A DNA stretch of 64,000 bases, taken from an uncultured cyanobacterium. Lineage in GTDB: Bacteria > Cyanobacteriota > Cyanobacteriia > Cyanobacteriales > Cyanobacteriaceae. Numbering within the stretch: position 1 is the stretch's first letter; each line of letters begins with the position of its first letter. Shown here piece by piece: positions 1 to 64,000 of the stretch. The position numbers and the translations under genes are program-made. The stretch is taken from the NCBI GenBank assembly GCA_963749915.1, contig CAVVOP010000008.1, positions 320,001-384,000 of the forward strand, given 5' to 3'. The notes under the pieces were generated by a model, which searched no databases, had not been told where the DNA came from, and was given only the letters and a program-made list of their open reading frames with translations.

Positions 1-61
1 CCTCGAGGCCAAAAAAAAATAGTTGCTTAAAAAACAGTAACTTATTATCATGGTTAGTGAA

Positions 62-238
62 AAGCTACCACGTTGGTGACTGCCAATCAAGTTTTTTGAT
101 CTATACTTGAGTTATAAGGAAACTAACAGAGTTCTTGTAGTAGTAAACCGAGCATTTGTACTCGGAAACAGAAACAGAAACGTTGGTGTCCACCTGGTCA
201 TCCAGGTCATAAACTGAGGTAAAACGGCGTGGTGGTTT
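62..238 (+). ncRNA. ssrS: 6S RNA (cyanobacterial 6Sa)
   Basis: ~177-nt non-coding rod. 5' AAGCTACCACGTTG pairs with 3' CGGCGTGGTGGTTT; internal hairpin CCGAG..CTCGG; 3' motif GGTGTCCACCTGGTCATCCAGGTCATAAAC typical of cyanobacterial ssaA/6S RNA. Ends approximate. Confidence 0.88.
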
Positions 239-328
239 AACTCAATGCACAACTGACGACAATTTACAATTAATTTTGACGATAAATGTGCAAGTTAAAT
301 GTCATAATTATCTGTTGTTCATTGCATA

Positions 329-799
329 ATGAGTTTAGAAGCAATAAAGATTAAGAATCTCACAGAGAAAGAATTAGATCAAGTATTGGAATTAGATGAT
401 CTTTGCTTTGGTGGTTTATGGAGTTTTGACGGTTATAAACAAGAAATTGAAAGTCCAAATAGTTGTTTATTAATTCTTACGACAAATATTGGAAAAATCG
501 AAAAAGTCATCGGTTTAGGTTGCTTTTGGTCAATTCTTGACGAGGCACATCTGACTATCTTAGCCATTCATCCTAATTTTCAAGGGCAAGGTTTGGGCAA
601 GTTATTGTTAGGTAAATTATTAAAAGAAGCAGAGAATAAAAGTTTACAAAGGGCAACGTTAGAAGTAGGAGAAAATAATAAAGAAGCCTTAAATTTATAT
701 CAACAATTTGGCTTTAAAGAGGCAGGAAGGAGAAAAAAATATTATAAAAAAACGGGAGAAGATGCCTTGATTTTATGGAAGAAATTTTCATCTACTTAA
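329..799 (+). CDS. rimI: ribosomal protein alanine N-acetyltransferase (GNAT)
   Basis: DEAHLTILAIHP-FQGQGLG, TLEV...N..A..LY..FGF...GRRKKYY..TGEDA motifs. Confidence 0.9.
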   Translation: MSLEAIKIKNLTEKELDQVLELDDLCFGGLWSFDGYKQEIESPNSCLLILTTNIGKIEKVIGLGCFWSILDEAHLTILAIHPNFQGQGLGKLLLGKLLKEAENKSLQRATLEVGENNKEALNLYQQFGFKEAGRRKKYYKKTGEDALILWKKFSST

Positions 800-986
800 A
801 TTTATCAATATTTATATTATTGATTTTTTATACAAAAAATAGAGTGTTAGCTGATCGCCGGGAGATTATTGAAGACAAAACTGATATGATAATAAAACCA
901 TTAAATTTAGAATATATTTTTGTGAAATCAACCTGACATCAATTACAGTCTCAGTGAAATTGTTAATGACAAAGACGAACGAATAG

Positions 987-3146
987 ATGAAAATCAAAAA
1001 CATTAAGAATCTCATCCCTATATCTACTCTCCTTATTATCATCATTGGAATTGTCGGTGCAACATTTTTAACCCCAAAGTTAATAAAAATGTTGGATGAC
1101 ATCGTAATTTCTACCTTTCAAGAAAAGCCAGAGTATAGACTAGATGGACCCTCTGAGGTTTTGCCCTTGGCGGATATTCCCCCCAAGGAACGTCAAACGG
1201 CTTTGGAGGCCATCGCCAATCAAGAAAAACCCTCACTAGATAGAAGTAGGGCCAAATTTTTATTGGCATCGGATATACTAAGAGGCGATTTTGATGGTGC
1301 AAAAGCCTTAAGTTATCTCAAAAATTTAGAGAAAGAATACCCAATCTTAGCCCCTTATATTTTATTACGACAAGGAAGGAGCTATGAGTTAACAAACGAT
1401 ACCAAAAAAGCTCAAGAAATTTGGTTAAAATTAGTCAATGAATATCCGCAAGAATTAGTTAGTGCCGAAGCCTATTATAAACTTGGTAATTATGAACCTC
1501 AATATTGGCAAGAAGCTATTAAGAAGTTTCCTCAATATCCTCGTACCCATGAAATTGCTCGCAAATTATTAGAAAAAGATCCCCAACAAAAAGACTTATT
1601 GTTATTGTTAGCAACCTATGATTTATCCCCTCAAACAACCCCAATTTTAGATCGATTAGTTAAAGAATTTAGCAAAGAATTACAGTCTCCTGAATGGGAT
1701 ACTATCGCCAACAATTACTGGCAAAACGGCAACTATTTAAAAGCGGCCCAAGGGTACCAAAAAGGTACATCTACCCCCGAAAATTTATACCGCATTGCTA
1801 GAGGTTATCAAGTATCAAACAAACAAACTGAAGCAAAAAGTTTTTATCTAAAATTAGTCAGTGAATTTCCCGACGCATCGGATACGGGGTTAGCATTAAG
1901 AAGATTGGCGAATCTTACTCAAGGGGATGAGGCTTTATCCTACCTCAATAAAGTCGATAAACGATTCCCCGAACAAGTGCCTAAAGCTTTAAGTCAGAAA
2001 GCTAGTATTTTAAGCCTTTTAGGTCGATTTTCAGAGGCAACCCAAGCTAGAAATCAGTTATTACAACAATATCCCCACTCTGATGAAGCCGCAAATTATC
2101 GTTGGCAAGTGGCACAAGAATTTGCAAGGGATAATAATCTAGTAGCGGCATGGCAATGGGCACAACAAATCACCGTTGATAATCCTGATAGTGATGTTGC
2201 ACCAAAAGCCGCTTTTTGGGTGGGTAAATGGGCTCAAAAATTAGGACAGAAAGGGGAGGCTGAAAAGGCTTTTCATTTTGTATTGCAAAGATATCCTCAA
2301 TCATATTATTCTTGGCGATCAGCTGTGGGACTGGGTAAAAACGTGGGGGATTTTACCACTATTCGCAGTTTACCATTAAAAGTAGAAATGCCCAATACTC
2401 GACCAATTCTCCCCGCTGGTTCTAATATGTTTAAAGAATTATTTTTATTAGGGGAAAATCAAGAAGCCATTGATTTATTTGCAGGAGAAACAGGTGATAC
2501 ATCAGAGTTAACCGTATCACAACAATTTATTCAAGGATTATTAAAACAAATTCAAGGAAAAAATTTACAAGGAATTAATACTATTTGGAGTTTAAAAAAT
2601 CGGGATAAACCCGAAGATTACCGAGAATGGCAAATGTTGCGCCATAGTCCTGAATATTGGCATGGTTTATTCCCCTTTCACTATGAAGATTTAATCGTCA
2701 AATGGTCCCAAGAAAGAAAACTTAATCCCTTTTTAGTGGCTTCTCTTATCCGTCAAGAATCAAGATTTGAGAAAGAAATTAAATCCCCTGTAGGTGCAAC
2801 AGGATTAATGCAAATTATGCCCGATACAGGAAAATGGATTGCACCGCAAATCAATCTCAAAGACTACTCCCTCACCGATCCCAATGATAATATTAGAATG
2901 GGTACATGGTACTTAGATCATACCCACGAGACCTATAACGGCAATTCTTTACTCGCTGTCGCTAGTTATAATGCAGGACCAGGCAATGTTGCCAATTGGG
3001 TAAAACGCTACAATCTCAAAGACTTTGACGAATTTGTAGAAAATATCCCTTTCCCGGAAACTAAAGGTTATATTGAGTCAGTTTTTGCCAATTACTGGAA
3101 TTATGTAGAATTATATGATCCTCAAATACGAGAAAAAATAGATTAG
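987..3146 (+). CDS. soluble lytic transglycosylase with TPR-like repeats and N-terminal membrane anchor
   Basis: C-terminal SLT motifs IRQESRF, GATGLMQIMP, ASYNAGPG, ETKGY; helical repeats upstream. Confidence 0.9.
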   Translation: MKIKNIKNLIPISTLLIIIIGIVGATFLTPKLIKMLDDIVISTFQEKPEYRLDGPSEVLPLADIPPKERQTALEAIANQEKPSLDRSRAKFLLASDILRGDFDGAKALSYLKNLEKEYPILAPYILLRQGRSYELTNDTKKAQEIWLKLVNEYPQELVSAEAYYKLGNYEPQYWQEAIKKFPQYPRTHEIARKLLEKDPQQKDLLLLLATYDLSPQTTPILDRLVKEFSKELQSPEWDTIANNYWQNGNYLKAAQGYQKGTSTPENLYRIARGYQVSNKQTEAKSFYLKLVSEFPDASDTGLALRRLANLTQGDEALSYLNKVDKRFPEQVPKALSQKASILSLLGRFSEATQARNQLLQQYPHSDEAANYRWQVAQEFARDNNLVAAWQWAQQITVDNPDSDVAPKAAFWVGKWAQKLGQKGEAEKAFHFVLQRYPQSYYSWRSAVGLGKNVGDFTTIRSLPLKVEMPNTRPILPAGSNMFKELFLLGENQEAIDLFAGETGDTSELTVSQQFIQGLLKQIQGKNLQGINTIWSLKNRDKPEDYREWQMLRHSPEYWHGLFPFHYEDLIVKWSQERKLNPFLVASLIRQESRFEKEIKSPVGATGLMQIMPDTGKWIAPQINLKDYSLTDPNDNIRMGTWYLDHTHETYNGNSLLAVASYNAGPGNVANWVKRYNLKDFDEFVENIPFPETKGYIESVFANYWNYVELYDPQIREKID

Positions 3147-3242
3147 TAAGTTGGTTTGCTAGTGTTTATCCTCTTGGGTTATCAGAGGCGATGGCTTTTG
3201 TGGATAAATGGGCTAGTAATTTTTAGTTAGAACTCATCAAAA

Positions 3243-4199
3243 ATGTCTAAAATAGTTACCTATAGTCCTGCTTTCACCATTGTGCCGACTTATGAGTGTT
3301 TTAATCGTTGTAGCTATTGTAATTTTAGGACTAATCCTCATAACAGTCCTTGGTTAGAATTAAATAAGGCTAGAAATATCTTAGGGAATCTTGAGGGCAA
3401 AGGAATTATCGAAATTTTGATTTTAAGCGGTGAAATTCATCCTCAATCTAGCCGAAGACAGCCTTGGATACAAAGAATTTATGATTTAGGAAAATTAGCT
3501 TTATCCATGGGATTTTTGCCTCATACCAATGCGGGGGTGTTAAGTTTCCAGGAGATGTCTTTACTGAAAAAGGTTAATGTTTCTATGGGATTGATGTTAG
3601 AGCAGTTAACCCCTAATCTATTAAATACTGTCCATCGTCATGCACCCACCAAAATTCCTGAAATAAGGTTACAACAATTAGAATGGGCTGGTATGCTAAA
3701 AATTCCTTTCACTACCGGCATTCTTTTAGGTATTGGTGAGACTTTGGACCATCGCATTGAAAGTTTAGAGGCGATCGCAAAAATACAAGAAAAATGGGGG
3801 CATATTCAAGAAGTTATTTTACAACCCTATTGCCAAGGCACAGAAGAAGAATTACAAAAAGAATCTCTTAGTCAATCAGAAATTTTGGAAATAATTACCA
3901 TCGCCCGCGATATTTTACCAGAAACCATAACTTTACAAATACCACCTAATTTAATCGATAGTGAAGAAACATTATTAAAGTGTTTAGATTTAGGAGTGAG
4001 AGACTTAGGAGGGATTGTACCCAAAGATGAAGTAAACCCCGATTATAGTCATCAAAACTTAGAAATCTTAGCAAAAATTCTCAGTAAAGCTGGTTGGGAA
4101 TTAAAACCTCGTTTACCCGTATATCCTCAATATTATTCTTGGCTATCGACTTTAAATCAAATAGGAGTGGTATTCTGCCAATTTTATAAGAAGATATAA
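3243..4199 (+). CDS. cofG: FO synthase subunit 1 (radical SAM)
   Basis: TYSPAFTIVPTYECFNRCSYCNF radical-SAM motif, PHTNAG, SMGLMLEQ, PFTTGILLGIGE, DEVNPDY. Confidence 0.9.
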   Translation: MSKIVTYSPAFTIVPTYECFNRCSYCNFRTNPHNSPWLELNKARNILGNLEGKGIIEILILSGEIHPQSSRRQPWIQRIYDLGKLALSMGFLPHTNAGVLSFQEMSLLKKVNVSMGLMLEQLTPNLLNTVHRHAPTKIPEIRLQQLEWAGMLKIPFTTGILLGIGETLDHRIESLEAIAKIQEKWGHIQEVILQPYCQGTEEELQKESLSQSEILEIITIARDILPETITLQIPPNLIDSEETLLKCLDLGVRDLGGIVPKDEVNPDYSHQNLEILAKILSKAGWELKPRLPVYPQYYSWLSTLNQIGVVFCQFYKKI

Positions 4200-4231
4200 T
4201 ATTAAATCGTTACACTGTAAATATTAAATTT

Positions 4232-5896
4232 ATGATTTCTTCGAGACTTATTCGCCTTATTCATCCCGTCAGCGTTGGAATTCTAAGCACTTTAGTGACT
4301 TCTCTTCCAGTCAAAGCGGCTGAAAAAATTTATTTAACCTATGGTCCCGTAAAGATGTCAGTAAAAGTAGCCTCCTTAGAAACTTTTGCTAAAGACGGCA
4401 CAATCAATAAAAATTTAGAATTTTATCTCAAATCCACCAGTCCAGAACAAAGAGAACAATTCCGTGAAGCATTGAACAAAAAAGTTGACATTAATCCTGT
4501 AATGTTATCTCGTTTTTTCAACACCGATATTGGAGAGGACATTCTACATCGTTTTGGCAAAGGTATTACGATTCCTGGAGGACGTAATGGTGAATATGCT
4601 TTACGAGGTGCTCTTGTCACAGCGGCTTTGGATTCAGATGGACTGACTTTATTAGGTGTATTACAAAATTTCCCTGTGGATATGCAGTTACAAGGAGAAA
4701 GGATTCTCGGACTTGTCAAAGAAATAGATAAGGTAGTTAAGGCAACAGTCGCCTATACAGAAGTAATGGGTGAGTTATCAACCACAGAAGCAAAGTCTGA
4801 TCCTCCAGTGGATTTTAATCAACTCCCTGACATCCGACAACCCGGAGAATTTGGTTTTCAAAAAGGGATCTTAAACCTCACCGATAGTAAACGCAATCGT
4901 AGCTTTTATGTTATTCTCTACAAACCCCAACAATGGCGGTCAGGTAAAACCCCTGTGGTCGTTATCTCTCACGGTTTAGCATCCAATCCTGAGAGCCTTG
5001 AAGATGTCGCCCAACATTTAGCTTCCTACGGCTACGTTGTTGCCCTGCCCCAGCATCCCGGCAGTGATACAAAACAAGCCAAAGACTTACTGGAGGGCTA
5101 CTCAAGGGAAGTTTTTGACTTAAACGAATTTATTGATCGCCCTCAAGACATCACCTTTGTTATTGATGAATTAGAACAGCGCAATCAATCTGAATTTGAC
5201 GGACGTTTGGATTTAGAAAATGTAGGAGTTGGTGGACATTCCTTTGGCGGATATACAGCTTTAGCCGTTGCTGGTGCAGTCATCGATTTTGATTATCTCC
5301 AAAAAATTTGCGATCGCGATTATGGAGCATTAAATACATCTTTGTTACTTCAGTGTAGGGCTTTAAGCCTACCCCGTGAAACCTATAAGTTCCGAGATAA
5401 TCGGGTTAAAGCAGTATTGGCAGCAAATCCAGTTAACAGTGGTATTTTTGGAGAGAAAGGCATAAGCCAGATTCAAATTCCTGTGTTTTTCCTTAGCGGT
5501 AATTATGATCCTGCCACTCCTGCTGTCTTCGAGCAACTCCGTTCTTTTATCTGGTTGACCAATCCGAGCAAACATCTTGTTCTTGCTGAAGGACAAGCAC
5601 ACGTGGACTTCTCCGACTTAGATGCAGGAGTTACTCAAGTATTGGATTCGGTGCCAAGTTTGACATTACCTGAACCAAGTCTACTTAAAAGCTATCTCCA
5701 TCCCATCGTGCTTTCATTTTTCGAGGTTTATATTGCCAATAACCAAAGCTATCAACCCTATTTAACTTCCTCTTATACAAACTTTCTTAGTGAGAATGAG
5801 AAATTCAAAGTGTATATGATTGGTATTGCCTCTGAACCGGCTTTAAAACAAGCGATTATGGAATTTAATGCAAAAGAAGGATCCATCGCCCCTTAA
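4232..5896 (+). CDS. alpha/beta hydrolase with N-terminal DUF1400-like domain
   Basis: signal-like N-terminus AAEKIYLTYG; SHGLAS, HPGSD, GHSFGG nucleophile elbow. Confidence 0.8.
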   Translation: MISSRLIRLIHPVSVGILSTLVTSLPVKAAEKIYLTYGPVKMSVKVASLETFAKDGTINKNLEFYLKSTSPEQREQFREALNKKVDINPVMLSRFFNTDIGEDILHRFGKGITIPGGRNGEYALRGALVTAALDSDGLTLLGVLQNFPVDMQLQGERILGLVKEIDKVVKATVAYTEVMGELSTTEAKSDPPVDFNQLPDIRQPGEFGFQKGILNLTDSKRNRSFYVILYKPQQWRSGKTPVVVISHGLASNPESLEDVAQHLASYGYVVALPQHPGSDTKQAKDLLEGYSREVFDLNEFIDRPQDITFVIDELEQRNQSEFDGRLDLENVGVGGHSFGGYTALAVAGAVIDFDYLQKICDRDYGALNTSLLLQCRALSLPRETYKFRDNRVKAVLAANPVNSGIFGEKGISQIQIPVFFLSGNYDPATPAVFEQLRSFIWLTNPSKHLVLAEGQAHVDFSDLDAGVTQVLDSVPSLTLPEPSLLKSYLHPIVLSFFEVYIANNQSYQPYLTSSYTNFLSENEKFKVYMIGIASEPALKQAIMEFNAKEGSIAP

Positions 5897-6139
5897 GAGT
5901 GTGTTCGAAATTTTTTTTGGGCGGGTATCAAAAGTATCAAGGGCGATCGCTAAAATTTTGGTGAGTGTGGTTTTAGCGGTGATTTTAGGAATATTAATAC
6001 ATTGATTAATCCATCAACGAAAAAAGATCGCCTTTCAAATTGGCGATCGCTACATAATATTTAATCACTGGCCCTCCTAGGCCGAAAAGGTCATTTTTTC
6101 CTGGCTTTTTGATCTACTGAGATTTAAGCATCTGTGAGA

Positions 6140-6835
6140 TTAAGCCTCAACAGACTGCTTTTTGGAAGATTTACTTTTGAATAAACCACCAAAACCTAAA
6201 GCCAATCCAGTACCTAAAATGGTTAAAGGTTCGGGTATAGCGGCAACACTAGAAGTAACAGTACCGAGAGACACAGGAGAATTCGCACCAGATACACCTA
6301 GTTGGAATGTACTCGAAGCAGCAGTTATATCTCCTTGATACGCCCAAAAAGCAGAGCTAAAGCAAGTGTCACATAACTCTATTTCCGCAGAAGCACCACC
6401 TTTAATACCCTCAAACTGAGTACCGGCTCGGAAAGTCAAGAATAAATCATCACTGCCATCAACATCAAAAGTGAATGTTTCGTCTTCAGTGAGCGTATAA
6501 AGCCATGGGTTGGAAAAAGTACCAGTTCCTGACCCCGTATAGGTAAAGTCAAGAGATTCAAGAGGACCGACAAAGGTGTATGGCTGACTATCGCCGGCTG
6601 CCAAACCTAAACCGGCGAAACTACCGGTAGCATATAAGGTTGATGCAGGAGTGTTTATTCCTACAGAAAAATCCTGTGCACCAATCGCACTTAAAAAGTT
6701 ATCCCCTGTAAGGACAAAGCCAATATCTCCACCGGCTAATTCTAAAGATTGAGCTGGAGCAGAAGCCATCATTACGGAGGTAACAGTAGCCGTAGCGGCT
6801 AGGGGAATTACGGAGAGAGAAAATAATCTATTCAT
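6140..6835 (-). CDS. PEP-CTERM sorting-domain protein
   Basis: signal peptide; C-terminal IPEPLTILGTGLALGFGGLFK followed by a basic tail. Confidence 0.9.
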   Translation of the reverse strand: MNRLFSLSVIPLAATATVTSVMMASAPAQSLELAGGDIGFVLTGDNFLSAIGAQDFSVGINTPASTLYATGSFAGLGLAAGDSQPYTFVGPLESLDFTYTGSGTGTFSNPWLYTLTEDETFTFDVDGSDDLFLTFRAGTQFEGIKGGASAEIELCDTCFSSAFWAYQGDITAASSTFQLGVSGANSPVSLGTVTSSVAAIPEPLTILGTGLALGFGGLFKSKSSKKQSVEA

Positions 6836-7153
6836 TTTTTAAGGTTTTCCTACTTTATTTACACTTACGTGTCAACGTATAAATACTATAACAAAAATTT
6901 TGATTTTGGCAAGGGACTTCCCAAAACTTTATCTTGATTTGCCTTTTCTGTAAAGTTTATAACCTTTACAGAATCGATATATTAGAACTTTACACAATCT
7001 TTAAAAAAGAAATAACACAATCAGAGAAAAGAATTGTATAGTGATAGATGAAGTTCTCTATTTAATTTTTGTTTAAGTAGAATTACTGGTTAACTCTTAA
7101 ATAGAAATACTGATCAAGAGATTCGTAGTCGATAACAAAGAGGTACAGGCACC

Positions 7154-7834
7154 ATGCTTTTTTCAGATAGCAAATTAGTAAACCAACATTCTTCCTTTGA
7201 AGGAGTTACTGACTTTTATTCTGTCGTTCATATTTCTGCCCATAGCAAGATTAAAAGATTTATTGACATTATCGGTTCGTTAGTGGGTTTGTTTATTACC
7301 GCACTGATTTTTATCCCCATGGCGATCGCCATAAAATTAGATAGTGAGGGGCCTGTTTTCTATCGTCAAATCCGTTGTGGATTACTAGGGGAAACTTTTT
7401 GCATCTGGAAATTCCGTTCTATGTATTCTGATGCGGACCAAAGAAAGCATTTAGTCGAAAATCAAGCCAAAGGTCATATATTTAAAAATGACCAAGATCC
7501 GCGTATTACTAGGGTAGGGAGATTTTTACGAAAAACTAGCCTAGATGAATTTCCTCAATTTTGGAATGTGTTAATGGGTGATATGAGTTTAGTAGGAACT
7601 CGTCCCCCAACCTATGATGAAGTTAAACATTATGATAAACATCATTGGCTACGCTTAAGAGTTAAACCTGGTATAACTGGAGAATGGCAAGTCAACGGTC
7701 GATCTTTGGTAGATGATTTTGAAAAAATTGTATCTTTAGATTTAGACTATCAAAGAAAATGGTCTGTGTGGTATGACTTACGTTTAATCCTCGAAACCAT
7801 CAAAGTTGTTTTTCACCGTAAAGGTGCACACTAG
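7154..7834 (+). CDS. bacterial sugar transferase (priming phosphoglycosyltransferase, WcaJ-like C-terminal domain)
   Basis: KRFIDI, KFRSM, DPRITRVGRFLRKTSLDEFPQFWNVL.GDMSLVGTRP, KPGITG.WQV. Confidence 0.92.
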   Translation: MLFSDSKLVNQHSSFEGVTDFYSVVHISAHSKIKRFIDIIGSLVGLFITALIFIPMAIAIKLDSEGPVFYRQIRCGLLGETFCIWKFRSMYSDADQRKHLVENQAKGHIFKNDQDPRITRVGRFLRKTSLDEFPQFWNVLMGDMSLVGTRPPTYDEVKHYDKHHWLRLRVKPGITGEWQVNGRSLVDDFEKIVSLDLDYQRKWSVWYDLRLILETIKVVFHRKGAH

Positions 7835-7950
7835 TGGTCTGTCAAGATAGTTTTGAGGGACTGGGAACGGATAATTTTGGATTTTGGATTTTGGATTTTA
7901 GATTTTGGAGAATCCTGCTATCCCTCATTTCAAAATTGCTAGACCACTAG
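7831..7950. mobile_element. MITE with internal (ATTTTGG)n heptamer tract
   Basis: perfect 10-bp terminal inverted repeat CTAGTGGTCT/AGACCACTAG; related copies at ~14985-15040 and ~60225-60370. Confidence 0.75.
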
Positions 7951-8130
7951 TACTTTGACAACTTTGTTTTGAAGGATAAACAGAAGATTAAAAACTCAAA
8001 CAAAAAATCTTCTCTCCCAACTCCCACCGCCCTTCTCCTGACAAGGGTAGGTTTTTTACAATAAGTTCTGGTGAGGGAGAGACAAGGAGGACAAGGAAGG
8101 AAAGTAGACAAGGAAGAGAGAAATCGAAGA

Positions 8131-8445
8131 TTAAGAAGTATTAACCATAAAAGATGATTGTGGAAATAAACCCTTTAAGGATATACCTTTGCCACAGAGC
8201 AAATCGGCAATAATGTTAATTAATCCTTGCAAAAAACAAGAAATATTCCGATTCATTTTCTTTAACTCTGATTTTGGCTGAACTTCATCATGAGCAATTC
8301 CTTTATCTTTAAGACTTTCCTGTAGATTTCGCTGTTGATCACTACCCATGGTCACTGTCCATAAAGTAGCTACAGCCATTGCTAACCATAGTCTTTCTGC
8401 TCTGGCTGGTTCTCTCAATCTGGTTTTATGCCATTGCCATCCATG
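8131..8445 (-). pseudogene. DDE transposase C-terminal fragment (IS4-like)
   Basis: GWQWHKTRLREPARAERLWLAMAVATLW resembles cyanobacterial IS4-type transposase C-termini; no N-terminal or catalytic part. Confidence 0.75.
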
Positions 8446-8483
8446 TTTGACCAGTCTTTGAGATACTTATTTTGTAACATGAA

Positions 8484-8909
8484 TCAACCAATTAACCAAC
8501 TTTGGGGAGAATTAATCATTTTTACTAATCCGCTTAAAATTTGATTGTATGTACTATATAACTCTCGTCCTTGTTCCGTAGATATATAGTCACATTTAAC
8601 TGCAAATTTAAGCCAAACTTGGGTTTCTGCTGCTTCTGCTTCACAATCATTTAATTTGGCTACAAATGATGCTTGATACCTTCTTTTCCTCCAGGCTTCG
8701 GCAAAATTCGCACAAACAGAGCGAGACGAACGACGAATTTGGTCTGTAAGAGAATATCTTTCTTCCACAGGAAACTGTTTGGATAATTCAAAAATACTCA
8801 TAGCTGCATTAAACCCTTTTTGATAGATAACTAAATCTTCATGAGTTTTAATAGTTCTTTTTTCTTTTTCTCCCTTGTCCACTTTTCCCCCTTGTCTGCC
8901 TTGTCTCAC
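8484..8909 (-). CDS. four-helix-bundle protein (23S rRNA IVP / bAvd-like superfamily)
   Basis: HEDLVIYQK, FPVEERYSLTDQIRRSSRSVCANFAEAWRKRRY, EAEAAETQVWL. True start uncertain because the first codons lie in the GACAAGG repeats. Confidence 0.88.
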   Translation of the reverse strand: MRQGRQGGKVDKGEKEKRTIKTHEDLVIYQKGFNAAMSIFELSKQFPVEERYSLTDQIRRSSRSVCANFAEAWRKRRYQASFVAKLNDCEAEAAETQVWLKFAVKCDYISTEQGRELYSTYNQILSGLVKMINSPQSWLIG

Positions 8910-9009
8910 CTTATTTTATCGTTAATGTAAAAAACCTACACTTGTGAGAGGGGAAAGACTAGGAGATTGAGAGAAGAGAAGTATCTTCTCTGAAGTGGGA
9001 ATCCCGAGC

Positions 9010-9411
9010 TCATATTGCTAATTGTTGAGATTCTTTTTTCAACATCTCCAATAAGCAATGATTTTGGGCTTGTTGTGCAAGTTTGATTCTTCTCTCTAAA
9101 TTCTGTCTCAAATTTTCTAAATGTAATTGTTCTAAAGTGGATTTTGCCACGGGATGAGCAATGCAAGAATGAGGTGAGATCACTTTCAAAGGAGTTTCGC
9201 TATTAGTCGTCATTGCGGGGATCATATTAGGACAAGTGCTATAAGCAACGCCACGATAGTTAAGACCAAATTTAGGTCGTAGTTGAGGGACGTGTCTTGG
9301 TAATTTATACTTCCTCTCATTTCCTCTATATTTGCCGGTGATGTCACTTTCCTTCATTTCCAGTAAAGAAGTTTCCGATTGATATTGAACACCACGATAT
9401 TTCAATTTCAT
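9010..9411 (-). CDS. DUF4278-family protein
   Basis: repeated MKLKYRGV.Y / GKYRG / LNYRGVAY motifs and C-terminal coiled coil. Confidence 0.75.
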   Translation of the reverse strand: MKLKYRGVQYQSETSLLEMKESDITGKYRGNERKYKLPRHVPQLRPKFGLNYRGVAYSTCPNMIPAMTTNSETPLKVISPHSCIAHPVAKSTLEQLHLENLRQNLERRIKLAQQAQNHCLLEMLKKESQQLAI

Positions 9412-9811
9412 ATTATTTACCCCTAAAGTAATTTACAAATTTTATTCAGAAAAGATTTTCAAAATAGTTCTTGATTTCTGTATCCATTGTGACATTTTTA
9501 CCAATTAATGTAAAGAGGATGTAAGGAAAACTTAAAATTTGAGTGCAGAGTTGTCGGAAAGGGCAAAAAAATCTTAAAAGAGAAGTATTGTACTTATTAC
9601 TCTTCCCTCACAGTAACCTTTTCGGCACGTTTCCGAGCAGTCTTGGGTGGGGAAGTTACATTGATCATCAAAAATATTGGGAAGGTGCCAAAATATCAGC
9701 CTTCATGATAATGAGTAAAGGAGCAAATTGGTTGATGTCCACGGCAGAAATCGAGTAGAATGCAGTAGTTCAAGATCTTAAAATCGAGTTCTTATATTTA
9801 ATTAATATTTC

Positions 9812-10504
9812 ATGGAGACGCAAGAAATTAGCGATATTTTCTCTTTATTTCATAACCTGAATACAGAAACCTTAGAATGGGTTGTTTCTATGGGTGACAG
9901 TGACTATTATGAATCAGGAGAAGTGATTATTGCCGAAGACGACTGGGGAAAAGCTATCTATTTAATAGTTTCGGGATGGGTGAAGTTGGAGAATATCTAT
10001 ACGGAAGAAACAGTGACAGTGGAAATTATCGGCAAAGGTGGCTGTGTGGGAGAAGCTGGAATTTTAAGTAGTCTCAATGGTAACAGTCGAGTAGTTGCGA
10101 TTTCTGCGGTGGAAGTATTAACTATTTCCGCCCAAAGATTTTTACAAATATTATTCCGAGATTCTCAAATACAAAACCGTTTTTTAAAATTAATGGTAAG
10201 TCGGGTTACGGAATATCAAAAATATTGTCAATTTCATCGTCAGACAGGGAAAGTAAGATTAGCTACTGTTTTAATTTCCCTTGCCGATAAATATGGTGAG
10301 GTAACAGAAAAAGGTATTAAACTTTATGATTTTTTCCTGCAAGATTTAGCTAATTTAGCACAATTAAGTTTAGAAGAGTGTGGTCAAATTATGAGTAAAT
10401 TGGAAAACAAGGGTTTAATTTGTATAAAATCTGATACTCAGAGTCTTTATATTTCTAATATTAAACAATTACATCATATTATCGGTAAATTAGGCAATGA
10501 ATAA
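9812..10504 (+). CDS. Crp/Fnr family transcriptional regulator
   Basis: cNMP-binding domain (IYLIVSGWVKL, GE) and C-terminal HTH (QDLANLAQLS..E). Confidence 0.85.
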   Translation: METQEISDIFSLFHNLNTETLEWVVSMGDSDYYESGEVIIAEDDWGKAIYLIVSGWVKLENIYTEETVTVEIIGKGGCVGEAGILSSLNGNSRVVAISAVEVLTISAQRFLQILFRDSQIQNRFLKLMVSRVTEYQKYCQFHRQTGKVRLATVLISLADKYGEVTEKGIKLYDFFLQDLANLAQLSLEECGQIMSKLENKGLICIKSDTQSLYISNIKQLHHIIGKLGNE

Positions 10505-10558
10505 TTAATTAACAGTTGCTTATTATCTTACTTATTACTGGTTATTTTATATTAAAAA

Positions 10559-12304
10559 ATGAATAAATTAAGTCCGAATATCCATTACTTTGTCTCGATG
10601 TCATGTCCAGGATCTCATTTATTTGAAGTAACTTTAAATATTGAAAATTGGCAAGAAAAAACCTTAGATTTAAAAATGCCTGTGTGGACACCGGGATCCT
10701 ATTTAGTAAGGGAATATTCTCGACATTTACAAAATTTTACTGCTCATAATACCAAAAATAAAAATAATTTTAAATGGAAAAAACTAGCAAAAAACTATTG
10801 GGTTATTAATACTGAAAATCAAGCAAACATAACTGTAAAATATCAAATTTATGGTAATGATTTAACCGTCAGAACTAATCATTTAGATGCTACCCATGGT
10901 TATTTTAACGGGGCAGCATTATTTTTTTATCTACCCAATTATGAAAATTTTCCCTCAAAAATTACCATTAACTTGCCTCAATCTCATTGGCAAATCACAA
11001 CATCCTTACCAACAATATCTTCATCACAAAACACTTTTTTAGCCAAGAATTTTGATACTTTAGTTGATAGTCCCTTCGAAATTGGCACACAAAAAATTTA
11101 TGATTTTCAAGTCGATAATAAACCTCATCAATGGGTGATTTGGGGGGATGGTAATATTGAAGCCGAAAAACTGATTAAAGATACACAAAAGATTATCAAA
11201 ACCGAAGAGAAAATATTTGGTAGTTTACCCTATGATAATTACTTCTTTTTATTGCATTTATCCGCTAGTGGTTTTGGTGGGTTGGAGCATAAAAATTGTT
11301 GTGTGTTAAACTACCCCCGTTTTGCCTTTAAAAAACCAGAAAAATATAATCGCTTTATCCAATTAGTAGCCCACGAATATTTCCATCTTTGGAATGTCAA
11401 AAGAATCCGCCCTAAAGCTTTAGAAAGTTTTGATTATGACCAAGAAAATTATACAACGTCTTTATGGTTTTCCGAAGGTACAACCAGTTATTATGACATG
11501 ATTGTTCCCTTAAGGGCTGGTATTTATAATCGTCAAACATTTTTTGAGTTATTAAGTAAAGATATTAGCCAATATTTAACTATTCCGGGTAGGAATATTC
11601 AGCCTTTGAATGAATCAAGTTTTGATGCTTGGATTAAATTATATCGTCGTGATTCTTACAGTAATAACTGCCAAATTTCTTATTATTTAAAAGGGCAATT
11701 ACTAACTCTGCTGTTAGATTTACTCATTAGAAACAATAGTGATAGTCAAAAATCTTTTGATGATGTCATGAAGGAAATGTGGCTAAAATTTGGACAACAA
11801 GAAATCGGTTTTACTCCTGAACAATTAAAAGCAGAAATAGAAGCGATCGCCAGTACAGATTTAACAGAATTTTTCCACTTATATTTAGATACAACTACTG
11901 CCTTACCCTTCAATCAATATTTTGAACCTTTTGGCCTAAAATTAGAGCCACAAATAGACAACAATATACCACCCTATTTAGGCTTCAATATCCAGAAAAA
12001 AAATGGGACGGAAGAAATAACCTTTGTGGATGCTAATTCCCCAGCAGGAAAAGCCGGAATTGATGCTGAGGACCAGTTATTAGCTATCGATGGTTTTCAA
12101 GTCACCATAGATAATCTAACAGATAGATTACTAGATTATCAAGCCAATGACACTATCAAATTAACTTATTTTCATCAACAACAATTAAAAACCGTAGACA
12201 TAAAATTGGCCTCTGCACAACCTTCTAGTTATCAAGTAAAAATAATAGATAGTCCGAACCAAAAACAACAAGAAATGTTAGAGAAATGGCTTTTTAACAA
12301 TTAG
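10559..12304 (+). CDS. M61 family metalloaminopeptidase with PDZ domain
   Basis: MPVWTPGSY, GGLEH, HEYFHLWN zinc motif, LWFSEG.TSYY, C-terminal PDZ. Confidence 0.92.
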   Translation: MNKLSPNIHYFVSMSCPGSHLFEVTLNIENWQEKTLDLKMPVWTPGSYLVREYSRHLQNFTAHNTKNKNNFKWKKLAKNYWVINTENQANITVKYQIYGNDLTVRTNHLDATHGYFNGAALFFYLPNYENFPSKITINLPQSHWQITTSLPTISSSQNTFLAKNFDTLVDSPFEIGTQKIYDFQVDNKPHQWVIWGDGNIEAEKLIKDTQKIIKTEEKIFGSLPYDNYFFLLHLSASGFGGLEHKNCCVLNYPRFAFKKPEKYNRFIQLVAHEYFHLWNVKRIRPKALESFDYDQENYTTSLWFSEGTTSYYDMIVPLRAGIYNRQTFFELLSKDISQYLTIPGRNIQPLNESSFDAWIKLYRRDSYSNNCQISYYLKGQLLTLLLDLLIRNNSDSQKSFDDVMKEMWLKFGQQEIGFTPEQLKAEIEAIASTDLTEFFHLYLDTTTALPFNQYFEPFGLKLEPQIDNNIPPYLGFNIQKKNGTEEITFVDANSPAGKAGIDAEDQLLAIDGFQVTIDNLTDRLLDYQANDTIKLTYFHQQQLKTVDIKLASAQPSSYQVKIIDSPNQKQQEMLEKWLFNN

Positions 12305-12330
12305 AGATTAGGGTCGGCAATCAATCAATG

Positions 12331-12478
12331 CCCAATACTGCGAGGGTTTTGGAAAATACCAATGTGGTCGAGGTTAAGGCAGAAGGCAGAAGGTAATAAA
12401 TTCGTGTCACCTATTACTTACTTATTACTTATTACTTATTACTTTTCCCTCACAGTAACCTTTTTGGCAAGCTTCCGA
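12331..12478. mobile_element. MITE of the CCCAATACTGC-TIR family (empty form)
   Basis: starts CCCAATACTGCGAGGG; contains (TTATTAC)n and CTCACAGTAACC arm shared with 9590-9647 and 53555-54126. Confidence 0.65.
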
Positions 12479-12566
12479 ATCTGACACCACGATGTCATAA
12501 ATGTCTAAGTCTCCAGTTAAATAAAGCATTTGGGACATTTTCTTTAAGCCCTGTGAATAATACAGA

Positions 12567-13061
12567 TTAAGGACAATTAAGAGTATCAATGGTTTTTCTA
12601 CCAGTAACAGGGTTACTGCCACTAGCCATTTTACATAATAATTCTTCCACATCAGGACGCAAGATTACATCGGTAAAATCTGCCCCTTCAATATTGGCTT
12701 TTTCAAATTTAGTGTTAGTAGCAAAAGCCCCTTCAAGAATAGCATTATGGAGATTCACCCGTGTCATCCTTGCAGAATCTAATACCGCATTAGTTAAATT
12801 AGCACTTTCTAAATTTGCAGAATCCATATTAGCACCGAAAAAACTAACCCCTTGTAAATTCGCATTGCTTAAATTGCTACTACGGAGATTAGCCTTATTA
12901 AAAGTTGATCCTACCAAATCTTGTCCAGAAAAATTACTCTCAAATAAATCTCTTTTGGTGTAATCTAATGCTTGTACAGGATTAACGATGGTGATAAAAC
13001 CGATCATTAATGCCAAACTCAAACCAATTAATTTTAATAAAATCATCATGATTATTTTCAA
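12567..13061 (-). CDS. pentapeptide repeat protein (signal peptide, probably lumenal/periplasmic)
   Basis: A(N/D)LxxA repeats; C-terminal C...G.NPVTG..T..TL.C. Confidence 0.9.
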   Translation of the reverse strand: MKIIMMILLKLIGLSLALMIGFITIVNPVQALDYTKRDLFESNFSGQDLVGSTFNKANLRSSNLSNANLQGVSFFGANMDSANLESANLTNAVLDSARMTRVNLHNAILEGAFATNTKFEKANIEGADFTDVILRPDVEELLCKMASGSNPVTGRKTIDTLNCP

Positions 13062-13220
13062 GAATATTTTCTTTTAATAAATAGTAACTACTAGTCTATC
13101 AAGATAGAAACGAGGAACAAAAGTTGTAAATTTTTCGATCATCCTCCGATTCCCTGACATTCAGCAGTCTTATTTGTATAAAATGTACTTGACAAAGTCT
13201 CCAGACCGATGACAGGGAAT

Positions 13221-14600
13221 TTAAACTTCCATGGTTTCTTTCTCTTTTCCTGTCACTAAGTCGGGATAATGTTCATGATTAAAGGATTCATTCATTAAGT
13301 TTTTCTCGCTTATTTCCCCTGTAATTAATCTTGCACCCCTACCTCTAGTTAGATAATTCCACCCCCACTGAAGCATTACCACTAATTTATTATCAAATTC
13401 GATTAAGTAGTAAATGTGTGCAAATACCCACACTAACCAAGCCAGAATTCCTGATAATTTAACAAATTCTAAGTTTGCCACCGCATGATTATCACCGATT
13501 ACAGCTAAACTTCCTTTGTCGATATATTGGAAAGGTGCCATGGCTTTGCCTTTAATTTTTGCTTTAATGTATTTTGCCATATATTGCCCTTGTTCCATCG
13601 CCACTGGTGCAATGCCGGGCAGGGGTTTATTATCTTGATGAGAAAAATTAGCCAAATCCCCCACTACAAAGATATGAGGATGATCTTTGATGCTTAAATT
13701 TGGTTCAACCATAATTCTACCTGCCCGATCAGTTTGTGCGTTAGTTTTTTTGGCGATAACTCCCCCTAAATCAGAGGCCTTCACCCCTGCTGCCCATAAA
13801 ATTGTCCTAGCTTTGATGATTTCCTCTTCTTCCCCATAACGGATATTCACCCTACTCTTCTGAATATTGGTCACCATGCGATTAGTTAATACCGTCACCC
13901 CCAAATATTCAAGGGATTCCTGGGCCTTTTGGGATAAGTCTTGGGGATAGGGCGGTAAAATCCGATTCAGTCCCTCAATTAACAAAATTTTCGTTTTCGT
14001 GGTATCTATTTCCTGAAAATCGTCTTTGATAATCTTATGGGCAATTTCGGCGATGGCACCGGCTAATTCCACTCCTGTAGGGCCACCACCGACAATAACG
14101 AAAGTCAACCATTCTTGTTTTTCTTCAAGGGAAGAAACTTTTTCCGCTTCCTCAAAAGCAAGGAAGATTTTACGACGAATATCAAGGGCATTTTCAATAC
14201 TTTTTAAGCCGGGAGCGTAATTTTCCCAATGTTCATTCCCGAAGTAGTGATGACTTACCCCAGTACCAATGATTAAATAGTCATAGTTTAAGATACCCTC
14301 ACGCATAATAACCTGTTTTTGTTCGGGGTTTATATCTACTACTTCATCTAAGACAACATGAGTATTCTCATTTCTGCCGACAATTAACCGTAAAGGAGAA
14401 CAAATTTCCGCCGGGGATAAACTACCCGTAGCTACTTGATATAAAAGAGGTTGGAAAAGGTGAAAATTGCGTTTATCAATCAAGGTTACTTTCACGGGTG
14501 TATTGCCTAACTCTTTAGCGGCATATAATCCTGCAAAGCCTCCTCCTACTATCACCACATGAGGTTGATCAGATTCCTTTTGAATATTATACATAATCAA
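13221..14600 (-). CDS. type II NAD(P)H dehydrogenase (NDH-2)
   Basis: VVIVGGGFAG, HLFQPLLYQVATG, IVGGGPTGVELAG, WAAGV, FVVGD. Confidence 0.92.
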   Translation of the reverse strand: MIMYNIQKESDQPHVVIVGGGFAGLYAAKELGNTPVKVTLIDKRNFHLFQPLLYQVATGSLSPAEICSPLRLIVGRNENTHVVLDEVVDINPEQKQVIMREGILNYDYLIIGTGVSHHYFGNEHWENYAPGLKSIENALDIRRKIFLAFEEAEKVSSLEEKQEWLTFVIVGGGPTGVELAGAIAEIAHKIIKDDFQEIDTTKTKILLIEGLNRILPPYPQDLSQKAQESLEYLGVTVLTNRMVTNIQKSRVNIRYGEEEEIIKARTILWAAGVKASDLGGVIAKKTNAQTDRAGRIMVEPNLSIKDHPHIFVVGDLANFSHQDNKPLPGIAPVAMEQGQYMAKYIKAKIKGKAMAPFQYIDKGSLAVIGDNHAVANLEFVKLSGILAWLVWVFAHIYYLIEFDNKLVVMLQWGWNYLTRGRGARLITGEISEKNLMNESFNHEHYPDLVTGKEKETMEV

Positions 14601-14732
14601 TATGAGCTATAGAGTATTACTGATTTAACTAGTTTAAATACTAGATTAGAGGATTAAATTAGACTTTGAAGTAATCAACCATACATTTTAAGACGAGTCA
14701 GTCAGGATTCACACACAAAAATTTTTTGAACA

Positions 14733-14756
14733 ATAATGACAAAAATTTGCAATAAT
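14733..14756. promoter_or_regulatory. possible Fur box upstream of bfd
   Basis: ATAATGACAAAAATTTGCAATAAT resembles Fur operators and lies ~40 nt upstream of an iron-related gene; AT-rich background limits certainty. Confidence 0.4.
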
Positions 14757-14796
14757 GTTAGTATAGTTTAGAATTTAATAATAAAAAAGGTTTAGG

Positions 14797-14982
14797 ATGT
14801 ACGTCTGTATTTGTAACGCTATAACCGAAAAAGATATTCATAAAGCTGTAGAAGAAGGAATTTCTACCCTAGAAAAACTCTCGGAAGTAACCTCTGTTTC
14901 CAAACATTGTGGTTGTTGTGCAGATCATGCTTCTAAAGTTTTACAGGAAGTGATCATTCGTCGTACAGCCATTAGCAATTAG
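14797..14982 (+). CDS. bfd: bacterioferritin-associated [2Fe-2S] ferredoxin
   Basis: MYVCICNAITE...CGCC motif. Confidence 0.88.
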   Translation: MYVCICNAITEKDIHKAVEEGISTLEKLSEVTSVSKHCGCCADHASKVLQEVIIRRTAISN

Positions 14983-15156
14983 GGACACCAATTTTGGAAT
15001 GAGGGATAGGAGAATTCTCCAAAATTATCCGTTCCCATGGTCTAGCTGAGAGCTTGGGACATCAAAACCAAGATTAATCCCCATAATGCAACGGGAATGA
15101 CTATCAATTATTTTCATGTTTGCTCTTATTTCTATATAATTACTTTATTAATACAA

Positions 15157-15196
15157 AAAGACAATGAAGTGAAAAAGGTTTCACGTCCTTGTCTTT
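15157..15196 (-). terminator. probable intrinsic terminator of the fasciclin gene
   Basis: stem AAAGACAA..GTGAAA/TTTCAC..TTGTCTTT followed by a T run on the - strand. Confidence 0.55.
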
Positions 15197-15230
15197 GCTA
15201 ACTAAAACCTATTCAGTTTTCAAAAATTAA

Positions 15231-15785
15231 TTATTTAGAAGGTATAATTACTTTATCAATAACGTGAATAACACCATTGCTTGCATTGATGTCAGCTTTC
15301 ACTACTTGGGCGTCATTAACTTTAACCCCCTCACCAAGTTGAATATTTACGTCACTTCCTTCGACGGTAGTTACGTTACCTGCTTTTAGGTCGGTGGACA
15401 AAACAGCATCAGCAACAACATGATAAGTCAGAATCTTGATTAATACCTCCTTATTCTCTGGTTTAAGCAACTCCTCTAAAGTTCCTTCTGGCAAAGCAGC
15501 AAAGGCTTCATCTGTAGGGGCAAAAACGGTAAAAGGACCGTCTCCTTCAAGTACAGTTACTAAATCAGCTGCTTTTAAAGCTGCGATAAGTGTGTTGAAA
15601 GAACCTGCTGAAGTCGCAATCTCCACAATTGTTTGCTGATTTTCAGCTGCCACTGTTTGAGATTGTTCGGCAGCTTCCTTGTCAAGAGAATGATTCATTC
15701 CAGCCATTACAGCAGTACTCGAAATGGTGCTTACGAGAGTAAGGCTACTAACTAATAATTTAATCGATTGGGAAGAGTTAAACAT
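15231..15785 (-). CDS. fasciclin (FAS1) domain protein
   Basis: signal peptide; [32 protein letters not shown]. Confidence 0.93.
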
Positions 15786-15930
15786 GCTAAAAAACTTTTT
15801 CGTTATTGTTTAAGAAGTAAAATGCTCGAGGCAATTATTCTTAGTGTAACAAAATAATAAATTTTTATAAAGATTTATTACGGGATTCTTTACAAAATGG
15901 GACCTATCCATAATAATCAGGAAATAAGTT

Positions 15931-16030
15931 ATGGAAAATACTCGTCTTCAATCAAGGAATGAGTTGTGCTTCTTGTGCTTCTAAAATTGAACAAGCGATC
16001 GCATCTGAAGTGGGTAAGATGCAAAGTGCA
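15931..16030 (+). pseudogene. heavy-metal-associated (HMA) domain remnant (Cu-ATPase/chaperone N-terminus)
   Basis: MENTRLQ then, after a frameshift, GMSCASCASKIEQAIAS; no downstream ATPase sequence. Confidence 0.7.
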
Positions 16031-16367
16031 AGAAAAAAAACAATCAAACTGCCAACCAGATGAAATAATGGGGGAATGGATTGGAAAATGACTTAATTAG
16101 CTATCCCACAGTTATTTGATGCACGACCCCCTGAATCAAGAATTGAGAATCAATATTTGTTAGAATAATAGTATATAAACCCTAAATCTGTTGAGGAGGT
16201 CATGTCATGAAATCCTACAAACGACTTTACGAAAAACAGGCTCAAAAACGAGTATTTCCCAAATCTGTTCGTACCACCGAAAAACTTTTTAAACACCGTG
16301 ACAGGGGCGTTCATCCTGGACGAGTAAAGGCTTCTTGATGCGGAAATATGAGGCAGGGGTACTCCCG

Positions 16368-16800
16368 AGGGTAGGTTTTTAATATTTCGGTGAAGGTGAG
16401 ACAAGGAAGCTTAGAAGACAGATGAACAAGGAAGATAGTATGAACGAAAAACAGTCTTTTCAACGATCCTTGTAATACCTATAACCGGACTCCACTTATA
16501 AAGAAAGATGGATGGAAAGAAAGGGATCTTTTTCGGCGTCGAATCTCACCGTTCGCTCATTTTACAACTGAGTTGCTTGATAAAGAAGCTGAATTATTGG
16601 GGTGTAAATTTTTTTTAGTCTAAACTAGGAACGTCAAGATGGGCAGGAAAAGGTGGCAGTTATCGAACCATTCAAAGATTTTTTCACGGCCTAAAGAATT
16701 CGCCCACTCTTCTGGGGCTATTTTTTTGTGCCCATTGCTTTTGTCCAGGAGAAGCTTGTGCTTTGCGGTGAGGATGAATTAGTGACAACTAAATCAGGCT
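16368..16800 (+). mobile_element. degraded IS end plus transposase N-terminal remnant
   Basis: GAGGGTAGGTTTTT and GAGACAAGG..GATAGTA..ACGAAAAA resemble 8038 and 53404 ends; 16624-16800 translates to SRWAGKGGSYRTIQRFFH...DE.VTTKSG (IS4-like transposase), interrupted. Confidence 0.65.
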
Positions 16801-16970
16801 AATGGATAGGATTATAATCATTGAATAGAGTTATAAATGGTCTATGAATAGTGCTAAGCATTTTAGGATTGCTATATTTTTTGATATTTTCTAGCTTGCC
16901 ATAGTACCCTTTATGTTAAATTAAGATGGTTTTCCCCATTTTTTATTTATTTTAACATTTGTAATGAGTT

Positions 16971-17534
16971 ATGTTTTGGCTTAATTTAACTATTTTTTTG
17001 TTATTTTTCCCCACTAGTTTAGGATTGTTATGGCAATCCTTTACTCTAAATAATTTATCAGATCAGTTAATATCTTTTGCCTTCTTTTTATTTTCTTTAG
17101 AACAAGCAAGAATGGCTATTATTGACCTAAAACCATGTTTATTTGATAAAAATAAACTTCAAAAATCAGTTTATATAAATTTTTATATAGTAATTTTTAC
17201 TACTTTAATTATAGAATTATATGGTTTTTATTTAGCTTTATTTTCATTAGGATGGGGGGCAATATTTGTTTTAATTAGTCAACTTTGGTTTAATTGTTTC
17301 GCACAAATTAAAGTAACAGAAACGGAAAATGTCATGATTCAAGATTATACTTTTTCTGACAAAATAATCGTTTTATCTGCTGATGTGATCGCTTTAATAT
17401 TAATGAGTTTGTGGGTGATGAATTTTTATCCTCTAACCATTGCTTTGGGAATGTTGACTATTACCTTAACCTTTGGGACTCTTAAATATGGTGGATTTGT
17501 GGTGGGAATGAACCCAAAGACCTCAAAAAATTAA
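16971..17534 (+). CDS. hypothetical integral membrane protein
   Basis: 187-aa ORF with several hydrophobic segments. Confidence 0.7.
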   Translation: MFWLNLTIFLLFFPTSLGLLWQSFTLNNLSDQLISFAFFLFSLEQARMAIIDLKPCLFDKNKLQKSVYINFYIVIFTTLIIELYGFYLALFSLGWGAIFVLISQLWFNCFAQIKVTETENVMIQDYTFSDKIIVLSADVIALILMSLWVMNFYPLTIALGMLTITLTFGTLKYGGFVVGMNPKTSKN

Positions 17535-17567
17535 TCATGGTAGGATTTTACTCAAAGCTGTTGCAGT

Positions 17568-19046
17568 CTAATTATTAATTGTTACTTGCTGATTGCCGTA
17601 TAAAATGACAGTAGCTTGGACTTCACTCCAACGGGTGATTAAATTAGGTTGTAAACCAAAAATAATTATTAAAAAAGCGAGAAGTAACGCTGGTATTCTT
17701 TCACTCCATAAAACTTTCGGTAAATTACTTAATTCTGGAGTTAAGCGTCCAAAAAATACTTTGTTTACCATTAATAAGAAGTAAACTGCCGTTAATCCTG
17801 TGCCGATTAAGCATAATAAAGTAGGGATGGGGAAAATAGGAAAACTACCTCTAAATACAAGAAATTCCGAGATAAAACCTACCATGCCGGGAATGCCAGA
17901 ACTAGCCATTACTGCCACAATCATTAAGCTACCCGTGACGGGTAAGCCTTTTTCGGGGTTGAGTAAACCTCTTAAATAATCCACGTCTCGACTGCCGGTT
18001 TTTTTATAAACGATCCCAACGAGAATAAATAACATCGCGGAGATTAAACCGTGACTTATCATCTGTAAAATGGAGGCATTTAAACTAAGTCTGGTAGTTG
18101 CCGCCGCTGCTAATAATATATAAGCCATGTGGGCAATAGATGAATAGGCCACTACTTTTTTCATGTCTTTCTGGGCGATGGCACAAGTCGCACCATATAA
18201 AGCACTAATCGCCGCTAAAATTGCCAAGTAAGGTGCTAGAATTACCCATGCGTCTCGGAAGAAACCGATACCGAACCGTAATAAGCCATAAGTACCAAGT
18301 TTAAGTAATACTCCAGCCAACAGGACAGATACAGGAGTACTGGCTTCCACGTGTGCATCGGGTAGCCAAGTATGGAAGGGAAAAATAGGGATTTTAATAA
18401 ATAAACCGATTAGAAGGGGGATTAATAGTAATAATTGGCTATTTACCGTTAAAGAATGGGATTTTAACGGCTCAAATGCAAAGGTAGATTCGCCACTTAA
18501 CCATACTAGACCTAAAAAGGAGATGAACACTAAAAATCCTGATAAGACGGTATAGAGTAGGAATTTCATGGCGGCATAACCTCTTTTTGCCCCCCCCCAG
18601 ACGGCAATGAGGAAATATAAAGGTACAATTTCTATTTCATAAAAAAGGAAAAATAACAGTAAATTTTGTGCTAAAAATGCCCCAGCTACTCCTCCGCTTA
18701 ATAGTAAAATCATGCCATAATAAAAACGAGGGCGTTGTATATCTTTAGGGGTGATATAAAGAGCAATTAGAGTTAATAAACTATTAAGACATAGAAGAGG
18801 AAAAGATAAGCCATCTAGGCCTAAGTTATAGTCCAAACCTAACCAGCTTAACCAGATAAAACTTTCGCTAAATTGTAAGCCTAAAGAGTCGATTTGAAAA
18901 TTTAATCCTAAAATAATATTAAGAAGACAAATTATTCCTGCTATTATTAAAGCAATATTGCGATAAATTAAGGTATTTTTAAAACTAGGTGAAAAACAGA
19001 TTACTATAGTGCCAATTATAGGAATCCAAATAAATGAACTAAGCAT
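17568..19046 (-). CDS. ndhD4: NDH-1 subunit D4 (low-affinity CO2 uptake)
   Basis: NuoM-family motifs ([26 protein letters not shown]); directly downstream of ndhF4. Confidence 0.85.
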   Translation of the reverse strand: MLSSFIWIPIIGTIVICFSPSFKNTLIYRNIALIIAGIICLLNIILGLNFQIDSLGLQFSESFIWLSWLGLDYNLGLDGLSFPLLCLNSLLTLIALYITPKDIQRPRFYYGMILLLSGGVAGAFLAQNLLLFFLFYEIEIVPLYFLIAVWGGAKRGYAAMKFLLYTVLSGFLVFISFLGLVWLSGESTFAFEPLKSHSLTVNSQLLLLIPLLIGLFIKIPIFPFHTWLPDAHVEASTPVSVLLAGVLLKLGTYGLLRFGIGFFRDAWVILAPYLAILAAISALYGATCAIAQKDMKKVVAYSSIAHMAYILLAAAATTRLSLNASILQMISHGLISAMLFILVGIVYKKTGSRDVDYLRGLLNPEKGLPVTGSLMIVAVMASSGIPGMVGFISEFLVFRGSFPIFPIPTLLCLIGTGLTAVYFLLMVNKVFFGRLTPELSNLPKVLWSERIPALLLAFLIIIFGLQPNLITRWSEVQATVILYGNQQVTINN

Positions 19047-19151
19047 AGATTAACAAATGAGTAATTAGCAATTAAAGATTTAAAATTATTAAACTTTTAG
19101 CAGAAGTCACAAAACTTTCAATGGGAAGATAAATGAAGAAGAACAGTTAAT

Positions 19152-21044
19152 TTAATAAACTGATGACCAGTAGTTGATAATATTTTCCCATTGGCCACTT
19201 AAAATTGACCACATTAATAAACTGACGCCGATGATAATAGTTAGAATATAAAATTGTGATTGTCCAGAGGTGTTATATTTAAGGGCACTACCGCTAAAAA
19301 CCGTTGCTAAACTCACAAGGTTAACTACTCCATCAATAATATAACGATCGCACCAATTAGTAAATTTGGCTAAATTAGAGACAAAAGCCACCACCGTAAA
19401 CTGGTAGATTTTATCAAGGTAAAAATCGTAGGCTAAAAGATCCTGAATAACACGAATAGACTTTTGTACAGGACGATTCCATGCTCTTCTTAAAGGAATA
19501 AAAGCACCAATTAAGCAACCAACCGCCCCAGAAGCCATAATTAACGGTAATCCATAATTAGCGACGGCAGTAGTATTATTAATGATGGGGGTAAGAGAAC
19601 TTAGCCACAGAGAATAATTTAAGGGTAAAAAAGGAGCACTTAAAGTAATGATAGTCAGTGCCACCATGGGTACAGCCATTTGCCAAGGTACTTCGGGGGC
19701 GCGACGACTTTTTTGTTGTGGTTTGCCGAGAAAAACTAAACGAAAAACTCTCATAAAATTCACGGCATTGACGAAATTAACTATTAATAAAATAGTCAAT
19801 AACCACCAAGTAACCCCTAAGTTACCATTAAACCAACGACTAAAAGTCATTAACATTCCCAAAGGTAATAACGCCACAATTCCTGCACTGCCTGTCATAT
19901 AGGCGACAGTAGTTGCCGGCATTTTTGACCAAAGTCCCCCCAATTCGGTAATATTTTGAACAGTAGTTGTTAAAATGGTGGAACCAGCACTCATGAATAA
20001 TAAAGCCTTTGCTACCCCATGAGTGAATAATATCAGGAAGGCAATATCTACATGACCCAAACCCACAGCGATAAAGACTAAGCCTAAATAGGCACTGGTA
20101 GAATGGCATAAAGTACGTTTGAGATCAATTTGTGCTAAGGCAATTAATGAACCACCGATGGCGGTAATTGCACCAATGACAATTAAAGTATCTGCCACCA
20201 CAGGGGATAAGCGAAAAACAGGCTCTAATTTTATTAGTACATAAGCACCAGCAGAAACTACGATTGAATTACGCATAATACTAGCTGGACTAGGTCCTTC
20301 CATCCCCTCATCAAGCCAGAGATTTAGAGGGAATTGAGCACATTTGCCGATAGGTCCTGCAATTAAGGCTAAACCGATTAAAGTTGTCGTAAAAATCGTT
20401 AAAGGGGCAGTTTCTGCCCAAGTTTGGAGTTGTGAAAAACTCAATCCAGCACCGTCACTAGAAAGTGCCACAATACCCATAAGTAAGAGAATGTCTCCCA
20501 CTCGTTTTGTTAAAAAAGCATCCCTAGCAGCGGTGACAACTAACGGTTGTGCATACCAGAAACCCACTAATAAATAAGTAGACAGGGTGAGTAATTCTAA
20601 TAAACCATAACTGAGTAACAGAGAGTCACTTAAAGCAATGCCCCCCAAAGCACCCTCAAAAAAGCCCATTAGGCCAAAAAACCGAGCTAATGCCCAATCT
20701 TTTTCCATGTAGCCTAATGCAAATACTTGGGCGAGAAGACTAATGCCTGTTACTAATTGTAATGCTCCGGCACTAACAGGAGAAATTTCGATAGTGAAAG
20801 ATAAATCTAATTCGGCAATGCTAAACCAGTGAAAAACGAGACTTTGAGTAGGTTTTTGCCAAATATGGCTATAAACGATACTATCATGGATAAAAGATAG
20901 TAATGTCATAAAAATATTTATATAAGCGGCTGGTCGTGGCCCTGTTCTACGAATAAAACCTAACGCCCAAGGCAGACTAAAAATAGCCCCTAATAAACCA
21001 TAGAAGGGTATTAACCAAATATACTGTACTAAAAAATCTATCAT
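19152..21044 (-). CDS. ndhF4: NDH-1 subunit F4 (low-affinity CO2 uptake)
   Basis: WLIPFYGLLG..SLPW...RTGPRPAAY, GYMEKDWALARF, QPLVVTAARDAFLTKRVGD; AAY variant fits F4 rather than F3. Confidence 0.85.
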   Translation of the reverse strand: MIDFLVQYIWLIPFYGLLGAIFSLPWALGFIRRTGPRPAAYINIFMTLLSFIHDSIVYSHIWQKPTQSLVFHWFSIAELDLSFTIEISPVSAGALQLVTGISLLAQVFALGYMEKDWALARFFGLMGFFEGALGGIALSDSLLLSYGLLELLTLSTYLLVGFWYAQPLVVTAARDAFLTKRVGDILLLMGIVALSSDGAGLSFSQLQTWAETAPLTIFTTTLIGLALIAGPIGKCAQFPLNLWLDEGMEGPSPASIMRNSIVVSAGAYVLIKLEPVFRLSPVVADTLIVIGAITAIGGSLIALAQIDLKRTLCHSTSAYLGLVFIAVGLGHVDIAFLILFTHGVAKALLFMSAGSTILTTTVQNITELGGLWSKMPATTVAYMTGSAGIVALLPLGMLMTFSRWFNGNLGVTWWLLTILLIVNFVNAVNFMRVFRLVFLGKPQQKSRRAPEVPWQMAVPMVALTIITLSAPFLPLNYSLWLSSLTPIINNTTAVANYGLPLIMASGAVGCLIGAFIPLRRAWNRPVQKSIRVIQDLLAYDFYLDKIYQFTVVAFVSNLAKFTNWCDRYIIDGVVNLVSLATVFSGSALKYNTSGQSQFYILTIIIGVSLLMWSILSGQWENIINYWSSVY

Positions 21045-21196
21045 TCCTTCTTTTTAAGATATCGATCCTCAAAACATAATGGATCAATCTTATAGCAATC
21101 TGTTAACCGATCGTAGGATTCTCTATAAAAGATCCTAATATAGCGATCTAAAGACTAACTAAAAACCGAGGTAAAAATTTCCTTAATTAATATTTT

Positions 21197-21898
21197 TTAC
21201 ACTAAATGACGGTAAACATTAATAGGAATTCCCGTGCGTTTTTTTACATCTAATAAAGACTGATATTGTCCTTTTCGTTTTCTTTCTAAAACAATTTTTA
21301 TAGCACTTTTTTCATCAATACTATGACCCATCAATTCTTCCACAGAAAGAGTATTTAATCTACGCCAAGAAACATCAAATTCTTTTCGTAAATCATAGCC
21401 AAAAACTATTAGAGGTTCAATACGTCTTAAAACATTTTCGGGAATACCCACCACATCTGATAACTCATCAATATCGGTAAAAATATAGCCCTCACGTCTT
21501 AAAGAATCAATATCATTAGCATAAATAATGGATAAACCTAATTGATAAACTATATCATCTTTGGAACAATTATTAATATCAACTTGTCCTCGGTTTTCTG
21601 CCATTAATTGTGCTATTTTTGTAGAAGGAATTAAGACTCCTTTTGGTGCTGTTTTTATTAGATAATTTGGTTTAATTTTAAAGGCAATAAAAATTTGACT
21701 AATCCAGATTAAATATACTGATGAGGGTATTAATGATGATAAAAGAATAGAACCCAATGTTAATCCCCCGCCGATAAATAACCATGAATTTGTTTTTGCT
21801 TTCCATCCGGCATAAACGAGAGAAATTCCTCCAAAAATTGGCAAAAACGACCACCATAGCCATTGTGGATTTTTGTCAAACCAGTTATTATTAGACAC
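21197..21898 (-). CDS. membrane protein with ComEA-like helix-hairpin-helix domains
   Basis: N-terminal TM segments; VDINNCS, RLNTLSVEEL, YQSLLDVKKRTGI HhH-like repeats. Confidence 0.75.
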   Translation of the reverse strand: MSNNNWFDKNPQWLWWSFLPIFGGISLVYAGWKAKTNSWLFIGGGLTLGSILLSSLIPSSVYLIWISQIFIAFKIKPNYLIKTAPKGVLIPSTKIAQLMAENRGQVDINNCSKDDIVYQLGLSIIYANDIDSLRREGYIFTDIDELSDVVGIPENVLRRIEPLIVFGYDLRKEFDVSWRRLNTLSVEELMGHSIDEKSAIKIVLERKRKGQYQSLLDVKKRTGIPINVYRHLV

Positions 21899-21924
21899 AG
21901 TTAATTATTTTTTTCATCTATAGT

Positions 21925-22263
21925 TTATAGTTTATCTAACAATTTTCTTCTTTTTGATTCATATTCTTCTGCGGTTATAATACCTTGATCGTAAAGTTTT
22001 TTTAGTTCAGTTAAAGCAGTAATACTGTTTGTTGGAAAAGAAATAACATTATTACTATTATTATATTGTGCATTAAAAGCCTGATCTGACATTAATACTA
22101 AACCAAGAAAATCAAAAATTGCTAATAAAGCCGGAATAAAAGTCCAACTAAAGATTAGATACATAAGTCCTGCAAAATTATGACCTAAATAAAATTTATG
22201 AATGCCGAAAGCACCAAAAAAGAAAGTTAAAATTATCGCTACTACTTTATTTTTTAATTCCAT
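21925..22263 (-). CDS. TM2 (NINE) domain protein with C-terminal SHOCT
   Basis: KNKVVAIILTFFFGAFGIHKFYLG; LTELKKLYDQGIITAEEYESKRRKLL. Confidence 0.88.
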   Translation of the reverse strand: MELKNKVVAIILTFFFGAFGIHKFYLGHNFAGLMYLIFSWTFIPALLAIFDFLGLVLMSDQAFNAQYNNSNNVISFPTNSITALTELKKLYDQGIITAEEYESKRRKLLDKL

Positions 22264-22331
22264 GTTTTTTATTTATTCAATTATCTCAGAATTAGGGTGA
22301 TATAAAAATTTTTATTCATATATTTTAAAAA

Positions 22332-22580
22332 TTATTCACTAGTAAATCGACAGTTTTTATTTTTATATTTTCTCAATTTTAAGAAAATGGAGTATGAACC
22401 AATTATAGCCGTTTGGATTTCTAATATTATTAGATAATGTCCAATAAAATAATTGACTTCTATCAAGGAATTCAAGGAAAAAACCAACAACCCCAGCACA
22501 AGGAAGGGGATTAATTGCCACTGGCGATAAGATGATAATAATGATAGATGGTTTGATGATTTAATGATTTTCATAATCAA
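22332..22580 (-). CDS. small hypothetical membrane protein
   Basis: 82-aa ORF with two hydrophobic segments, co-oriented with the TM2 gene. Confidence 0.45.
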   Translation of the reverse strand: MIMKIIKSSNHLSLLSSYRQWQLIPFLVLGLLVFSLNSLIEVNYFIGHYLIILEIQTAIIGSYSIFLKLRKYKNKNCRFTSE

Positions 22581-22962
22581 TTTATGATGTTGATGTTTTT
22601 TTGGCGTTGCTGATGTGATGTATGAGATAAAATAATTAAGATAACAAGATTGATTATATCCTTTGCGTCCTTGGCAGATACTTATTCCGACATTGACTTA
22701 GCAACCTTATCTATCATTATATTGTAATTAAAATGTTAACAACAACCCACTCAACTTGTAAAGATTTATGAAGTCTTCTCAAAAATTTCTTATGGATAAA
22801 TTAAGTCTGTTTTCACTTAAGTGTTGTTTTCCGAATATATATATTTTCAAATTTAAGGAGAGAATTATATAATTATCAGTGTGGGTTAAATATATTTTTT
22901 CTTTAACTGACAAAATTAACTATTTATTATTCTAATTTATCTTAATTATTAAGCTCAAAATT

Positions 22963-23835
22963 ATGGCAAAAAGTTATTTTATTAGTAGTAGTCAAGACTT
23001 AGAAAAAGTTTATAAAGCAACCATCTTATGGTTTAAAGGTAAACAATATGAGGTAGAAGGAACGAAAAAACAAGACGTTTATTTAATTCAAGCTAGAAAA
23101 ACAGGCACAATTAGAACTTTGTTAGGCACAAATTTGGCCTTTAAAATTCAGATTTATTTTTCTCAAGATAGTCTGATTAATAATAAAGAATTTATTGTCG
23201 AAGTTAGCAGAGGAAAATGGATTCAAAATATTGCAGGTGCAGGTTTTGCCGGTTTATTTACTGGTGGATTAACGGTTTTAACCGGCATTGCTGGTGCGGG
23301 TTGGGGATTAGTCTTAGAAAATGAGTTAATTTCTTATCTGGAAAATGATCTTAATTTTAAACGAGTGACTACAGATATTCCTAACACTAATACTAATAGG
23401 AATAATCAAGATATTTTGTCGATTAATAATAACTCCCCTTCAATGAATGTGGTGAAAAATACAGATCAAAAACGTATTGTAGAAGAACTGGAAGCCGAAA
23501 TTAATAAGCTAGAAATTGCTTTTACAGATGAAATTTTAACGGAAGCTGAATTTACGAGAAAAAGGGCTATTTTGGAAAAAAAAATTGATGATTATGAGGT
23601 TAATTTCGTCATTGAAGAAAAAATTGCTAAATTACAAGATGCTTTTTCTCAAGGGATCTTAGATCAACTTGAATATGAAGAAAAAGTTAATGAGTTAGAA
23701 GCTAATATGAGAGAAAAAATTTTACAAGAAAGACATTTACAAAGAAATAAAACAAAAATTATTAAGTTAAAAGAGGCTTTAAATAATGGGGTTATCACCA
23801 AAGAAGAATATCAACGAAAAATTTCTAATTTGTAA
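22963..23835 (+). CDS. hypothetical protein with glycine-rich hydrophobic segment and three SHOCT-like repeats
   Basis: IAGAGFAGLFTGGLTVLTGIAGAGWG; three KL..A...(G/E)I/V....E(Y/F)..K repeats. Confidence 0.75.
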   Translation: MAKSYFISSSQDLEKVYKATILWFKGKQYEVEGTKKQDVYLIQARKTGTIRTLLGTNLAFKIQIYFSQDSLINNKEFIVEVSRGKWIQNIAGAGFAGLFTGGLTVLTGIAGAGWGLVLENELISYLENDLNFKRVTTDIPNTNTNRNNQDILSINNNSPSMNVVKNTDQKRIVEELEAEINKLEIAFTDEILTEAEFTRKRAILEKKIDDYEVNFVIEEKIAKLQDAFSQGILDQLEYEEKVNELEANMREKILQERHLQRNKTKIIKLKEALNNGVITKEEYQRKISNL

Positions 23836-23885
23836 AAATAAATCTCTTAGGTCTGTAGTCAGGAGTGTGGGAGATGTCTATTTAT

Positions 23886-24479
23886 TTACCATCCCGTAAT
23901 AGCGGGGGTATCGAGTAAGGTTTGATTGTGATTCTGTGTTGATGAAGTTAGATTATCTTCCGCTTCCCTGACCTCAATACAAAAAGTTGCCGTATTAAAA
24001 CCGCCAAAACGTTGTACGGTGCTGGTTCTCATGCGAATGTCGTCCGTTACAAACCAAAATCGCTCATGGATAGTCATAGTTTCATACTCGGTGGTTAAGA
24101 TTAAGGCATCTTCATGGTCTAAATAATACTCTCCCGCTACTGGCACTATTTCCGCATAGCCTCTTTCTCTCAATAATCTTCCTTGTCGAGGATTGTCGGC
24201 AGTAGGAATTAAAGCAAAAACTGTCTCACCTTTATGATCTTCATTTTCTTTGTCCCATTGCATTGCACCATCCCATGTGACATAAGAACCCCCAACAGAT
24301 AATTCTGGCTCAAAGGAGTGCATTTGACAAATTTTCACTATTTTCGGATCATCTTTGCTCAATGTCTTTACTTTAATCTGTGATCCTCCCGTTTCCGCTC
24401 TTCTAAAGGGTAAGTGATGGGTTGTACGTTGCGATCTCCATTTTCCGGCACTATTTTGAAAAAAGGTTAAACCATCCAT
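23886..24479 (-). CDS. cpcS: phycobiliprotein lyase CpcS/CpeS
   Basis: FFQ.SAGKWRSQRTTHHLPFRRAE, GRLLRERGYAE, ERFWF. Confidence 0.9.
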   Translation of the reverse strand: MDGLTFFQNSAGKWRSQRTTHHLPFRRAETGGSQIKVKTLSKDDPKIVKICQMHSFEPELSVGGSYVTWDGAMQWDKENEDHKGETVFALIPTADNPRQGRLLRERGYAEIVPVAGEYYLDHEDALILTTEYETMTIHERFWFVTDDIRMRTSTVQRFGGFNTATFCIEVREAEDNLTSSTQNHNQTLLDTPAITGW

Positions 24480-24727
24480 AGAATATATTTAAAAAGTTTT
24501 GATATCTGTAAGTTATCTTACCATGATTTATGACGCGAACGCTGGGTAAATTAAATAGTATATTAGTTCTGTATTACTGACCTGCACCCCTGCAAAATAT
24601 AGGTTATATCCTCCAAAGAAAAAGTTTAGGACTACCAGTATTTTTTTCAGAGCATCAGTGTTATTATTAAGCGGATATATGCTATCGAGTAAATATCTTT
24701 ACTAATTAATTCTATTGATTTAGCAAA

Positions 24728-25390
24728 ATGTTCAAAAAAATACCTCAAATCTTTCTTGCCGGAGTGACATCTTTGACCTTTATTTCCAGTGCTATAGCAC
24801 AAACATTTACTGATGTTAAAGGGGATGTTTATGAAACGGAAATAGAAAAAGCGACGGAATTAAAAATAATTGCCGGTTTTCCCGATCAGACTTTTCGTCC
24901 TAATCTTCCTGTTACCAGAGAACAGGCCGTTTCCATGATTATTGACGCATTAGAAACATTGACAGACCTCGATTTAAAGGAAAAACCCATAAGGACCGTA
25001 CGTCCTTATTTAGATGTGGACAAAGATCGTTGGAGCTACGATAAAATTACATGGTTTCAGTGGAACATTCAACCTGAAGGTTCATTTACGGGGAATTTCC
25101 GTCCAGATCAATACGTCACGAGATCGGAACTGGTTGACTTCCTAAGAAGATCCTCTGAATTTTTACAGGTTAAGATGGGCAAATCTTCTTTTTTAACCCC
25201 CACCACTGAAGAGATAACATTTTCCGATGTTTCAGGTTATGAGTTACAGTTAACCCGTCAAATGTCTGCATATTGTAAGATTGCCTCTCCCCTAAATGAG
25301 AAGGGAACTGAATTTGCACCTACTCAAGTTGCCAACAGAAATTATACTGCTGCAGCTATTGTCAGAATGCTGGATTGTCTAAAGAAATAA
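24728..25390 (+). CDS. S-layer homology (SLH) domain protein
   Basis: signal peptide; FTDV, IIAGFPDQTFRPNLPVTREQ, FRPDQYVTRSE. Confidence 0.85.
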   Translation: MFKKIPQIFLAGVTSLTFISSAIAQTFTDVKGDVYETEIEKATELKIIAGFPDQTFRPNLPVTREQAVSMIIDALETLTDLDLKEKPIRTVRPYLDVDKDRWSYDKITWFQWNIQPEGSFTGNFRPDQYVTRSELVDFLRRSSEFLQVKMGKSSFLTPTTEEITFSDVSGYELQLTRQMSAYCKIASPLNEKGTEFAPTQVANRNYTAAAIVRMLDCLKK

Positions 25391-25415
25391 TATATATTTA
25401 TTCAATTAAGTGGTT

Positions 25416-25503
25416 ATACCAAGTTGCGTACTGATTCTGTAACGTTCAATTTCGCTCAAGTCAAGTTGTTCGGTGAGTAAGGATTTTGGACACAACTTGG
25501 TAT
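25416..25503. mobile_element. small MITE
   Basis: inverted repeat ATACCAAGTTG(CGT)/(ACA)CAACTTGGTAT, 13/14 match, between convergent genes. Confidence 0.55.
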
Positions 25504-25524
25504 TACAATCAAATTTGGTATTCA

Positions 25525-26655
25525 TCATGGTGATGGAGGGGAATTTAACTTAACTAAAGACTGTAAAAAAATCAAGCCACTATAGAGCTGAAAAGCATTA
25601 TCCCAGATATTTTCTTCTCGGTGAAAAAGGTTAATATGAGCCTTAACTTGTTTTAACATTTCAGGAAATTGCGTCACTCCTTCACCAAATAAAGTAAAAT
25701 CTGACCACAAAGGTTTATTAGGAATTTTATCAGCAAAAAACCTCACTAAAATTTGCCATTTTTCCTTTGACGTTTTTTCTTCTGTTGTGATACTGAAACC
25801 TTGCTCAAAGTTATAAAAATTATCACTAAATCTGAGAATTAAATTCTGAGACATTAAATGCAAATCGTAACATTGTGCATAGTCAAGGGTAGATTTTTTT
25901 TTCTGAGGTTTCCCTCTGGCATCCAAATGTAACGTTAACTCAAAAATAGGAATTAAACCCTGTACTTTATTATTAATATCGTCCCATTTAAAGATAATTT
26001 CTTTTTCTTTTTCTGTGTCATCTTCTGCCATAATGATAACTTCTTCATCATCCTGAATGATATACTTTACTTGATAAACCTGCATTTGATTGACATCTTT
26101 AATAGGATGACAAAAACAAGAAATATTTGCTTGAGAAAACTCCGATTGCCAATAATTTAATTCGCCTAAATTACCAGTTTTATATAGCCGCCAACTACGA
26201 GTTGGAATTTGTAAAGTAGCAGTATAATTATCGATGTCCAAAATTTTGGCTAACTTCGGGGCTAATATTTTTTTCTCATCTATGGTTACAGGTTCTAAAA
26301 TTAAGACAGCTAAATCTTCATTATTTTCCATAGTTTTAAACTTTTTAAGTTTTAGCTCTTTGTCTTGCTTTTTTTGTTTATCTTCTTCCTCTTTTTTCTC
26401 TTTATTTATTAAAACTATTCTTTCGATGCCATCACGAATTAGTTTAATTAATTTAGGTTCTGGAAATATAGTATCCTGAACTATCTGCCTATAATTTATT
26501 TCTGCTTGAGTAAAATTACCCTCTTTTTCAATAATTAATGTTTGATAATATTTGATCCATAAATTGTCGTGATCTTTCATCACTAACTGATTTAAAAGCT
26601 CTCGAGCCTGAGCATAATTTTTGTTATCAATGGCTAGGTTTACTTCTTCAAACAT
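25525..26655 (-). CDS. conserved hypothetical protein with N-terminal TPR
   Basis: 376-aa ORF, TPR-like N-terminus. Confidence 0.75.
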   Translation of the reverse strand: MFEEVNLAIDNKNYAQARELLNQLVMKDHDNLWIKYYQTLIIEKEGNFTQAEINYRQIVQDTIFPEPKLIKLIRDGIERIVLINKEKKEEEDKQKKQDKELKLKKFKTMENNEDLAVLILEPVTIDEKKILAPKLAKILDIDNYTATLQIPTRSWRLYKTGNLGELNYWQSEFSQANISCFCHPIKDVNQMQVYQVKYIIQDDEEVIIMAEDDTEKEKEIIFKWDDINNKVQGLIPIFELTLHLDARGKPQKKKSTLDYAQCYDLHLMSQNLILRFSDNFYNFEQGFSITTEEKTSKEKWQILVRFFADKIPNKPLWSDFTLFGEGVTQFPEMLKQVKAHINLFHREENIWDNAFQLYSGLIFLQSLVKLNSPPSP

Positions 26656-26696
26656 TTTGGATAATTAATAGTTAATTAATAGTTAATTAATAGTTA

Positions 26697-27425
26697 TTAC
26701 TTATTACTTATTTCACCAACGGCAGCAATCAAAGACATAGCCATAATTGGTGCGGTAATAGACCTCAAAATTCTTTTTCCTAAAGACACTTCTTGAAAAT
26801 TACAGTTGATCGCCTTTTGAATTTCATCGGTAGTCCAACCCCCTTCGCAACCAGTAGCGATCACAATTTGGGAGGGTGAGTTAGATAAATCCCTCCTCAA
26901 AAAATCCAGTAAATGAGGTGCAGAAGTACGAGCTACTGCGATATACTTACGAATATTAATGTTCCTCACGGTGGTTAAAGCCTCAAAAATAGATAAAGGT
27001 TGGGCAATATAAGGGACTATTTGTCTTTCTGATTGCTCCGCAGATTCTACGGCTATTTTACGCCATCTTTCTAACTTATTTTCACTGGGTTTTAATAAAG
27101 TGCGATCGCTGATTACCGGTTGCAACTGATTAACACCCAATTCCGTGGTGCAACGAACAATATCTTCAAAACCCTTACCTTTAGGTAATGCCACCATCAA
27201 AGTGACACAAGAAAGCAACTCCCGATTTTCTTCAAGAGAACCAATAATTTTACCACCGTGAGGGGTTAATTTTACCAGCCAACAGTTACCTTTACCATCC
27301 ATAGCGATGAAATTTTGCTCATTATTCAATCTAACCACCCGACGCAAATAATGTTCTTGCTCTGAAAAAAGGTTAATCAGAGTATCCTGTTTTTGACTGG
27401 TATTAATAACTAAACGATATAACAA
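26697..27425 (-). CDS. rsmE: 16S rRNA m3U1498 methyltransferase
   Basis: HYLRRVVRL, TELGV, ESAEQSER, G.EGGW, VSLGKRILR. Confidence 0.92.
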   Translation of the reverse strand: MLYRLVINTSQKQDTLINLFSEQEHYLRRVVRLNNEQNFIAMDGKGNCWLVKLTPHGGKIIGSLEENRELLSCVTLMVALPKGKGFEDIVRCTTELGVNQLQPVISDRTLLKPSENKLERWRKIAVESAEQSERQIVPYIAQPLSIFEALTTVRNINIRKYIAVARTSAPHLLDFLRRDLSNSPSQIVIATGCEGGWTTDEIQKAINCNFQEVSLGKRILRSITAPIMAMSLIAAVGEISNK

Positions 27426-27599
27426 ACTAATTAAAATATGGGCTAATTTGATTGATTTTTTACTGTGAAGGTATTTTACCCAAAGTTTTCCCGAAAAATA
27501 TCATCTTGACCACGATTGTTAACTTTTACTTGGCAATCTTTACAAAACTTAATATAATAGTCTAAGAATCACTAAGTATAAATTACTATTAGTCTGGTC

Positions 27600-29183
27600 A
27601 TGATTAGTTTAGAATTTCCTTGGCTTACAGCAATCATTCTCTTTCCCTTAATAAGTGCCCTTGCTATCCCCCTAATTCCCAATAAATATGGGAAAAACGT
27701 GAGAAATTATGCCCTTATCGTTGCTTTAACTAACTTTTCTTTAACTATTTACGCTTTTTGGCAAAATTACACCATCAGCAGTGCCGATTTTCAATTACAA
27801 GAATCCTATGGTTGGCTTCCTCAAATTGGCTTAAATTGGGCAGTAGGAGTTGATGGTTTATCCATGCCTCTAATTATCTTATCAGGGTTTATCTCTACCC
27901 TGGCTATCCTTGCATCATGGCAAGTGCAACAGAAATCAAAATTGTATTTTTTCCTATTATTAGTTTTATCTAGTGCTCAAATCGGTGTTTTCGTTGCCCA
28001 AGATTTATTATTGTTCTTCATCATGTGGGAATTGGAATTGGTTCCCGTTTATTTACTAATATCCATCTGGGGTGGAAAAAAACGCCTCTACGCCGCCACA
28101 AAATTTATTCTTTATACTGCGTTAGCCTCGATTTTTATCCTCGTTGCTGGTTTGGCTATGGCATTTTACGGGGATAACTTCACCTTAAACATAGCAGAAT
28201 TGGGCATCAAAAACTATCCCATCGCCTTGGAAGTTTTCGCCTATGTGGGATTTTTGATCGCCTTCGGTGTCAAATTGCCTATTTTCCCATTGCATACCTG
28301 GCTGCCAGATGCCCATAGCGAAGCCTCAGCGCCCGTTTCGATGATTTTAGCGGGGGTTTTGTTGAAAATGGGAGGTTATGGCTTGATCCGCTTTAATATG
28401 GAGCTTTTACCCGATGCCCATATAAAGTTCGCACCCTTACTCATAACTCTGGGAGTAATTAATATAGTTTACGGTGCATTTACCGCCTTTGGACAAACTA
28501 ATCTTAAACGTCGTCTGGCTTCTTCCTCCATTTCTCACATGGGATTTGTGTTAGTGGGTATTGCTTCCTTTACCGACTTAGGCTTAAATGGGGCAATGCT
28601 ACAGATGTTGTCCCATGGTTTAATTGCCGCCGCTTTATTCTTCTTGTCTGGTGTTACCTACGAAAGAACTCATACCTTGATGATGGATGAAATGGGAGGC
28701 ATGGCGAAAATCATGCCGAAAACCTTTGCTTTATTCACCGCCGCCTCCATGGCTTCTTTAGCTTTACCTGCCATGAGTGGCTTTGTCAGTGAGTTAACGA
28801 TTTTCTTAGGGATTGTCCAAAGTGATGCTTATAGTTCAACTTTTAAAGTTGTTATCGAATTATTAGCCGGAGTTGGCTTAATTTTAACGCCCATTTATTT
28901 ACTCTCCATGTTAAGGGTCGTTTTCTACGGTAAACAAGAAGCCTGTTTAAAATTAGAAGGCTTTAATCTTGATGCCAAACCCCGTGAAATTTTCATTACG
29001 GCTTGTTTAATTTTACCTATTATCGCCATCGGTTTATATCCGAAATTGGCCATGGATAGTTATGATCTTAAAACAGTGGAAGTCGCTAGTAAAGTTCGAT
29101 CATCTTTTGAAATTATCGTATCTAAATCTCAGGATAATTTTCCATCCAACTTAATCATTGCAGATTCTGATTTGAATGATTAA
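27600..29183 (+). CDS. ndhD2: NDH-1 subunit D2
   Basis: [39 protein letters not shown]; residues fit D2 rather than D1. Confidence 0.8.
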
Positions 29184-29317
29184 TCATCCACGGTAGAGTC
29201 CCAATAATGTTCGGTTAAGGAAATATAATTGTCGGTGAAGGCAGAAGGTAATAGACTCGTGAAAATTCTAGGTATGGGTTAATAATATATATTAACCCTC
29301 CTCAATTTATTTATTGT

Positions 29318-30019
29318 TTAATTAAAGTGAAATAATAAAAACTCAGTGTTTTCTTGACATGATTTTAAAGTTAGTTTATTTTCTTCTTTAATTGCCATCC
29401 CATCACCAGCTTTTAACATTTTGTCGTTGACATTTAATTCTCCTTTAACTAACTGAATCCAACCGTAATCCTTATCTTTTAATTCATATTTGATTTGTTG
29501 CCCATTGTCTAATATTGATCCAAAGAAATCTAAGTTTTGATGAATTTTTAACGAGTTTTCTCTACCATCACGGGAAGCTAATAAGCAAAGTTTACTCTGT
29601 TTTTCTTCTTGAGAAAATGATTTTTGTTCATAACTGGGGGTTAAATCTTTTGTGTCTGGGGTAATCCAAATTTGCAATAAATGCACTGGTTCTCTACGGG
29701 AATGATTATATTCACTATGTCGGACACCAGTACCGGCAGTCATTCTTTGCACTTCTCCTTGAGGAATCGTCGCTGTATTACCAATACTATCTTGATGTTC
29801 TAACTCACCTTCTATGACATAGGTAACAATTTCCATATCTCTATGTCCATGAGTACCAAAACCCTGACCGGGTGCAATAATATCTTCATTAATAACTAAT
29901 AAATTCCCAAAACCCATATATTTAGGGTCGTAATAATTACCAAAAGAGAAAGTATGTTTTGTGTCTAACCAACCAAAGTTAAAGTTTCCTCTTTCTACGG
30001 ATGGGCGAATTGTAATCAT
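29318..30019 (-). CDS. pirin family protein (YhhW-like)
   Basis: WLDTKHTFSF, GFGTHGHRDMEI, QRMTAGTGVRHSEYN. Confidence 0.92.
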   Translation of the reverse strand: MITIRPSVERGNFNFGWLDTKHTFSFGNYYDPKYMGFGNLLVINEDIIAPGQGFGTHGHRDMEIVTYVIEGELEHQDSIGNTATIPQGEVQRMTAGTGVRHSEYNHSRREPVHLLQIWITPDTKDLTPSYEQKSFSQEEKQSKLCLLASRDGRENSLKIHQNLDFFGSILDNGQQIKYELKDKDYGWIQLVKGELNVNDKMLKAGDGMAIKEENKLTLKSCQENTEFLLFHFN

Positions 30020-30157
30020 TTTCTTTTCCTCTCATTTGATGATATTTTTAACTATAACAATCTAATATAAAAGAAGCATTAAAGTTTTATCTACTTTTTC
30101 TATTTCTTTTTTCTTTTAATCATCAACTAAAACAATAATTATTGTATTATTAAGACT

Positions 30158-30640
30158 ATGAAAAGACGCACTTTTTTTACTATCACTTTTTCCGCTTTGC
30201 CTATTATTTTTAGTATTAATCAAACCAAATCTTCTACAGATAAACCGCAAAAAATCTCTTTATCCGATGCACAATGGAAGAAAAAACTTAGTGCGGAACA
30301 ATATCAAGTATTGAGAAAAGAAGCCACTGAAAAACCTTTCTCTAGTACTTTAAATGAGGAAAAAAGAAAGGGAATTTATACTTGTGCAGGGTGTGATTTG
30401 CCTCTCTTTAATTCTACTACTAAATATAATAGCGGTACTGGTTGGCCTAGTTTTTATGATACTATCGCCAATGCTATTGAAACAAAAAAAGACTTTAAGT
30501 TAGTCATTCCACGCACTGAATATCATTGTGCTAGATGTGGTGGCCATCAAGGTCATGTATTTAATGATGGACCAAAACCTACAGGAAAACGCTATTGTAA
30601 TAATGGTATAGCCTTAAAATTTGTTCCCGAAAATAGTTAA
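30158..30640 (+). CDS. msrB: methionine-R-sulfoxide reductase with export signal
   Basis: KYNSGTGWPSF, HQGHVFNDGPKPTGKRYCNNG; N-terminal KRRTF twin-arginine-like signal. Confidence 0.93.
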   Translation: MKRRTFFTITFSALPIIFSINQTKSSTDKPQKISLSDAQWKKKLSAEQYQVLRKEATEKPFSSTLNEEKRKGIYTCAGCDLPLFNSTTKYNSGTGWPSFYDTIANAIETKKDFKLVIPRTEYHCARCGGHQGHVFNDGPKPTGKRYCNNGIALKFVPENS

Positions 30641-30733
30641 CACTTTCAAGAAACAGATTGGGGAAAGGGAGAATGAGAAACAAGAATTAAGGGGACTTTT
30701 CCCACAATAACTCGAATTTACTTCTTTTTTCTT

Positions 30734-30768
30734 AACCTAAAACCTAAAACCTAAAACCTAAAACCTAA
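30734..30768. repeat. heptamer tandem repeat (AACCTAA)n
   Basis: about five consecutive 7-nt units, STRR-like. Confidence 0.8.
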
Positions 30769-30829
30769 CAAACTTAGGTCCGAAATAGCTTATGATTATA
30801 GGTTGTCCAAAAACATATGAGTATCGATA

Positions 30830-31915
30830 ATGACGAATAAATATTCTATCACCTTATTACCCGGCGATGGTATTGGTCCAGAAATTATGGCTGTCACCGT
30901 CAGAGTATTAAACGTAATTGCCCAACAATGTGATTTAGAGTTTAAATTTCAAGAGGCTTTGATTGGTGGGGCGGCCATCGATGCTACAGGCAAGCCTTTA
31001 CCTCCAGAAACCGTTGAGATGTGTCGTCAAAGCGATTCTGTGTTGTTGGCGGCTATCGGTGGTTATAAGTGGGATAATTTACCCCGTGAACAACGACCAG
31101 AAACGGGGTTATTAGGCATTCGTGGTGCTTTGGGATTATTCGCCAATTTACGTCCTGCTACTATCTTACCTCAATTAATTGATGCTTCTAGTCTTAAACG
31201 GGAAGTCGTAGAGGGAGTTGATATTATGGTGGTACGAGAATTAACGGGCGGTATTTATTTTGGACAACCGAAGGGTATTTTTAGCTCAGAAACTGGAGAA
31301 AAACGGGGCGTAAATACGATGGTTTACAGCGAGTCGGAAATTGATCGCATTGCGAAGGTAGCTTTTGAAACGGCGCAAAAACGTCAAAGGCGACTATGTT
31401 CAGTAGATAAAGCGAATGTTTTAGATGTATCTCAATTATGGCGTGATCGTTTAATTAAAATGTCGGCGGAATATCCCGATGTGGAGTTAACCCATCTGTA
31501 CGTTGATAATGCGGCAATGCAATTAGTACGCAATCCCAAACAATTCGATACCATCGTCACGGGTAACTTATTCGGCGATATTCTTTCCGATGCGGCGGCT
31601 ATGTTAACTGGTAGTATTGGAATGTTACCCTCCGCCAGTTTAGGTAGCCATCGCCCCGGACTATTTGAGCCTGTACACGGTTCAGCACCTGATATTGCCG
31701 GGCAAGACAAAGCCAATCCCCTCGCTCAAGTTTTAAGTACGGCTATGATGTTACGTTATGGCTTAAATGAGCCTGTGGCTGCTGGTAAAATTGAAGAGGC
31801 AGTGTTAAAAGTCCTTGATTTAGGCTATCGCACGGGGGATATTATGTCAGAAGGATGTAAACCTGTGGGATGTCAAGAAATGGGTAAAATTTTATTAAGT
31901 GTTTTGGGATCTTAA
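30830..31915 (+). CDS. leuB: 3-isopropylmalate dehydrogenase
   Basis: [40 protein letters not shown]. Confidence 0.97.
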
Positions 31916-32062
31916 TTTGTGTTGAACAATACAGCTAATTCTTATGTACAATAGACTGGGAAGAGCGAGTGAGAGATAATAACTTCCTTTTATGCTTAAT
32001 CAAGAAATTTTCCCCCAAGCTAACCTTATTTTGCAGGTTCATGATATTCTAATGAAGGCTCA

Positions 32063-32572
32063 TTGACAAGCGTGTTCAGGAAATCATCATCAATGGAACA
32101 GATAGCAGGAAAAGAACAAGATTTAGGACAAAATACCTCGACAACCTTCTCTGTCACAGAAATACAAGAATTATTACCTCACCGTTACCCCTTTGCTTTA
32201 GTCGATCGCATAATTGATTATACCCCAGGACAAAAAGCCACAGGTCTAAAAAATGTCACCATCAATGAACCTTTTTTTCAAGGACATATCCCAGGTAACC
32301 CCATTATGCCCGGTGTTTTACAATTAGAGACAATGGCACAAGTCGGAGGCGTTATTTTAACCTTATTACCCGGTATGAAGGGTAAGTTTTTCGCCTATGC
32401 AGGGGTAGATAAAGCACGTTTTCGCCGTCCCGTTATCCCCGGAGATCAGTTAATTATTACGGTAGAATTACTATCTTTTAAACGCAATCGCATTGCTAAA
32501 ATGCAAGGTCAGGGGTTAGTTGATGGGCAATTAGTGGCAGAAGCAGAAATGCTATTTTCTCTTTTTGATTAA
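32063..32572 (+). CDS. fabZ: 3-hydroxyacyl-ACP dehydratase
   Basis: [25 protein letters not shown]; real start may be ATG 32093. Confidence 0.95.
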
Positions 32573-32702
32573 TTTTTAGTACCTGAATGAGATAAATTGT
32601 ATATTTTAAAATCAACTAAAATCAACTAAATTATCTGATATTTTTTTGTTCATTCTCTATTATTAATTTCATCAAATATACAATTAATTTATTTTACGAA
32701 TC

Positions 32703-33491
32703 GTGATACACCCTACTGCCATTATTGATCCCAAAGCTGAATTAGATCCTTCGGTGGAAATTGCCCCTAATGTGGTTATCGGTGCTGATGTTAAAATTGG
32801 TGCTAATACTGTTATTGGTGCCAATGTGGTAATTTATGGACCTATTGAAATTGGTTGCGGTAATCAAATTTTTCCGGGTGCGGCTTTAGGTTTACCTCCT
32901 CAGGATCTTAAGTATAAAGGCGGTAAAAGTTCCGTCAAAATTGGCGATCGCAATACCATTCGAGAATATGTCACCGTTAACCGTGCCACGGGAGAAGAAG
33001 AGGAAACCGTCATTGGCAATGATAATCTTTTGATGGCCTATGTTCATGTAGCCCATAATTGTATTTTAGGGGATAGAATCGTCATTGCTAATTCTGTGGC
33101 GTTGGCAGGTCACGTAGAGGTGGAATCTAAGGCCGTTATCGGCGGTATGTTAGGCATCCATCAATTCGTTAAAATTGGAAAAATGGCGATGTTAGGTGGA
33201 ATGAGCAGGATTGATCGAGATGCACCTCCCTATATGTTAGTAGAAGGTAATCCCTCTCGTGTGCGATCCCTTAACCTTGTCGCCTTAAAACGTAATAACT
33301 TTGATAGTGATGAAATATTTTTGTTGAAAAAAGCCCATAAAATTCTTTATCGTTCGGGATTAACCATCAGTCAGGCATTAAAAGAATTATCACCTCTATG
33401 CCACAACGAACATATAAACCATTTAACTAATTTTATGAACTCGTCGGTTAATGATAAAAATAGACGAGGCTTAATTAGCGGCAGACCCTAG
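32703..33491 (+). CDS. lpxA: UDP-N-acetylglucosamine O-acyltransferase
   Basis: IHPTAII, PQDLKY, hexapeptide repeats, HVAHNC, GIHQF; follows fabZ. Confidence 0.95.
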
Positions 33492-35953
33492 CTACGCAAA
33501 GTCACGGCGAATTGTTTAGTTAAAGATTCTCTAATTTTATTATGAATAGGATCAACATCGCTATCTTTAAGAGTACCATCAGGGGATCGATATACTAAAC
33601 TAAAGGCCAAACTGCGCTTCCCTTCCTCGACATTTTGCCCTTTATACTCATCAAATAATTTAACATCCACCAAAGTTTTACCTCCGGCTTTACGCATCGC
33701 CGTGGTCAGATCTCCTACCGTTAAATCCATAGGTGCAAAGAAAGCTAAATCGCGAGCAACGCCGGGATAAGTCGAGTAGGCTTTGAAAGTAGGAGTTTTT
33801 AGGTATTTTTGGTCTAAATAGGCGATTAAGGGCTCTAATTTTAACTCAAACACATAAACGCTATTGGGTAAGTCTTTTTCTTGTCGCAATTGAGGATGAA
33901 TTTGCCCAAAAACGCCGATTTTGGTCTTATTTAACCATAAAGAAGCAGTACGTCCCGGATGTAAACGCTTATCTTCAGAATAGGCTTGATAAGTGATAGG
34001 TGCTTTTAAATTATTAAATAGACTCTCCAAAATACCTTTGGCCTCATACCATGTCATCGGTTTAGGCTTACCGCTAGTTGTCCAGATACCATCAGAGTAT
34101 AAATCACCGCCGATAATACCTCCTAAAGCATCACCCTCACACATTTTACCGTTTTCAAGCCAAAAAACTCGTCCAAGTTCAAAACTCTTTAAATACCCGT
34201 TCCCTTGGGCTTGGTTGTATTCAAAAGCATTAATTAAACCGTCAACTAAGTTACTGCGCAGGGCTGAATATTCGCTAAATAAGGGGTTAGCGATTTTAAT
34301 TTCCCCTTGATTCGGACTTACTAAGGAATATTGCACTAATTCCGTTAAGCCTAAACCCCTTAAATTTGCCCTAATTTGTCTTTGAATCTGTACTGATGAG
34401 GGTAAATAACCGACTTGGGATTGAGCGGGTAAAGTATCAGTAAAATGGTCATAACCGTACAGTCTTGCCACTTCTTCAATTAAGTCGATTTCTCTTTCTA
34501 AATCACGATAACGGTAAGAAGGCACCGTGACAAGCCATACTAAAGGATTTTCTGTCTTAACTTTCAATTGACAACCTAAGTCCCCTAAAATTCTTTCAAC
34601 ATCTTCAGGTAAAACATTCCCTAAACTCTTTTCTTCCCCTTCTAAGGGATGCTTAGAAAAAGTTTCTACTTTAACTTTACCTAACACTTGATGAAGGCGA
34701 TGGCATCTTAACTCAATGGTATTGGTGAAATTTTCTGGGCGATTATCAGCGATAACTTGGGTAGTAACTTTTCCTTCTGCTAACTCAGTAATAAGTGTTA
34801 GCGCACGATTTAAGGCTTTTTCTAACTCTACCTGATTAACTCCCCTTTCATAACGAGTAGAGGCTTCTGTGCGAATACCCTGAGTTTTGGCACTTCGGCG
34901 GATGGGTACAGGCTCAAATAACGCTGCCTCCATTACGATATTTTGGGTGTTATTATCTACTTCACTATCTTCTCCTCCCATAACTCCTGCTAAAGCAACG
35001 GGTTTATTATTGACAGTGATCAGTAAATTTTGTGCTTTTAAGTCTCTTTTTTGCCCATCTAAGGTAGTAATCGTTTCCTTTTCACTAGCAAAGCGCACCC
35101 CGATAGTTAAATCTTCACTTTTGGCAATGTTGTACAACTTTTCTCTATCAAAAGCATGTAAAGGTTGCCCCCATTCTAAGAGAATATAGTTGGTTACATC
35201 GACAACATTATTAATTGGTCGCACTCCTGCAGATTCCAAACGCCATTGTAACCACTGAGGAGAAGATGCAATTTTCACATTTTCAATTATTGTACCAATA
35301 TAAGCAGTACAAGCGGAAGTTTCTAGAATTTCAACTTTTAGGTTTTGGTTATCGGTGGTGTTAATGTCCCCTGTAATTTCGGGTAAAGTCAAATCTCCTG
35401 CTGTCAAAGCCGCTACCTCCCTCGCAACTCCTACCATACTTAAGGCATCGGCACGGTTAGCAGTGGCAGTAATATCTAAAATTACGTCATCTAATCCTAA
35501 TAAGGGACGCACATCTTGTCCAGGGGTTAAGTCTCCTTCTAAGATTTTTATACCCTCGCTTTCCTTTGCCAAGCCTAACTCTGCCAATGAGCAGATCATG
35601 CCTTTACTGTCAACCCCTCTTAATTTGGTGGGTTTTAGTTTTAAGTCAATTTTCGGTAAATAACTACCCAAAGTTGCCACAGGCACAAATATATCTTTTT
35701 TAATATTGGGTGCACCACAAACAATCTGAGAGGGGGTTTGAGCGCCAATGTCCACCTGACAAACACTGAGTTTATCGGCATTGGGATGGCGATCGCATTC
35801 TAAAACTTTACCCACAACCACACCATCTGCCCATGTGCGTCTATCTTCCATATTTTCCACTTCAAAACCGGCAATAGTAAGAGTTTTTGCCAATTCTTCA
35901 GGAGAAACGTTTATTTTAACTAATTCTTGTAACCAATTGATAGAGATACGCAT
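33488..35953 (-). CDS. pheT: phenylalanine-tRNA ligase beta subunit
   Basis: [51 protein letters not shown]-terminus. Confidence 0.97.
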
Positions 35954-36247
35954 TGCTTAAATATAAAGTTAGTAGTGTGATGATATAATCTCTTATTATT
36001 AAAAGATTATAAGCTGAGCTGAACCAGAATCCCCCTTTACCGTTAATTTTTAGTGCAAACTTCGGTGATAATTATCAATTATCAAAATTTATTTGGTTTA
36101 GGGAAAGTTATTTCATCATTGGCCACTGTTATGGAATGTTTGACGATGACGCCAATGATAAAGTAAATTTGGCGAAATTTTTTACTCATCCAAAAGGCAG
36201 TTGATAGTTACTAATTATTTATTTTTTATTGTTTATTGTCAATGGAT

Positions 36248-37900
36248 TCACTCCCAGATGGGGCAACTTAAATCCCCTGCTTTACGAGAAAAACGTATAT
36301 TTTCCGCATAATCTACGGGGCAATCGATCACAGCAGGAACATCTTGGTCTAAGGCCGTCTTGAGGGTAGAGATTAAATCGTCAGCAGAGCTGACTCTATA
36401 GCCCTTTAAGCCCATGCTTTCGGCAAATTTGACAAAATCAGGGTTACCAAAGTCAACATAACTTTTCGAGCCAAACTGATTCATTTGTTTCCAACCGATT
36501 AAGCCGTAACCATTATCATTAAAAATTAAGGTGACAAAGGGGGTTTTTACCCTCAAAGCAGTTTCCAATTCTTGGCAATTCATCATAAATCCACCATCTC
36601 CAGTTACCGCCACTACTTTTTTTTCGGGATGTACTAATTTTGCGGCAACGGCCCCCGGAATCGCTATACCCATAGCGGCAAAACCGTTGGAGATAAGACA
36701 AGTATTAGGGCATTCACAATGGTAATGTCTTGCCATCCACATTTTATGAGCACCTACATCCGAGATAACAATGTCTTCTGAACCCATTACCTGCCTTAAA
36801 TCATAGACAATTTTTTGAGGTTTAATGGGGAAACCCTCATCATGGGCATATTGTTCATAATCTTCTCGTATCTCATTACGTAAAGAAGCGGCAAAGGGTA
36901 AAGGCTTACCAGTGCGATCGCATCTTTTTAAAATTTCGTCTAAAGAATCAGCAATATCACCAATTACTTCAACGATGGGAATATAACTACTGTCGATCTC
37001 TGCGGAATGGTTCCCAATATGGATAATGGGAGTTTGACCATCAGGATTCCAACGTTTCGGAGAATACTCAATTAAATCATAGCCGACCGCAATAATAAGG
37101 TCCGCCTGTTCAAAGGCACAAGTGATAAAGTCTCGTTGTTGTAAACCTACAGTCCATAATGATAATGGGTGGACATAAGGAATTGCCCCCTTACCCATAA
37201 AAGTATTCGCTACCGGAATGTTTAAACGAGTGGCAAACTCCGTTAAAGCATCCGCCGCATTTGCTCTAATTGCCCCATTTCCTGTTAATATTAAGGGGTT
37301 TTTTGCTTTGGCGATGGCGATGGATGCGGCATTTACACTACGATAAGAAGCATAAATTTTTTCTCGATTATAAATGCGTAATGGCAGTCCTTCCACTGGC
37401 ATTGCCGCAATATTTTCTGGTAAATCTATATGTACTGCACCGGGTTTCTCTTGTTCCGCTACTTTAAACGCCTTACGCACAACTTCAGGAGTAATTCCAG
37501 GACGCACAATTTGTTTATTCCACTTCGTGACGGGGGCAAACATCGCCACTAAATCAAGGTATTGATGTGATTCTATATGCATCCTATCCGTGCCAACTTG
37601 TCCTGTAATCGCCACTAAAGGTGCACCATCTAAATTAGCATCCGCCACCCCTGTCATTAAATTTGTAGCACCAGGTCCAAGGGTAGAAAGACAAACACCA
37701 GCCTTCCCCGTTAAACGCCCATAAACATCTGCCATAAAAGCCGCACCCTGTTCATGACGAGTGGTGATAAACTGAATAGAGGAGTTTTTTAAAGCCTCAA
37801 GAACGTGTAAATTTTCTTCTCCGGGTAAACCGAAAATATATTCTACACCTTCATTTTCCAAACAGTTAATTAACAATTCTGCGGTATTCATTTGCCCCAT
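36248..37900 (-). CDS. ThDP-dependent enzyme, probably cyanobacterial 2-oxoglutarate decarboxylase (often annotated as acetolactate synthase large subunit)
   Basis: GLPGEENL, RHEQGAAFMADVYGR, RMHIESHQYLD, GDGGFMMN; resembles the Sll1981/OgdA subgroup. Confidence 0.8.
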   Translation of the reverse strand: MGQMNTAELLINCLENEGVEYIFGLPGEENLHVLEALKNSSIQFITTRHEQGAAFMADVYGRLTGKAGVCLSTLGPGATNLMTGVADANLDGAPLVAITGQVGTDRMHIESHQYLDLVAMFAPVTKWNKQIVRPGITPEVVRKAFKVAEQEKPGAVHIDLPENIAAMPVEGLPLRIYNREKIYASYRSVNAASIAIAKAKNPLILTGNGAIRANAADALTEFATRLNIPVANTFMGKGAIPYVHPLSLWTVGLQQRDFITCAFEQADLIIAVGYDLIEYSPKRWNPDGQTPIIHIGNHSAEIDSSYIPIVEVIGDIADSLDEILKRCDRTGKPLPFAASLRNEIREDYEQYAHDEGFPIKPQKIVYDLRQVMGSEDIVISDVGAHKMWMARHYHCECPNTCLISNGFAAMGIAIPGAVAAKLVHPEKKVVAVTGDGGFMMNCQELETALRVKTPFVTLIFNDNGYGLIGWKQMNQFGSKSYVDFGNPDFVKFAESMGLKGYRVSSADDLISTLKTALDQDVPAVIDCPVDYAENIRFSRKAGDLSCPIWE

Positions 37901-38032
37901 GATTTTGTCCCCAATTTTTTGATTATGTTAAATGTTGTTGCTATATTCTGAAAAAAGGCGGTTCATTAAACCTCCCACGAGAATTTGTATCATATATACC
38001 AATATAAACTTTTTCATTAAGAGATCATCAGT

Positions 38033-38644
38033 GTGAATTCAAGTAATCCTCCAGTTTTTCCACCAAATTTGCCCCCTGATTCTAATTATCCCTTAGATCA
38101 TCCGGCTATAGGTATTCCTCACCATCCTTTACAATATCGGGCTATTGGCATTATTCAAGCCAAGTATCAACCCCTAGAAGATAAACTTACTAAAGGGATT
38201 ATTACTTCTGATAATCAAACTTTTGAAACAGTATTATTGGGTAAAACTATTAGTGCTGTTAAAAATCACATTGATTTAAACAAACTGCAAAATTGGGTGG
38301 TTTATCCCCATACGATACCCGAAACTGAACAAATACATTTTCAAATTGCCGGTGTTTATATACCTAAAAATCTTAGCCGTGATAACGCTTTACCACCTAA
38401 TTATTTTTCCATTCGAGGAGAAGTGCTATATTCTTCTAAACGGGAACAAAAAGTCATTGTCAAAATATGTAAAAATAACACTTTATCTAGTAGGAGAGTC
38501 AGCTTTTTTAAACTGGAATTGCAAGGAAAAATACCTGATCATACGATTAAACATTTTTACTCTTTTAGTACTGTTCTTGAGGAAAAAAAACTGGTCATCA
38601 AAAATTATATCGATTTAGGTCTAATTGCCGCCAATTTCCGATAG
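38033..38644 (+). CDS. conserved hypothetical protein
   Basis: 203-aa ORF; QYRAIG..., WVVYP, YFSIRGEV motifs seen in cyanobacterial hypothetical proteins. Confidence 0.7.
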   Translation: MNSSNPPVFPPNLPPDSNYPLDHPAIGIPHHPLQYRAIGIIQAKYQPLEDKLTKGIITSDNQTFETVLLGKTISAVKNHIDLNKLQNWVVYPHTIPETEQIHFQIAGVYIPKNLSRDNALPPNYFSIRGEVLYSSKREQKVIVKICKNNTLSSRRVSFFKLELQGKIPDHTIKHFYSFSTVLEEKKLVIKNYIDLGLIAANFR

Positions 38645-38668
38645 ACGTCTCCAAAAACTAAATTACTA

Positions 38669-40276
38669 CTAATAGTTGTTCATTGTCAATGGTAAATCCG
38701 CTTCTTTTTTGGCTTGTATCGACGCATAAAGACGATTTAAGGCACTAATATAAGCACGGGCAGAGGCGACAATTATATCTGTATTAGCCGCATAACCAGA
38801 ATAAGTTTTATTTCCATGTTTCAAGCGAATCGTTACTTCTCCCATAGCGTCAATGCCTGCGGTAACAGATTTGACAGAATATTCGATCAATTCATTGGGA
38901 ATATTGACGACACGATTAATGGCTTTATAGATGGCATCAACGGGACCTGTACCAATGGAAGCATCCCTTAATTCTTTTCCTTCAGGGTTACGAATGCTAA
39001 CAGTAGCGGTGGGGACAGAATGATCGCCACAAGAAACTTGTACTAACTCAAGACGAAAAAGTTCGGGAGGTTGTTGAATTTCATCGTTGACGATGGCTTC
39101 TAAATCCCAATCGGTAATTTCCCTTTTTTTGTCGGCTACTTCTTTGAAATGCAAAAAGGCTTTATTTAACTCGTCTTCTGATAATTCAAATCCCAATTCT
39201 TGCAAACGGGTTCGGAACGCATTACGACCTGAAAGTTTGCCGAGTACGATTTGATTGGCAGTTAAACCAATGGATTCTGCGTCCATGATTTCGTAGGTAA
39301 GGCGGTTTTTTAACACACCATCTTGGTGGATACCAGATTCGTGCGCAAAGGCATTCGCACCGACAATGGCTTTATTCGGTTGCACCATCATGCCTGTAAG
39401 GTTAGATACTAAACGAGAGGTTTTGTAAATTCGCTTGGTGTCTATATTTGTCAGTGGTTCAGTAGAATTAACATCTCTGCCCAAGAAGGGATTAAAATAT
39501 TGACGACGCACATGAAGTGCCATAACTAATTCTTCCAGGGCGGCATTTCCTGCCCTTTCGCCGATCCCATTAATGGTACATTCCAACTGTCTTGCACCAT
39601 TTTTCACTGCTTCGAGGAAATTAGCCACTGCTAACCCTAAATCGTTGTGACCATGAACGGAGATAATGGCTTGGTCAATATTAGGCACATTATCTTTAAT
39701 TCCTTTGATGATTGCACCATATTCACTGGGGGTGGTATAACCGACAGTATCAGGTATATTCACAGTAGTTGCCCCTGCTGCGATCGCTAATTCCAATACC
39801 TGATAAAGGAATTCGGGATCACTACGTCCGGCATCTTCAGGGGAAAATTCGACATCATCGGTGAAAGTTTTTGCATAGGCAACCATTTCCGGCACGATTA
39901 CCAATACGTCAGCACGAGTTTTTTTTAGTTTATATTCTAAGTGAATATCAGAGGTAGCTAAAAATGTATGAATTCGGCGTTTAAACGCTGGCCTTAGGGC
40001 TTCTCCAGCACTTTTGATGTCTTTTTGGGTTGCACGGGCTAAACCACAAATTGTGGGACCATTTTCTGTGCCCACGGTTTCAGCAATTCGTTGTACGGCA
40101 TTAAAATCTCCTTGACTAGCGTGGGGAAAACCCGCCTCGATGACGTCAACACCCAATTTAGCCAAAGCACGGGCAATATTTAGTTTTTCCTCTACGTTTA
40201 AACTTGCCCCCGGAGATTGTTCTCCATCACGCAATGTGGTATCAAATATAATAATTCTATCTGGCTGGTTTGTCAT
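38669..40276 (-). CDS. leuA: 2-isopropylmalate synthase
   Basis: [35 protein letters not shown], regulatory domain GTGPVDA. Confidence 0.97.
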
Positions 40277-40387
40277 ATCTTAAAATAAAATTTTGAGTGG
40301 ATTTACCAACATATAATATTTAAGCCTTTCTGGATCCATCATAGACTAAAAATCAGGGATATAACTTATAAATATGAAATTTTCAAA

Positions 40388-41146
40388 CTAAAGATTTATG
40401 ATTAAAGGGGATTTTTTTTTGGTGAAAAAATAAGGGGAAGATTGATTTTTATAGGTAAATGTTTTTAAAGAATATCCCCTTAATTCTCTTGGTAACAACA
40501 TATCCCATTGTACCTCGGAAAATATCCATAAGTTACTCATCATGACTAAACCCGTGACCCCAAATTGCCATCCACTAACAGAAGGTAAAATGAGGATGGT
40601 GAGGCCATGAATTATGGCCGCAACAAAAAAAGCTCTCGATCGCATTCCCCAACCTGTGAATAAATAACCGATACTGCTTAAAATTAACCATAATGCGCAC
40701 AGGTGAGATAGCATAAAACCGCAATGGTAAACGACGGCATAATCCGTAATCAATATACCTACAAGCATCAAAAAAACCCAAGTATAAAGCAACCATGAAA
40801 TTTTTTCTAACACTGTCCAAGGGTGAGTTAGAGTGGTCATGGCTATAACGCCAACAAGAGTAATAATAGACCAAAAAAGGGCTTGAGTTGTCCAGCTAAC
40901 AGGGGAAAATTGAGCTGTCATAAAAATTATGGCGGCAATAAATCCCCAAACAGTCATTGCTTGATCTATGCAGGTATAAATTCCTGATAAATTTATGATT
41001 TCTAAGGGTTTGATGATTAAACATTTCATCAATGTCAACTGTTGCGGATTGGTGGAGTATTGCTTTTTTTGTAAAATTGGTTGCCCGGGCTTAAAAAAAT
41101 GCATTATAAAATTAAAGAATGAGATGTATTTTAATATTTGTAACAA
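40388..41146 (-). CDS. hypothetical membrane protein
   Basis: multi-TM ORF; start probably at ATG 41104. Confidence 0.7.
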   Translation of the reverse strand: MLQILKYISFFNFIMHFFKPGQPILQKKQYSTNPQQLTLMKCLIIKPLEIINLSGIYTCIDQAMTVWGFIAAIIFMTAQFSPVSWTTQALFWSIITLVGVIAMTTLTHPWTVLEKISWLLYTWVFLMLVGILITDYAVVYHCGFMLSHLCALWLILSSIGYLFTGWGMRSRAFFVAAIIHGLTILILPSVSGWQFGVTGLVMMSNLWIFSEVQWDMLLPRELRGYSLKTFTYKNQSSPYFFTKKKSPLIINL

Positions 41147-41433
41147 AAGTTAATATTCTCTCATTTTAAAACAAGATGGACAATTTGGTTTTTTTTGGTC
41201 AGGATTGTTTCGACTGTTAATGTATATAATTTCTTTTTTTTCCTTTAAAGACTATTTTTTCTATAGGTTTATTTTTTCCATGGCTTTTTCGTTAATTTTT
41301 AATTTTTAGTCTAAACCCCTGTAATTCAATAATCCTCAAATGTGCTGGGTTCTGGAAATGAAAGATCATAAAAAGATGATAAGATTTTTTCATGATCCCT
41401 AGGATTATTTGAGGATAAAACGAGTTTCTGGTA

Positions 41434-41889
41434 CTAAACCACACCTTGTAAAGTGGGAATAAAATCCTCTCCTATAGTGGTGGCGTATTGGTGTGCGAAT
41501 GCTTCAGGGAAACCCCGATCAATTTCCCTCATGGTTGCCTGTTTAGCTTCGAGTGCAACTTGTAATACTTTCATTGCTTCTTTAGGTTGTCCTTCACCGC
41601 AGAAAAATAAATCCGCAGCGAAGTAGCCATATTCGGGCCAAGTGTGAATTGCAATATGAGATTCCGCTAAAGTAACGGTAGCTGTTACCCCATGGGGACT
41701 AAATTGGTGTACACACATATCTATTAAAGTTGCTTTTCCAGCCTTAATAGCATCTAACAAGCCTTGACGGATTCTTTCTGGATTGTTTAAAAGATCTGCT
41801 GGTGCTTGCCAAGCATCTACCACTAAATGTGTGCCCACTTTGTTCATTCTTGTCAACTCACTCCATACTGTGTTTGCTAATAGGGACAA
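41434..41889 (-). CDS. speD: S-adenosylmethionine decarboxylase proenzyme
   Basis: GTHLVVD, HQFSPHGVT, LAESHIAIHTWPEYG, DLFFCG; start probably MNKVG. Confidence 0.9.
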   Translation of the reverse strand: MSLLANTVWSELTRMNKVGTHLVVDAWQAPADLLNNPERIRQGLLDAIKAGKATLIDMCVHQFSPHGVTATVTLAESHIAIHTWPEYGYFAADLFFCGEGQPKEAMKVLQVALEAKQATMREIDRGFPEAFAHQYATTIGEDFIPTLQGVV

Positions 41890-42169
41890 TTGATTTTAAC
41901 AGATTTTTTTTGTCGGCTCATCCAAAACCCAGTTTATGTTTTTTCGACCGTTGTAGTAAAAGTTGAGTGTGCATAGTAAGGTTAAGATAAGGTAAAGACA
42001 AAAATCACCCGGAGACTAATGATATGCAAATTGACATTTATTTGTCAAGTGTTTATCTAAAGTTACTTACTAATTGGTAATTGTCAATTTGTTAATTGTT
42101 TCCTATTTGCTAAGATAATAGTTCACGAACAAAAACAGAAATTGGTTTCTGGTAAAGAATAAAGATAAA

Positions 42170-43348
42170 ATGCTCAATCCTGATTTAGAAGCTATAGAAC
42201 TTAATAAAGATGAGTATGAGCGCTATGCTAGACATATTATTTTGCCCGAAGTGGGTTTAGAAGGGCAAAAACGTATTAAGGCGGCGAGTGTACTCTGTGT
42301 CGGTACTGGGGGATTAGGTTCCCCTCTGATTCTCTATTTAGCTGCCTCTGGCATTGGTAGAATAGGCATTGTTGATTTTGATGTTGTCGACAGTTCTAAC
42401 CTACAAAGGCAAGTTATTCACGGTACATCATGGGTCGGCAAACCGAAAATTGAGTCCGCCAAACATCGTATTTTAGAAATAAACCCCGATTGTCAAGTGG
42501 ATTTATACGAAACCCGTCTTAGTGCTGATAACGCCTTAGATATAATTGCTCCTTATGATGTAGTCATTGACGGTACAGATAACTTTCCCACCCGTTATCT
42601 CACCAATGACGCTTGTGTATTGTTGAATAAGCCTAACGTTTACGGCTCTATCTTCCGTTTTGAGGGACAAGCCACTGTATTCAACTATGAAGGAGGACCA
42701 AATTATCGTGACTTATATCCCGAACCACCACCGCCGGGAATGGTGCCTTCATGTGCGGAAGGAGGAGTTTTGGGAGTACTCCCTGGTATAATTGGTATTA
42801 TACAAGCTACTGAAACTATTAAAATTATTTTAGGAGCAGATAATACCCTCAGTGGGCGTTTATTACTTTACAACGCTTGGGATATGAAGTTTAGGGAGTT
42901 GAAACTAAGACCTAATCCTGAACGTCCTGTAATTGAAAAATTAATTGATTACGAACAATTTTGTGGTATTCCTCAAGCCCAAGCAGAAGAAGCCAAAGCC
43001 AAAAAAGAACTCCAAGAAATTACTGTTCACGATTTGAAATTCTTATTAGATAGTCACCCTCATGATTATGTTTTAATTGATGTACGCAACCCTAATGAAT
43101 ACGAAATAGCCAAGATTCCGGGATCTGTTTTAATTCCTTTACCAGATATCGAAAATGGTGAGGGTGTTCAAAAAGTGAAAGAATTAGTTGATGTTAGTGG
43201 TCATCGTCTTATTGCCCATTGTAAAATGGGTGGACGTTCAGCTAAGGCTTTACAAATTCTCAAAGAAGCAGGAATCGAGGGCATTAACCTTAAAGGAGGT
43301 ATTTTGGCATGGAGTAAAGAAGTTGATTCTACTGTGCCAGAATACTAA
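42170..43348 (+). CDS. moeB: molybdopterin-synthase adenylyltransferase with rhodanese domain
   Basis: RYARHI, GTGGLGSP, SNLQRQ, DGTDNF, SCAEGGVLG, rhodanese HCKMGGRS. Confidence 0.93.
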   Translation: MLNPDLEAIELNKDEYERYARHIILPEVGLEGQKRIKAASVLCVGTGGLGSPLILYLAASGIGRIGIVDFDVVDSSNLQRQVIHGTSWVGKPKIESAKHRILEINPDCQVDLYETRLSADNALDIIAPYDVVIDGTDNFPTRYLTNDACVLLNKPNVYGSIFRFEGQATVFNYEGGPNYRDLYPEPPPPGMVPSCAEGGVLGVLPGIIGIIQATETIKIILGADNTLSGRLLLYNAWDMKFRELKLRPNPERPVIEKLIDYEQFCGIPQAQAEEAKAKKELQEITVHDLKFLLDSHPHDYVLIDVRNPNEYEIAKIPGSVLIPLPDIENGEGVQKVKELVDVSGHRLIAHCKMGGRSAKALQILKEAGIEGINLKGGILAWSKEVDSTVPEY

Positions 43349-43424
43349 TTTTGGTCCCTATCTTCAATTCTGGGGGAATAGAAAAAATCCTCCAGGATCC
43401 GTCACCCGATTTGGGGGCTAATAT

Positions 43425-44087
43425 TTGATATATAATTTAGTTTTTAAATTTAAACCGATCATGAAAAGCATTTTTAAATTAACAACTCTGATTCTCGTTA
43501 CTCCTTCTTTATTTACCTTCATCTTTCCTGACAACGCTCAAGCTAACCAATTTGACGTTTGTCTCAAGCAATTAACCGCCAGCGGGGTTGACGTGGAAGA
43601 AGCTCAAACCGGTTGTGCAGATGCCTTAGTGCCTAGGGAATTATCGACTTGTGTGCGTACTATTAGTAATAACACAGAGATAACAGCCATCGATGCTCTT
43701 AAAAGTTGCTATCAGGTAAGAAGACCAGTAGATATGGGTAATTGTGTGGTTAGTATTAACAAGAATAGCATTTTAACCCTCGCAACTAAAAGTAATATGG
43801 AGAAAAAAGAAACAGAAGCGACAACAACTAATATGGAGAAAAAAGAAACAGAAGCGACAACAGAAACTAGTCAATTTGCTGCCACCGACGAGAATACCTT
43901 AATAACTAAAGTATCCCCCGTGATGATGGCATTAAACACCTGCCAAGCGAGTCTTTTACCTGCTAGACATTCTGAATGTGTAATCGCTTTATCTCGTACT
44001 CCACAAGTAACCGATCCCACCAAAGCAATGGAAACCTGTTTAAGTGCGGAAGATTTCCCTAGAGATTTATTTCCTTCTTACCAATAG
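43425..44087 (+). CDS. exported Cys-rich hypothetical protein
   Basis: signal peptide from ATG 43461; repeated C...RP.E/D...CV motif; internal 36-nt duplication. Confidence 0.75.
   Translation: MIYNLVFKFKPIMKSIFKLTTLILVTPSLFTFIFPDNAQANQFDVCLKQLTASGVDVEEAQTGCADALVPRELSTCVRTISNNTEITAIDALKSCYQVRRPVDMGNCVVSINKNSILTLATKSNMEKKETEATTTNMEKKETEATTETSQFAATDENTLITKVSPVMMALNTCQASLLPARHSECVIALSRTPQVTDPTKAMETCLSAEDFPRDLFPSYQ
43793..43862 (+). repeat. in-frame 36-nt tandem duplication (NMEKKETEATT x2)
   Basis: TAATATGGAGAAAAAAGAAACAGAAGCGACAACA is identical at 43793 and 43829. Confidence 0.95.
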
Positions 44088-44306
44088 TTAAGGAAGAGGA
44101 AATGGGAAACGGGGAATGGTCAAAATAAATAATTGATAGTTTCTGCATAGGACTTATTTATTTTGATTACCGGTTTTAGTATTCCCTCTCTGCTGAAAAC
44201 GGAGAAAACTTGAACAATTATTCATTAGACCTCTCCAAGAATTACCAAAAACAGGGGTGAAACTATAATGATTTCGTTAATAAATTAGAGTTTCTGGAGA
44301 TTTCTA

Positions 44307-44531
44307 TTATTCTTCGTCCCACTTTTTAACTACAATTATATCACTTACAGGATCTTGCATCGAAAAGCCGAAAGCTAATAATTCTGATTTGAGAAACTTC
44401 CAATCGTCCCCAAATAATAAGGCAATTTTACCGATATTATCATGGGGTTGAATAATTTGTGAATTGACGAGAGAAGATACTTTTTGTTGCAATTTCACCA
44501 TGGGGTGAAGCACTTGCTGCTTATTCCGCAT
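44307..44531 (-). CDS. DUF4327-family protein
   Basis: HPMVKLQ..V.SLV.S.II.P.D.I.KIALLFGD.W. Confidence 0.75.
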   Translation of the reverse strand: MRNKQQVLHPMVKLQQKVSSLVNSQIIQPHDNIGKIALLFGDDWKFLKSELLAFGFSMQDPVSDIIVVKKWDEE

Positions 44532-44750
44532 AAAGTTTTTTACTGTTACTAATACTGTTATAATGATTGTTGGTTAATTATTGGCTTAAGCCTTTACGAG
44601 AATAGCCTTTTATTTGCTGATTCTTATAAATCTCGTGATTAATACTTTGTAGCCAACATGGATGATAAGCAAATTTGAGTAGAAAATTATTGCTTATGAA
44701 TAGTCTATCACATCATAACATATTTTGCTAAGATTTTTTTTTAAAACTCC

Positions 44751-44866
44751 TAAGCCTTTAACGGTAAACTATCAACTATCAACGATTAAAGATGACTTAT
44801 TCTCCTAATTCTCAAGATATTCAAACCCTTTTTAATGACATTGTCATTAAGATTATCAAAAGGTAG
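44751..44866 (+). pseudogene. duplicated 5' fragment of menG/ubiE (left island boundary)
   Basis: 44792-44843 matches 57074-57125 at 46/52 nt (MTYSPNSQDIQTLFNDI vs MSSSPNSQDIQTLFNDI); upstream TAAGCCTTT..ACG..TCAACTATCAAC also shared; frame stops at 44864-44866. Confidence 0.88.
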
Positions 44867-44907
44867 AATATTTAAGATAAGAACAGCACTTCAAAAAATT
44901 TAAACCC

Positions 44908-46089
44908 ATGCCAGAGAATAAACAGCCAGGAAAATACGATGCGGTAATAAAAAGAGTACCTCAAGCTCCTATGTATGGGGCGGTTATAGGAGGAATACAA
45001 GGGGTTAAACGAAGGTTTGAGTCGGCAAAGGATGTAAATTTAAAAGCAGAAATCCTGCAAGAAGCCTTACAGTACGAAAATCAAGGAATAGAGTTTATCT
45101 TACAGGTAGTTCAAGCTACTAATGAACAAGAAATCTTAGCGGTAGCCTATGATTTACTAAAGGAGAAACAAGAGTCAACAATTCAGAATGTATTATTAAC
45201 TCTGAAAAGAAAACATCCTTGGTTAGATTTACCTCAGTTTAGTTTCGACACAGTGAAGGTAAACCGTAAAGGAGAAATCATTAAACGAGAACAAAAAACC
45301 GCCCGTTACTACCGAGAAGATTTAGGAAAGGGTATTAATCTGGATATGGTTTATATTCAAGGTGGTACATTTATGATGGGAAGTCCAGACGGAGAAGGCA
45401 ATGACAGTGATGAAAAACCGCAACATCAGGTGACAGTATCATCATTTTTTATGGCTAAATATCCCGTAACTCAAGCCCAGTGGAAAGCCGTAGCATCATT
45501 ACCTAAAATTGAGAGAGACTTAAAATTAGATCCTTCTCGGTTTAAAGGAGATAATCGCCCTGTAGAAAAAGTTAACCGGTATGATGCCGTAGAATTCTGT
45601 CACCGTTTATCAAAACTAACAGGGAGAGAATACACCCTACCCAGTGAAGCTAAGTGGGAATATAGTTGTCGGGCGGGAACAACCACAACCTTTAACTGTG
45701 GTGAAACCATTACCACTGATTTAGCCAACTATAACGGTACAGATGAATATTACGGCAGTTATGCTGATGAACCGAAAGGGCAGTATAGGCAAGGAACAAC
45801 CTCTGTAGGCTCATTTCCTGCTAATGATTGGGGATTATCGGATATGCACGGCAACGTTTGGGAATGGTGTGCAGATGAATGGCATGGTAATTATAACAAT
45901 GCCCCTACAGATGGTAATGTGTGGACTGGGGGAGAAAGTAATCGTTGTGTAATGCGTGGTGGTTCATGGTTCTACAGCCCGAATAACTGCCGTTGTGCTA
46001 ACCGTCTCAACGACAACCGTGATTGCGACTACTACTGCAACAACGGCAACGGTTTTCGTGTTATGTCTATTTTCGGGAGGACTTCATAG
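44908..46089 (+). CDS. FGE-sulfatase/C-type-lectin-fold protein, DGR target 1
   Basis: MVYIQGGTFMMGS, EKPQH.V, YPVTQAQW, LPSEAKWEYSCRAGT, DMHGNVWEWC, RGGSW...R......NGFRV; AAC/NNC-rich variable 3' end; followed by avd. Confidence 0.9.
   Translation: MPENKQPGKYDAVIKRVPQAPMYGAVIGGIQGVKRRFESAKDVNLKAEILQEALQYENQGIEFILQVVQATNEQEILAVAYDLLKEKQESTIQNVLLTLKRKHPWLDLPQFSFDTVKVNRKGEIIKREQKTARYYREDLGKGINLDMVYIQGGTFMMGSPDGEGNDSDEKPQHQVTVSSFFMAKYPVTQAQWKAVASLPKIERDLKLDPSRFKGDNRPVEKVNRYDAVEFCHRLSKLTGREYTLPSEAKWEYSCRAGTTTTFNCGETITTDLANYNGTDEYYGSYADEPKGQYRQGTTSVGSFPANDWGLSDMHGNVWEWCADEWHGNYNNAPTDGNVWTGGESNRCVMRGGSWFYSPNNCRCANRLNDNRDCDYYCNNGNGFRVMSIFGRTS
45949..46089 (+). repeat. DGR variable region VR1 with IMH-like 3' end
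   Basis: differs from VR2 almost only at codon positions 1-2 of NNC/NNT codons; 3' GGTTTTCGTGTTATGTCTATTTTCGGGAGGACTTCATAG is identical in both. Confidence 0.8.
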
Positions 46090-46185
46090 CCCTTTGTTCT
46101 TTGTCCCTCTTGCCCTTTGTCTTGTATTTCTTTCTTTCTTTCTTTCTTTCTTTCTGTATTTTTTGTAGTTAGTCATGAGAATTTT

Positions 46186-46497
46186 ATGAAAGAATTATCC
46201 GTAATTCAAAAGACCTATGATTTGATAAAATGGTATGTACCAATAATTGAGAGACTACCAAAAACCCATAAGTTTACTATCGGAGATCGAATCATTAATA
46301 ATTTGTACGATTTATTAGAAGAATTAATTAAAGCAAAATATGCCCAAGAAAAACTAACTAGGTTGGAATCCTTAAATAATGTTTTAGACATATTACGGTA
46401 TCAAACAAGATTATTACTGGATTTTGAATTAATCTCTTTAAAACGTTATGAGTATGTTTGTCAACTGTTTCAAGAAATAGGCATAGAAATTGAATAA
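46186..46497 (+). CDS. avd: DGR accessory variability determinant Avd, apparently C-terminally truncated
   Basis: MKELSVIQKTYDLIKWYVP...LPK.HKFTIGDRI...LY.LLE.LI.AKY, LDILRYQTRLL; ends EIGIEIE* without the usual GGW.K end; start placed at ATG 46186. Confidence 0.85.
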   Translation: MKELSVIQKTYDLIKWYVPIIERLPKTHKFTIGDRIINNLYDLLEELIKAKYAQEKLTRLESLNNVLDILRYQTRLLLDFELISLKRYEYVCQLFQEIGIEIE

Positions 46498-46568
46498 ATA
46501 AATGACTAAAATATGGTCACTACAAAATATAATATTGATGAGAGCAAAAGTAAATAGTAATTAAAACT

Positions 46569-48221
46569 ATGGCAGAAAATGGGAAGCAACCGGGAAAATA
46601 TGATGCCGTTATCACCAATAACCCCCACCAGAAATTAATCGAATCCTTAGATTTAAAATTACGCGCTCGTTATCCCTTACTCTACATCGTTGCCGTAGAA
46701 GAAGAACCAGTGGAACAAATTTTAGCCCAAGTAGCCTATCAATCGCAACCCCAACGAGAATTATTAATGTGGGATATTGTCAACGGTTGGAATGATAACA
46801 GTAAAGACAAAAACGCTGTTATGGGGGCATTGATGCGTATTAGTCAAACTGACGGCAATAAACCCTGTATATTTGTCCTCAAAGATTTAAACTTTATCCT
46901 CAAACAACCTGATAGTGCCAGTAACGCTCCCGTCATCAGGGCTTTAAAGAATTTAGGCAAAGAGCTTAAATATCGCCGTCAAACCTTGATTATAACTGGT
47001 CATACTGCGGTTGTACCTACGGACTTATCGGAAGAAATCACCGTCATTGACTTTCCCCTTCCTGAGATGACCGAAATAGATTACTTAATTAGAGAGTTAG
47101 TAGTACCAGAAAAACTGAACCTCAGTGGTTTAGGCAAAGAGCAATTAGTGAAAGCCTGTCTAGGATTGAGTCGTACCCGTATCCGTAGGGTTTTAGCTTC
47201 CGCCCTCGCCGCTAAACAGGAGGTAAATGAGGGTGATATTGACATTGTTTTAGAAGAGAAAAAACAAGCCATCCGTCAAACGGGTATCCTTGAGTTTTAT
47301 TCCTCCCATGAATCCTTGAAAAGTGTCGGCGGTTTGGATAGACTCAAACAGTGGTTACAAATCAAAAAGGATAGTTTTACCGAAAAAGCCCGTAAATATG
47401 GCATTCCTAACCCGAAAGGCTTATTTTTAGTCGGTATTCAAGGTACAGGAAAATCTTTATCGGCTAAAACCATCGCTAATGAATGGCGTTTACCCATGCT
47501 ACGGTTAGATACAGGACGATTATTTGGGGGCATTGTCGGCGAAAGTGAAAGTAAAACCCGTCAAATGATTCAATTAGCAGAAGCCATTTCACCCTGCGTA
47601 TTGTGGATGGATGAGATTGATAAAGCCTTTGGTAACATTTCAGGGGGCGGTGACGGAGATTCAGGCACATCTCGCCGTGTTTTTGGTACTTTAATTACTT
47701 GGATGCAGGAAAAAACTAGCCCTGTTTTCATCGTTGCCACCGCGAATAATGTGGAGATTTTACCCGCCGAATTACTGAGAAAAGGACGTTTTGACGAGAT
47801 ATTTTTCATTAACTTACCTAACCATCGAGAGCGCATGGAAATCTTTAAAGTTCATTTACAACGGTTACGCCCTCAACGACTCAGGGATTTTGACTTAAAA
47901 GAATTAGCTACTGCCACAGAAGAATTTAGTGGTGCAGAAATTGAGCAAGTTATTATTGATGCCATGAGTTTCGCCTTTGCCGATGAAAGTGCAGAAGCAA
48001 GGGATTTTACTAATACAGATATATTAACCGCCTGTGGTGATACCGTACCATTGGCAAGGGTAGCCACCAAACAGATTGAAGAGTTAAAACAATGGGCAGT
48101 GAAAACAGGTGCTAAAACTGCTTCTAAGGATATTGAATTAGAAAAGGAATTAGAAACTTATCGCCAACAAAAGGGCATTCGCCAGAGTCAATATCTCGAT
48201 GTAGATCCTCCCCAAAGTTAA
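46569..48221 (+). CDS. Ycf46-like AAA+ ATPase with N-terminal KQPGKYDAVI leader
   Basis: degenerate N-terminal ATPase domain (IFVLKD), Walker A GIQGTGKS, Walker B LWMDEIDK, VATAN, LLRKGRFDE. Confidence 0.9.
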   Translation: MAENGKQPGKYDAVITNNPHQKLIESLDLKLRARYPLLYIVAVEEEPVEQILAQVAYQSQPQRELLMWDIVNGWNDNSKDKNAVMGALMRISQTDGNKPCIFVLKDLNFILKQPDSASNAPVIRALKNLGKELKYRRQTLIITGHTAVVPTDLSEEITVIDFPLPEMTEIDYLIRELVVPEKLNLSGLGKEQLVKACLGLSRTRIRRVLASALAAKQEVNEGDIDIVLEEKKQAIRQTGILEFYSSHESLKSVGGLDRLKQWLQIKKDSFTEKARKYGIPNPKGLFLVGIQGTGKSLSAKTIANEWRLPMLRLDTGRLFGGIVGESESKTRQMIQLAEAISPCVLWMDEIDKAFGNISGGGDGDSGTSRRVFGTLITWMQEKTSPVFIVATANNVEILPAELLRKGRFDEIFFINLPNHRERMEIFKVHLQRLRPQRLRDFDLKELATATEEFSGAEIEQVIIDAMSFAFADESAEARDFTNTDILTACGDTVPLARVATKQIEELKQWAVKTGAKTASKDIELEKELETYRQQKGIRQSQYLDVDPPQS

Positions 48222-48278
48222 AGTGCTAAAATTGAATTATCGTAGAGATTTCCTTTACATGCAAATAAATATTTTAGT

Positions 48279-48767
48279 TTATTCTCCCGCTTGTTCAATG
48301 GCACAATCTATAAGATTTTGACTTAAATAAATATGAGACTTTTTCATGTTATCGATACAGTTACGGATAGAAATATTATATCCTTTCTGTTTGGCTTTCA
48401 GAAGTATGCCGAGGCAACCCGTAAGAGAAAGTCCATTGAGTCTTGCTATTCTTCTGCCTATGGCTTCATCAATGCAAACTGTCGTAATTTTTTTATCTAA
48501 GGCGAGTTGAATTACGGAAGCCTCTCCCAAATCTAAGGAATTTAGTAAAAAGGGTGAAATCTGGAGAGGTGATGATTGTTTTTGTAAGTAAGTATCGCTA
48601 TTAAATGCAGAAATAGCAAAACCAATTTTACCCCCAGCTAATATTTCTTGACAGACTTCATAGGGTACTAAAACTTGTTTGTAAAGATAGCTCAAAATTT
48701 TTAAATCCCCCAATGCGGAAACTAAAGCTATTATGGGGGAAGTATTGATAACAATAGTGTTAGGCAT
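48279..48767 (-). CDS. PIN-domain toxin (DUF3368-like)
   Basis: IVINTSPIIAL, V.VP.EV..EI, LDLGEASVI.LA, IDE..GR..A...GL...G.LGIL. Confidence 0.85.
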   Translation of the reverse strand: MPNTIVINTSPIIALVSALGDLKILSYLYKQVLVPYEVCQEILAGGKIGFAISAFNSDTYLQKQSSPLQISPFLLNSLDLGEASVIQLALDKKITTVCIDEAIGRRIARLNGLSLTGCLGILLKAKQKGYNISIRNCIDNMKKSHIYLSQNLIDCAIEQAGE

Positions 48768-49011
48768 TGGCTAAGTCTGATAATAATTCTTCTGGGGTTA
48801 AGTCAATCATTGATACACCATAATCAGCTAGTTTGAGTAAAAATGTTACTCTATCAACTCCTAATAATATTCCCGCCATTCCTGATGAAATTCGTTTCAT
48901 TTCAAATAGTTTTACTACCATTGCCCATTTTGCTTCTTGTTCAAATTCTTGAGGTGTTTGATTTAAAGCGTCGGGAAAAGTTGACGGATATTCGATAGTT
49001 ATTTGTGCCAT
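48760..49011 (-). CDS. UPF0175-family antitoxin
   Basis: VKLFEMKRISSGMAG.LLGVDRVTFL..L; overlaps the PIN toxin start. Confidence 0.85.
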   Translation of the reverse strand: MAQITIEYPSTFPDALNQTPQEFEQEAKWAMVVKLFEMKRISSGMAGILLGVDRVTFLLKLADYGVSMIDLTPEELLSDLANA

Positions 49012-49069
49012 CTGTCTTTAAATTTGATGTTTTTCACTCTATTTTACTCCCCTCACATCAATTTTACCT

Positions 49070-49292
49070 ATCGGCGGTAACAGACTTTTATAACGCATTG
49101 GGGCAATTTTTAAGTTATCGGTTGGTTTTAAGCCAAATTGAACCAAATAGAGCCTTATATTTAGCTATTCCTTTAGATACATATTTAGAGCTATTTGAAT
49201 CGGATTTTGGAGAATTGGTGATGAAAGAATATGAATTAAAATTAATTATCTATAATTCTAATAATGGAGATTTAACTCAATGGATAAATTAA
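49070..49292 (+). pseudogene. xisH: XisH C-terminal half
   Basis: SAVTDFYNALGQFLSYRLVL...EPNR.LYLAIP...Y...F...QWIN; N-terminal half missing; overlaps xisI start. Confidence 0.8.
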
Positions 49293-49615
49293 GCTTTTAT
49301 CGAGAAGCTATTAAGAGATTATTAATCGAATATACCGCATCGGAAAAATATGATGATGATTGCGAATCTCAATTAATTTTTGATGAAAAACAAGACCATT
49401 ATTTATGGTTAGAATTAGGTTGGGATGACTATAAAAGAATTTATTATACTGTAATTCACTTTGATATTAAAGATGGTAAGATATGGTTACAGCAAAATGC
49501 CACTGACTTAAACCCTGCGGAGGATTTAATTGAATTAGGAGTCAACCGAGAGGATATTATTTTAGGTTTACAACCCCCTTATAAACGCCCCTATACTAAT
49601 TATGGAGTGGCTTAA
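49280..49615 (+). CDS. xisI: XisI family protein
   Basis: MDKL..YR..I, QLIFD...DHY, GW, IHFDIKDGKIWLQ.N.T, DIILG.QPP..R.YT.YGVA. Confidence 0.9.
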   Translation: MDKLSFYREAIKRLLIEYTASEKYDDDCESQLIFDEKQDHYLWLELGWDDYKRIYYTVIHFDIKDGKIWLQQNATDLNPAEDLIELGVNREDIILGLQPPYKRPYTNYGVA

Positions 49616-49648
49616 CCATTCATTACTAAATTATTTATCGGATCAACT

Positions 49649-50022
49649 ATGTCACATTTTACTACTATCAAAGTTCAAATCAAAAACGGCGAGATTTTAC
49701 ATAAAACCTTACAAGAGTTGGGTTATACCGTCGAAACTAATACCAACGTCAGAGGCTATCAAGGCATAAAAACCGAAGCTGAATATGTCATTCGTCAAAA
49801 TAATGGTTATGATTTAGGCTTCCGCCGTCAAGGGGATAATTATGAGTTAGTGGCGGACTTTTGGGGTGCTAAAATTGACCAGACTAATTTATTAATGACA
49901 TCTCTCAGAAATATGCTCATTATACTTTGATGGAAGAGGTGGAAAAGCAAGGTTTTAATATCGAAGAAGAGCAAACTTTGGAAGACGGCACTTTGCGGTT
50001 AGTCGTAGGTAGATGGGTTTAA
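49649..50022 (+). pseudogene. DUF1257 (Ycf35-like) protein, frameshifted
   Basis: MSHFTTIKVQI...YDLGF...YELVADFW; adding one T near 49888-49890 restores FINDISQKYAH...GF.IEEEQTLEDGTLRLVVGRWV*. Confidence 0.8.
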
Positions 50023-50245
50023 CTCAGTTGGAAATAAAGTTATTGATGGAGATAAGTAACAAAAGTAATAAGTAATAAGTAATGGGTAATGAGTCTTTCA
50101 ACTTGTCCTCGGTGTCTCGTCTTCACCATTTTTCTTCTATCGAACTGAGCTAACCGAGCAGTATTGGGAGATGTCTAATATAATTTATTCTAAATTCGAG
50201 AATGTTGTCTTTAGTTATAAGTATCTTTACAATCTTCTTCGCATA

Positions 50246-50277
50246 AAGCCCATCGCCTTTAGGCATGGGAATGTCAA
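50246..50277 (+). mobile_element. IS200/IS605-family end hairpin remnant
   Basis: AAGCCCATCGCCTTTAGGCATGGGAATGTCAA: imperfect hairpin ending in TCAA, typical of IS605-group right ends. Confidence 0.6.
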
Positions 50278-50330
50278 GCCTAATTGTGATATGATCTTGG
50301 TTTAGGACTTAATTAAAAGATAATTTTTGT

Positions 50331-50562
50331 ATGTCGGCAAAAGATAAGTTTCACCAAGCCGTAAAAAATGCTTTAATCAAGGAACAATGGAAAATTACCC
50401 ATGATCCTTTATTATTGACTTTGACAATGCCCGATTCAAATTGATTTAGGGGCAGAGTCTTTGATAGCGGCGGAGAAATCTTCTCGTAAAATTGCCGTTG
50501 AAGTCAAAAGTTTCCTTGGTAATTCAACTGTCTATGAGTTTCATTTAGCCGTAGGGCAATAA
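50331..50562 (+). pseudogene. xisH: XisH N-terminal half, frameshifted
   Basis: MSAKDKFHQAVKNALIKEQWKITHDPL / QIDLGAESLIAAEK...KIAVEVKSFL....VYEFHLAVGQ* across two -1 shifts. Confidence 0.85.
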
Positions 50563-50618
50563 AAAACCATAGATTATAATATAATTCTAAATTAAAAATA
50601 AATGAAACACTAACGCCC

Positions 50619-51737
50619 ATGCCAGAGAATAAACAGCCAGAGAAATACGATGCGGTGATAAAAAGAGTACCTCAAGCTCCTATGTATGGGGCGGTTATAG
50701 GTGGAATACAAGGGGTTAAACGAAGTTTTGAGTCGGCACAGGATGTTAATTTAAAAGCAGAAATCCTCCGAGAAGCGTTACAGTACGAAAATCAAGGAAT
50801 CGAGTTTATTCTACAAGTATTAGAATCACAGGATTTTGAGTTACAGTGGAAAGCCTATGAGATACTAAAGAATAGACCTGAAACTCAAATCAAGGCAAAA
50901 TTCGATAATTGTTTGCCTGTCTTCAGTTTCGACACAGTGAAGGTAAACCGTAAAGGAGAAGTAATTAAACGAGAACAAAAAACCGCCCGTTACTACCGAG
51001 AAGATTTAGGAAAGGGTATTAATCTGGATATGGTTTATATTCAAGGTGGTACATTTATGATGGGAAGTCCACACGGAGAAGGTTATAGTGATGAAAAACC
51101 GCAACATCGGGTGACAGTACCATCATTCTTTATGGCTAAATACCCCGTCACTCAAGCCCAGTGGAAAGCCGTAGCATCTGAGAGAAACTTAGAATTAAAT
51201 CCTTCTGAGTTTAAAGGAGATAATCGCCCTGTGGAAATGGTTAACTGGTATGATGCGGTAGAATTCTGTCACCGTTTATCAAAACTAACAGGGAGAGAAT
51301 ACACCCTACCCAGTGAAGCCAAGTGGGAATATAGTTGTCGGGCGGGAACAACCACAGCCTTTAACTGTGGTGAAACCATTACCACTGATTTAGCCAACTA
51401 TGACGGTACAGATGAATATTACGGCAGTTATGCTGATGAACCGAAAGGGGAGTATAGGGAAGGAACAACCCCTGTAGGGTCATTTCCTGCTAATGATTGG
51501 GGATTATATGATATGCACGGTAACGTCTGGGAATGGTGTGCAGATGAATGGCATGAAGATTATAACAATGCCCCTACAGATGGTAATGTGTGGACTGGAG
51601 GAGAAAGTAATTGTAGTGTAATGCGTGGTGGTTCATGGCACGACGGGCCGAGTGGCTGCCGTTGTGCTAGCCGTCTCAGCTACGACCCCTACAACTACGG
51701 TTTTCGTGTTATGTCTATTTTCGGGAGGACTTCATAG
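50619..51737 (+). CDS. FGE-sulfatase/C-type-lectin-fold protein, DGR target 2
   Basis: near-identical paralogue of 44908-46089 with a different linker and a different variable 3' end. Confidence 0.9.
   Translation: MPENKQPEKYDAVIKRVPQAPMYGAVIGGIQGVKRSFESAQDVNLKAEILREALQYENQGIEFILQVLESQDFELQWKAYEILKNRPETQIKAKFDNCLPVFSFDTVKVNRKGEVIKREQKTARYYREDLGKGINLDMVYIQGGTFMMGSPHGEGYSDEKPQHRVTVPSFFMAKYPVTQAQWKAVASERNLELNPSEFKGDNRPVEMVNWYDAVEFCHRLSKLTGREYTLPSEAKWEYSCRAGTTTAFNCGETITTDLANYDGTDEYYGSYADEPKGEYREGTTPVGSFPANDWGLYDMHGNVWEWCADEWHEDYNNAPTDGNVWTGGESNCSVMRGGSWHDGPSGCRCASRLSYDPYNYGFRVMSIFGRTS
51618..51737 (+). repeat. DGR variable region VR2
   Basis: aligns to VR1 with codon-position-1/2 substitutions; 21 nt shorter. 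Confidence 0.78.
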
Positions 51738-51814
51738 CCCTTTGTGCTTTGTCCCTCTTGCCCAATGTCTTGTATTTCTTTCTTTCTATCTTGTATTTTT
51801 TGTAGTTAGGGTTT

Positions 51815-51940
51815 GCCCCCTAAATCCCCCAATTCTGGGGGAAAGAACAATTGAACTCCCTCATATTTGGGGACTGGGGGGCTTATCCGAACAGTATTGG
51901 GAAAAATCCCCCTTACCAAGGGGGATTTAGGGGGATCAAA
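51815..51940. repeat. REP-like palindromic repeats
   Basis: CCCCCTAAATCCCCCAATTCTGGGGG and ATCCCCCTTACCAAGGGGGATTTAGGGGGAT; related sequence near 43368-43420. Confidence 0.7.
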
Positions 51941-52081
51941 GACTTTGAAAACAGGTTCTTAGGGTTTGAATTAGACAAATAATACTTATTAAATATGGTT
52001 TAGTAAATCAATTGTGATACAGTTTAAGTCAATTTTATTTCTTTTACTCTTAATTCTTTACTCTATCTTCATCAGTGAAAT

Positions 52082-53023
52082 CTATGATTGGTGCAAGATT
52101 TGAGTATGAGAATTTAACCAGTTAATTAAATCATCGAGACATTGAAAATCAAAAATAGCATCCCCTAAATCTTCAATTTGGCATAAGGATAAATCATTAA
52201 TTTGCCTTTCCAACTCAGGAGAAAACTCCCCGAAACGTTTTTTAATTTGACGCTTAACGAGATTTTGTTCACCTTGGTGTAACCCACGCTGTAAGCCGAT
52301 TTCAATGCCTTCTTCCATCCAACTGGTGACAATTTTCATAATTTGTTCTTCCTCTGCTAATCCTATTTGTTTTAATTCGGTTTCAAATTCTTGGGTTTCC
52401 GTTAGATTTAATTTTAAATAAGTATCCACAAATCCTGAAATTAACTCTATTCTAGCGGGATCTAAACTTAAAGTAGCTAACATTCTCAGACATTCTAATT
52501 TTACCTTAGCTCTTTCCTCTGATTTAAAGTCCATTTTTGCCATTAAAGCGGCGGCGATAGGATTGGGTTGATTTAAAAATTGTCGCCAATTAAGTCGATT
52601 TAACTGGATAGTCGTGTAGTTAAATTCGAGGATTTTTTTATCAGGAAATGTAACTAAATATTAATTTGTTTCCTCTCGTTTTGGCTTATCATAGGAAAAG
52701 ATAACTACAGGATAAATTGGTAAACGATATTTAGCATCTAAACGAGCAAAATAATGAAACATTCGCCGTTCAAATTCGCTCTGATTATAGGCTTGATTTT
52801 CAATATGGATGAGGAAAAAACGGTTTTCTTCTTGCCATTTTACTTGGGCGAGTAAGTCGATTTTTCGTTTATCTCCTGCGGTTACATCGATAAAAACTTC
52901 TTCAGGTAAAAAAGTTAAACTATCTTTTGATATATATTGTAAAATATCGGGAATAAATAATTCAATAAATTCCCAGAAAAATGTCTGGATTAATTCTTTA
53001 AAAAGACGGTCATGATCTATCAT
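52082..53023 (-). pseudogene. Rpn/YhgA-like (DUF4351 C-terminus) putative nuclease split by an in-frame TAA
   Basis: DHDRLFKELI.TFF.EF, IDLL, LIHIENQ; the same frame continues after TAA 52661-52663 (YLVTFPDKKILEFNY...NPIAAALMAKM) to a DUF4351-like end. Confidence 0.85.
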
Positions 53024-53126
53024 ATTTGTTCATAACTTATAGGTTGATGATTTTTAGTAATAATAATATCTTTCCCTTTAAAAGAAGTATAATTAAAAAT
53101 GTATAAAATCAAAAACAAAGTCACCC

Positions 53127-53339
53127 ATGGCTGAATATCAACGAATAGAGTACCAAATCGGCAAAGACGGTAAAATCACAGAAAGGGTAATTGATGCCAG
53201 TGGTAATAGTTGTCTGCAACCTACCCAAGCATTAGAAGAAGCATTAGGAGAAATAGAATCAAGGGAATTACTCCCTGAATATTACGAAGGAGAAGAAAAC
53301 TTAACCACCGATAATATTCAACGATCGAAATCATTGTAA
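53127..53339 (+). CDS. DUF2997-family protein
   Basis: IEY.IGKDGKITE.V..ASG.SC...T..LEEALG.I..RE..PEYY; usual partner of DUF1257 and Ycf46-like ATPase. Confidence 0.8.
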   Translation: MAEYQRIEYQIGKDGKITERVIDASGNSCLQPTQALEEALGEIESRELLPEYYEGEENLTTDNIQRSKSL

Positions 53340-53403
53340 GCTAGTTCACATCTCAATACTGCTTGGTTAGTCGCTCAAGTTATTTTGTCCGCCCCCTAAA
53401 TCC

Positions 53404-53510
53404 CTGACAAGGGTAGGTTTTTTACATTTGGGTTGAGACAAGACAAGGAAGGAACGAAGGACAGCAGACAAGGGAGATAGTAGAAACGAAAAATGGTCTT
53501 TTTAGCCATT
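53404..53510 (+). mobile_element. isolated IS end (same TIR as 8038)
   Basis: CTGACAAGGGTAGGTTTTTTACA is identical to 8038-8060 and is followed by GACAAGG repeats. Confidence 0.75.
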
Positions 53511-53554
53511 TATGTATTATTTGTAACAAAATGTTTCTTAAACGATTCCCCTCT

Positions 53555-54126
53555 TCCCAATACTGCTCGGTTAGTGGTAAAAACGTTACGGTGAGGTTAA
53601 AGTAATGAGTAATAAGTAATGAGTAATAAGTAATCAGTAATAAGTAATGAGTAATAAGTAATGAGTAATAAGTAAATATTTATTGTTTATAGAGACAGAA
53701 GATTTTGCTATCAGAATTATTAAAGCTTATTCCGAACTGAACAAAAGGAACTTTGATGATGCAGCTAAAGTTTTATCAAAACAATTTTTAAGAAGTGGGA
53801 CATCAATTGGGGCTAATTGTTCAGAAGCAAAATATGCACAGTCGAAGAAGGATTTATTAACAAATATTCTATAGCTTTAAAAGCAGCAAATGAGACCCTT
53901 TATTGGATAAAAATAATGATTAAATCAGAGCTAGTATCACAATCTAAATTTCAAAAAATGATAGAAGAGAATGAAAGAATTATTAAAATATTAATGAGTT
54001 CAATCAATAAATTAAAAGAAAAACAATCTAGTTAAATTTTTATTCATTACTCATTACTCATTACTCATTACTCATTACTTCATCTTCACAGTAAGATTTT
54101 CGGGCAAATCCCTCGCAGTATTGGGA
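53555..54126 (+). mobile_element. TIR-bounded cassette carrying a four-helix-bundle gene between inverted heptamer arrays
   Basis: 12-bp TIR TCCCAATACTGC/GCAGTATTGGGA; (AGTAATR)x10 at 53601-53675 and (CATTACT)x5 at 54045-54079. Confidence 0.8.
53683..54035 (+). pseudogene. four-helix-bundle protein (23S rRNA IVP family), frameshifted
   Basis: FAIRIIK...LSKQFLRSGTSIGAN.SEA..AQSKKD / FINKYSIALK.ANET.YW; one T missing near 53853. Confidence 0.85.
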
Positions 54127-54757
54127 CGCAACCACCAAGACACCGCAGAACAAGCCAACGCCGAACCAGCCACACAACGGAAAGAAACCACGGGAACAAA
54201 CCCCCAACGAAAGAACAGCTTCTTTTCACCCGTTCTCATTTTTCACCGTGAACTTTGATCTGTGCGCAAGGCAAAAATAAATAAATGGAGCGTAGCCGTT
54301 ACGAAGACTATAACTAAGTACAACTAAACTATGGCGGCGGAGCGACTTCAATTAAGGTGTTGCCTAGTCGCACCACAGAACGGGTATACTAGAAAAGCGG
54401 TCGTTCATTATCCCCACAGTTCCAGCCACGCAGTGACCTAGGGTCGGAAACAGTAGCCTTTGAGATAAACCGAAGGCAAAAAGACTATGTTTTTAACTGT
54501 ATTTCAATCTAAATATTAATATATATTAAGAAAAATTAACTAAAAAAATCTCTGATTAATTAAATCTTATTAAATGATTAGAATATGAGGAAAGTTCAGT
54601 ATATTTACTGTTGTTAGTAAATATAAAATTGGGAACTATAAGTCTATAGCAAACTAGATTTATACTCTGACTTATTACTCATTACTCATTACTCATTACT
54701 CATTACTCATTACTTCATCTTCACAGTAAGATTTTCGGGCAAATCCCTCGCAGTATT
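54044..54757 (+). repeat. perfect 79-bp direct repeat (54044-54122 and 54679-54757)
   Basis: T(CATTACT)x5 TCATCTTCACAGTAAGATTTTCGGGCAAATCCCTCGCAGTATT occurs twice. Confidence 0.92.
54075..54239 (-). pseudogene. possible adenine-free small ORF, truncated by the MITE arm
   Basis: MRTGEKK-LFFRWGFVPVVSFRCVAGSALACSAVSWWLRP-(MITE-derived NTARD...); codons 8-39 contain no A. Confidence 0.4.
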
Positions 54758-54828
54758 TATCTGCACTATTTTTAAGGTATTAAGGCTCAAATATTTTTAC
54801 AGTTTTTTAACATTAAATAGGATAAACA

Positions 54829-55395
54829 ATGGATTTTAATTATCTATTAACAAGCATATTTTTATGGCTAATAATTAGCCTTTTATTATTGACAGTTTTT
54901 GCTTCCTCATCACCTTCTAATCAAGGTAAATTTAAAGATTTTAAAGACAATAAATCTCAGGATTTAGATAACGATTCGGGTAAAGAAGAAATCATCGCCC
55001 TTCAACAACAATGCCAAAGATTAAGAGAGGAATTAGAAGCCCAATCTAACCAGTTAAAAGATGATTTTCGTAGTGACACTTTTGAACAATTACAGCCTTT
55101 ATTAACTAACTATCCCACCGCCCGTGAGATGGCAAAAGCTAAACCAGATTTACCCGCTAAAAATCTAGTATCTTTGTTCACATCCTTAGAAAACTTGTTA
55201 GAAAGTTGGGGTTATGAAACCATTGGCACACCGTGGGAAGAAGTTAATTATAATCCTCAAATTCATCAAGGTGACAGTGATGATATTGAAGTAGGGGAAT
55301 CGGTTTATATCCGTTTTGTAGGCTACCGTGACGGCGATAATATTCTTTATCCTGCGAAAGTAAGTCTCAATCTTCCTCCCAATTTAAAAAGTTAA
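54829..55395 (+). CDS. membrane-anchored GrpE-like nucleotide exchange factor
   Basis: N-terminal TM helix, coiled coil, C-terminal IG...V.YNPQIHQ...GY..GD.IL.PAKVS GrpE-type beta domain; directly upstream of Hsp70. Confidence 0.75.
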   Translation: MDFNYLLTSIFLWLIISLLLLTVFASSSPSNQGKFKDFKDNKSQDLDNDSGKEEIIALQQQCQRLREELEAQSNQLKDDFRSDTFEQLQPLLTNYPTAREMAKAKPDLPAKNLVSLFTSLENLLESWGYETIGTPWEEVNYNPQIHQGDSDDIEVGESVYIRFVGYRDGDNILYPAKVSLNLPPNLKS

Positions 55396-55429
55396 TTTCT
55401 AATTCCTAATTCCTAATTCCTAATTATTT

Positions 55430-57028
55430 ATGACTACTGTAGCGATTGATTTTGGCACAAGTAACACCGTTGTTAGTATTATCGAACCCGATACCAAACA
55501 AGCAAAATCCCTCCGTTTTGAGAAAATGTCGAGGGTATTTCGGATGAAACTTAATAACGGCTCAGTGTCAGAAATTCCCGTCATCCCTAGCTTAGTGTTT
55601 ATCAAAGAAGGACATGAATTAATATTAGGAGAACAAGTGCGCACTGGTCGGTTAGGATGTAGTAAGCCTGAACGATTTTTTAAAGCCTTTAAAAGAGATT
55701 TAGCCGCCGAATATCGCTCCCCTACGAAGATAATAGAAGGTAAAGAATACCCATCAGAAGCAGTAGCAGAAATATTTTTAAAAGAAATTTGGCAACAACT
55801 GAAATTACAACATTTAACTCCCTCTCAAGTAATATTTACCGTGCCAGTAGGAGGCTTTGAAAGTTACTCGAATTGGTGTCGTGACTTAGCCACAGGATTA
55901 GGCATTGAAAAAATCCAATTAGTCGATGAATCCACCGCCGCCGCCTTCGGTTATGCCGTTAAAAAGCCCGGTGCTTTAGTTTTAGTAGTGGACTTTGGAG
56001 GGGGTACATTAGACTTAAGTTTAGTGCGTACTGTCGGCACTTCCCCAAAATTAAAAGAATTAAAAGGAGAGGTTTTAGCGAAAACTCAAGCCTATGTGGG
56101 AGGAGAAGATATTGATATTTGGTTAATGGAAGATTACTTGCAAAAACAGGGTATTTCTAAAAACGATTTAAGTAGTGTTAGTTGGCAGAATTTATTAGAA
56201 ATAGCCGAGCGTCTTAAGATACAGTTATCCTTTAAAGAAGAAGCAAAGGAAAGTTGGTTAGATGAGGAAACCTTTACTTCCTATGATATTGCTTTAAATC
56301 GACCACAACTCAAAGAAATATTAGAAACTCAACAACTATTACCTCAATTACGGGATTGTCTCGATGAAGTTATTCAGATGTCAATGGGTAAGGGCATCAA
56401 TAAAAAACACATTGAGAAAGTAGTTTTAGTAGGCGGCAGTTGTTTAATTGCATCTGTAAGAGAATTAATTACTTCTTATTTTGGACCAGAAAAAGTCCTG
56501 ATCAATAAACCCTTTGAAGCGGTGTCTCAAGGGGCTTTAACTGTTGGTTTATTAGAAAACGTAGATGACCATTTATACCATAGCTACGCCCTTCGTACAT
56601 GGAATCCCTTGACTCAGGAAAATGATTATGATCCTTTATTTCCATCAGGCATACAATATCCCTGTGAATTAGAACATCCTTTAGTTCTTCAATGTGCCAA
56701 TAATGGACAAGATGCCATTTACCTTGATATTGGGCAAGTGGCAGAAATGGGAAAAGCGGAGTTAAGTTATGATGCTTCGGGTAAAATGACCAGTGGTATG
56801 GTTAAATCTAAAACTACTTACAAATCCCTCACCTATGAACTAGACTGGCAAGGAAATGTCGTCAAATCCGCTTGTATCGCTAAATTACATCCTCTTGGCA
56901 CTGTGGGAAAAGATCGTCTTAAACTGCATTTGGAAGTGGATGAGGGGCGAATGTTATTGACTACTGTTACGGATATTCTCACCCAACAAGTATTAGTCTA
57001 TAAGAAAGCGATCGCTCGCCTTGATTAA
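55430..57028 (+). CDS. atypical Hsp70-family protein
   Basis: AIDFGTSNT, TVPVGG, ESTAAA, VVDFGGGTLDLS, GGEDID, AERLKIQLS, VLVGGS; short divergent C-terminus without a lid. Confidence 0.9.
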   Translation: MTTVAIDFGTSNTVVSIIEPDTKQAKSLRFEKMSRVFRMKLNNGSVSEIPVIPSLVFIKEGHELILGEQVRTGRLGCSKPERFFKAFKRDLAAEYRSPTKIIEGKEYPSEAVAEIFLKEIWQQLKLQHLTPSQVIFTVPVGGFESYSNWCRDLATGLGIEKIQLVDESTAAAFGYAVKKPGALVLVVDFGGGTLDLSLVRTVGTSPKLKELKGEVLAKTQAYVGGEDIDIWLMEDYLQKQGISKNDLSSVSWQNLLEIAERLKIQLSFKEEAKESWLDEETFTSYDIALNRPQLKEILETQQLLPQLRDCLDEVIQMSMGKGINKKHIEKVVLVGGSCLIASVRELITSYFGPEKVLINKPFEAVSQGALTVGLLENVDDHLYHSYALRTWNPLTQENDYDPLFPSGIQYPCELEHPLVLQCANNGQDAIYLDIGQVAEMGKAELSYDASGKMTSGMVKSKTTYKSLTYELDWQGNVVKSACIAKLHPLGTVGKDRLKLHLEVDEGRMLLTTVTDILTQQVLVYKKAIARLD

Positions 57029-57073
57029 GCCTTTTACGATTAAATATTAATTGTCAACTATCAACTATTAAAA

Positions 57074-57775
57074 ATGAGCTCTTCTCCTAATTCCCAAGAT
57101 ATTCAAACTCTTTTTAATGATATTGCACCAGTTTATGATCAAATGAATGATTGGTTAAGTTTCCGTCTCCACCGTATTTGGAAGTTAATGACCGTAAAAT
57201 GGAGTAGTCCACAACCTTATGAAACTGCGTTAGATCTCTGTTGTGGTACTGGTGACTTAACTTTTTTAATGGCAAAACAACTCAAAAAAGGGAGAGTTAT
57301 TGGCGTTGATTTTTCCTCGCAGTTGTTGGCAGAGGCACAAAAAAAACAAAAATTTAAGTCTTTAAATAGTGAAATTCGGTGGTTAGAAGCAAATGTTTTA
57401 AGTTTGCCTTTTGACGATAATTCTTTTGATTGTGCCACTATGGGTTATGGGTTGAGAAATGTTACGGATATTTGTGCTTGTTTACAGGAAATTCAACGAG
57501 TTTTAAAACCTAATAGTAAAGTAGCTATTTTAGATTTTCATAAACCTACACAGGATTGGGTTGCCAATAGTCAAAAATGGTATTTAGATAACGTGGTAGT
57601 GAAAATTGCGGATTTTTTAGGCACTCAATCAGAATATGCTTATATTTATCCTAGTTTAGAGCGTTTTCCTAATGGCGAAACCCAAATTCAACTAGGTTTA
57701 AATGCTGGTTTTAGTGCGGGTATCCATTATCCTTTATTTGGTGGTACAATGGGAGTTTTAGTATTAACTAAATAG
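57074..57775 (+). CDS. menG: 2-phytyl-1,4-naphthoquinone/demethylmenaquinone methyltransferase
   Basis: F..IAPVYDQMND.LS...HRIWK, LDLCCGTGD, GVDFS, GYGLRNV, YAYI..S. Confidence 0.92.
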   Translation: MSSSPNSQDIQTLFNDIAPVYDQMNDWLSFRLHRIWKLMTVKWSSPQPYETALDLCCGTGDLTFLMAKQLKKGRVIGVDFSSQLLAEAQKKQKFKSLNSEIRWLEANVLSLPFDDNSFDCATMGYGLRNVTDICACLQEIQRVLKPNSKVAILDFHKPTQDWVANSQKWYLDNVVVKIADFLGTQSEYAYIYPSLERFPNGETQIQLGLNAGFSAGIHYPLFGGTMGVLVLTK

Positions 57776-57916
57776 AGGTAATTCAAACATTATTAAGCTG
57801 ATAAATTTGCTAAAAAAAGTTAGTTACTGTCGTGGTAATAAATCATTGACAAGAAAAAATTGATAATTCAATTACCTTAAAAAAAATATAAATTTAAGAT
57901 TAATTAGTTAGGGATA

Positions 57917-59152
57917 ATGCCGTTAGAATTTTATAATTGGTGGCAAATTGCGCTTCCCCCCGTAGCAGGTTCAGTTATTGGATATTTTACTAATGATTTA
58001 GCGATAAAAATGCTATTTCGTCCTTATAAACCTTTATATTTTTTCAACAAGCAATTACCTTTTACTCCAGGTTTAATTCCGAGAAATCAAAAGAGGTTGG
58101 CGAAAAGAGTTTCTGACACTATTATGAACTCTTTGTTAACCCCAGAAGAATTACAAAAATTGGCGAAAAGATTATTACAGACTGAACGAGTAGAGGGAGC
58201 AATTTTATGGTTACTACAGTTAACTTTACAGCAAATAAAAGAGGATAAAGAACAAAAGTCAGCAAAAATATTAGCGGATATTTTAAGAGATTTATTTGGG
58301 GATGCTTTACCGAAATTATTAAGAGTTTTAGCAAGAAAAGATGATTTTTTACAAAGTCAAATTGATCAGATCTTTGACCGCATTTTATTAGAGTTTAAGT
58401 TAACGGAAATTCAAGCTAGACAATTATCTGATTGGTTATTACAAGTTATTTTTGCACCGGATTTATTACGTCAAGCTTTAGTTAATTTTTTGACGGATCG
58501 AAATATTAGTGTGATTGATGAAGGTTTTAAGGAAAAAACAAGCGGTACTTATTGGGTTGTAGCGAATTTATTTGGGGTCAAAAATGCTTTAAGTCGTTTA
58601 CGGACTTTCTGTTTAGACGAGAAAGAAATGGCTAATACTCGCATTCAAGAGTTACTTTTATCTTTGGAAATTAGAAATAGATTAAAGGAATTTTTTTTGA
58701 ATTTTTCTTTACAAAATTTACCGGTAGCAACGGTTAAACAATTAAGACAAACCACTAATAAAGCTGTTCGGGATTATATTCAAGAAAAAGGTGCAGATTT
58801 TTTACATGAATTTGGTTTATCGATTGATTGGGATAAGGTATCAATTTTAATTGTTAATCGTTTACAAGCCTCTGATGTAGTTAATACTTCTTTAAGTTTA
58901 ATTAGTGAAGAATTGGCTTTAATTTTAGAGCGTTATTTAGAGGAAGATTTAGAAAAAATTGTCGCCCACGCTATCCCGATTTTATCCATTGATCAGGTTA
59001 TTATTGAAAGAATAAAAGCCACTACTCCTGAACATTTAGAAGAAGCAACTCAAAGTATTGTTAAAAGTGAGTTACAGGCGATCGTTAATTTAGGAGGAAT
59101 TTTAGGTTTAATTATTGGTTTAATTCAAAGTATTTTATTATTAATAACCTAA
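57917..59152 (+). CDS. DUF445 family membrane protein
   Basis: [38 protein letters not shown]. Confidence 0.88.
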
Positions 59153-59179
59153 AGATCAAATTGACAGATATCAAATTTT

Positions 59180-60223
59180 ATGAGTAAAGTTAGAGTAGGA
59201 TTATTATTCGGTGGAAAGTCTGGAGAACACCAAGTTTCTATCAGATCTGCACAGGCCATCGCCAGAGGGTTGTCTACAGAAGTAAATGTTGATAAATATG
59301 ACGTTATTCCTGTATATATTCAACCTTCGGGGGTTTGGTTAAGCGGTGACATTGCAAAGGATGTATTAACCACTGGTATTCCTTTAAATAAGGACGAAAA
59401 TTCTACTCCTCAATGGCATTTTCCTGATGAATGTAATGATATTCAAGTATGGTTTCCCATTTTACACGGACCTAACGGTGAAGATGGTACAGTACAAGGA
59501 TTGTTGACCTTAATGAAAGTACCTTTTGTCGGCTCTGGCGTTCTTGGTTCAGCCATGGGTATGGATAAAATTGCCATGAAAAATGCCTTTGCACAAGTTA
59601 ACTTATCTCAAGTTAATTATTTAGCGGTGACTCGTGATCAGATTTTTACTGGTGCTTGTGGTTTTCCGAAATTATGCCATCGCATTGATGAAACTCTGGG
59701 CTATCCTTGTTTTGTGAAACCGGCAAATCTCGGATCATCGGTGGGAATTACAAAAGCAAGAACGAGAACAGAATTAGAAAAAGCCTTAGATTCTGCGGCT
59801 AATCTCGATCGTCGTGTGATTGTGGAAGCGGGGGTTAAAGCTAGAGAAGTAGAATGTGCCGTGTTAGGCAACGATAACCCCAAAGCCTCCGTCATTGGCG
59901 AAATAACCTACAATGCCGATTTTTATGATTACGAAACTAAATATACTGATGGGAAGGCAAATTTGATTATTCCTGCTGATATTCCCCCTCATGTTGCCAC
60001 TAAAATTCAAGAGATGTCCTTAAAAGCCTTCCGCACCATTGATGCCAGGGGTTTAGCAAGAGTGGATTTTTTCTATATTCCTGAAACAGAGGAAATTTTG
60101 ATTAATGAAATAAACACTTTACCCGGCTTTACGGCGTTAAGTATGTATCCGCAACTGTGGCAAGCATCAGGGGTGAGTTTCTCCGATTTGGTGGACAAAT
60201 TAGTAACTTTAGCACAAGAATAA
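59180..60223 (+). CDS. ddl: D-alanine--D-alanine ligase
   Basis: [47 protein letters not shown]. Confidence 0.97.
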
Positions 60224-60224
60224 T

Positions 60225-60370
60225 GAGTTCAGGGTGAGGATTCTCTAAAATCCAAAAGCGGTCGGACCCCGCGCCGCCGGAAGTCGCAAGGGAACGTCCA
60301 CCAAGAGAGGGAATGCCGACCAAGAGATCTAAAATTATCCGTTCCCAGTCCCTGAAAACTATCTTGACAG
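60225..60370 (-). mobile_element. MITE (7831 family) with nested GC-rich insert
   Basis: 60331-60370 is the reverse complement of 7839-7878 at 39/40 nt; 60225-60257 resembles the other arm. Confidence 0.7.
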
Positions 60371-61945
60371 TTAAATCCTCCCTCGTAACATCATCGCCAT
60401 TTCGTTACGGGTAGGAGATCTCTCCAGGGCAGTTTCTTCGGTGATACGTCCTTCTTGATAAAGCTCAAAGAGGGATTTATTCATGGTGATCATACCGTCA
60501 AATTCACCGTCAGCCATCAACATCCCAATTTCTTCATATTTGTTACTGAGAATATAGTCTTTTACCGTCTCGGTGTTGATTAAAATGTCATGATAAGCCG
60601 CCCGTTTCCCGTCAGTGGTACGGCACAAACCTTGGGCAATAATCCCCACCAAAGATTCTGCGATGGCCGATCTCATGGCAGGTTGTTCTTCCGCAGTATA
60701 AAGAGTGAAAATACGTTCAAGGGTTTTGATGGCACTGTTGGTGTGTAAAGTACCCATAACTAAGTGACCTGTTTGAGCGGCTTTAAGGGCTGTATTTACC
60801 GTTTCTTTGTCTCGCATTTCCCCCACGAGGATAATATCAGGATCTTCTCGCAGGGAAGCTTTAAGGGCATTATCAAACTTAAGGGTATGCATCCCAACTT
60901 CCCTTTGTTTAACCAGGGATTTTTGACTTTTGTGGACAAATTCTACGGGATCCTCAATGGTGATAATATTTTTTGCGTGTTCACTATTGATGTGATCCAC
61001 CATCGCCGCTAGAGTTGTCGATTTACCCGAACCGGTAGGTCCAGTGATGAGAATTAACCCTTTATGTGCGTCACAAATATCTCGAAAGATAGGAGGAAGG
61101 CGTAATTGTTCCAGAGTTAAAATTTTGAGAGGAATTAAACGTAAGACTAAAGAGGGGCCCCTTAAAGTATCGAAAACATTAATCCGAACCCTTGCAAAAT
61201 CATATTGAGTGGCACCATCAAATTCCAATTCTTTTTTAAACTTTTGTATTTCATCTTCCTTTAAAATTTCTCGCAACCAACTCATGAAGGTATTTAGATC
61301 GATTTCGGGATATTGATCTAAAATCATCATTTCCCCACGATCCCGCATTCGAGGTAATTCCCCAACTCCTAAATGGACATCAGAATAACCACTATCATAG
61401 GCTAATTGAACTAAATCATGGAGAGAAGGTTGCCCCGGAGATCTTCCCACCGGGGGACGAGAATAGTGGATTCCCCCTTGAGGTCCTGCCCTTTGAGGAG
61501 TGGTGGGGGCAGTAGCGGGTCTGTCTTTCACGGAACCCTTGCGAACATCAGTCTCTCCTGGTCTGGCCATTGTTCCAGGGGGGAGATTTCCACCCATCGG
61601 CATGGTATTTCGATTATTAAGAGGCGATGGGCCAGGGGAAGGAAGGGGGGTTGTCAGAGGGGGAACAACTTTATCTCGATTAGTTGATTGAGGCAACATA
61701 CCGGGGGTATAAAGTTGAGTTTCTTCCTGGGATTCTAAGTCATCATCATCATCATCGAAATCGTGAATATTAAATCCTTCGGAGGGCATGGTATTTTTGT
61801 TGCCCAAAGGAGGAAAAGGACTGCTGGAACTAACTCTGGTTTCGTCTTCTGTACCGTTATCGGTAATTCCTTGAGGCCTAGTTTGTGGAATCAAGGGAGG
61901 TACTGGTAACGGTTGTTTTTTTTGTCGATCAAAAGATTGTGTCAT
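60371..61945 (-). CDS. pilT: type IV pilus retraction ATPase with long Pro-rich N-terminal extension (PilT2-like)
   Basis: SDVHL, GPTGSGKSTT, TIEDPVEF, LREDPDIILVGEMRD, TGHLV.GTLHT. Confidence 0.92.
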   Translation of the reverse strand: MTQSFDRQKKQPLPVPPLIPQTRPQGITDNGTEDETRVSSSSPFPPLGNKNTMPSEGFNIHDFDDDDDDLESQEETQLYTPGMLPQSTNRDKVVPPLTTPLPSPGPSPLNNRNTMPMGGNLPPGTMARPGETDVRKGSVKDRPATAPTTPQRAGPQGGIHYSRPPVGRSPGQPSLHDLVQLAYDSGYSDVHLGVGELPRMRDRGEMMILDQYPEIDLNTFMSWLREILKEDEIQKFKKELEFDGATQYDFARVRINVFDTLRGPSLVLRLIPLKILTLEQLRLPPIFRDICDAHKGLILITGPTGSGKSTTLAAMVDHINSEHAKNIITIEDPVEFVHKSQKSLVKQREVGMHTLKFDNALKASLREDPDIILVGEMRDKETVNTALKAAQTGHLVMGTLHTNSAIKTLERIFTLYTAEEQPAMRSAIAESLVGIIAQGLCRTTDGKRAAYHDILINTETVKDYILSNKYEEIGMLMADGEFDGMITMNKSLFELYQEGRITEETALERSPTRNEMAMMLRGRI

Positions 61946-62199
61946 GATTATTTGCTCTCATTCAGAATATCTCATTCTTATTATAGTAACCAAAACATTT
62001 AAAGAAGGCAGGAGTTGAAAGGCAGAAGGGCAGTTAAGAACTTGAGTCTTTAGCTATGTAAGCTATATACAATGCAACTTGGTTTCAAACTAAAGGTTGC
62101 CCTTATCAATATGAGTGATTTTACCCACATTGAAGATCGAAGAAAGGGGAATTTAACCCTAACTATTAGCCTCCAATCTCGGAGATAATATAAAGGAGA

Positions 62200-62628
62200 T
62201 TGAGAGGGAGGAACACCTTTAAGCTGGAGCGGATGGAAATGGAATATGTTTATTTTTTAAGTAATGCTAGTCTTATACTTAGAGTCATCAGTTATTTTGA
62301 GACCATGACTTTTTTGGAATCTGCGTCCCTGACAGTCATTCATCAGATTAATGGTTGGGTGATCAGAATTAAAACCCCCATGGTTTTATTATCTCAAGAA
62401 GACGGTAATATCAAAGCATTTTTGTCAGAGTTAGGCAGACAATACAATCCCAGTGTCCGTTTAGATATGCTATTCCGGAGTCTGGATATAGGGGATTCTC
62501 CCGTAAAAGTAATGCGCGATTATCGAGTGGCGATCGTTTCTCATGGTAAACCTGACTTAAATAGAATTGAGATTTTTCGTCAAGAGTTTAGTCGTGGTTT
62601 AGGATACCAACCAGAAACTTTAGCTTAA
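62200..62628 (+). CDS. conserved hypothetical protein
   Basis: MEY.YFL.NASL..RV, TVIHQINGW, YGVAIVSHG-like motif, GLGY.PETLA; start probably at MEMEY. Confidence 0.7.
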   Translation: MRGRNTFKLERMEMEYVYFLSNASLILRVISYFETMTFLESASLTVIHQINGWVIRIKTPMVLLSQEDGNIKAFLSELGRQYNPSVRLDMLFRSLDIGDSPVKVMRDYRVAIVSHGKPDLNRIEIFRQEFSRGLGYQPETLA

Positions 62629-62695
62629 CGTTGCGGTAAGATTAATATGATTAAGAGTAAGTTAACACCGAACTCATGTTAATTGTTTTGCCATT

Positions 62696-64000
62696 GTGAA
62701 AAATATTAATCTCCATCCTGATACGATCTCCGAAGTTAAAGAAAGAGTTGATTTAGTAGAGGTGGTGTCCGATTATGTAGTAATGCAAAGAAAAGGGCGA
62801 GATTTTGTTGGTTTATGTCCATTTCATGACGAAAAAAGCCCTAGTTTCACAGTAAGCCCAAGTAAGCAAGTATATTATTGTTTTGGTTGTGGTGCTGGAG
62901 GTGGTGCGATTAAGTTTTTGATGGAAATCGGGAAACAGTCTTTTCGGGATGTTATTTTTGATTTAGCCCAACGTTATCAAATACCTATTAAAACTCTAGC
63001 CTCAGAAGATCAAGAAGAAATACAAAAACAAATTTCTTTAAGAGACCAACTTTATGAAATTTTAGCTGTCGCCACTAATTTTTATCAACATAGTTTAAAG
63101 CAACAAGAAGGAGAAAAAGCTTTAAAATACCTTGAAAATCAGCGTAATTTATCTAAGGAGAATATTGAAAAATTTAAACTAGGTTATGCACCTAACTCAT
63201 GGGAAACTTTATATCATTATTTAGTGGAAATTAAGCATTATTCTGTGATGTTAGTTGAACAGACAGGATTAATCAAAAAAAGATCTAAAGGTGAGGGTTA
63301 TATCGATTATTTTCGAGATCGTTTAATGATTCCTATTCAGGATTATCAAGGACGAATAATTGCCTTTGGGGCGAGAAGTTTAGATGATGGTGAGCCTAAA
63401 TATTTAAACTCTCCTGATACAGATTTATTTTCTAAAAGTAAAACTCTATTTGCCTTAAATTTTGCTCAAAAAAGTATTGTTAAACAAGATAAAGTGATTG
63501 TAGTTGAGGGATATTTTGACGCCATAACCCTTCATACTTATGGGATAAACAATGTGGTGGCGGTTTTAGGCACAGCATTAACAGAACATCACGTAAAATT
63601 ACTTTCTCGTTATACAGAATCAAAAGAAATCATCGTTAACTTTGATGCGGATAATGCTGGTTTAAAAGCAACTCAAAGAGTAATAAAAGAAGTAGAAAAT
63701 TTAGTTTATAGCGGACAATTAAAACTAAAAATATTAACTATTCCTAATGGAAAAGATGCCGATGAATTTCTTAAATCTGGTGAAGGAGGAGAAAATGAAT
63801 ATCAAGAATTAATTAGTAAATCGCCTTTATGGTTAGATTGGCAAATTGAGCAAATTATTAACGGTAAAAGCCTACAAAATAGTGCTAATTACGAGGTGGC
63901 TTTTCAAACTTTGGTAAAATTATTAAAGAAAATTACGAACAATGCTACCAAAGATTATTATTTATCTTATTGCACAGAAATTTTAAGCAGTAAAAGAAGT
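62696..64000 (+). CDS. dnaG: DNA primase (runs off the window end)
   Basis: GTG start; GLCPFHDEKSPSF..YYCFGCG zinc ribbon, FRDRLMIPI, KYLNSP, VVEGYFD, VNFDAD; open to 64000. Confidence 0.95.
   Translation, partial: MKNINLHPDTISEVKERVDLVEVVSDYVVMQRKGRDFVGLCPFHDEKSPSFTVSPSKQVYYCFGCGAGGGAIKFLMEIGKQSFRDVIFDLAQRYQIPIKTLASEDQEEIQKQISLRDQLYEILAVATNFYQHSLKQQEGEKALKYLENQRNLSKENIEKFKLGYAPNSWETLYHYLVEIKHYSVMLVEQTGLIKKRSKGEGYIDYFRDRLMIPIQDYQGRIIAFGARSLDDGEPKYLNSPDTDLFSKSKTLFALNFAQKSIVKQDKVIVVEGYFDAITLHTYGINNVVAVLGTALTEHHVKLLSRYTESKEIIVNFDADNAGLKATQRVIKEVENLVYSGQLKLKILTIPNGKDADEFLKSGEGGENEYQELISKSPLWLDWQIEQIINGKSLQNSANYEVAFQTLVKLLKKITNNATKDYYLSYCTEILSSKRS

Follow-up and report, generated by a model that had tools for sequence, protein, structure and literature searches.

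Cyanobacteria and many plastids retain Ycf46, Ycf35 (DUF1257) and DUF2997, for which no mechanism is known. Passages of two studies report a response of the slr0373-0374-0376 operon to many kinds of stress (PMC7496141) and a Synpcc7942_0416-0418 operon that follows growth arrest (10.1101/2025.07.21.665879). Also among the described systems closest to the locus studied here are the VMAP/iSTAND MoxR-vWA ternary and FGS sensor conflict systems with effector-associated domains, as portrayed in parts of Kaur et al. (2020, PMC7159879; 2021, PMC8195603) and Dore et al. (10.1101/2023.09.22.558884). Our literature search found no description of the combined system, although loci of this kind may appear in the gene-neighbourhood source data behind PMC7159879 and PMC8195603. 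We are highly confident that a Ycf46-type ATPase, a private Hsp70 and tagged, interchangeable binding proteins form a real, apparently undescribed gene system common in cyanobacteria, occurring in about a quarter of the genomes sampled.

The analyzed window, a 64,000-nt stretch of an uncultured cyanobacterial genome, contains a 12.3-kb insertion with the menG 5′ end duplicated on either side (Table 1). The flanking direct repeat comprises 86 nt of this 5′ end, with 72/86 positions identical between copies. The spacer upstream of the left repeat resembles the DUF4327–menG spacer of genomes G001 and G004 (75–78% aligned identity), and DUF4327 directly adjoins menG in these two as well as in G003 and G006. 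What the island contains is a copy of a conserved cyanobacterial system that has relocated and partly decayed. Domain matches and coordinates confirmed the eight backbone genes that a sequence-only reading had placed on the plus strand in the order CLec1, avd, AAA, DUF1257, CLec2, DUF2997, GrpE-like and Hsp70-like, and the interspersed debris genes match its description; genes and order stood, but the avd truncation, the DUF1257 frameshift and the menG repeat boundary had been overlooked or overstated. Contigs of public sequencing runs contain near-identical fragments of AAA-X, Hsp70-X and the flanking sequence.

Table 1 Features of the island, in window coordinates
Feature	Position	Strand	Evidence or remark
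Left direct repeat (leftover menG 5′ end, island boundary)	44758..44843	+	Compared with 57040-57125
NT-CLec 1: tag and HEAT-like NT (about 44908-45198) fused to FGE-sulfatase/CLec; variable region about 45952-46089	44908..46089	+	PF03781 E=1e-52; NT profile E=1.4e-29
avd, C-terminally truncated relic	46186..46497	+	NF033474, 122 bits
AAA-X, Ycf46-type AAA+ ATPase with N-terminal tag	46569..48221	+	Domain matches, motifs
DUF3368/UPF0175 pair, inserted	48279..49011	-	Domain matches
Partial xisH and xisI, inserted	49005..49615	+	Domain matches
DUF1257 (Ycf35-like), frameshifted near 49890	49649..50022	+	ORF stop at 49930; C-terminal part in another frame
NT-CLec 2, paralog of NT-CLec 1 with a different variable region	50619..51737	+	79% protein identity to copy 1
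Split Rpn/DUF4351 gene, inserted debris	52082..53023	-	Domain matches
DUF2997	53127..53339	+	PF11211
Frameshifted four-helix-bundle (IVP) gene, debris, between heptamer repeats	53683..54035	+	
GrpE-like protein with N-terminal hydrophobic segment	54829..55395	+	Weak PF01025 match
Hsp70-X: nucleotide-binding domain and beta-sandwich substrate domain, no helical lid	55430..57028	+	
Right direct repeat (start of intact menG, 57074-57775)	57040..57125	+	

Gaps of 1.4–1.5 kb containing opposite-strand or broken genes interrupt the backbone, making a single transcript doubtful in the window copy. The DUF3368/UPF0175 pair, which we take to be toxin–antitoxin-like, has 95–96% identical copies inside the cluster of G006. 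Promoter and terminator scans remained at the level of shuffled sequence (47 versus 42.7 and 9 versus 9.4, respectively), and Rfam matched nothing in 44000-58000. A repeat at 54125-54500 was considered as a DGR template and rejected as a dispersed element with copies on contigs C8, C23 and C13.

The shared N-terminal region of the two CLec proteins, termed NT, consists of a D-A-V-L/I peptide and one HEAT-like pair. The peptide belongs to a tag of ~15 residues with the pattern P-x-x-Y-D-A-V-L/I-G, usually followed by the HEAT-like pair. Across the window's genome, exactly three ORFs carry this pattern near a start, namely both CLec proteins and AAA-X; the CLec1 and AAA-X tags share ten identical residues with seven synonymous codon differences. 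NT lacks a Pfam match and is not a catalogued EAD. Its structure resembles only HEAT/alphaRep repeats in the PDB and, in the Atlas, only cyanobacterial clusters without names, and we regard it as a new, unannotated N-terminal domain. An NT profile retrieved 979 clusters at E up to 1e-10, a count that takes in some generic HEAT proteins. Fusion partners comprise CLec, WD40, GUN4-like, pentapeptide, LRV, TPR, STM4015-like and receiver domains, with one to a dozen tagged binding proteins per genome; nuclease, TIR, caspase and kinase domains were not found fused to NT among the proteins scanned. Binder type varies even inside one genus, with pentapeptide proteins in G005 and G006 and CLec in the window. 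The constant part of the binders is thus NT rather than the lectin, as CLec is interchangeable with many other C-terminal domains. Tags lacking the HEAT pair were seen on five other proteins and on 7/42 AAA-X sequences, the remaining 35 being untagged. The idea that the tag is a double-glycine leader was set aside because the first GG is absent from the window's lineage.

AAA-X shows the Ycf46-family trait of an AAA protein of about 500–550 aa with DUF1257 and DUF2997 neighbours. It matches PF00004 with AAA_lid_3 as well as CDC48/PAN/FtsH-type models. Its C-terminal half carries one intact set of Walker A/B and arginine-finger motifs; a single Walker A is present, and profile comparison of the two halves was not significant (E=0.57). 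In a quick tree, AAA-X forms a clade apart from the other Ycf46 paralogs of the genome (SH-aLRT 98), and it is ~50% or less identical to the near-universal Ycf46 paralogs. It is present in 111/401 cyanobacterial genomes; on plasmids, no AAA-X exceeded 60% identity. PADLOC 2.0 returned only partial, generic matches to IetA, TRIP13 and PDC-M61B over shared ATPase domains.

Hsp70-X retains the phosphate-loop and catalytic motifs. Its predicted structure (pLDDT 83; top Foldseek match DnaK, E=1e-33, about 20% identity) has an all-strand C-terminus ending in strands at residue 530 of 532, leaving no helical lid. The adjoining GrpE-like protein matches Pfam GrpE (PF01025) below cut-off (E=0.0018). 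The hydropathy of its N-terminal segment is 2.62 for the window protein and 1.8 or higher for 75/80 orthologs, and its gene is adjacent to that of Hsp70-X in 77/80 loci. From its sequence, the protein is probably membrane-anchored and a putative exchange-factor partner of Hsp70-X. Some orthologs carry an HTH, and five genomes (G001, G003, G008, G010 and G018) contain orthologs without the rest of the system. DUF2997 likewise adjoins the GrpE-like gene in 77/80 GrpE-anchored loci. The frameshift of the window's DUF1257 is either real decay or an assembly error; orthologs in G005 and G006 are intact (124 aa, 89–95% identity). The predicted DUF1257 fold (pLDDT 90) had no solved Foldseek match at E up to 0.001, and its best alignment was to KA1 domains (Z 6.1, rmsd 3.4 over 77 residues), a common arrangement. 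The DUF1257 model also matches two viral models.

The sequence-only reading had listed, among the findings that would refute its proposal, that the modules never co-occur in other genomes. A gene-neighbourhood search showed that they do: AAA-X, DUF1257, DUF2997, GrpE-like and Hsp70 genes share one locus in 33 distinct cases of mixed order and strand, 14 of which include an NT-CLec gene. A one-strand order of NT-CLec, AAA, DUF1257, DUF2997, GrpE-like and Hsp70 recurs in Nostocaceae. Phyletic counts over 401 cyanobacterial genomes, which are not independent where related, used NT and Hsp70 profiles whose seeds came from loci adjoining the system; they gave AAA-X, the lidless Hsp70 clade and NT together in 104 and none of the three in 274. 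By the same counts, AAA-X and NT were both present in 109 genomes (AAA-X alone 2, NT alone 11, neither 279), and AAA-X and Hsp70-X in 105 (AAA-X alone 6, Hsp70-X alone 7, neither 283). On rechecking NT-only genomes, 2/5 contained a split AAA-X. Metagenomic Hsp70-X loci (n=27) carried GrpE-like in 18, DUF2997 in 14 and NT in 8 cases, as opposed to 0, 1 and 0 in control loci of general lidless Hsp70 paralogs (n=53). Among 60 AAA-anchored loci, Hsp70-X lay within about 10 kb in 9 and NT in 16, the genes being scattered in many lineages. Distribution is lineage-wide in some families (f28, 19/19; f29, 42/46; near-universal also in f23 and f27) and patchy in others (f1, f7, f39, f41). Within the window's genus, AAA-X and NT occur together in three of seven genomes and are both absent from four, and the cluster has changed site.

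That unrelated modules gathered by chance at an insertion hotspot might be suspected from the abundant debris in the island and from an avd peculiar to the window copy. Against this stand the 33 five-gene loci, the phyletic match and the paralog control, and for the system as a whole we consider chance accretion extremely improbable: it is refuted for the core and holds for avd and the inserted genes only. Gene context shows this core to be AAA-X, DUF1257, DUF2997, the lidless Hsp70 and the GrpE-like factor with its predicted membrane anchor.

The suggested role of DGR components as a core part was not borne out. The genome has a complete DGR, and the window avd product aligns to 102/114 residues of its intact Avd with 62% identity, ending 12 residues early. 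Third-position C is enriched in the variable regions of NT-CLec 1 (19/27 codons versus 40/251 in the gene body; Fisher p=7e-9) and NT-CLec 2 (13/20 versus 41/237; p=1e-5). AAC-derived variable codons, a mutagenesis signature, mark the window's CLec tails as probable past or remote DGR targets. Reverse transcriptase (PF00078) is absent from the window, with genome matches on contigs C1, C10, C12 and C23 and at C8:888k. No cognate template was found in the assembly, whose 34 contigs may have missed one: against the C1 and C23 templates, the tails show 15–21 non-A differences, compared with 1–4 in control pairs. The window thus holds no active DGR cassette, with reverse transcriptase and matching template missing and Avd truncated. 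In the best two cases (L047 and L106), Nostocaceae NT-CLec tails fit a template from genome G250, with 15–19 changes at A versus 2 elsewhere. In G200, no same-genome template was found for the NT-CLec tail (14 non-A differences to its own template), and the pattern matches of G432–G435 gave no NT-CLec template, the best template fit being cross-genome. Given that avd lies beside only 1/80 GrpE-anchored and 0/60 AAA-anchored loci, that CLec is interchangeable and that no cognate template was found, neither DGR nor avd is supported as a core part; the DGR link is secondary in the window copy. The system also places a class of cyanobacterial DGR targets in context.

As the best overall explanation, to which we assign a probability of about one half, the tagged, variable proteins bind ligands and dock on a remodelling machine of Hsp70 and AAA+ ATPase that is tethered to a membrane. 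Docking would rest on the tag, recognised as a peptide either by the Hsp70 beta-domain or by an AAA-X/DUF1257/DUF2997 assembly, and would deliver the binder and its captured ligand to the ATP-driven machine. The GrpE anchor would hold this machine at a membrane, where the target could be unfolded, disassembled or sequestered; a tagged AAA-X may dock on the same site through its own tag. Docking by the tag is, for us, slightly the better bet. Counting against the overall explanation are the untagged majority of AAA-X proteins, the scattered genes in many lineages, the GrpE-like orthologs found without the other genes, the merely generic PADLOC matches, the seeding of the NT and Hsp70 profiles near the system and the broken DUF1257 and avd of the window.

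Co-occurrence and tag evidence would also serve if the tagged repeat proteins were clients that a private Hsp70/AAA+ pair folds, activates or turns over, and that then act elsewhere. A lidless Hsp70, as modelled, may suit a short exposed peptide, and NT lacks a fused catalytic effector in the proteins scanned. However, the ATPase itself is tagged in several lineages, and similar repeat and CLec proteins of the window's genome do without NT (two NT matches versus about ten CLec-like matches); we judge such client-specific folding or recycling to be improbable, with perhaps half the weight of docking. Regarding function, the way binders turn over and the recurrent DGR mutagenesis of CLec-type binders suggest recognition of changing foreign molecules, and a surveillance or defence role is conceivable, at somewhat under even odds. 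The seemingly lineage-wide presence in f28 and f29 and the lack of a catalytic effector on NT in the proteins scanned fit housekeeping better than defence. Such presence, together with near-universality in f23 and f27, would also be expected of a hub for stress or metabolic signalling. Such a hub would be a specialised paralog of the ycf46 operon that stress induces, with its GUN4-like, receiver and repeat domains reporting on the state of the cell itself. The operon responses cited above from passages of the two studies and the receiver and GUN4-like fusions of NT point the same way; the differing binder types within one genus, the DGR signature on CLec tails, the patchiness in f1, f7, f39 and f41 and the moved site speak against it and leave a hub rather unlikely.

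In contractile injection systems, cargo loading is carried out by AAA ATPases, and AAA-X might read the tag as a signal for export or loading. A distant Ycf46-like gene among VgrG/baseplate genes on a Treponema plasmid and the probable anchor on the GrpE-like protein are consistent with this. Yet no injection or secretion genes were recognised in the cyanobacterial loci whose neighbours were listed, and receiver and GUN4-like domains are cytoplasmic, so that we give export very little credence. Returning to the docking machine, we offer as a speculative extension, which we think will probably prove wrong, a peptide-tag-addressed receptor platform: by analogy with the adaptor logic of p97 cofactors, a short N-terminal address on any binding domain, including DGR-hypermutated lectins, would send a ligand to a membrane-tethered Hsp70/Ycf46 unfoldase. 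If true, this would mean adaptable surveillance without toxic effectors and a biochemical role for Ycf46 and Ycf35.

DnaK–GrpE works with the ClpB disaggregase, and the island similarly combines an Hsp70, an exchange-factor-like partner and an AAA+ ATPase. It differs in having no J-protein, a probable membrane anchor on the GrpE-like partner and an ATPase outside the Clp family; Hsp70-X shares the nucleotide-binding motifs and beta substrate domain of canonical DnaK but lacks the helical lid. By domain makeup, the HTH-bearing orthologs resemble the HTH-GrpE All4144 of Anabaena, as presented in part of 10.1101/2025.04.14.648684. As in cyanobacterial DGRs with remote CLec targets (passages of Vallota-Eastman et al. 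2020, PMC7517822), we observed C-terminal CLec domains with variable regions, dispersed paralogs and remnants lacking reverse transcriptase; unlike in those, neither reverse transcriptase nor template was found in the window system. The main text of PMC7517822 contains zero occurrences of AAA, Hsp70 and HEAT.

With the conflict systems, as far as the cited parts describe them, our system shares a constant NTPase core, an N-terminal module common to core and variable proteins, a vocabulary of FGS/CLec, GUN4, pentapeptide, HEAT, TPR, propeller and lone receiver domains, and DGR targeting of CLec. Here, however, the ATPase is a Ycf46-type classical AAA rather than MoxR or STAND, the island proteins scanned gave no vWA match, and the core comprises DUF1257, DUF2997, GrpE-like and Hsp70 with no catalytic effector found. 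What core and variable proteins have in common is a linear tag with a HEAT pair, which may be likened to the conflict-system adaptor by analogy. The main text of PMC7159879 has zero occurrences of Ycf46, DUF1257 and DUF2997. These three families are the same as in the Ycf46/Ycf35 (DUF1257)/DUF2997 module of cyanobacteria and plastids (passages of PMC4284462, PMC7496141 and 10.1101/2025.07.21.665879). AAA-X differs from that module as a separate clade linked both to a chaperone pair and to tagged binders, which are absent from those passages. This branch gives a Ycf46-type module two named partners, a lidless Hsp70 and a GrpE-like factor probably at the membrane, as well as a 15-residue tag.

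The sequence-only reading had proposed that CLec proteins, a Ycf46-type AAA+ ATPase with DUF1257 and DUF2997, and a GrpE-like/Hsp70 pair may form one system. We confirmed its backbone gene set and order in the window and found the arrangement elsewhere. Among 41 relatives, ATPase matches comprised a near clade with 61-84% identity (E below 1e-217 at full length), here termed AAA-X, versus near-universal paralogs with ~52% and 43%. The AAA-X cut-off (E up to 1e-170) was placed in the gap between them, and in a quick tree AAA-X stood apart (SH-aLRT 98) from the other paralogs of the window's genome. Two genes served as anchors for the loci: the GrpE-like gene, with the best 80 of its 338 loci, and AAA-X, with 60 of its 117 matches, selected by hand on family spread and contig size. 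DUF2997 adjoined the GrpE-like gene in 77 of the 80 loci, as did Hsp70 in 77/80. All five core genes (AAA-X, DUF1257, DUF2997, GrpE-like and the lidless Hsp70 clade Hsp70-X) occurred together in 35 loci, or 33 without two duplicates (L026 and L109), and 14 of these 33 carried NT-CLec, an FGE-sulfatase/CLec protein with the N-terminal domain NT described below. AAA, GrpE-like and Hsp70 genes shared a strand in 22 complete loci. Compact core operons were present in L143, L145, L146 and L148; in other lineages, the core genes are scattered, with Hsp70-X nearby in only 9/60 AAA-anchored loci.

Phyletic profiles were determined for 401 genomes of the class, in which AAA-X was present in 111, NT in 120, Hsp70-X in 112 and the GrpE-like clade in 93. 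AAA-X, NT and Hsp70-X were all present in 104 genomes, all absent in 274 and mixed in 23; these counts include related, non-independent genomes, scored with only three candidates per genome for ATPase and Hsp70 and with profiles seeded from system loci. Groups of mixed content show this agreement too: 3/7 genomes in the window's genus contain AAA-X and NT and 4/7 neither, while family tallies for AAA-X, NT and Hsp70-X were 5, 6 and 4 of 18 (f7), 16, 17 and 17 of 45 (f39), 5, 7 and 7 of 40 (f41) and 2, 2 and 2 of 7 (f40). The GrpE-like profile fits AAA-X less well (77 shared, 34 AAA-X alone, 16 GrpE-like alone); divergence in one genus (g50) accounts for part of this, and persistence of the gene on its own for another part. 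Solitary GrpE-like orthologs occur in family f1 genomes (L210-L214), two of which (G001 and G008) also lack Hsp70-X. As a metagenome control, 27 Hsp70-X loci were compared to 53 loci of similar length with general lidless paralogs: GrpE-like genes were detected in 18 versus 0, DUF2997 in 14 versus 1 and NT in 8 versus 0. The system is real and widespread.

Several loci contained further genes. Tandem pairs of different DUF1257 paralogs adjoin AAA-X in L050, L110, L113 and L163, and a HEPN-like gene precedes it in L036 and L108. Among 41 phage-like loci on viral contigs (L229-L269), DUF1257 was present in 40 and DUF2997 in 35, as pairs; none had an AAA-X match or an accompanying AAA gene. Such pairs might imitate the host's Ycf46 machine or modulate it.

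In the window, direct repeats of 86 nt corresponding to the 5' end of menG (72/86 identical) flank the island; menG directly adjoins DUF4327 in genomes G001, G003, G004 and G006. The island ORFs include no recognized integrase. The same cluster lies at a different site in G005 and G006 (identities of 83-84% for AAA, 96% for DUF2997 and 85-86% for Hsp70), so it has moved within the genus. The window copy is decaying: DUF1257 is frameshifted, avd is 12 residues short at its end, and both the Rpn gene and the IVP gene are split.

Positions of features (coordinates without prefix, window; C, contigs of the window's own genome; L, extracted loci)
Feature	Position	Remarks
Island	~44758 to 57040	
Frameshift in DUF1257	near 49890	
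Second xisH remnant	50330-50560	broken; immediately 5' of NT-CLec 2; identified from translation
Dispersed GC-richer repeat	54125-54500	95-98% copies on C8 and C23; two copies near a probable integrase-like ORF (a guess from translation)
Complete DGR	C1:19909-24850	sole complete one in the genome
Broken DGR	C23:1-2920	RT broken, template intact; remote target at C21:764167
DGR-type RT, IS-flanked	C8:888069-889223	without full template
Third NT-CLec-avd copy	C5:190088-190510	internally deleted; same start context joined to variable-region tail and avd fragment
AAA_21/SMC-like ATPase and small partner gene	L031:7515-9220; L106:11870-13575	between DUF2997 and GrpE-like in several Nostocaceae loci
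NT fused to STM4015-family proteins	L113:7235-14116	within STM4011-STM4015 radical-SAM/ATP-grasp cluster adjoining AAA-X and DUF1257; similar gene sets in L163 and L221
Ycf46-like AAA and 4Fe-4S protein	L270:8363-12587	Treponema plasmid NC_015386.1, amid VgrG and baseplate genes

The slots of the window CLec genes are filled by pentapeptide, LRV, WD40 or GUN4-like proteins in G005, G006, G020 and G039, with the same first ~95 residues. These residues form NT, which comprises two motifs and a single HEAT-like pair: the first motif, of consensus QPxxYDAVLGGQ, has one invariant Asp, and the second is AVLGG. Pfam analysis of 57 further NT proteins assigned 19 to FGE/CLec, 13 to WD40, 9 to GUN4-like, 6 to pentapeptide and 2 to receiver domains; of 8 without Pfam match, 2 matched the STM4015 family. 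The best 150 library-wide NT matches (42 Pfam-scanned, the remainder classed by local BLAST) added TPR and CBM96. No catalytic effector domain was found among the scanned or BLAST-classed NT proteins. In Nostocaceae loci, the usual form is NT-CLec directly upstream of AAA-X.

NT carries a short N-terminal D-A-V-L/I peptide, the tag. At most 14 residues from a Met, its pattern occurs in only three ORFs of the window's genome, both CLec proteins and AAA-X. The CLec1 and AAA-X tags share 10 identical residues with 7/10 codons silently different, and the upstream DNA has no evident likeness, which points to selection on the peptide rather than recent DNA duplication. Because it is borne by 7/42 AAA-X and by five proteins without the HEAT pair, the tag is a separable linear module.

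The variable tails of both window CLec genes are C-rich at third codon positions (19/27 and 13/20, versus 40/251 and 41/237 in the gene bodies; p=7e-9 and 1e-5). DGR mutagenesis of AAC codons leaves codons with third-position C, an outcome that this DGR signature matches. Templates in the same genome differ from the window tails at 15-21 non-A positions, compared to 1-4 in true template/target pairs; therefore, the window genes are either former DGR targets or targets of a template absent from the assembly. A template from another genome (G250) fitted 6 of 19 NT-CLec tails ungapped or nearly so (<=5 non-A differences, <=6 gaps), and a further tail fitted with 6 gaps; the best fits were L047 (15 differences at A, 2 elsewhere) and L106 (19 and 2). 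The remaining tails, including those in the window, did not fit. The proposed role of DGR-CLec as a system part stands insofar as it is one of several plug-ins, but the window copy is a relic and avd neighbors only 1/80 GrpE-anchored and 0/60 AAA-anchored loci. The window locus does not classify as an active DGR cassette.

AAA-X retains a single complete set of Walker A/B and arginine-finger motifs; by comparison with p97 and FtsH, its pore-loop position has no aromatic residue. Hsp70-X is lidless and retains the ATPase motifs and the beta substrate domain, and 75/80 GrpE-like orthologs have a hydrophobic N-terminus. In the simplest model, the tag would dock variable binders, and sometimes also the ATPase, onto a putative Hsp70/AAA+ machine at a membrane. 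Binder turnover, the DGR signature and a domain vocabulary common to this system and the conflict systems described by Kaur et al. speak for a possible surveillance role. Weighing against this role, the lack of effectors among the NT proteins examined and lineage-wide retention in several families fit a housekeeping-type function better.

The system is apparently undescribed, with no published account found in the portions of the literature searched. By defining tests, it is distinct from MoxR-vWA ternary systems and its Hsp70-X from canonical DnaK. It resembles adaptor-and-NTPase conflict systems in layout only.

Follow-up and report, generated by a model that had tools for sequence, protein, structure and literature searches.

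In DGRs, a reverse transcriptase (RT) acting together with Avd copies a template RNA with errors at adenines, and the cDNA replaces the variable region (VR) of the target gene. The closest described relatives of the locus analysed here are the cyanobacterial clade 5E DGRs, which, in the available parts of their descriptions, resemble it in having FGE/CLec targets with a 3' VR, an avd gene, paralogous targets that are dispersed or remote, and loci at which the RT or the template has been lost (PMC7517822; PMC10907252). According to the same parts of these papers, an RT or template that is lost at some loci is kept in other cells (PMC10907252), and remnant DGR targets without an RT are on record (PMC7517822). 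In-frame indels beside AAC runs have been reported for about 7% of DGRs, and they were ascribed to slippage in the available parts of the respective papers (PMC5758913; PMC12875486). A DGR-diversified FGS is also found in EAD-coupled conflict systems, including the DGR-linked VMAP ternary systems, which, in the available part of their description, combine a chaperone-like NTPase core with a small helical domain of which many proteins carry a copy, both close to the core and away from it (PMC7159879).

The window, a stretch of 64,000 nucleotides from an uncultured cyanobacterium, contains a DGR part that derives from the clade 5E DGRs and works like them, and that is in itself ordinary, known biology. 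It differs from them in the N-terminal domain (N-domain) of its targets, which is of neither the kinase, the caspase nor the vWA type, and in that no cognate RT or template is present in the assembly. The variable regions VR1 and VR2 are the 3' ends of two paralogous genes on the + strand, DGR target 1 (44908..46089) and DGR target 2 (50619..51737). Target 1 consists of an N-terminal adaptor-like domain (residues 1 to about 90) and an FGE-sulfatase/CLec domain (Pfam PF03781, E 1e-52), and target 2 has the same architecture (PF03781, E 9e-56). The CLec (FGE-type) fold is shared with Treponema TvpA and Bordetella Mtd; TvpA was matched by a target at the sequence level (E 5e-18), and the predicted structure of target 2 resembles TvpA, a known DGR target (2y3c; E 3e-17, rmsd 2.5). 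Unlike these proteins, the window targets have no evident signal peptide, as judged by eye, and carry the adaptor-like domain. Directly 3' of the VR1 gene an avd gene starts (46186..46497, + strand; NCBIfam NF033474, 123 bits, cut-off 80), which the initial annotation had missed. Since VR1 and VR2 are the ends of paralogous FGE/CLec genes and avd follows the first of them, they are identified as DGR variable regions. The avd gene is truncated after codon 101, and its match to the intact form of Avd, which has 126 residues in two related contigs (P0007/P0008), stops there, leaving a loose end at 46488. It is highly probable (about 0.86) that both VRs are DGR-derived, that their template has been lost, that VR1 is live in relatives, and that VR2 is frozen.

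The core of VR1 (45970..46050, + strand; 27 codons) is hypervariable in sequence and in length among near-identical proteins. The VR2 core (51639..51698, + strand) is frozen and, with 20 codons, 7 codons shorter than that of VR1; its in-frame 21-nt deletion had been overlooked before, as had the VR of one more sibling, the third, on contig C5. The core lengths of 60-87 nt contrast with the 72 nt found in 103 of 116 motifs of related loci. The invariant, IMH-like 3' end of the VR (46051..46089, + strand) has three copies in the genome, and none of them lies in a template. Two bases are changed in the pyrimidine tract downstream of VR2, and a hairpin was found neither 3' of VR1 nor 3' of VR2, as is also the case for the cognate target on contig C23.

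VR1 and VR2 have an AAC-type substitution spectrum at the 3' ends of CLec domains. The codons that were quoted for both VRs in the initial annotation are all present in the sequence, and its count of 16 mismatches, 15 of which are at codon positions 1-2, was reproduced by hand. When the gap was placed differently, in an alignment guided by the proteins, 18 mismatches were counted over 20 codons (9/8/1 at codon positions 1/2/3), with 12 codons changed non-synonymously and none synonymously. Over the 306 aligned codons of the gene bodies the mismatches are distributed 19/7/27, and Fisher tests of VR versus body gave p values of 6e-4 for the position bias, 2e-3 for the non-synonymous excess and 3e-8 for the mismatch density, which a scripted comparison found to be about five times higher in the VRs than in the gene bodies. 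Furthermore, C occupies the third position of 19 of the 27 VR1 codons, versus 47 of 353 codons of the gene body.

Near-identical proteins, namely an intact Avd, target 1 and target 2, are encoded by two ENA contigs of 14,677 and 75,268 bases, and comparison of the three versions separates the two VRs. Within VR1, 12/26, 12/27 and 13/26 residues differ between versions, in contrast to 7/363, 26/362 and 29/361 residues of target 1 outside VR1 in the same pairs, and the length of VR1 is 27, 26 or 29 residues. In VR2, 0 of 20 residues differ in all three pairs, the three versions being possibly close kin, and target 2 shows 2-4 differences outside VR2. At the protein level, none of 68 variable residues lies outside the 15 that are reachable from AAC (p 4e-8 at an expected fraction of 0.22); this test omitted the scaffold positions as well as codon 3, which is Lys in P0002 and varies in all three bases among the DNA copies. 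Sediment contigs agree in 4 of 14 listed runs, and in these contigs avd continues intact past 46488. Among the X4 pieces, the 202 nt that cover VR1 contain 23 differences, versus 7 in about 2020 nt of the other seven listed pieces, and a second VR1 allele with 20 differences and a 6-nt gap in 171 nt is present in X2. Outside VR1 the divergence is 3-4% in two X2 pieces and 16% in a further one, which shows that other strains contribute. Population hypervariability limited to the products of adenine codons was found for VR1 and not for VR2. As VR1 is hypervariable and VR2 identical in relatives, VR1 appears to be the live target wherever the cassette is whole, and VR2 appears to be frozen.

The template that had been inferred in the initial annotation has to be revised. 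The DGR origin on which it was built is supported by the CLec fold, the adjacent avd, the hypervariability of VR1 among near-identical proteins and the lack of any residue outside the AAC-reachable set (0/68). The predicted template itself is absent from the assembly, and it was wrong at two codons. One is the CTC codon, which had been thought to be invariant; it is GGC in the C5 sibling and is replaced by R or N in two related target-1 proteins, and therefore it is an AAC-type position. The other is the third codon after Trp, for which AAN had been proposed; it is AGC, GGG or CTA in the copies of the genome and Lys in P0002, and because all three bases vary it is assigned as AAA. In addition, the AAC run at the 3' end of the proposed template has no fixed length among the products.

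A cognate template was not detected in the assembly by BLAST, by an adenine-tolerant scan, by a 3'-signature search or by an AAC census, a partly sensitive method that recovered the template of contig C1 and missed that of C23. No template was found with exact patterns in metagenome and genome collections, from which near genomes may be missing, and none in plasmids; a translated-template search gave no candidates. The genome has three copies of the 29-nt 3' signature, each of them within a VR, and neither the signature nor the template was found in any of 400 other genomes of the order (up to 3 mismatches). The genome contains three DGR-type RT genes, none of which is in the window. The C1 RT is intact and is accompanied by avd, template and target. 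The C23 RT contains two frameshifts and has its own template as well as targets on C23 and C21, and the RT on C8 near 888 kb is truncated, having lost the 3' end together with the greater part of its template. These RTs are 71-85% identical to their matches, and the named ones among these, like all homologs with names, are cyanobacterial. An RT from the two related contigs was not present among the best 120 of 2309 matches. As the assembly contains no template repeat and the window no RT serving the cassette, VR1 and VR2 are classed as orphaned DGR targets, with a 3' VR on a CLec-fold target and the accessory avd, and not as a complete DGR.

It is improbable that a cognate RT and template are present and were merely unassembled or misassembled, so that both genes would be live targets. 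The distribution of the assembly over 34 contigs and the intact avd of the relatives would be in line with this explanation, but the break is located inside a 940-kb contig, the 3' part of avd was not found when the whole assembly was searched, VR2 is invariant, and other DGR parts of the genome are decayed, too. Assembly errors as the source of the frameshifts in DGR genes were considered and are not supported. As none of 22 conserved genes tested is broken, the damage to the DGR genes is read as real decay.

Very unlikely, and clearly more so, is an action in trans of the C23 or C1 templates on VR1 and VR2. Action in trans has been documented in the available part of a study on cyanobacterial DGRs (PMC10907252), RT and avd are intact on C1, and the C23 template resembles the VRs in its Cys-Arg-Cys-Ala core and in the style of its 3' end. 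Nevertheless, the VRs of the window and of C5 have 11-20 non-A mismatches to the C1 or C23 template, while the cognate template/VR pairs of the same genome have 2-3; in a control of 35 avd loci, 44 of 46 template/VR pairs of the same length had at most one. Moreover, all three siblings have retained the 3' end specific to their family, which would be replaced in retrohoming from these templates. The least probable explanation does without any DGR and ascribes the pattern to diversifying selection of the ordinary kind and to gene conversion among the paralogs. Non-synonymous differences are found in the paralog bodies, too (21 non-synonymous versus 13 synonymous codons in the CLec body), and mosaic contigs exist, but avd is adjacent, third positions are conserved, no residue falls outside the AAC-reachable set and the variable segment is sharply bordered.

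For the DGR origin with loss of the template, the following course of events can be envisaged. One cyanobacterial DGR very probably wrote both VR1 and VR2, from an intact cassette that probably had the order target 1, avd, RT and template, as on contig C1 and at many related loci. A deletion starting at 46488 may then have removed the end of avd, the RT and the template in this genome, which would have frozen both VRs. Slippage of the RT in the long AAC run could account for the in-frame length variants, and target 2 may be an older duplicate with a fixed variant. VR2 could have been frozen by selection for a useful variant, by loss of homology after the deletion, or by the two changed bases of the pyrimidine tract. 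The locus and its near-identical relatives display a live target, a frozen duplicate and the loss of the machinery.

The DGR biology is already known, and the new part is the cluster in which the targets reside. Between the two targets lies a CDC48-type AAA+ ATPase (46569..48221, + strand; CDC48/PAN/FtsH-like class; an accessory paralog), which we take to be Ycf46-like and the first residues of which equal the short peptide of the targets. It is followed by a DUF1257 gene (49649..50023, + strand), which has a 1-nt deletion near 49884 compared to locus L038. Downstream of target 2, all on the + strand, are a DUF2997 gene (53127..53339), which is an additional copy adjoining the Hsp70-like gene, a GrpE-like protein with a hydrophobic N-terminus (54829..55395; a weak NCBIfam match with E 0.005, below the cut-off, and an Atlas score of 0.91 to a GrpE-family cluster), and a divergent Hsp70-like protein (55430..57028), the marker gene of the cluster. 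No vWA domain was detected in the cluster genes scanned and no Rfam family in 40000-60000; promoter-like and terminator-like sites were near shuffle levels, and no RNA holder was seen among the matches listed.

With the Hsp70-like gene as bait, 26 cyanobacterial loci were retrieved, and within the available flanks 24 contain N-domain genes, 22 the GrpE-like gene, 21 DUF2997, and 16 DUF1257 and the AAA ATPase. The nearest named loci are those of Geminocystis (L126, L127), and cluster loci also occur in Nostoc-type strains. Of 91 genomes of the order, which as kin are not independent, 33 have the N-domain, 28 the Hsp70-like gene, 25 both and 55 neither. DUF2997 is present in all 91, and, by a reading of the coordinates, 25 of the 28 have an additional copy next to the Hsp70-like gene. 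The repertoires comprise 0-9 variable genes per locus. In two genomes of the same genus (L038, L039) the cluster is found at another chromosomal site, and the same two positions carry the N-domain with pentapeptide-type repeats or an unassigned region, not CLec. Toxin-antitoxin genes neighbour the cluster. A published description was not found in the literature searched, mostly open-access main texts (PMC8195603 and PMC10907252 included), and PADLOC gave no system match, only generic ATPase and Hsp70 matches.

The N-domain common to both targets comprises about 85-90 residues, and it is modelled as a conserved peptide (1-25, low confidence) followed by three helices. A fold search returned no PDB match at E 0.001, an Atlas match of 0.87 points to a GUN4-N/ARM cluster but is no more than a lead, and Pfam matches were sub-threshold (HEAT_2 in 11 and GUN4_N in 8 of 33 members). 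'ARM repeat' and 'GUN4-like' N-termini have been listed among DGR targets in the available part of PMC7517822, and these may include the N-domain of the window. In this genome the N-domain is confined to the island, while N-domain genes are dispersed in some of the 91 genomes. A profile search identified 92 N-domain ORFs in the 26 loci. The C-termini of 37 scanned ORFs are WD40 (19, weak matches counted), LRR (8, weak), GUN4 (5, one with WD40), pentapeptide (1), FGE (1), or HEAT or unassigned, and no enzymatic effector was seen among them. The combination with CLec occurs in 49 of the best 120 homologs of target 1. No core protein carries a full N-domain; the ATPases of three loci (the window, L038 and L039) have only the short peptide. 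That this peptide is a general ATPase feature was rejected, as it is carried by 1 of 17 listed ATPase ORFs. In quick trees the N-domains of the window group with non-CLec N-domains (pentapeptide-fused, unassigned) of L126 (SH-aLRT 99), and the CLec label must have changed at least three times. An AU test against a single CLec clade gave p 0.037, which is weak because the group was named after the first tree and only 83 columns were available. Of neighbouring copies in these trees, the window pair is closest to each other and the Nostoc copies group across genomes.

Eukaryotic F-box receptors join a short N-terminal adaptor to a WD40 or LRR substrate-binding domain, and many paralogs serve one core machine. 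The layout of the cluster repertoire resembles this by analogy, and there is no ubiquitin system here. Tentatively, the targets can be viewed as ligand-binding receptors that the N-domain couples to a machine of the Hsp70/GrpE-like pair and AAA+/DUF1257/DUF2997. Still more cautiously, they may be the DGR-diversified receptors of an undescribed, widespread cyanobacterial chaperone-coupled recognition system. In such a system an F-box-like protein repertoire would serve the Hsp70/GrpE-like pair and the accessory Ycf46-like module, with a common N-terminal docking domain and interchangeable WD40, LRR, pentapeptide, GUN4 or hypermutable CLec binding domains. The receptors could hand invader proteins to the chaperone/unfoldase, with no toxic effector involved. 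In this lineage, a DGR may have been grafted onto the host adaptor, which would have resulted in one frozen and one evolving receptor, including loop-length variation. In function, the targets may be adaptor-sensors that feed the chaperone machine, probably in defence.

Instead of defence, the cluster may serve regulation or the quality control of proteins, as in tetrapyrrole or stress sensing; we rate this serious alternative as possible, short of an even chance. GUN4 fusions occur and fit signalling, the DUF2997 copy in every genome points to housekeeping roots, the scanned fusions are free of enzymatic effectors, PADLOC recognised no system, and signalling roles have been argued for cyanobacterial DGR targets in the available part of PMC7517822. 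On the other hand, a patchy presence in 28 of 91 genomes, the turnover of the repertoires, the use of a DGR, the toxin-antitoxin neighbours, the differing chromosomal sites and the decay observed here speak against it; patchiness, repertoire turnover, DGR use, these neighbours and decay suggest a defence role.

By analogy, the cluster operates in the manner of the EAD-coupled conflict systems as characterised in the available part of PMC7159879, with WD40, LRR, pentapeptide, GUN4 and FGS modules in common, but it departs from them in its core and in the lack of a fusion to it. The N-domain is a small, non-enzymatic, mostly helical domain. It is found in numerous copies on proteins of various kinds, which are linked to the core and correlate with its presence. 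No copy is fused to a core component, no known EAD family of Pfam was found among 33 N-domain members, and the core is not of the MoxR-vWA, GTPase or peptidase type. In the same part of that paper the EAD core is MoxR-vWA or GTPase, in contrast to the CDC48-type AAA, Hsp70/GrpE-like pair and DUF1257/DUF2997 of the cluster, and the Hsp70-GrpE theme appears in GAP1-N2 GTPase systems of actinobacteria and firmicutes (PMC7159879). Here a cellular DGR target is associated with a particular conserved core, one that employs fixed repeat-domain receptors as well, so that the sensor hypothesis is open to direct testing by knockout and pull-down. A copy of the 5' end of menG/ubiE (44758..44843, + strand), 84% identical to 57040-57125, probably marks the left border of the gene island.

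A miniature relic of the cassette is found on another contig of the same genome (C5:190088-190510, minus strand), in which the upstream region and the start of target 1 directly abut a third VR variant. The avd gene is represented in this relic by its first 38 codons, which are joined to the third VR variant. Mosaic alleles are present in sediment contigs, which join parts of target 1 and target 2 (window positions 45240/50925), and other sediment contigs run on through XisH at 50560, not into target 2. The short peptide at the start of the targets also opens the ATPase of the window (46569-46620) and the ATPases of the same cluster in two genomes of the genus (L038 and L039); Nostoc-type ATPases do not have it. 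Both VRs are followed by a pyrimidine-rich tract (46090-46170 and 51738-51800), which does not form a hairpin, and a similar tract follows the DGR target on contig C23.

Inserted genes are present among the core genes at 48279-49615, 50333-50560, 52082-53023 and 53683-54035. The inserts include a DUF3368/UPF0175 pair, an XisH fragment and XisI, and an XisH pseudogene, and further inserts are a split Rpn/DUF4351 gene and a split 23S-IVP four-helix gene. L038 and L039 carry different inserts between the core genes. Between 53402 and 54757 there are dispersed repeats that resemble MITEs, along with 7-nt tandem arrays, arranged in inverted orientation, and these repeats have many copies in the genome.

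The genome contains further DGR loci. A complete one, with target, avd, RT and template, is located at C1:22900-24950; its target is nSTAND-like, as judged by eye, and the target VR contains a +1 frameshift, which is possibly a DGR-made indel. At C8:888069-889241 (minus strand, locus L042) a deletion has fused a DGR RT straight onto the 3' tail of its own template, and an IS1-like element is found at the 5' end of the RT. The third consists of an RT with template and cognate targets (C23:398-2920 and C21:764150-765700). Its RT is interrupted by two frameshifts and no avd lies next to it, while the template contains a 1-nt insertion. The two cognate targets, on C23 and C21, have a repeat insert in common, which lies within their CLec domain.

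Follow-up and report, generated by a model that had tools for sequence, protein, structure and literature searches.

Gene content of the locus

The window, the whole 64,000-nucleotide stretch of cyanobacterial DNA analysed here, carries a five-gene module built around a Ycf46-like AAA+ ATPase of a distinct subfamily (46569..48221, + strand). The other members, all present in the window, are a DUF1257 protein, a DUF2997 protein, a putatively membrane-anchored GrpE-like protein and a lidless Hsp70. The ATPase combines a degenerate N-terminal AAA-like module, which gave no Pfam AAA match, with a C-terminal AAA module that has a lid and Walker A/B motifs, and a DUF1257 gene is linked to it, as is typical of Ycf46-like ATPases. 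Its layout is that of a two-ring p97/Cdc48-like protein, and the structural model resembles the D1–D2 part of p97/Cdc48, at a model pTM of only 0.48. The subfamily is set off by score from housekeeping Ycf46 paralogues, with bit scores above 620 in 34 of 301 sampled genomes and below 570 in the remainder.

The DUF1257 (Ycf35-like) gene (49649..50022, +) is frameshifted near position 49880 in this assembly, as judged against an intact 124-aa orthologue in locus L031; the frameshift is either an assembly error or decay, and the local module may be decaying. Among the pieces listed for DNA contigs of sequencing runs, none spans the frameshift. An Atlas search with DUF1257 returned nothing at 0.9 or above. 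The DUF2997 gene (53127..53339, +) and the short Hsp70 of a module-specific subfamily (532 aa; 55430..57028, +) were assigned by domain match and locus comparison. The GrpE-like protein (54829..55395, +) matches GrpE below the cut-off (E 0.0018), and its hydrophobic N-terminal segment is likely a membrane anchor. Small genes split the module at 48279-49615, 50330-50560 and 52082-54035 (a DUF3368/UPF0175 pair, an XisH fragment, XisI, DUF4351, YhgA-like pieces and four-helix-bundle fragments).

Neighbour clustering over the window and 80 related ATPase loci, many of which end at contig edges, identified the conserved partners. Among these 81 loci, DUF1257 occurs in 69, the GrpE-like protein with a hydrophobic N-terminus in 37, DUF2997 in 35 and a short Hsp70 in 35 (one of them an ordinary DnaK). 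At many loci (L044, L052, L068, L071, L072 and others), the ATPase is followed by a tandem pair of divergent DUF1257 paralogues, of 124 and 135 aa. Eight of the 80 loci (L044, L052, L068, L080, L083, L095, L100 and L102) add an STM4011 radical SAM gene to the module, together with STM4015-type proteins that bear the leader. PADLOC, run on 10 proteins, gave just generic ATPase (IetA, TRIP13) and partial Hsp70 matches, and the components of no single anti-phage system were matched. Elsewhere in this genome, two copies of a Ycf46 paralogue (C20:130234-131730 and C22:17496-18992) have identical scores and N-termini, reflecting either a recent duplication or assembly redundancy.

Two orphaned DGR-type genes flank the ATPase

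The ATPase lies between two genes, here called T1 (44908..46089, +) and T2 (50619..51737, +), which by domain match and paralogue comparison each encode an N-terminal leader followed by an FGE-sulfatase (C-type lectin) domain. T2 is a recent paralogue of T1, and the differences between them are concentrated in a variable 3' region of the type found in targets of diversity-generating retroelements (DGRs). The gene for the DGR accessory protein Avd (46186..46497, +) adjoins T1 on its 3' side, and neither a template repeat nor a reverse transcriptase (RT) follows it. The initial annotation had called T1 and T2 DGR targets; they are indeed FGE-sulfatase genes next to Avd, with a C-terminal C-type lectin/FGE domain and a variable 3' end, but the template repeats on contigs C1 and C23 differ from their variable regions by 13-21 non-adenine mismatches, compared with 2-4 in true cognate pairs. 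No cognate template repeat with an RT was found for them in this assembly of 34 contigs, from which a template could be missing; no RT lies at the locus, and the RTs of the genome lie elsewhere. These comparisons make 'orphaned DGR-type genes' the most fitting name for T1 and T2. The slots of T1 and T2 are filled in other strains by pentapeptide, GUN4 or WD40 heads, so the DGR is incidental to the peptide described below.

Other DGR remnants occur in the genome. At C23:555-2950 lies a DGR whose RT is broken by three stops; its template is cognate to a local and a remote (C21:764170-765260) FGE target. At C5:190088-190420, a relic of a T1-type 3' end precedes an Avd fragment that shares 95% identity with the Avd of the window.

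A short peptide shared by the ATPase, T1 and T2

The N-terminus of the ATPase (ORF start 46569) reads MAENGKQPGKYDAVI, and those of T1 and T2, re-read from the window, are as first reported. The shared peptide, termed the tag, occupies residues 6–15 of the ATPase (46584..46613, +), 44920..44949 (+) in T1 and 50631-50660 (+) within the T2 gene. Over KQPGKYDAVI, the ATPase and T1 are identical at 10/10 residues, yet 7/10 codons differ, by seven nucleotide differences that are all synonymous and all at third positions; eight of the same ten codons differ between the ATPase and T2. A six-frame pattern scan of the 4.69 Mb genome found three copies of the motif, every one at the present locus. The N-termini of the genome's 3875 ORFs were ranked with a scoring matrix based on 53 leaders from other lineages, with rows of the window and of Geminocystis excluded; the ATPase (21.2 bits), T1 (15.8) and T2 (13.2) came first to third, far above the next ORF (3.4) and the mean (−19.4). 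Because a matrix from other lineages singles out these three, their resemblance is, by this measure, not due to chance.

The initial annotation would have been overturned by an ATPase start downstream of the peptide. The sole in-frame ATG, GTG, TTG or CTG upstream of residue 48 is, however, the ATG at 46569, and residues 16–45 are identical (30/30) to those of the orthologue from Geminocystis sp. CENA526, the closest named relative (84% identity). As no other start precedes residue 48 while this first helix is conserved, translation should begin at ATG 46569, which places the tag inside the predicted ATPase protein. In the monomer model, residues 1–16 have pLDDT<50, and the tag thus falls in the part predicted to be disordered.

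The proposal that purifying selection maintains a short common tag, as opposed to a recent DNA copy, is borne out by the same orthologue. Between the two ATPases, the tag is identical at 8/10 residues, with synonymous changes in 4 of those 8 codons, while the flanking residues 1–5 agree at only 1/5, a contrast that makes selection on the ATPase tag visible. Near-consensus tags are also present on ATPase orthologues of distant clades.

The tag is the first motif of a modular leader

An alignment of 57 leaders places the peptide as the first motif of a leader of ~85 aa that appears to be without existing annotation. Its layout is QPxEYDAVLGG, a proline-rich spacer, a second motif xLGGIEGVK and then helices. 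In an AlphaFold model of T1, residues 1–28 are disordered and 29–85 helical, and motif 2 with the HEAT-like helices (29–39, 43–70 and 74–85) maps to 44980..45162 (+), as placed by the alignment, this model and Pfam comparison. The helical half (positions 36–85) weakly matches HEAT/alphaRep (PF13646, PF02985) and GUN4_N (PF16416), the best HEAT_2 match among the 57 leaders being E 2e-5; neither the tag nor motif 2 is covered by any of these families. None of the 57 leaders matched NCBIfam (0/57), a fold search with the leader model gave nothing at E<=0.001, and an Atlas search with the leader returned just unnamed cyanobacterial clusters and HEAT clusters. The initial annotation treated the tag as common to the ATPase and its neighbours; the ATPase does carry the 10-residue motif, and only that, but what the neighbours carry is larger and includes motif 2 and the HEAT-like helices.

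In the present genome, the full-leader profile finds T1 and T2 only. Across clusters at 50% identity, it finds 1109 at E<=0.001 and 741 at 1e-10, so that the QPxxYDAV..GG..GVK leader on diverse proteins, mentioned in the initial annotation, exists. Listing of the architectures, as originally suggested, placed the leader ahead of WD40, FGE/C-type-lectin, GUN4, LRR, pentapeptide, TPR and other binding domains. The heads of these cargo proteins were surveyed in 50 locus proteins and in 108 of the 150 profile matches listed. Among the 108, WD40 propellers number ~39 (counted by hand), GUN4 12, FGE-sulfatase 7, receiver domains 5, TPR 4, pentapeptide 3, CBM96 1 and LamG 1, and about one-third have no family; the locus proteins add LRV repeats and STM4015-type proteins. 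No nuclease, peptidase, kinase or TIR domain was among the top families shown for the 108.

The tag also occurs without the helices, in tag-only pentapeptide proteins at five loci and in proteins where tag and motif 2 are fused straight onto other domains; to judge from these architectures, it is separable from the HEAT-like helices. It lies within ~7 residues of the Met in nearly all listed loci, and all 144 N-terminal leader copies keep it (144/144, in a set chosen by leader score). Of 18 internal copies, seven keep the tag (two of these probably reflecting early start calls) and the others keep helices only. In four clusters, the tag is intact although placed behind a receiver domain. Tandem repeats of the leader also occur.

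Fusions of the leader to response-regulator receivers were seen in P0161, P0245, P0248, P0270 and P0215, four of them with the leader behind the receiver and the tag intact, and it is possible that phosphorylation could control tag exposure in such proteins. A cargo gene upstream of an ATPase (L130:4545-6020, G296) has an in-frame stop right after the tag.

Leader and ATPase co-occur genome-wide

Around the ATPase loci, a strict pattern found 121 leader genes in 47/80 loci, and in 35/49 loci of at least 15 kb; several of the 14 long loci missed hold leader variants skipped by this pattern. Among the 301 sampled genomes, the leader is present in 33, the ATPase subfamily in 34 and both in 31 (31/33 and 31/34), counts that overstate independence because the sampled genomes are kin, so that Fisher p-values for them carry no weight here. 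Co-occurrence spans nine family codes and is patchy within genera, being found in one of two congeners in one case and in 5/8 genomes of another genus. The ATPase lacks a detected leader in G212, G266 and G298; the leader lacks the ATPase subfamily in G152 (where motif 1 is missing) and G260 (a weak match), both kept as exceptions in the counts. In G266 and G298, an 849-aa extended Hsp70 of the same group is encoded at another locus (L119:8397-10943 and L121:2940-5486).

In G056, G190, G272 and G002, the ATPase, the Hsp70 block and the cargo genes lie at separate loci, yet all are present. The link of the tag with neighbouring genes, as first proposed, thus holds in that the leader family accompanies the ATPase subfamily, but it is genome-wide and not merely local. 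The suggested check of whether the ATPase tag follows leader-bearing neighbours found untagged ATPases also in genomes rich in tagged neighbours.

The module's Hsp70 is nearly as faithful a companion. Its subfamily (E below 1e-100) is present in 34/301 genomes, in 29/33 leader genomes and in most long loci. Extended hydrophobic peptides are known Hsp70 ligands, and the tag might be a client peptide of the private lidless Hsp70, in which case the GrpE-like anchor and the Hsp70 would gather cargo and tagged ATPases at the membrane. It also fits this explanation that the housekeeping Ycf46 paralogues of the present genome are untagged. The near-invariant Asp of the tag is, however, atypical of DnaK clients. 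Moreover, leader genes are intact in five genomes in which the Hsp70 is just a fragment beside ATPase and leader (G104, G200) or split (G062, G148, G252), and the Hsp70 subfamily persists in three (G137, G208, G182) without the ATPase subfamily or any tagged protein, G182 having only a HEAT fragment. The genome pattern therefore leans towards the ATPase over the Hsp70 as the tag's companion, in few genomes and with block deletions as a conceivable explanation for G137, G208 and G104. An Hsp70-client peptide is accordingly considered unlikely, although it is the strongest competitor of docking to the ATPase module.

Comparison with known systems

The arrangement recalls the effector-associated domains (EADs) of NTP-dependent ternary conflict systems, in which the core NTPase and its variable neighbours have a small module in common (Kaur et al. 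2020, PMC7159879). As set out in parts of that article, EADs are small, non-enzymatic, mostly helical domains with homotypic binding and lineage-specific copies, one copy is always fused to the core component, and the partners are usually enzymatic effectors or signalling domains (PMC7159879). DGR-linked sensors of ternary conflict systems are treated by Dore et al. 2024 (PMC10907252). The present system is similar in having a small module on a core NTPase and variable neighbours, further genomic copies correlated with the core, a closer likeness among copies from the same lineage (rank 1 of 24 permutations over four lineages, weak by size), heads such as FGE/C-type lectin, GUN4, WD40, pentapeptide and TPR, and a tie to DGR-type genes.

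It differs in several respects. Its core is a Ycf46/p97-like ATPase with DUF1257, DUF2997, GrpE-like protein and Hsp70, whereas EAD cores are MoxR-vWA, STAND or GTPase. The copy on the core is not constant, being only a short motif found in 34 (plus 13 eroded) of 204 subfamily rows. The partners are predominantly binding repeats and lectin-like folds in place of enzymes, with 5/108 receivers and about one-third without a family. Taken as a whole, the leader is a small helical unit, but what the ATPase has of it is a disordered stretch of ~10 residues. No EAD family was among the Pfam hits to E 1 for the 57 leaders, and EAD1 matches only contig C21. Because the copy is not always on the core, the partners are not enzymatic and no sequence match was found, the leader falls outside the EADs. 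The EAD1 gene pair on C21 (770040-770603) lies ~5 kb from the remote FGE target on that contig.

Homotypic coupling of the EAD type, in which the tag would bind motif 2 or the HEAT helices of another leader so that receptor chains form and a tagged ATPase attaches, is considered quite improbable. It matches EAD grammar as partly set out in PMC7159879 (a copy on the core NTPase, on neighbours and elsewhere, with lineage-specific likeness), and tandem leader repeats exist. Against it, the ATPase has only the 10-residue motif and no domain, and lacks even this in most lineages that keep many cargo genes, and some cargo proteins retain the tag after losing the helices.

The housekeeping Ycf46 and Ycf35 (DUF1257) genes have been described, in a preprint consulted in part, as belonging to a stress-induced three-gene operon (Synpcc7942_0416-0418; bioRxiv 10.1101/2025.07.21.665879), and DUF1257/Ycf35 is called uncharacterised in a passage of PMC13060386. 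Like the Ycf46/Ycf35 operon of cyanobacteria and plastids, the module has a homologous ATPase (~50% identity to the housekeeping paralogue) that travels with DUF1257 and DUF2997. Unlike it, the module ATPase forms a separate subfamily (60–84% identity, bits >620, 34/301 genomes) with its own Hsp70/GrpE and tagged cargo.

Several AAA+ machines recognise short linear motifs, among them Vps4 (MIT–MIM), p97 with its cofactor motifs and ClpV–TssC. The module resembles these in pairing a p97-like two-ring ATPase with a disordered motif on partner proteins; it differs in that its ATPase has no MIT or p97 N-domain, the motif is unrelated and the ATPase itself may carry the motif. The system would be an adaptor-coupled NTPase system with a short motif in place of a domain.

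The N-terminal domains of cyanobacterial DGR targets have been listed, and neither 'HEAT' nor 'AAA' appears in the main text of that article (Vallota-Eastman et al. 2020, PMC7517822). The available portion of a GUN4 phylogeny paper (PMC10156173) contains neither 'N-terminal' nor 'HEAT', and two supplementary files of PMC7159879 and 12 of the 13 of PMC8195603 contain none of five sought terms. No description of the tag was found in the literature on Ycf46/DUF1257/DUF2997, DGRs or conflict systems, a search extending mostly to journals outside subscription. The tag system is real and widespread, and within the range of these searches it is undescribed.

The ATPase tag is optional

In a tree of 206 rows (204 of the subfamily and two outgroups), 34 ATPases are tagged, 13 eroded and 159 untagged, with at least 10 state changes. 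A clear tag is seen in Geminocystis, an early-branching group (L015, P0036, P0058), Merismopediaceae/Synechocystis-type rows and two further clades; it is eroded elsewhere. The tagged share varies with sampling, from 24/113 in a protein search whose query included the tag to 3/68 in a Nostocales-rich locus set. In the locus sample, the tag is absent from 64/68 ATPases, and Anabaena-type and Nostoc ATPases are untagged although they stand among up to eight tagged genes. Upstream DNA common to Anabaena-type ATPases and their cargo genes was considered, and none was seen by eye in the 60 bases upstream at 10 loci; a deletion between two NNP repeats might account for the shared MNNP start.

The cargo tags that ATPase tags match best are those from the same lineage (rank 1 of 24 permutations; eight genomes, four lineages, weak by size). 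Ile after DAV occurs in 2/126 cargo leaders, both from Geminocystis, and also in Geminocystis ATPases. Since tagged rows occur in several clades and resemble cargo tags of the same lineage, the ATPase tag is no local fusion relic. The initial annotation had offered a leftover fusion, with orthologues lacking the tag, as the finding that would count against it; the tag does extend beyond the present genome, though most orthologues are without it, which makes it optional on the ATPase. In tagged ATPases of distant clades, the distance to the first helix is similarly short, and motif 2 is present in none listed. This spacing, the missing motif 2 and the erosion series favour an old ATPase tag lost many times over repeated capture, the tree itself not separating gain from loss.

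That the ATPase tag is a neutral relic, taken over in one or several events from the 5' end of a cargo gene lying upstream, is thus improbable. Cargo genes do often lie directly upstream of the ATPase, and erosion in many clades with repeated state changes would suit a relic. It would not suit the conserved tag beside a diverged flank in the Geminocystis orthologues, the spacing shared by distant tagged ATPases, or an ATPase tag that outscores the cargo tags of its own genome. It is highly improbable that the tag serves as a signal for export or sorting at the N-terminus: its position near the Met and its retention in all N-terminal copies of the score-selected set would fit, but a tag left intact behind receiver domains indicates that a free N-terminus is not required, which favours docking. 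The tag is also found on a cytosolic ATPase, and the conserved neighbours across the 80 loci and the window include no transport gene.

A proposed docking motif for interchangeable receptors

The tag is conserved, modular, co-inherited and disordered, and the cargo tag very probably has a functional docking role, whichever protein receives it. The reading preferred here, tentatively and at slightly less than an even chance, is that this docking motif couples interchangeable receptors to the ATPase module and that the ATPase's own tag is a dispensable regulatory mimic. The tag would bind a site on the module (the ATPase ring with DUF1257/DUF2997), and a receptor with a caught ligand would dock through it. 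The p97-like ring would then remodel or unfold the docked complex, with assistance from the membrane-tethered GrpE/Hsp70 pair. The ATPase's own tag would occupy the same site as a pseudo-substrate or latch and be displaced by cargo tags; on this proposal, it could be lost while cargo tags could not.

Heads that vary and are in part of DGR type, together with a patchy spread, point by analogy to a possible role in surveillance of invaders or damaged complexes. In its widest and rather doubtful form, the proposal is that of an undescribed cyanobacterial receptor-and-remodelling system, probably immune-like. Here, a ten-residue tag would be the universal plug between an open library of receptors, some DGR-diversified and some receiver-gated, and a p97-like ATPase with its membrane-tethered Hsp70; the tag on the ATPase would be a built-in autoinhibitor. 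Such a system would be a bacterial counterpart of ubiquitin-ligase-adaptor/p97 logic without ubiquitin.

Whatever its full extent, the tag probably plugs binding proteins into a little-studied chaperone machine. Should it suffice to bring passenger proteins to the ATPase, cyanobacterial engineering would gain a portable targeting tag. Peptide binding would provide a direct assay for the long-uncharacterised Ycf46, Ycf35 and DUF2997 families, which also survive in plastids. By sequence, the leader would place in one machine several hundred cyanobacterial 'orphan' proteins of the WD40, GUN4-paralogue, pentapeptide, LRR and C-type-lectin kinds (the 741 clusters).

Follow-up and report, generated by a model that had tools for sequence, protein, structure and literature searches.

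Plasmid leading regions carry Frpo, or ssi, elements, which are described as long imperfect DNA hairpins that bring together a -10 box and its complement (PMC11541004). The locus analysed here resembles them in having such a hairpin with a -10 box, in the template of its gene, which lies on the hairpin-bearing strand, and in its co-oriented genes for ArdA, SSB and strand-annealing proteins. It differs in lacking the canonical -35 spacing, in the large bulges of its template arm and in a transcript without adenine, a word that has 0 occurrences in the main text of PMC11541004. Two other systems are close. Diversity-generating retroelements (DGRs) share the adenine-specific pattern, and DGR parts are present in the same DNA and genome. 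However, our cassette has no template repeat and no consistent reverse transcriptase (RT), and its copies vary among C, G and T. The third comparison is with messages under toxin attack. RNase targets listed in PMC5408214 include the A-containing ACA, UACAU, AAAK and AAAAA, and transcripts without ACA are reported there to be translated under MazF. As in our cassette, the sequence content of the mRNA permits expression under host shut-off; there, however, one triplet was removed by engineering, whereas here a whole base is absent from natural transcripts of 300-1,700 nt. A literature search over titles and abstract openings (subscription papers and supplements stood outside it) returned no description of A-free genes or of transcripts without one base, and the parts seen of 10.1101/2025.04.03.647016 and PMC11541004 describe no whole transcripts of this kind. 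Within the literature searched, natural transcripts without one base appear to be new.

The original prediction pointed to 97 nt without any T on the + strand at 54123..54219 of the window, by which we mean the whole 64,000-nt stretch of DNA. The run is there. No other T-free run of the window exceeds 43 nt, and the 97-nt run is far above chance: runs this long are expected 1e-11 times per window with independent bases and 2e-9 times under an order-3 Markov model of the window. The run is the A-free 5' part of a predicted transcript on the - strand, comprising a 28-nt leader and the first 23 codons, and window positions 54124-54536 are 95% identical to intact copies on contigs C8 and C23 of the same genome. 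The minus-strand ATG frame seen initially (54239-54075) is present and runs into a repeat arm. Its ATG is probably not the start, as it lies upstream of the predicted transcription start. Because this ATG is out of frame in the C13 copy and missing in the C7 copy, the true start is probably GTG 54191. The five G that stand 9 nt upstream of it (54201..54205, - strand) form a probable adenine-free ribosome-binding site, as similar G runs before the starts of relatives suggest.

From GTG 54191 the truncated coding sequence keeps 23 of 94 codons (54123..54191, - strand), and its stop and terminator are lost. Its frame stays open across the junction with the repeat arm and meets a stop at 54075. 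The cut, at 54122, is made by the right arm (~54040-54122) of a MITE-like repeat element (53560..54122) with heptamer repeats and a frameshifted 23S_rRNA_IVP gene. This four-helix-bundle gene (53683-54035) is split across two frames. A second copy of the right arm occupies 54655..54757, and the gene fragment thus lies between direct repeats; the end of the arm has 13 matches in the genome. Beyond the hairpin discussed below, 54402..54536 is the remainder of an upstream region that genome comparison shows to be common to the intact copies. The window copy is a dead relic, the front third of a 94-codon mobile-element gene without stop or terminator, and the interest rests with the family.

A scan of the whole assembly for long single-base-free runs, suggested with the prediction, found intact homologous copies on C13, C8, C23 and C7, with T-free runs of 320, 311, 311 and 196+129 nt, respectively. 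An additional 3' fragment of the gene lies on C9. All four intact copies have a 94-codon frame with a GTG start and a TAG stop, followed by a G+C stem and a run of T. In three of them the A of the TAG stop is the sole A over ~360 nt from the leader to the end of the terminator; the C7 copy has one more. Among these four copies, which are few and closely related sequences, the coding frame has a pN/pS of 0.51 and the two alternative frames have 1.0 and 1.11; the 94-codon frame is under purifying selection. Two DNA runs from separate studies also yielded contigs with the gene, and one (X5) carries the same junction of gene and repeat arm as a loose end. The longer homologous runs on other contigs and the gene in other DNA runs show that the T-free stretch is no assembly error. 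Among the substitutions listed for contigs from other samples, none inside the gene makes an A and several in the flanks do. That the family is a real coding gene, that it excludes A and that it is truncated in the window is, taken jointly, close to certain.

RNA contigs from two metatranscriptome studies cover the whole gene, first bases and terminator included, but not part of the hairpin. Such contigs cannot give strand, start or level and may derive from DNA, and we do not count them as evidence. At L012:6982-7112 (window ~54440-54536) the RNA-library contigs show far greater depth past the hairpin than across the gene itself; the depth of contigs is no basis for ranking RNAs, and some of this region is repeated.

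A search of 1.84 billion representatives with a profile built from 11 sequences returned 47 hits, including an unrelated 4,561-aa repeat protein. One frame is conserved in 46 of the 47. The family occurs in 14 of 401 genomes of the order and in 14 of 301 of the phylum (the two samples overlap). The product is predicted to be a small alpha/beta protein (pLDDT 90, pTM 0.80). It has no match in Pfam, NCBIfam, PHROGs or PDB, an Atlas search gave no usable match, and fold searches returned no E below 0.001; the best fold match (Z 6.4, rmsd 3.0, 70 aligned) has the common ferredoxin-like arrangement. The plasmid collection holds no DNA match to the window stretch and no match to the small family, and the phage collection holds no match. 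The genome contig collection yielded 0 of 60 candidates against the close alignment, and Rfam over 53000-55000 gave 0 matches at E up to 1. One weak match among 21 viral contig candidates was in DNA of normal composition and was dropped.

The prediction had been made to depend on homologues that are also poor in A. Most are, in searches whose A-free protein seeds bias them to A-free matches: A content is at most 3% in 39 of 46 distinct family genes of the fetched loci. Homologues with normal A also exist, since seven of the 46 are above 3%, six of them at 11-37%. Eight further family matches have A counts of 1/201, 8/195, 1/198, 15/195, 24/231, 59/258, 81/255 and 80/225. In the family tree (96 sequences, 79 columns, FastTree, midpoint root) the normal-A homologues are spread over about seven places with weak support, and the direction of change is not fixed. 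Two normal-A members stand in tandem in genome G010 (L153 and L162).

Adenine exclusion extends well beyond this family. The 88 A-poor units that we delimited cover 54,385 nt and reach 1,700 nt; they contain 1.9% A, against ~25% in their flanks. At fourfold third positions of 73 loci, A is 2.1%. In the 40 nt after the stop codon, A is 7.1% in cyanobacteria (27 genes) against 29.4% in 229 controls, and 16.8% in other phyla (28 genes) against 24.8% in 272. Since A is depleted after the stop as well as in the codons, the exclusion spans the transcript and not the codons alone. The stop codon is TAG in 27 of 27 cyanobacterial A-free genes, which are related, against 45 of 229 controls; TGA is used in 11 of the 28 genes from other phyla. 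G preceding A is under-represented (274/1036, against 35% G), the commonest context of a residual A is AG, and GG is not avoided (o/e 0.98).

Several causes were rejected on these numbers. Fourfold sites in cyanobacteria (C 0.23, G 0.32, T 0.45) resemble the values left when A is simply removed (0.29, 0.27, 0.44) more than those of A-to-G conversion, for which G would be 0.47. Avoidance of UV dimers does not agree with AG as the commonest residual context and with the GG ratio. Melting of the template or release of the hybrid was also rejected, as synonymous A restored in 19 genes barely alters RNA folding, DNA folding or hybrid energy. A reason in tRNA only leaves the A-poor untranslated parts unexplained. 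The loss of A along the entire transcript is very probably due to selection rather than mutation. A selective avoidance of A, with a link to single-stranded DNA, had been one of the two readings offered at the outset, and it is the best fit to the codon, hairpin and unit-edge data. The A-poor small ORFs rich in S/V/A/F/R/W that the prediction placed in mobile DNA also exist, and the ORF in the window is one.

The T-free run ends at an imperfect hairpin that would form on the single + strand (54215..54401), a putative Frpo-like promoter recognised by folding and covariation. Alignment of the copies places its stems at 54222-26/54393-97, 54228-31/54382-85, 54262-66/54369-73, 54269-72/54362-65 and 54295-98/54335-38, and the template arm has two 11-nt bulges. 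A -10-like hexamer, TATACT (TATAAT in the C8 copy), lies largely unpaired in the 3' arm (54385..54390, + strand), opposite a mismatch. The base 7 nt past it pairs at 54219-54222, which is the end of the T-free run. In the 22 named stem pairs, 131 of 132 cells are paired, and eight pairs are changed on both sides, all to Watson-Crick pairs (0 of 500 shuffles); the set comprises six aligned copies from three genomes, three of them nearly identical, and the structure was derived from the same sequences. Folding of the whole region is not significant (z -0.76 for the window, -1.26 for the C8 copy). A consensus scan found no canonical -35 at 16-18 nt; the best candidate, 54360-54365, is 19 nt away and varies between copies. 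In duplex DNA the -10-like hexamer would point away from the gene.

Across the 88 units, z is below -2 in 28, and long-range pairing beats the shuffles in 45 (8 shuffles each). The -10 motif, for which these strands were themselves the training set, occurs in 24 of 88 units, compared with 1 of 88 for the opposite strand and 3 of 86 for downstream sequence. In 15 of the 24 motif-bearing units, the pairing of the cognate arms ranks in the best tenth. In 14 of these 24 the predicted start is at most 3 nt from the edge of its A-free unit, and in 12 the two coincide (controls 59/454 and 16/216); the 14 represent ~4 lineages, and an A-rich stretch before the start partly defines the edge. A single-strand promoter on the T-free strand is likely on this sequence evidence. 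By analogy it may work like the known Frpo kind, of which it is a putative member.

G003 has a normal-A member of the window family immediately beyond the hairpin, and a G049 contig has a DprA-like gene with normal A on the opposite strand. Because these relatives lie outside the hairpin or on the opposite strand, there are hints that A exclusion tracks the promoter rather than the protein. The hairpin is also found on its own. At L002:1505-1730 (G001) it is retained with compensatory changes and no A-free gene follows. In the source genome, most of the hairpin region is present a second time (L012:17796-18035, C8:887795-888034); this copy, without the base of the 5' arm and without the A-free gene, adjoins the end of a DGR-type RT gene.

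The upstream region and leader seen at the window gene also stand before a different A-poor gene in G003, of 166 codons, with 114 homologues at E below 1e-5. Four of 35 members match PF02481. The model matches DprA (Z 10.2, rmsd 3.0, 122 aligned), YpsA (9.3), ShosA (8.9), LOG (8.4) and the SLOG domain of ThsA (8.1), values within ~1-2 of each other that allow no choice of sub-family among them. The modelled product has a SLOG Rossmann-like fold, with DprA the nearest match. It differs from DprA/Smf and the SLOG superfamily in its identity of 12-19% over ~165 aa and in drawing almost exclusively on the ten amino acids that A-free codons can encode. Among the best 80 of 89 companion loci, which come from a species collection and whose taxa were read from record titles, are cyanobacteria, Bacteroidota, Ignavibacteria, Blastocatellia, Anaerolineae, Gammaproteobacteria, Desulfobacterota and others. 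In the same best 80 of 89, A within the match is at most 7% in 77 loci and above 7% in three; the searches were seeded with A-free proteins and are biased to A-free matches. The window family lies directly upstream of, or is fused to, the companion gene in 19 of these 80.

The cassette has exchangeable cargo: the small alpha/beta protein, the protein with the DprA/SLOG fold, or both. More cargo types exist, as further A-poor units contain neither studied gene (L072, L095, L115, L055, L080, L109, L120 and others), some of them on the opposite strand. The DprA-like A-free genes of cyanobacteria use TAG in 27 of 27 cases although TGA is equally A-poor.

Recurring neighbours in 99 loci, annotated by scanning cluster representatives, are ArdA, Gp157, ERF, DdrB, DUF3799, YqaJ, SSB, a staphylococcal-type nuclease, YdjM, integrases and ParA. 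Genes of the leading-region-type families ArdA, Gp157, ERF, DdrB, DUF3799 and YqaJ have the orientation of the cassette in 40 of 40 cases, whereas long ORFs as a whole have it in 451 of 719. The first five families, those measured, keep 20-44% A. The original prediction had asked whether an RT, a SLOG/DprA-like gene or a relaxase accompanies intact elements. A DprA/SLOG-like gene is found beside the cassette; a relaxase tied to it and a consistent RT are not. A TrwB-like gene is present in three of 99 loci, one relaxase family was found in one of five genomes, off the cassette contig, and the 30 of 63 ORFs that were scanned include no relaxase. The plasmid collection contains one record with the DprA-like gene. 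One annotated plasmid with the cassette, from Microcystis, is typed as non-mobilizable and has no annotated feature at that gene. The cassette points to genes overlooked by annotation.

We propose that the cassette consists of a hairpin promoter, an adenine-free transcript and an intrinsic terminator. When the element is single-stranded, its T-free strand would fold, and the hairpin would offer a -10 box to the host RNA polymerase. The polymerase would pass through the 5' arm and continue along the T-free template, giving an mRNA of G, C and U that begins with G or C; A would be kept where the protein or the stop codon demands it. Selection, not mutagenesis, would strip A from this transcript. 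Under the Cap17 ATP nucleosidase defence, ATP and dATP are reported to fall and the remaining six (d)NTPs to build up (10.1101/2023.01.24.525353). An A-free message would need almost no ATP and could be made while such a nucleotide-depleting defence drains ATP and dATP. Shortage of dATP would also stall second-strand synthesis and so hold the element single-stranded with its promoter on. In that drained state the A-free unit alone could be transcribed. Translation needs ATP too, which counts against this reason. The whole chain, from hairpin promoter through A-free transcript to the sparing of ATP, is tentative and somewhat more likely to fail than to hold. A still bolder reading is rather doubtful, namely an emergency three-letter expression cassette of mobile elements in several phyla, whose ten-amino-acid proteins counter nucleotide-draining defence.

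The strongest competitor keeps the same cassette and has A excluded so that the mRNA evades the adenine-directed RNases or RNA-modifying toxins of many hosts. The exclusion spans leader, codons and trailer, that is, the RNA itself. The A-containing toxin targets and the translation of ACA-less messages under MazF point the same way, although the table in PMC5408214 also lists the A-free targets UCGCU, GUUGC and GCU, which the cassette mRNAs could still carry. The uniform TAG (27 of 27, against 45 of 229) and the scarcity of G before A (274/1036, against 35% G) would fit avoidance of GA, but the 27 genes are related and TGA ends 11 of 28 genes in other phyla. In addition, motif-specific enzymes need not make every A costly. 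Escape from RNases is possible, if doubtful. We tentatively favour the sparing of ATP, because it explains the cost of each A, a transcript that begins exactly at G or C, and the link with a single-strand promoter.

Selection might instead act on the DNA, with the exposed template strand avoiding thymine. T in single-stranded DNA can be modified, cut or coated, through ADP-ribosylation of the DarT type and the binding of SSB or RecA. The T-free strand is the one with the hairpin and the -10 box, and its T-free part is exactly what the polymerase would read unpaired. Against this, neighbouring genes on the same strand and the bulges of the hairpin retain T, UV dimers are excluded as the cause by the AG contexts and the GG ratio (o/e 0.98), and removal of A hardly alters the folding of the template. 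This explanation is unlikely.

The other reading offered at the outset, repeated copying by a DGR-type RT that purged all but essential adenines, fares worse and is highly improbable. It draws on DGR-type RT genes at three places in the genome, two of them within 13 kb of intact copies, on DGR targets and bAvd in the window, and on an A-free interval that equals a transcript. A search of the genome that forgave A mismatches found no A-bearing template, however: all 33 matches are the known copies with 0-1 A. RT genes are scarce at the cassettes, occurring in five of 99 loci (two from the source genome), co-oriented in one of six ORFs. A DGR-like RT was detected in one of 15 other cassette-bearing genomes, two of which may be one genome; one distant RT, on a G079 contig, escaped the query, and the elements also change hosts. 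The A-poor units are up to 1,700 nt long. The nearby DGR targets look incidental to the A-free gene.

Last, a non-coding oddity of composition or an assembly artefact would agree with the lack of a Pfam, NCBIfam, PHROGs or PDB match and with three frames left open for want of A, but it can hardly be credited and is refuted for the family, though the window copy itself is non-functional, by a frame conserved in 46 of 47 profile hits, a pN/pS of 0.51, the lone TAG at the end, a model with pLDDT 90 and pTM 0.80, and the gene and junction in other samples.

Conserved folded proteins from three-base transcripts would point to a selective force able to rewrite whole genes into ten amino acids, and in this cassette the force could be tested by one synonymous recoding. 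Selection for an A-free transcript behind a hairpin promoter would also provide a sequence signature for single-strand promoters and for the early genes of elements without recognised relaxases.

Other features of the region were observed. A 226-aa ORF at L012:6071-6748, next to the intact C8 copy, has a weak gasdermin match in Pfam (E 0.003, below the cut-off). Another repeated single-base-free stretch of 58-74 nt occurs in the source genome, G000 (C12:13869-13942, C15:15914-15987 and C10:32067-32124), and is unrelated to the A-free gene. The window carries two genes with FGE-sulfatase domains and a bAvd-like gene (44908-46497 and 50619-51763). Past the stops of the two FGE-sulfatase-domain genes lie A-free stretches of 37, 31 and 27 nt.
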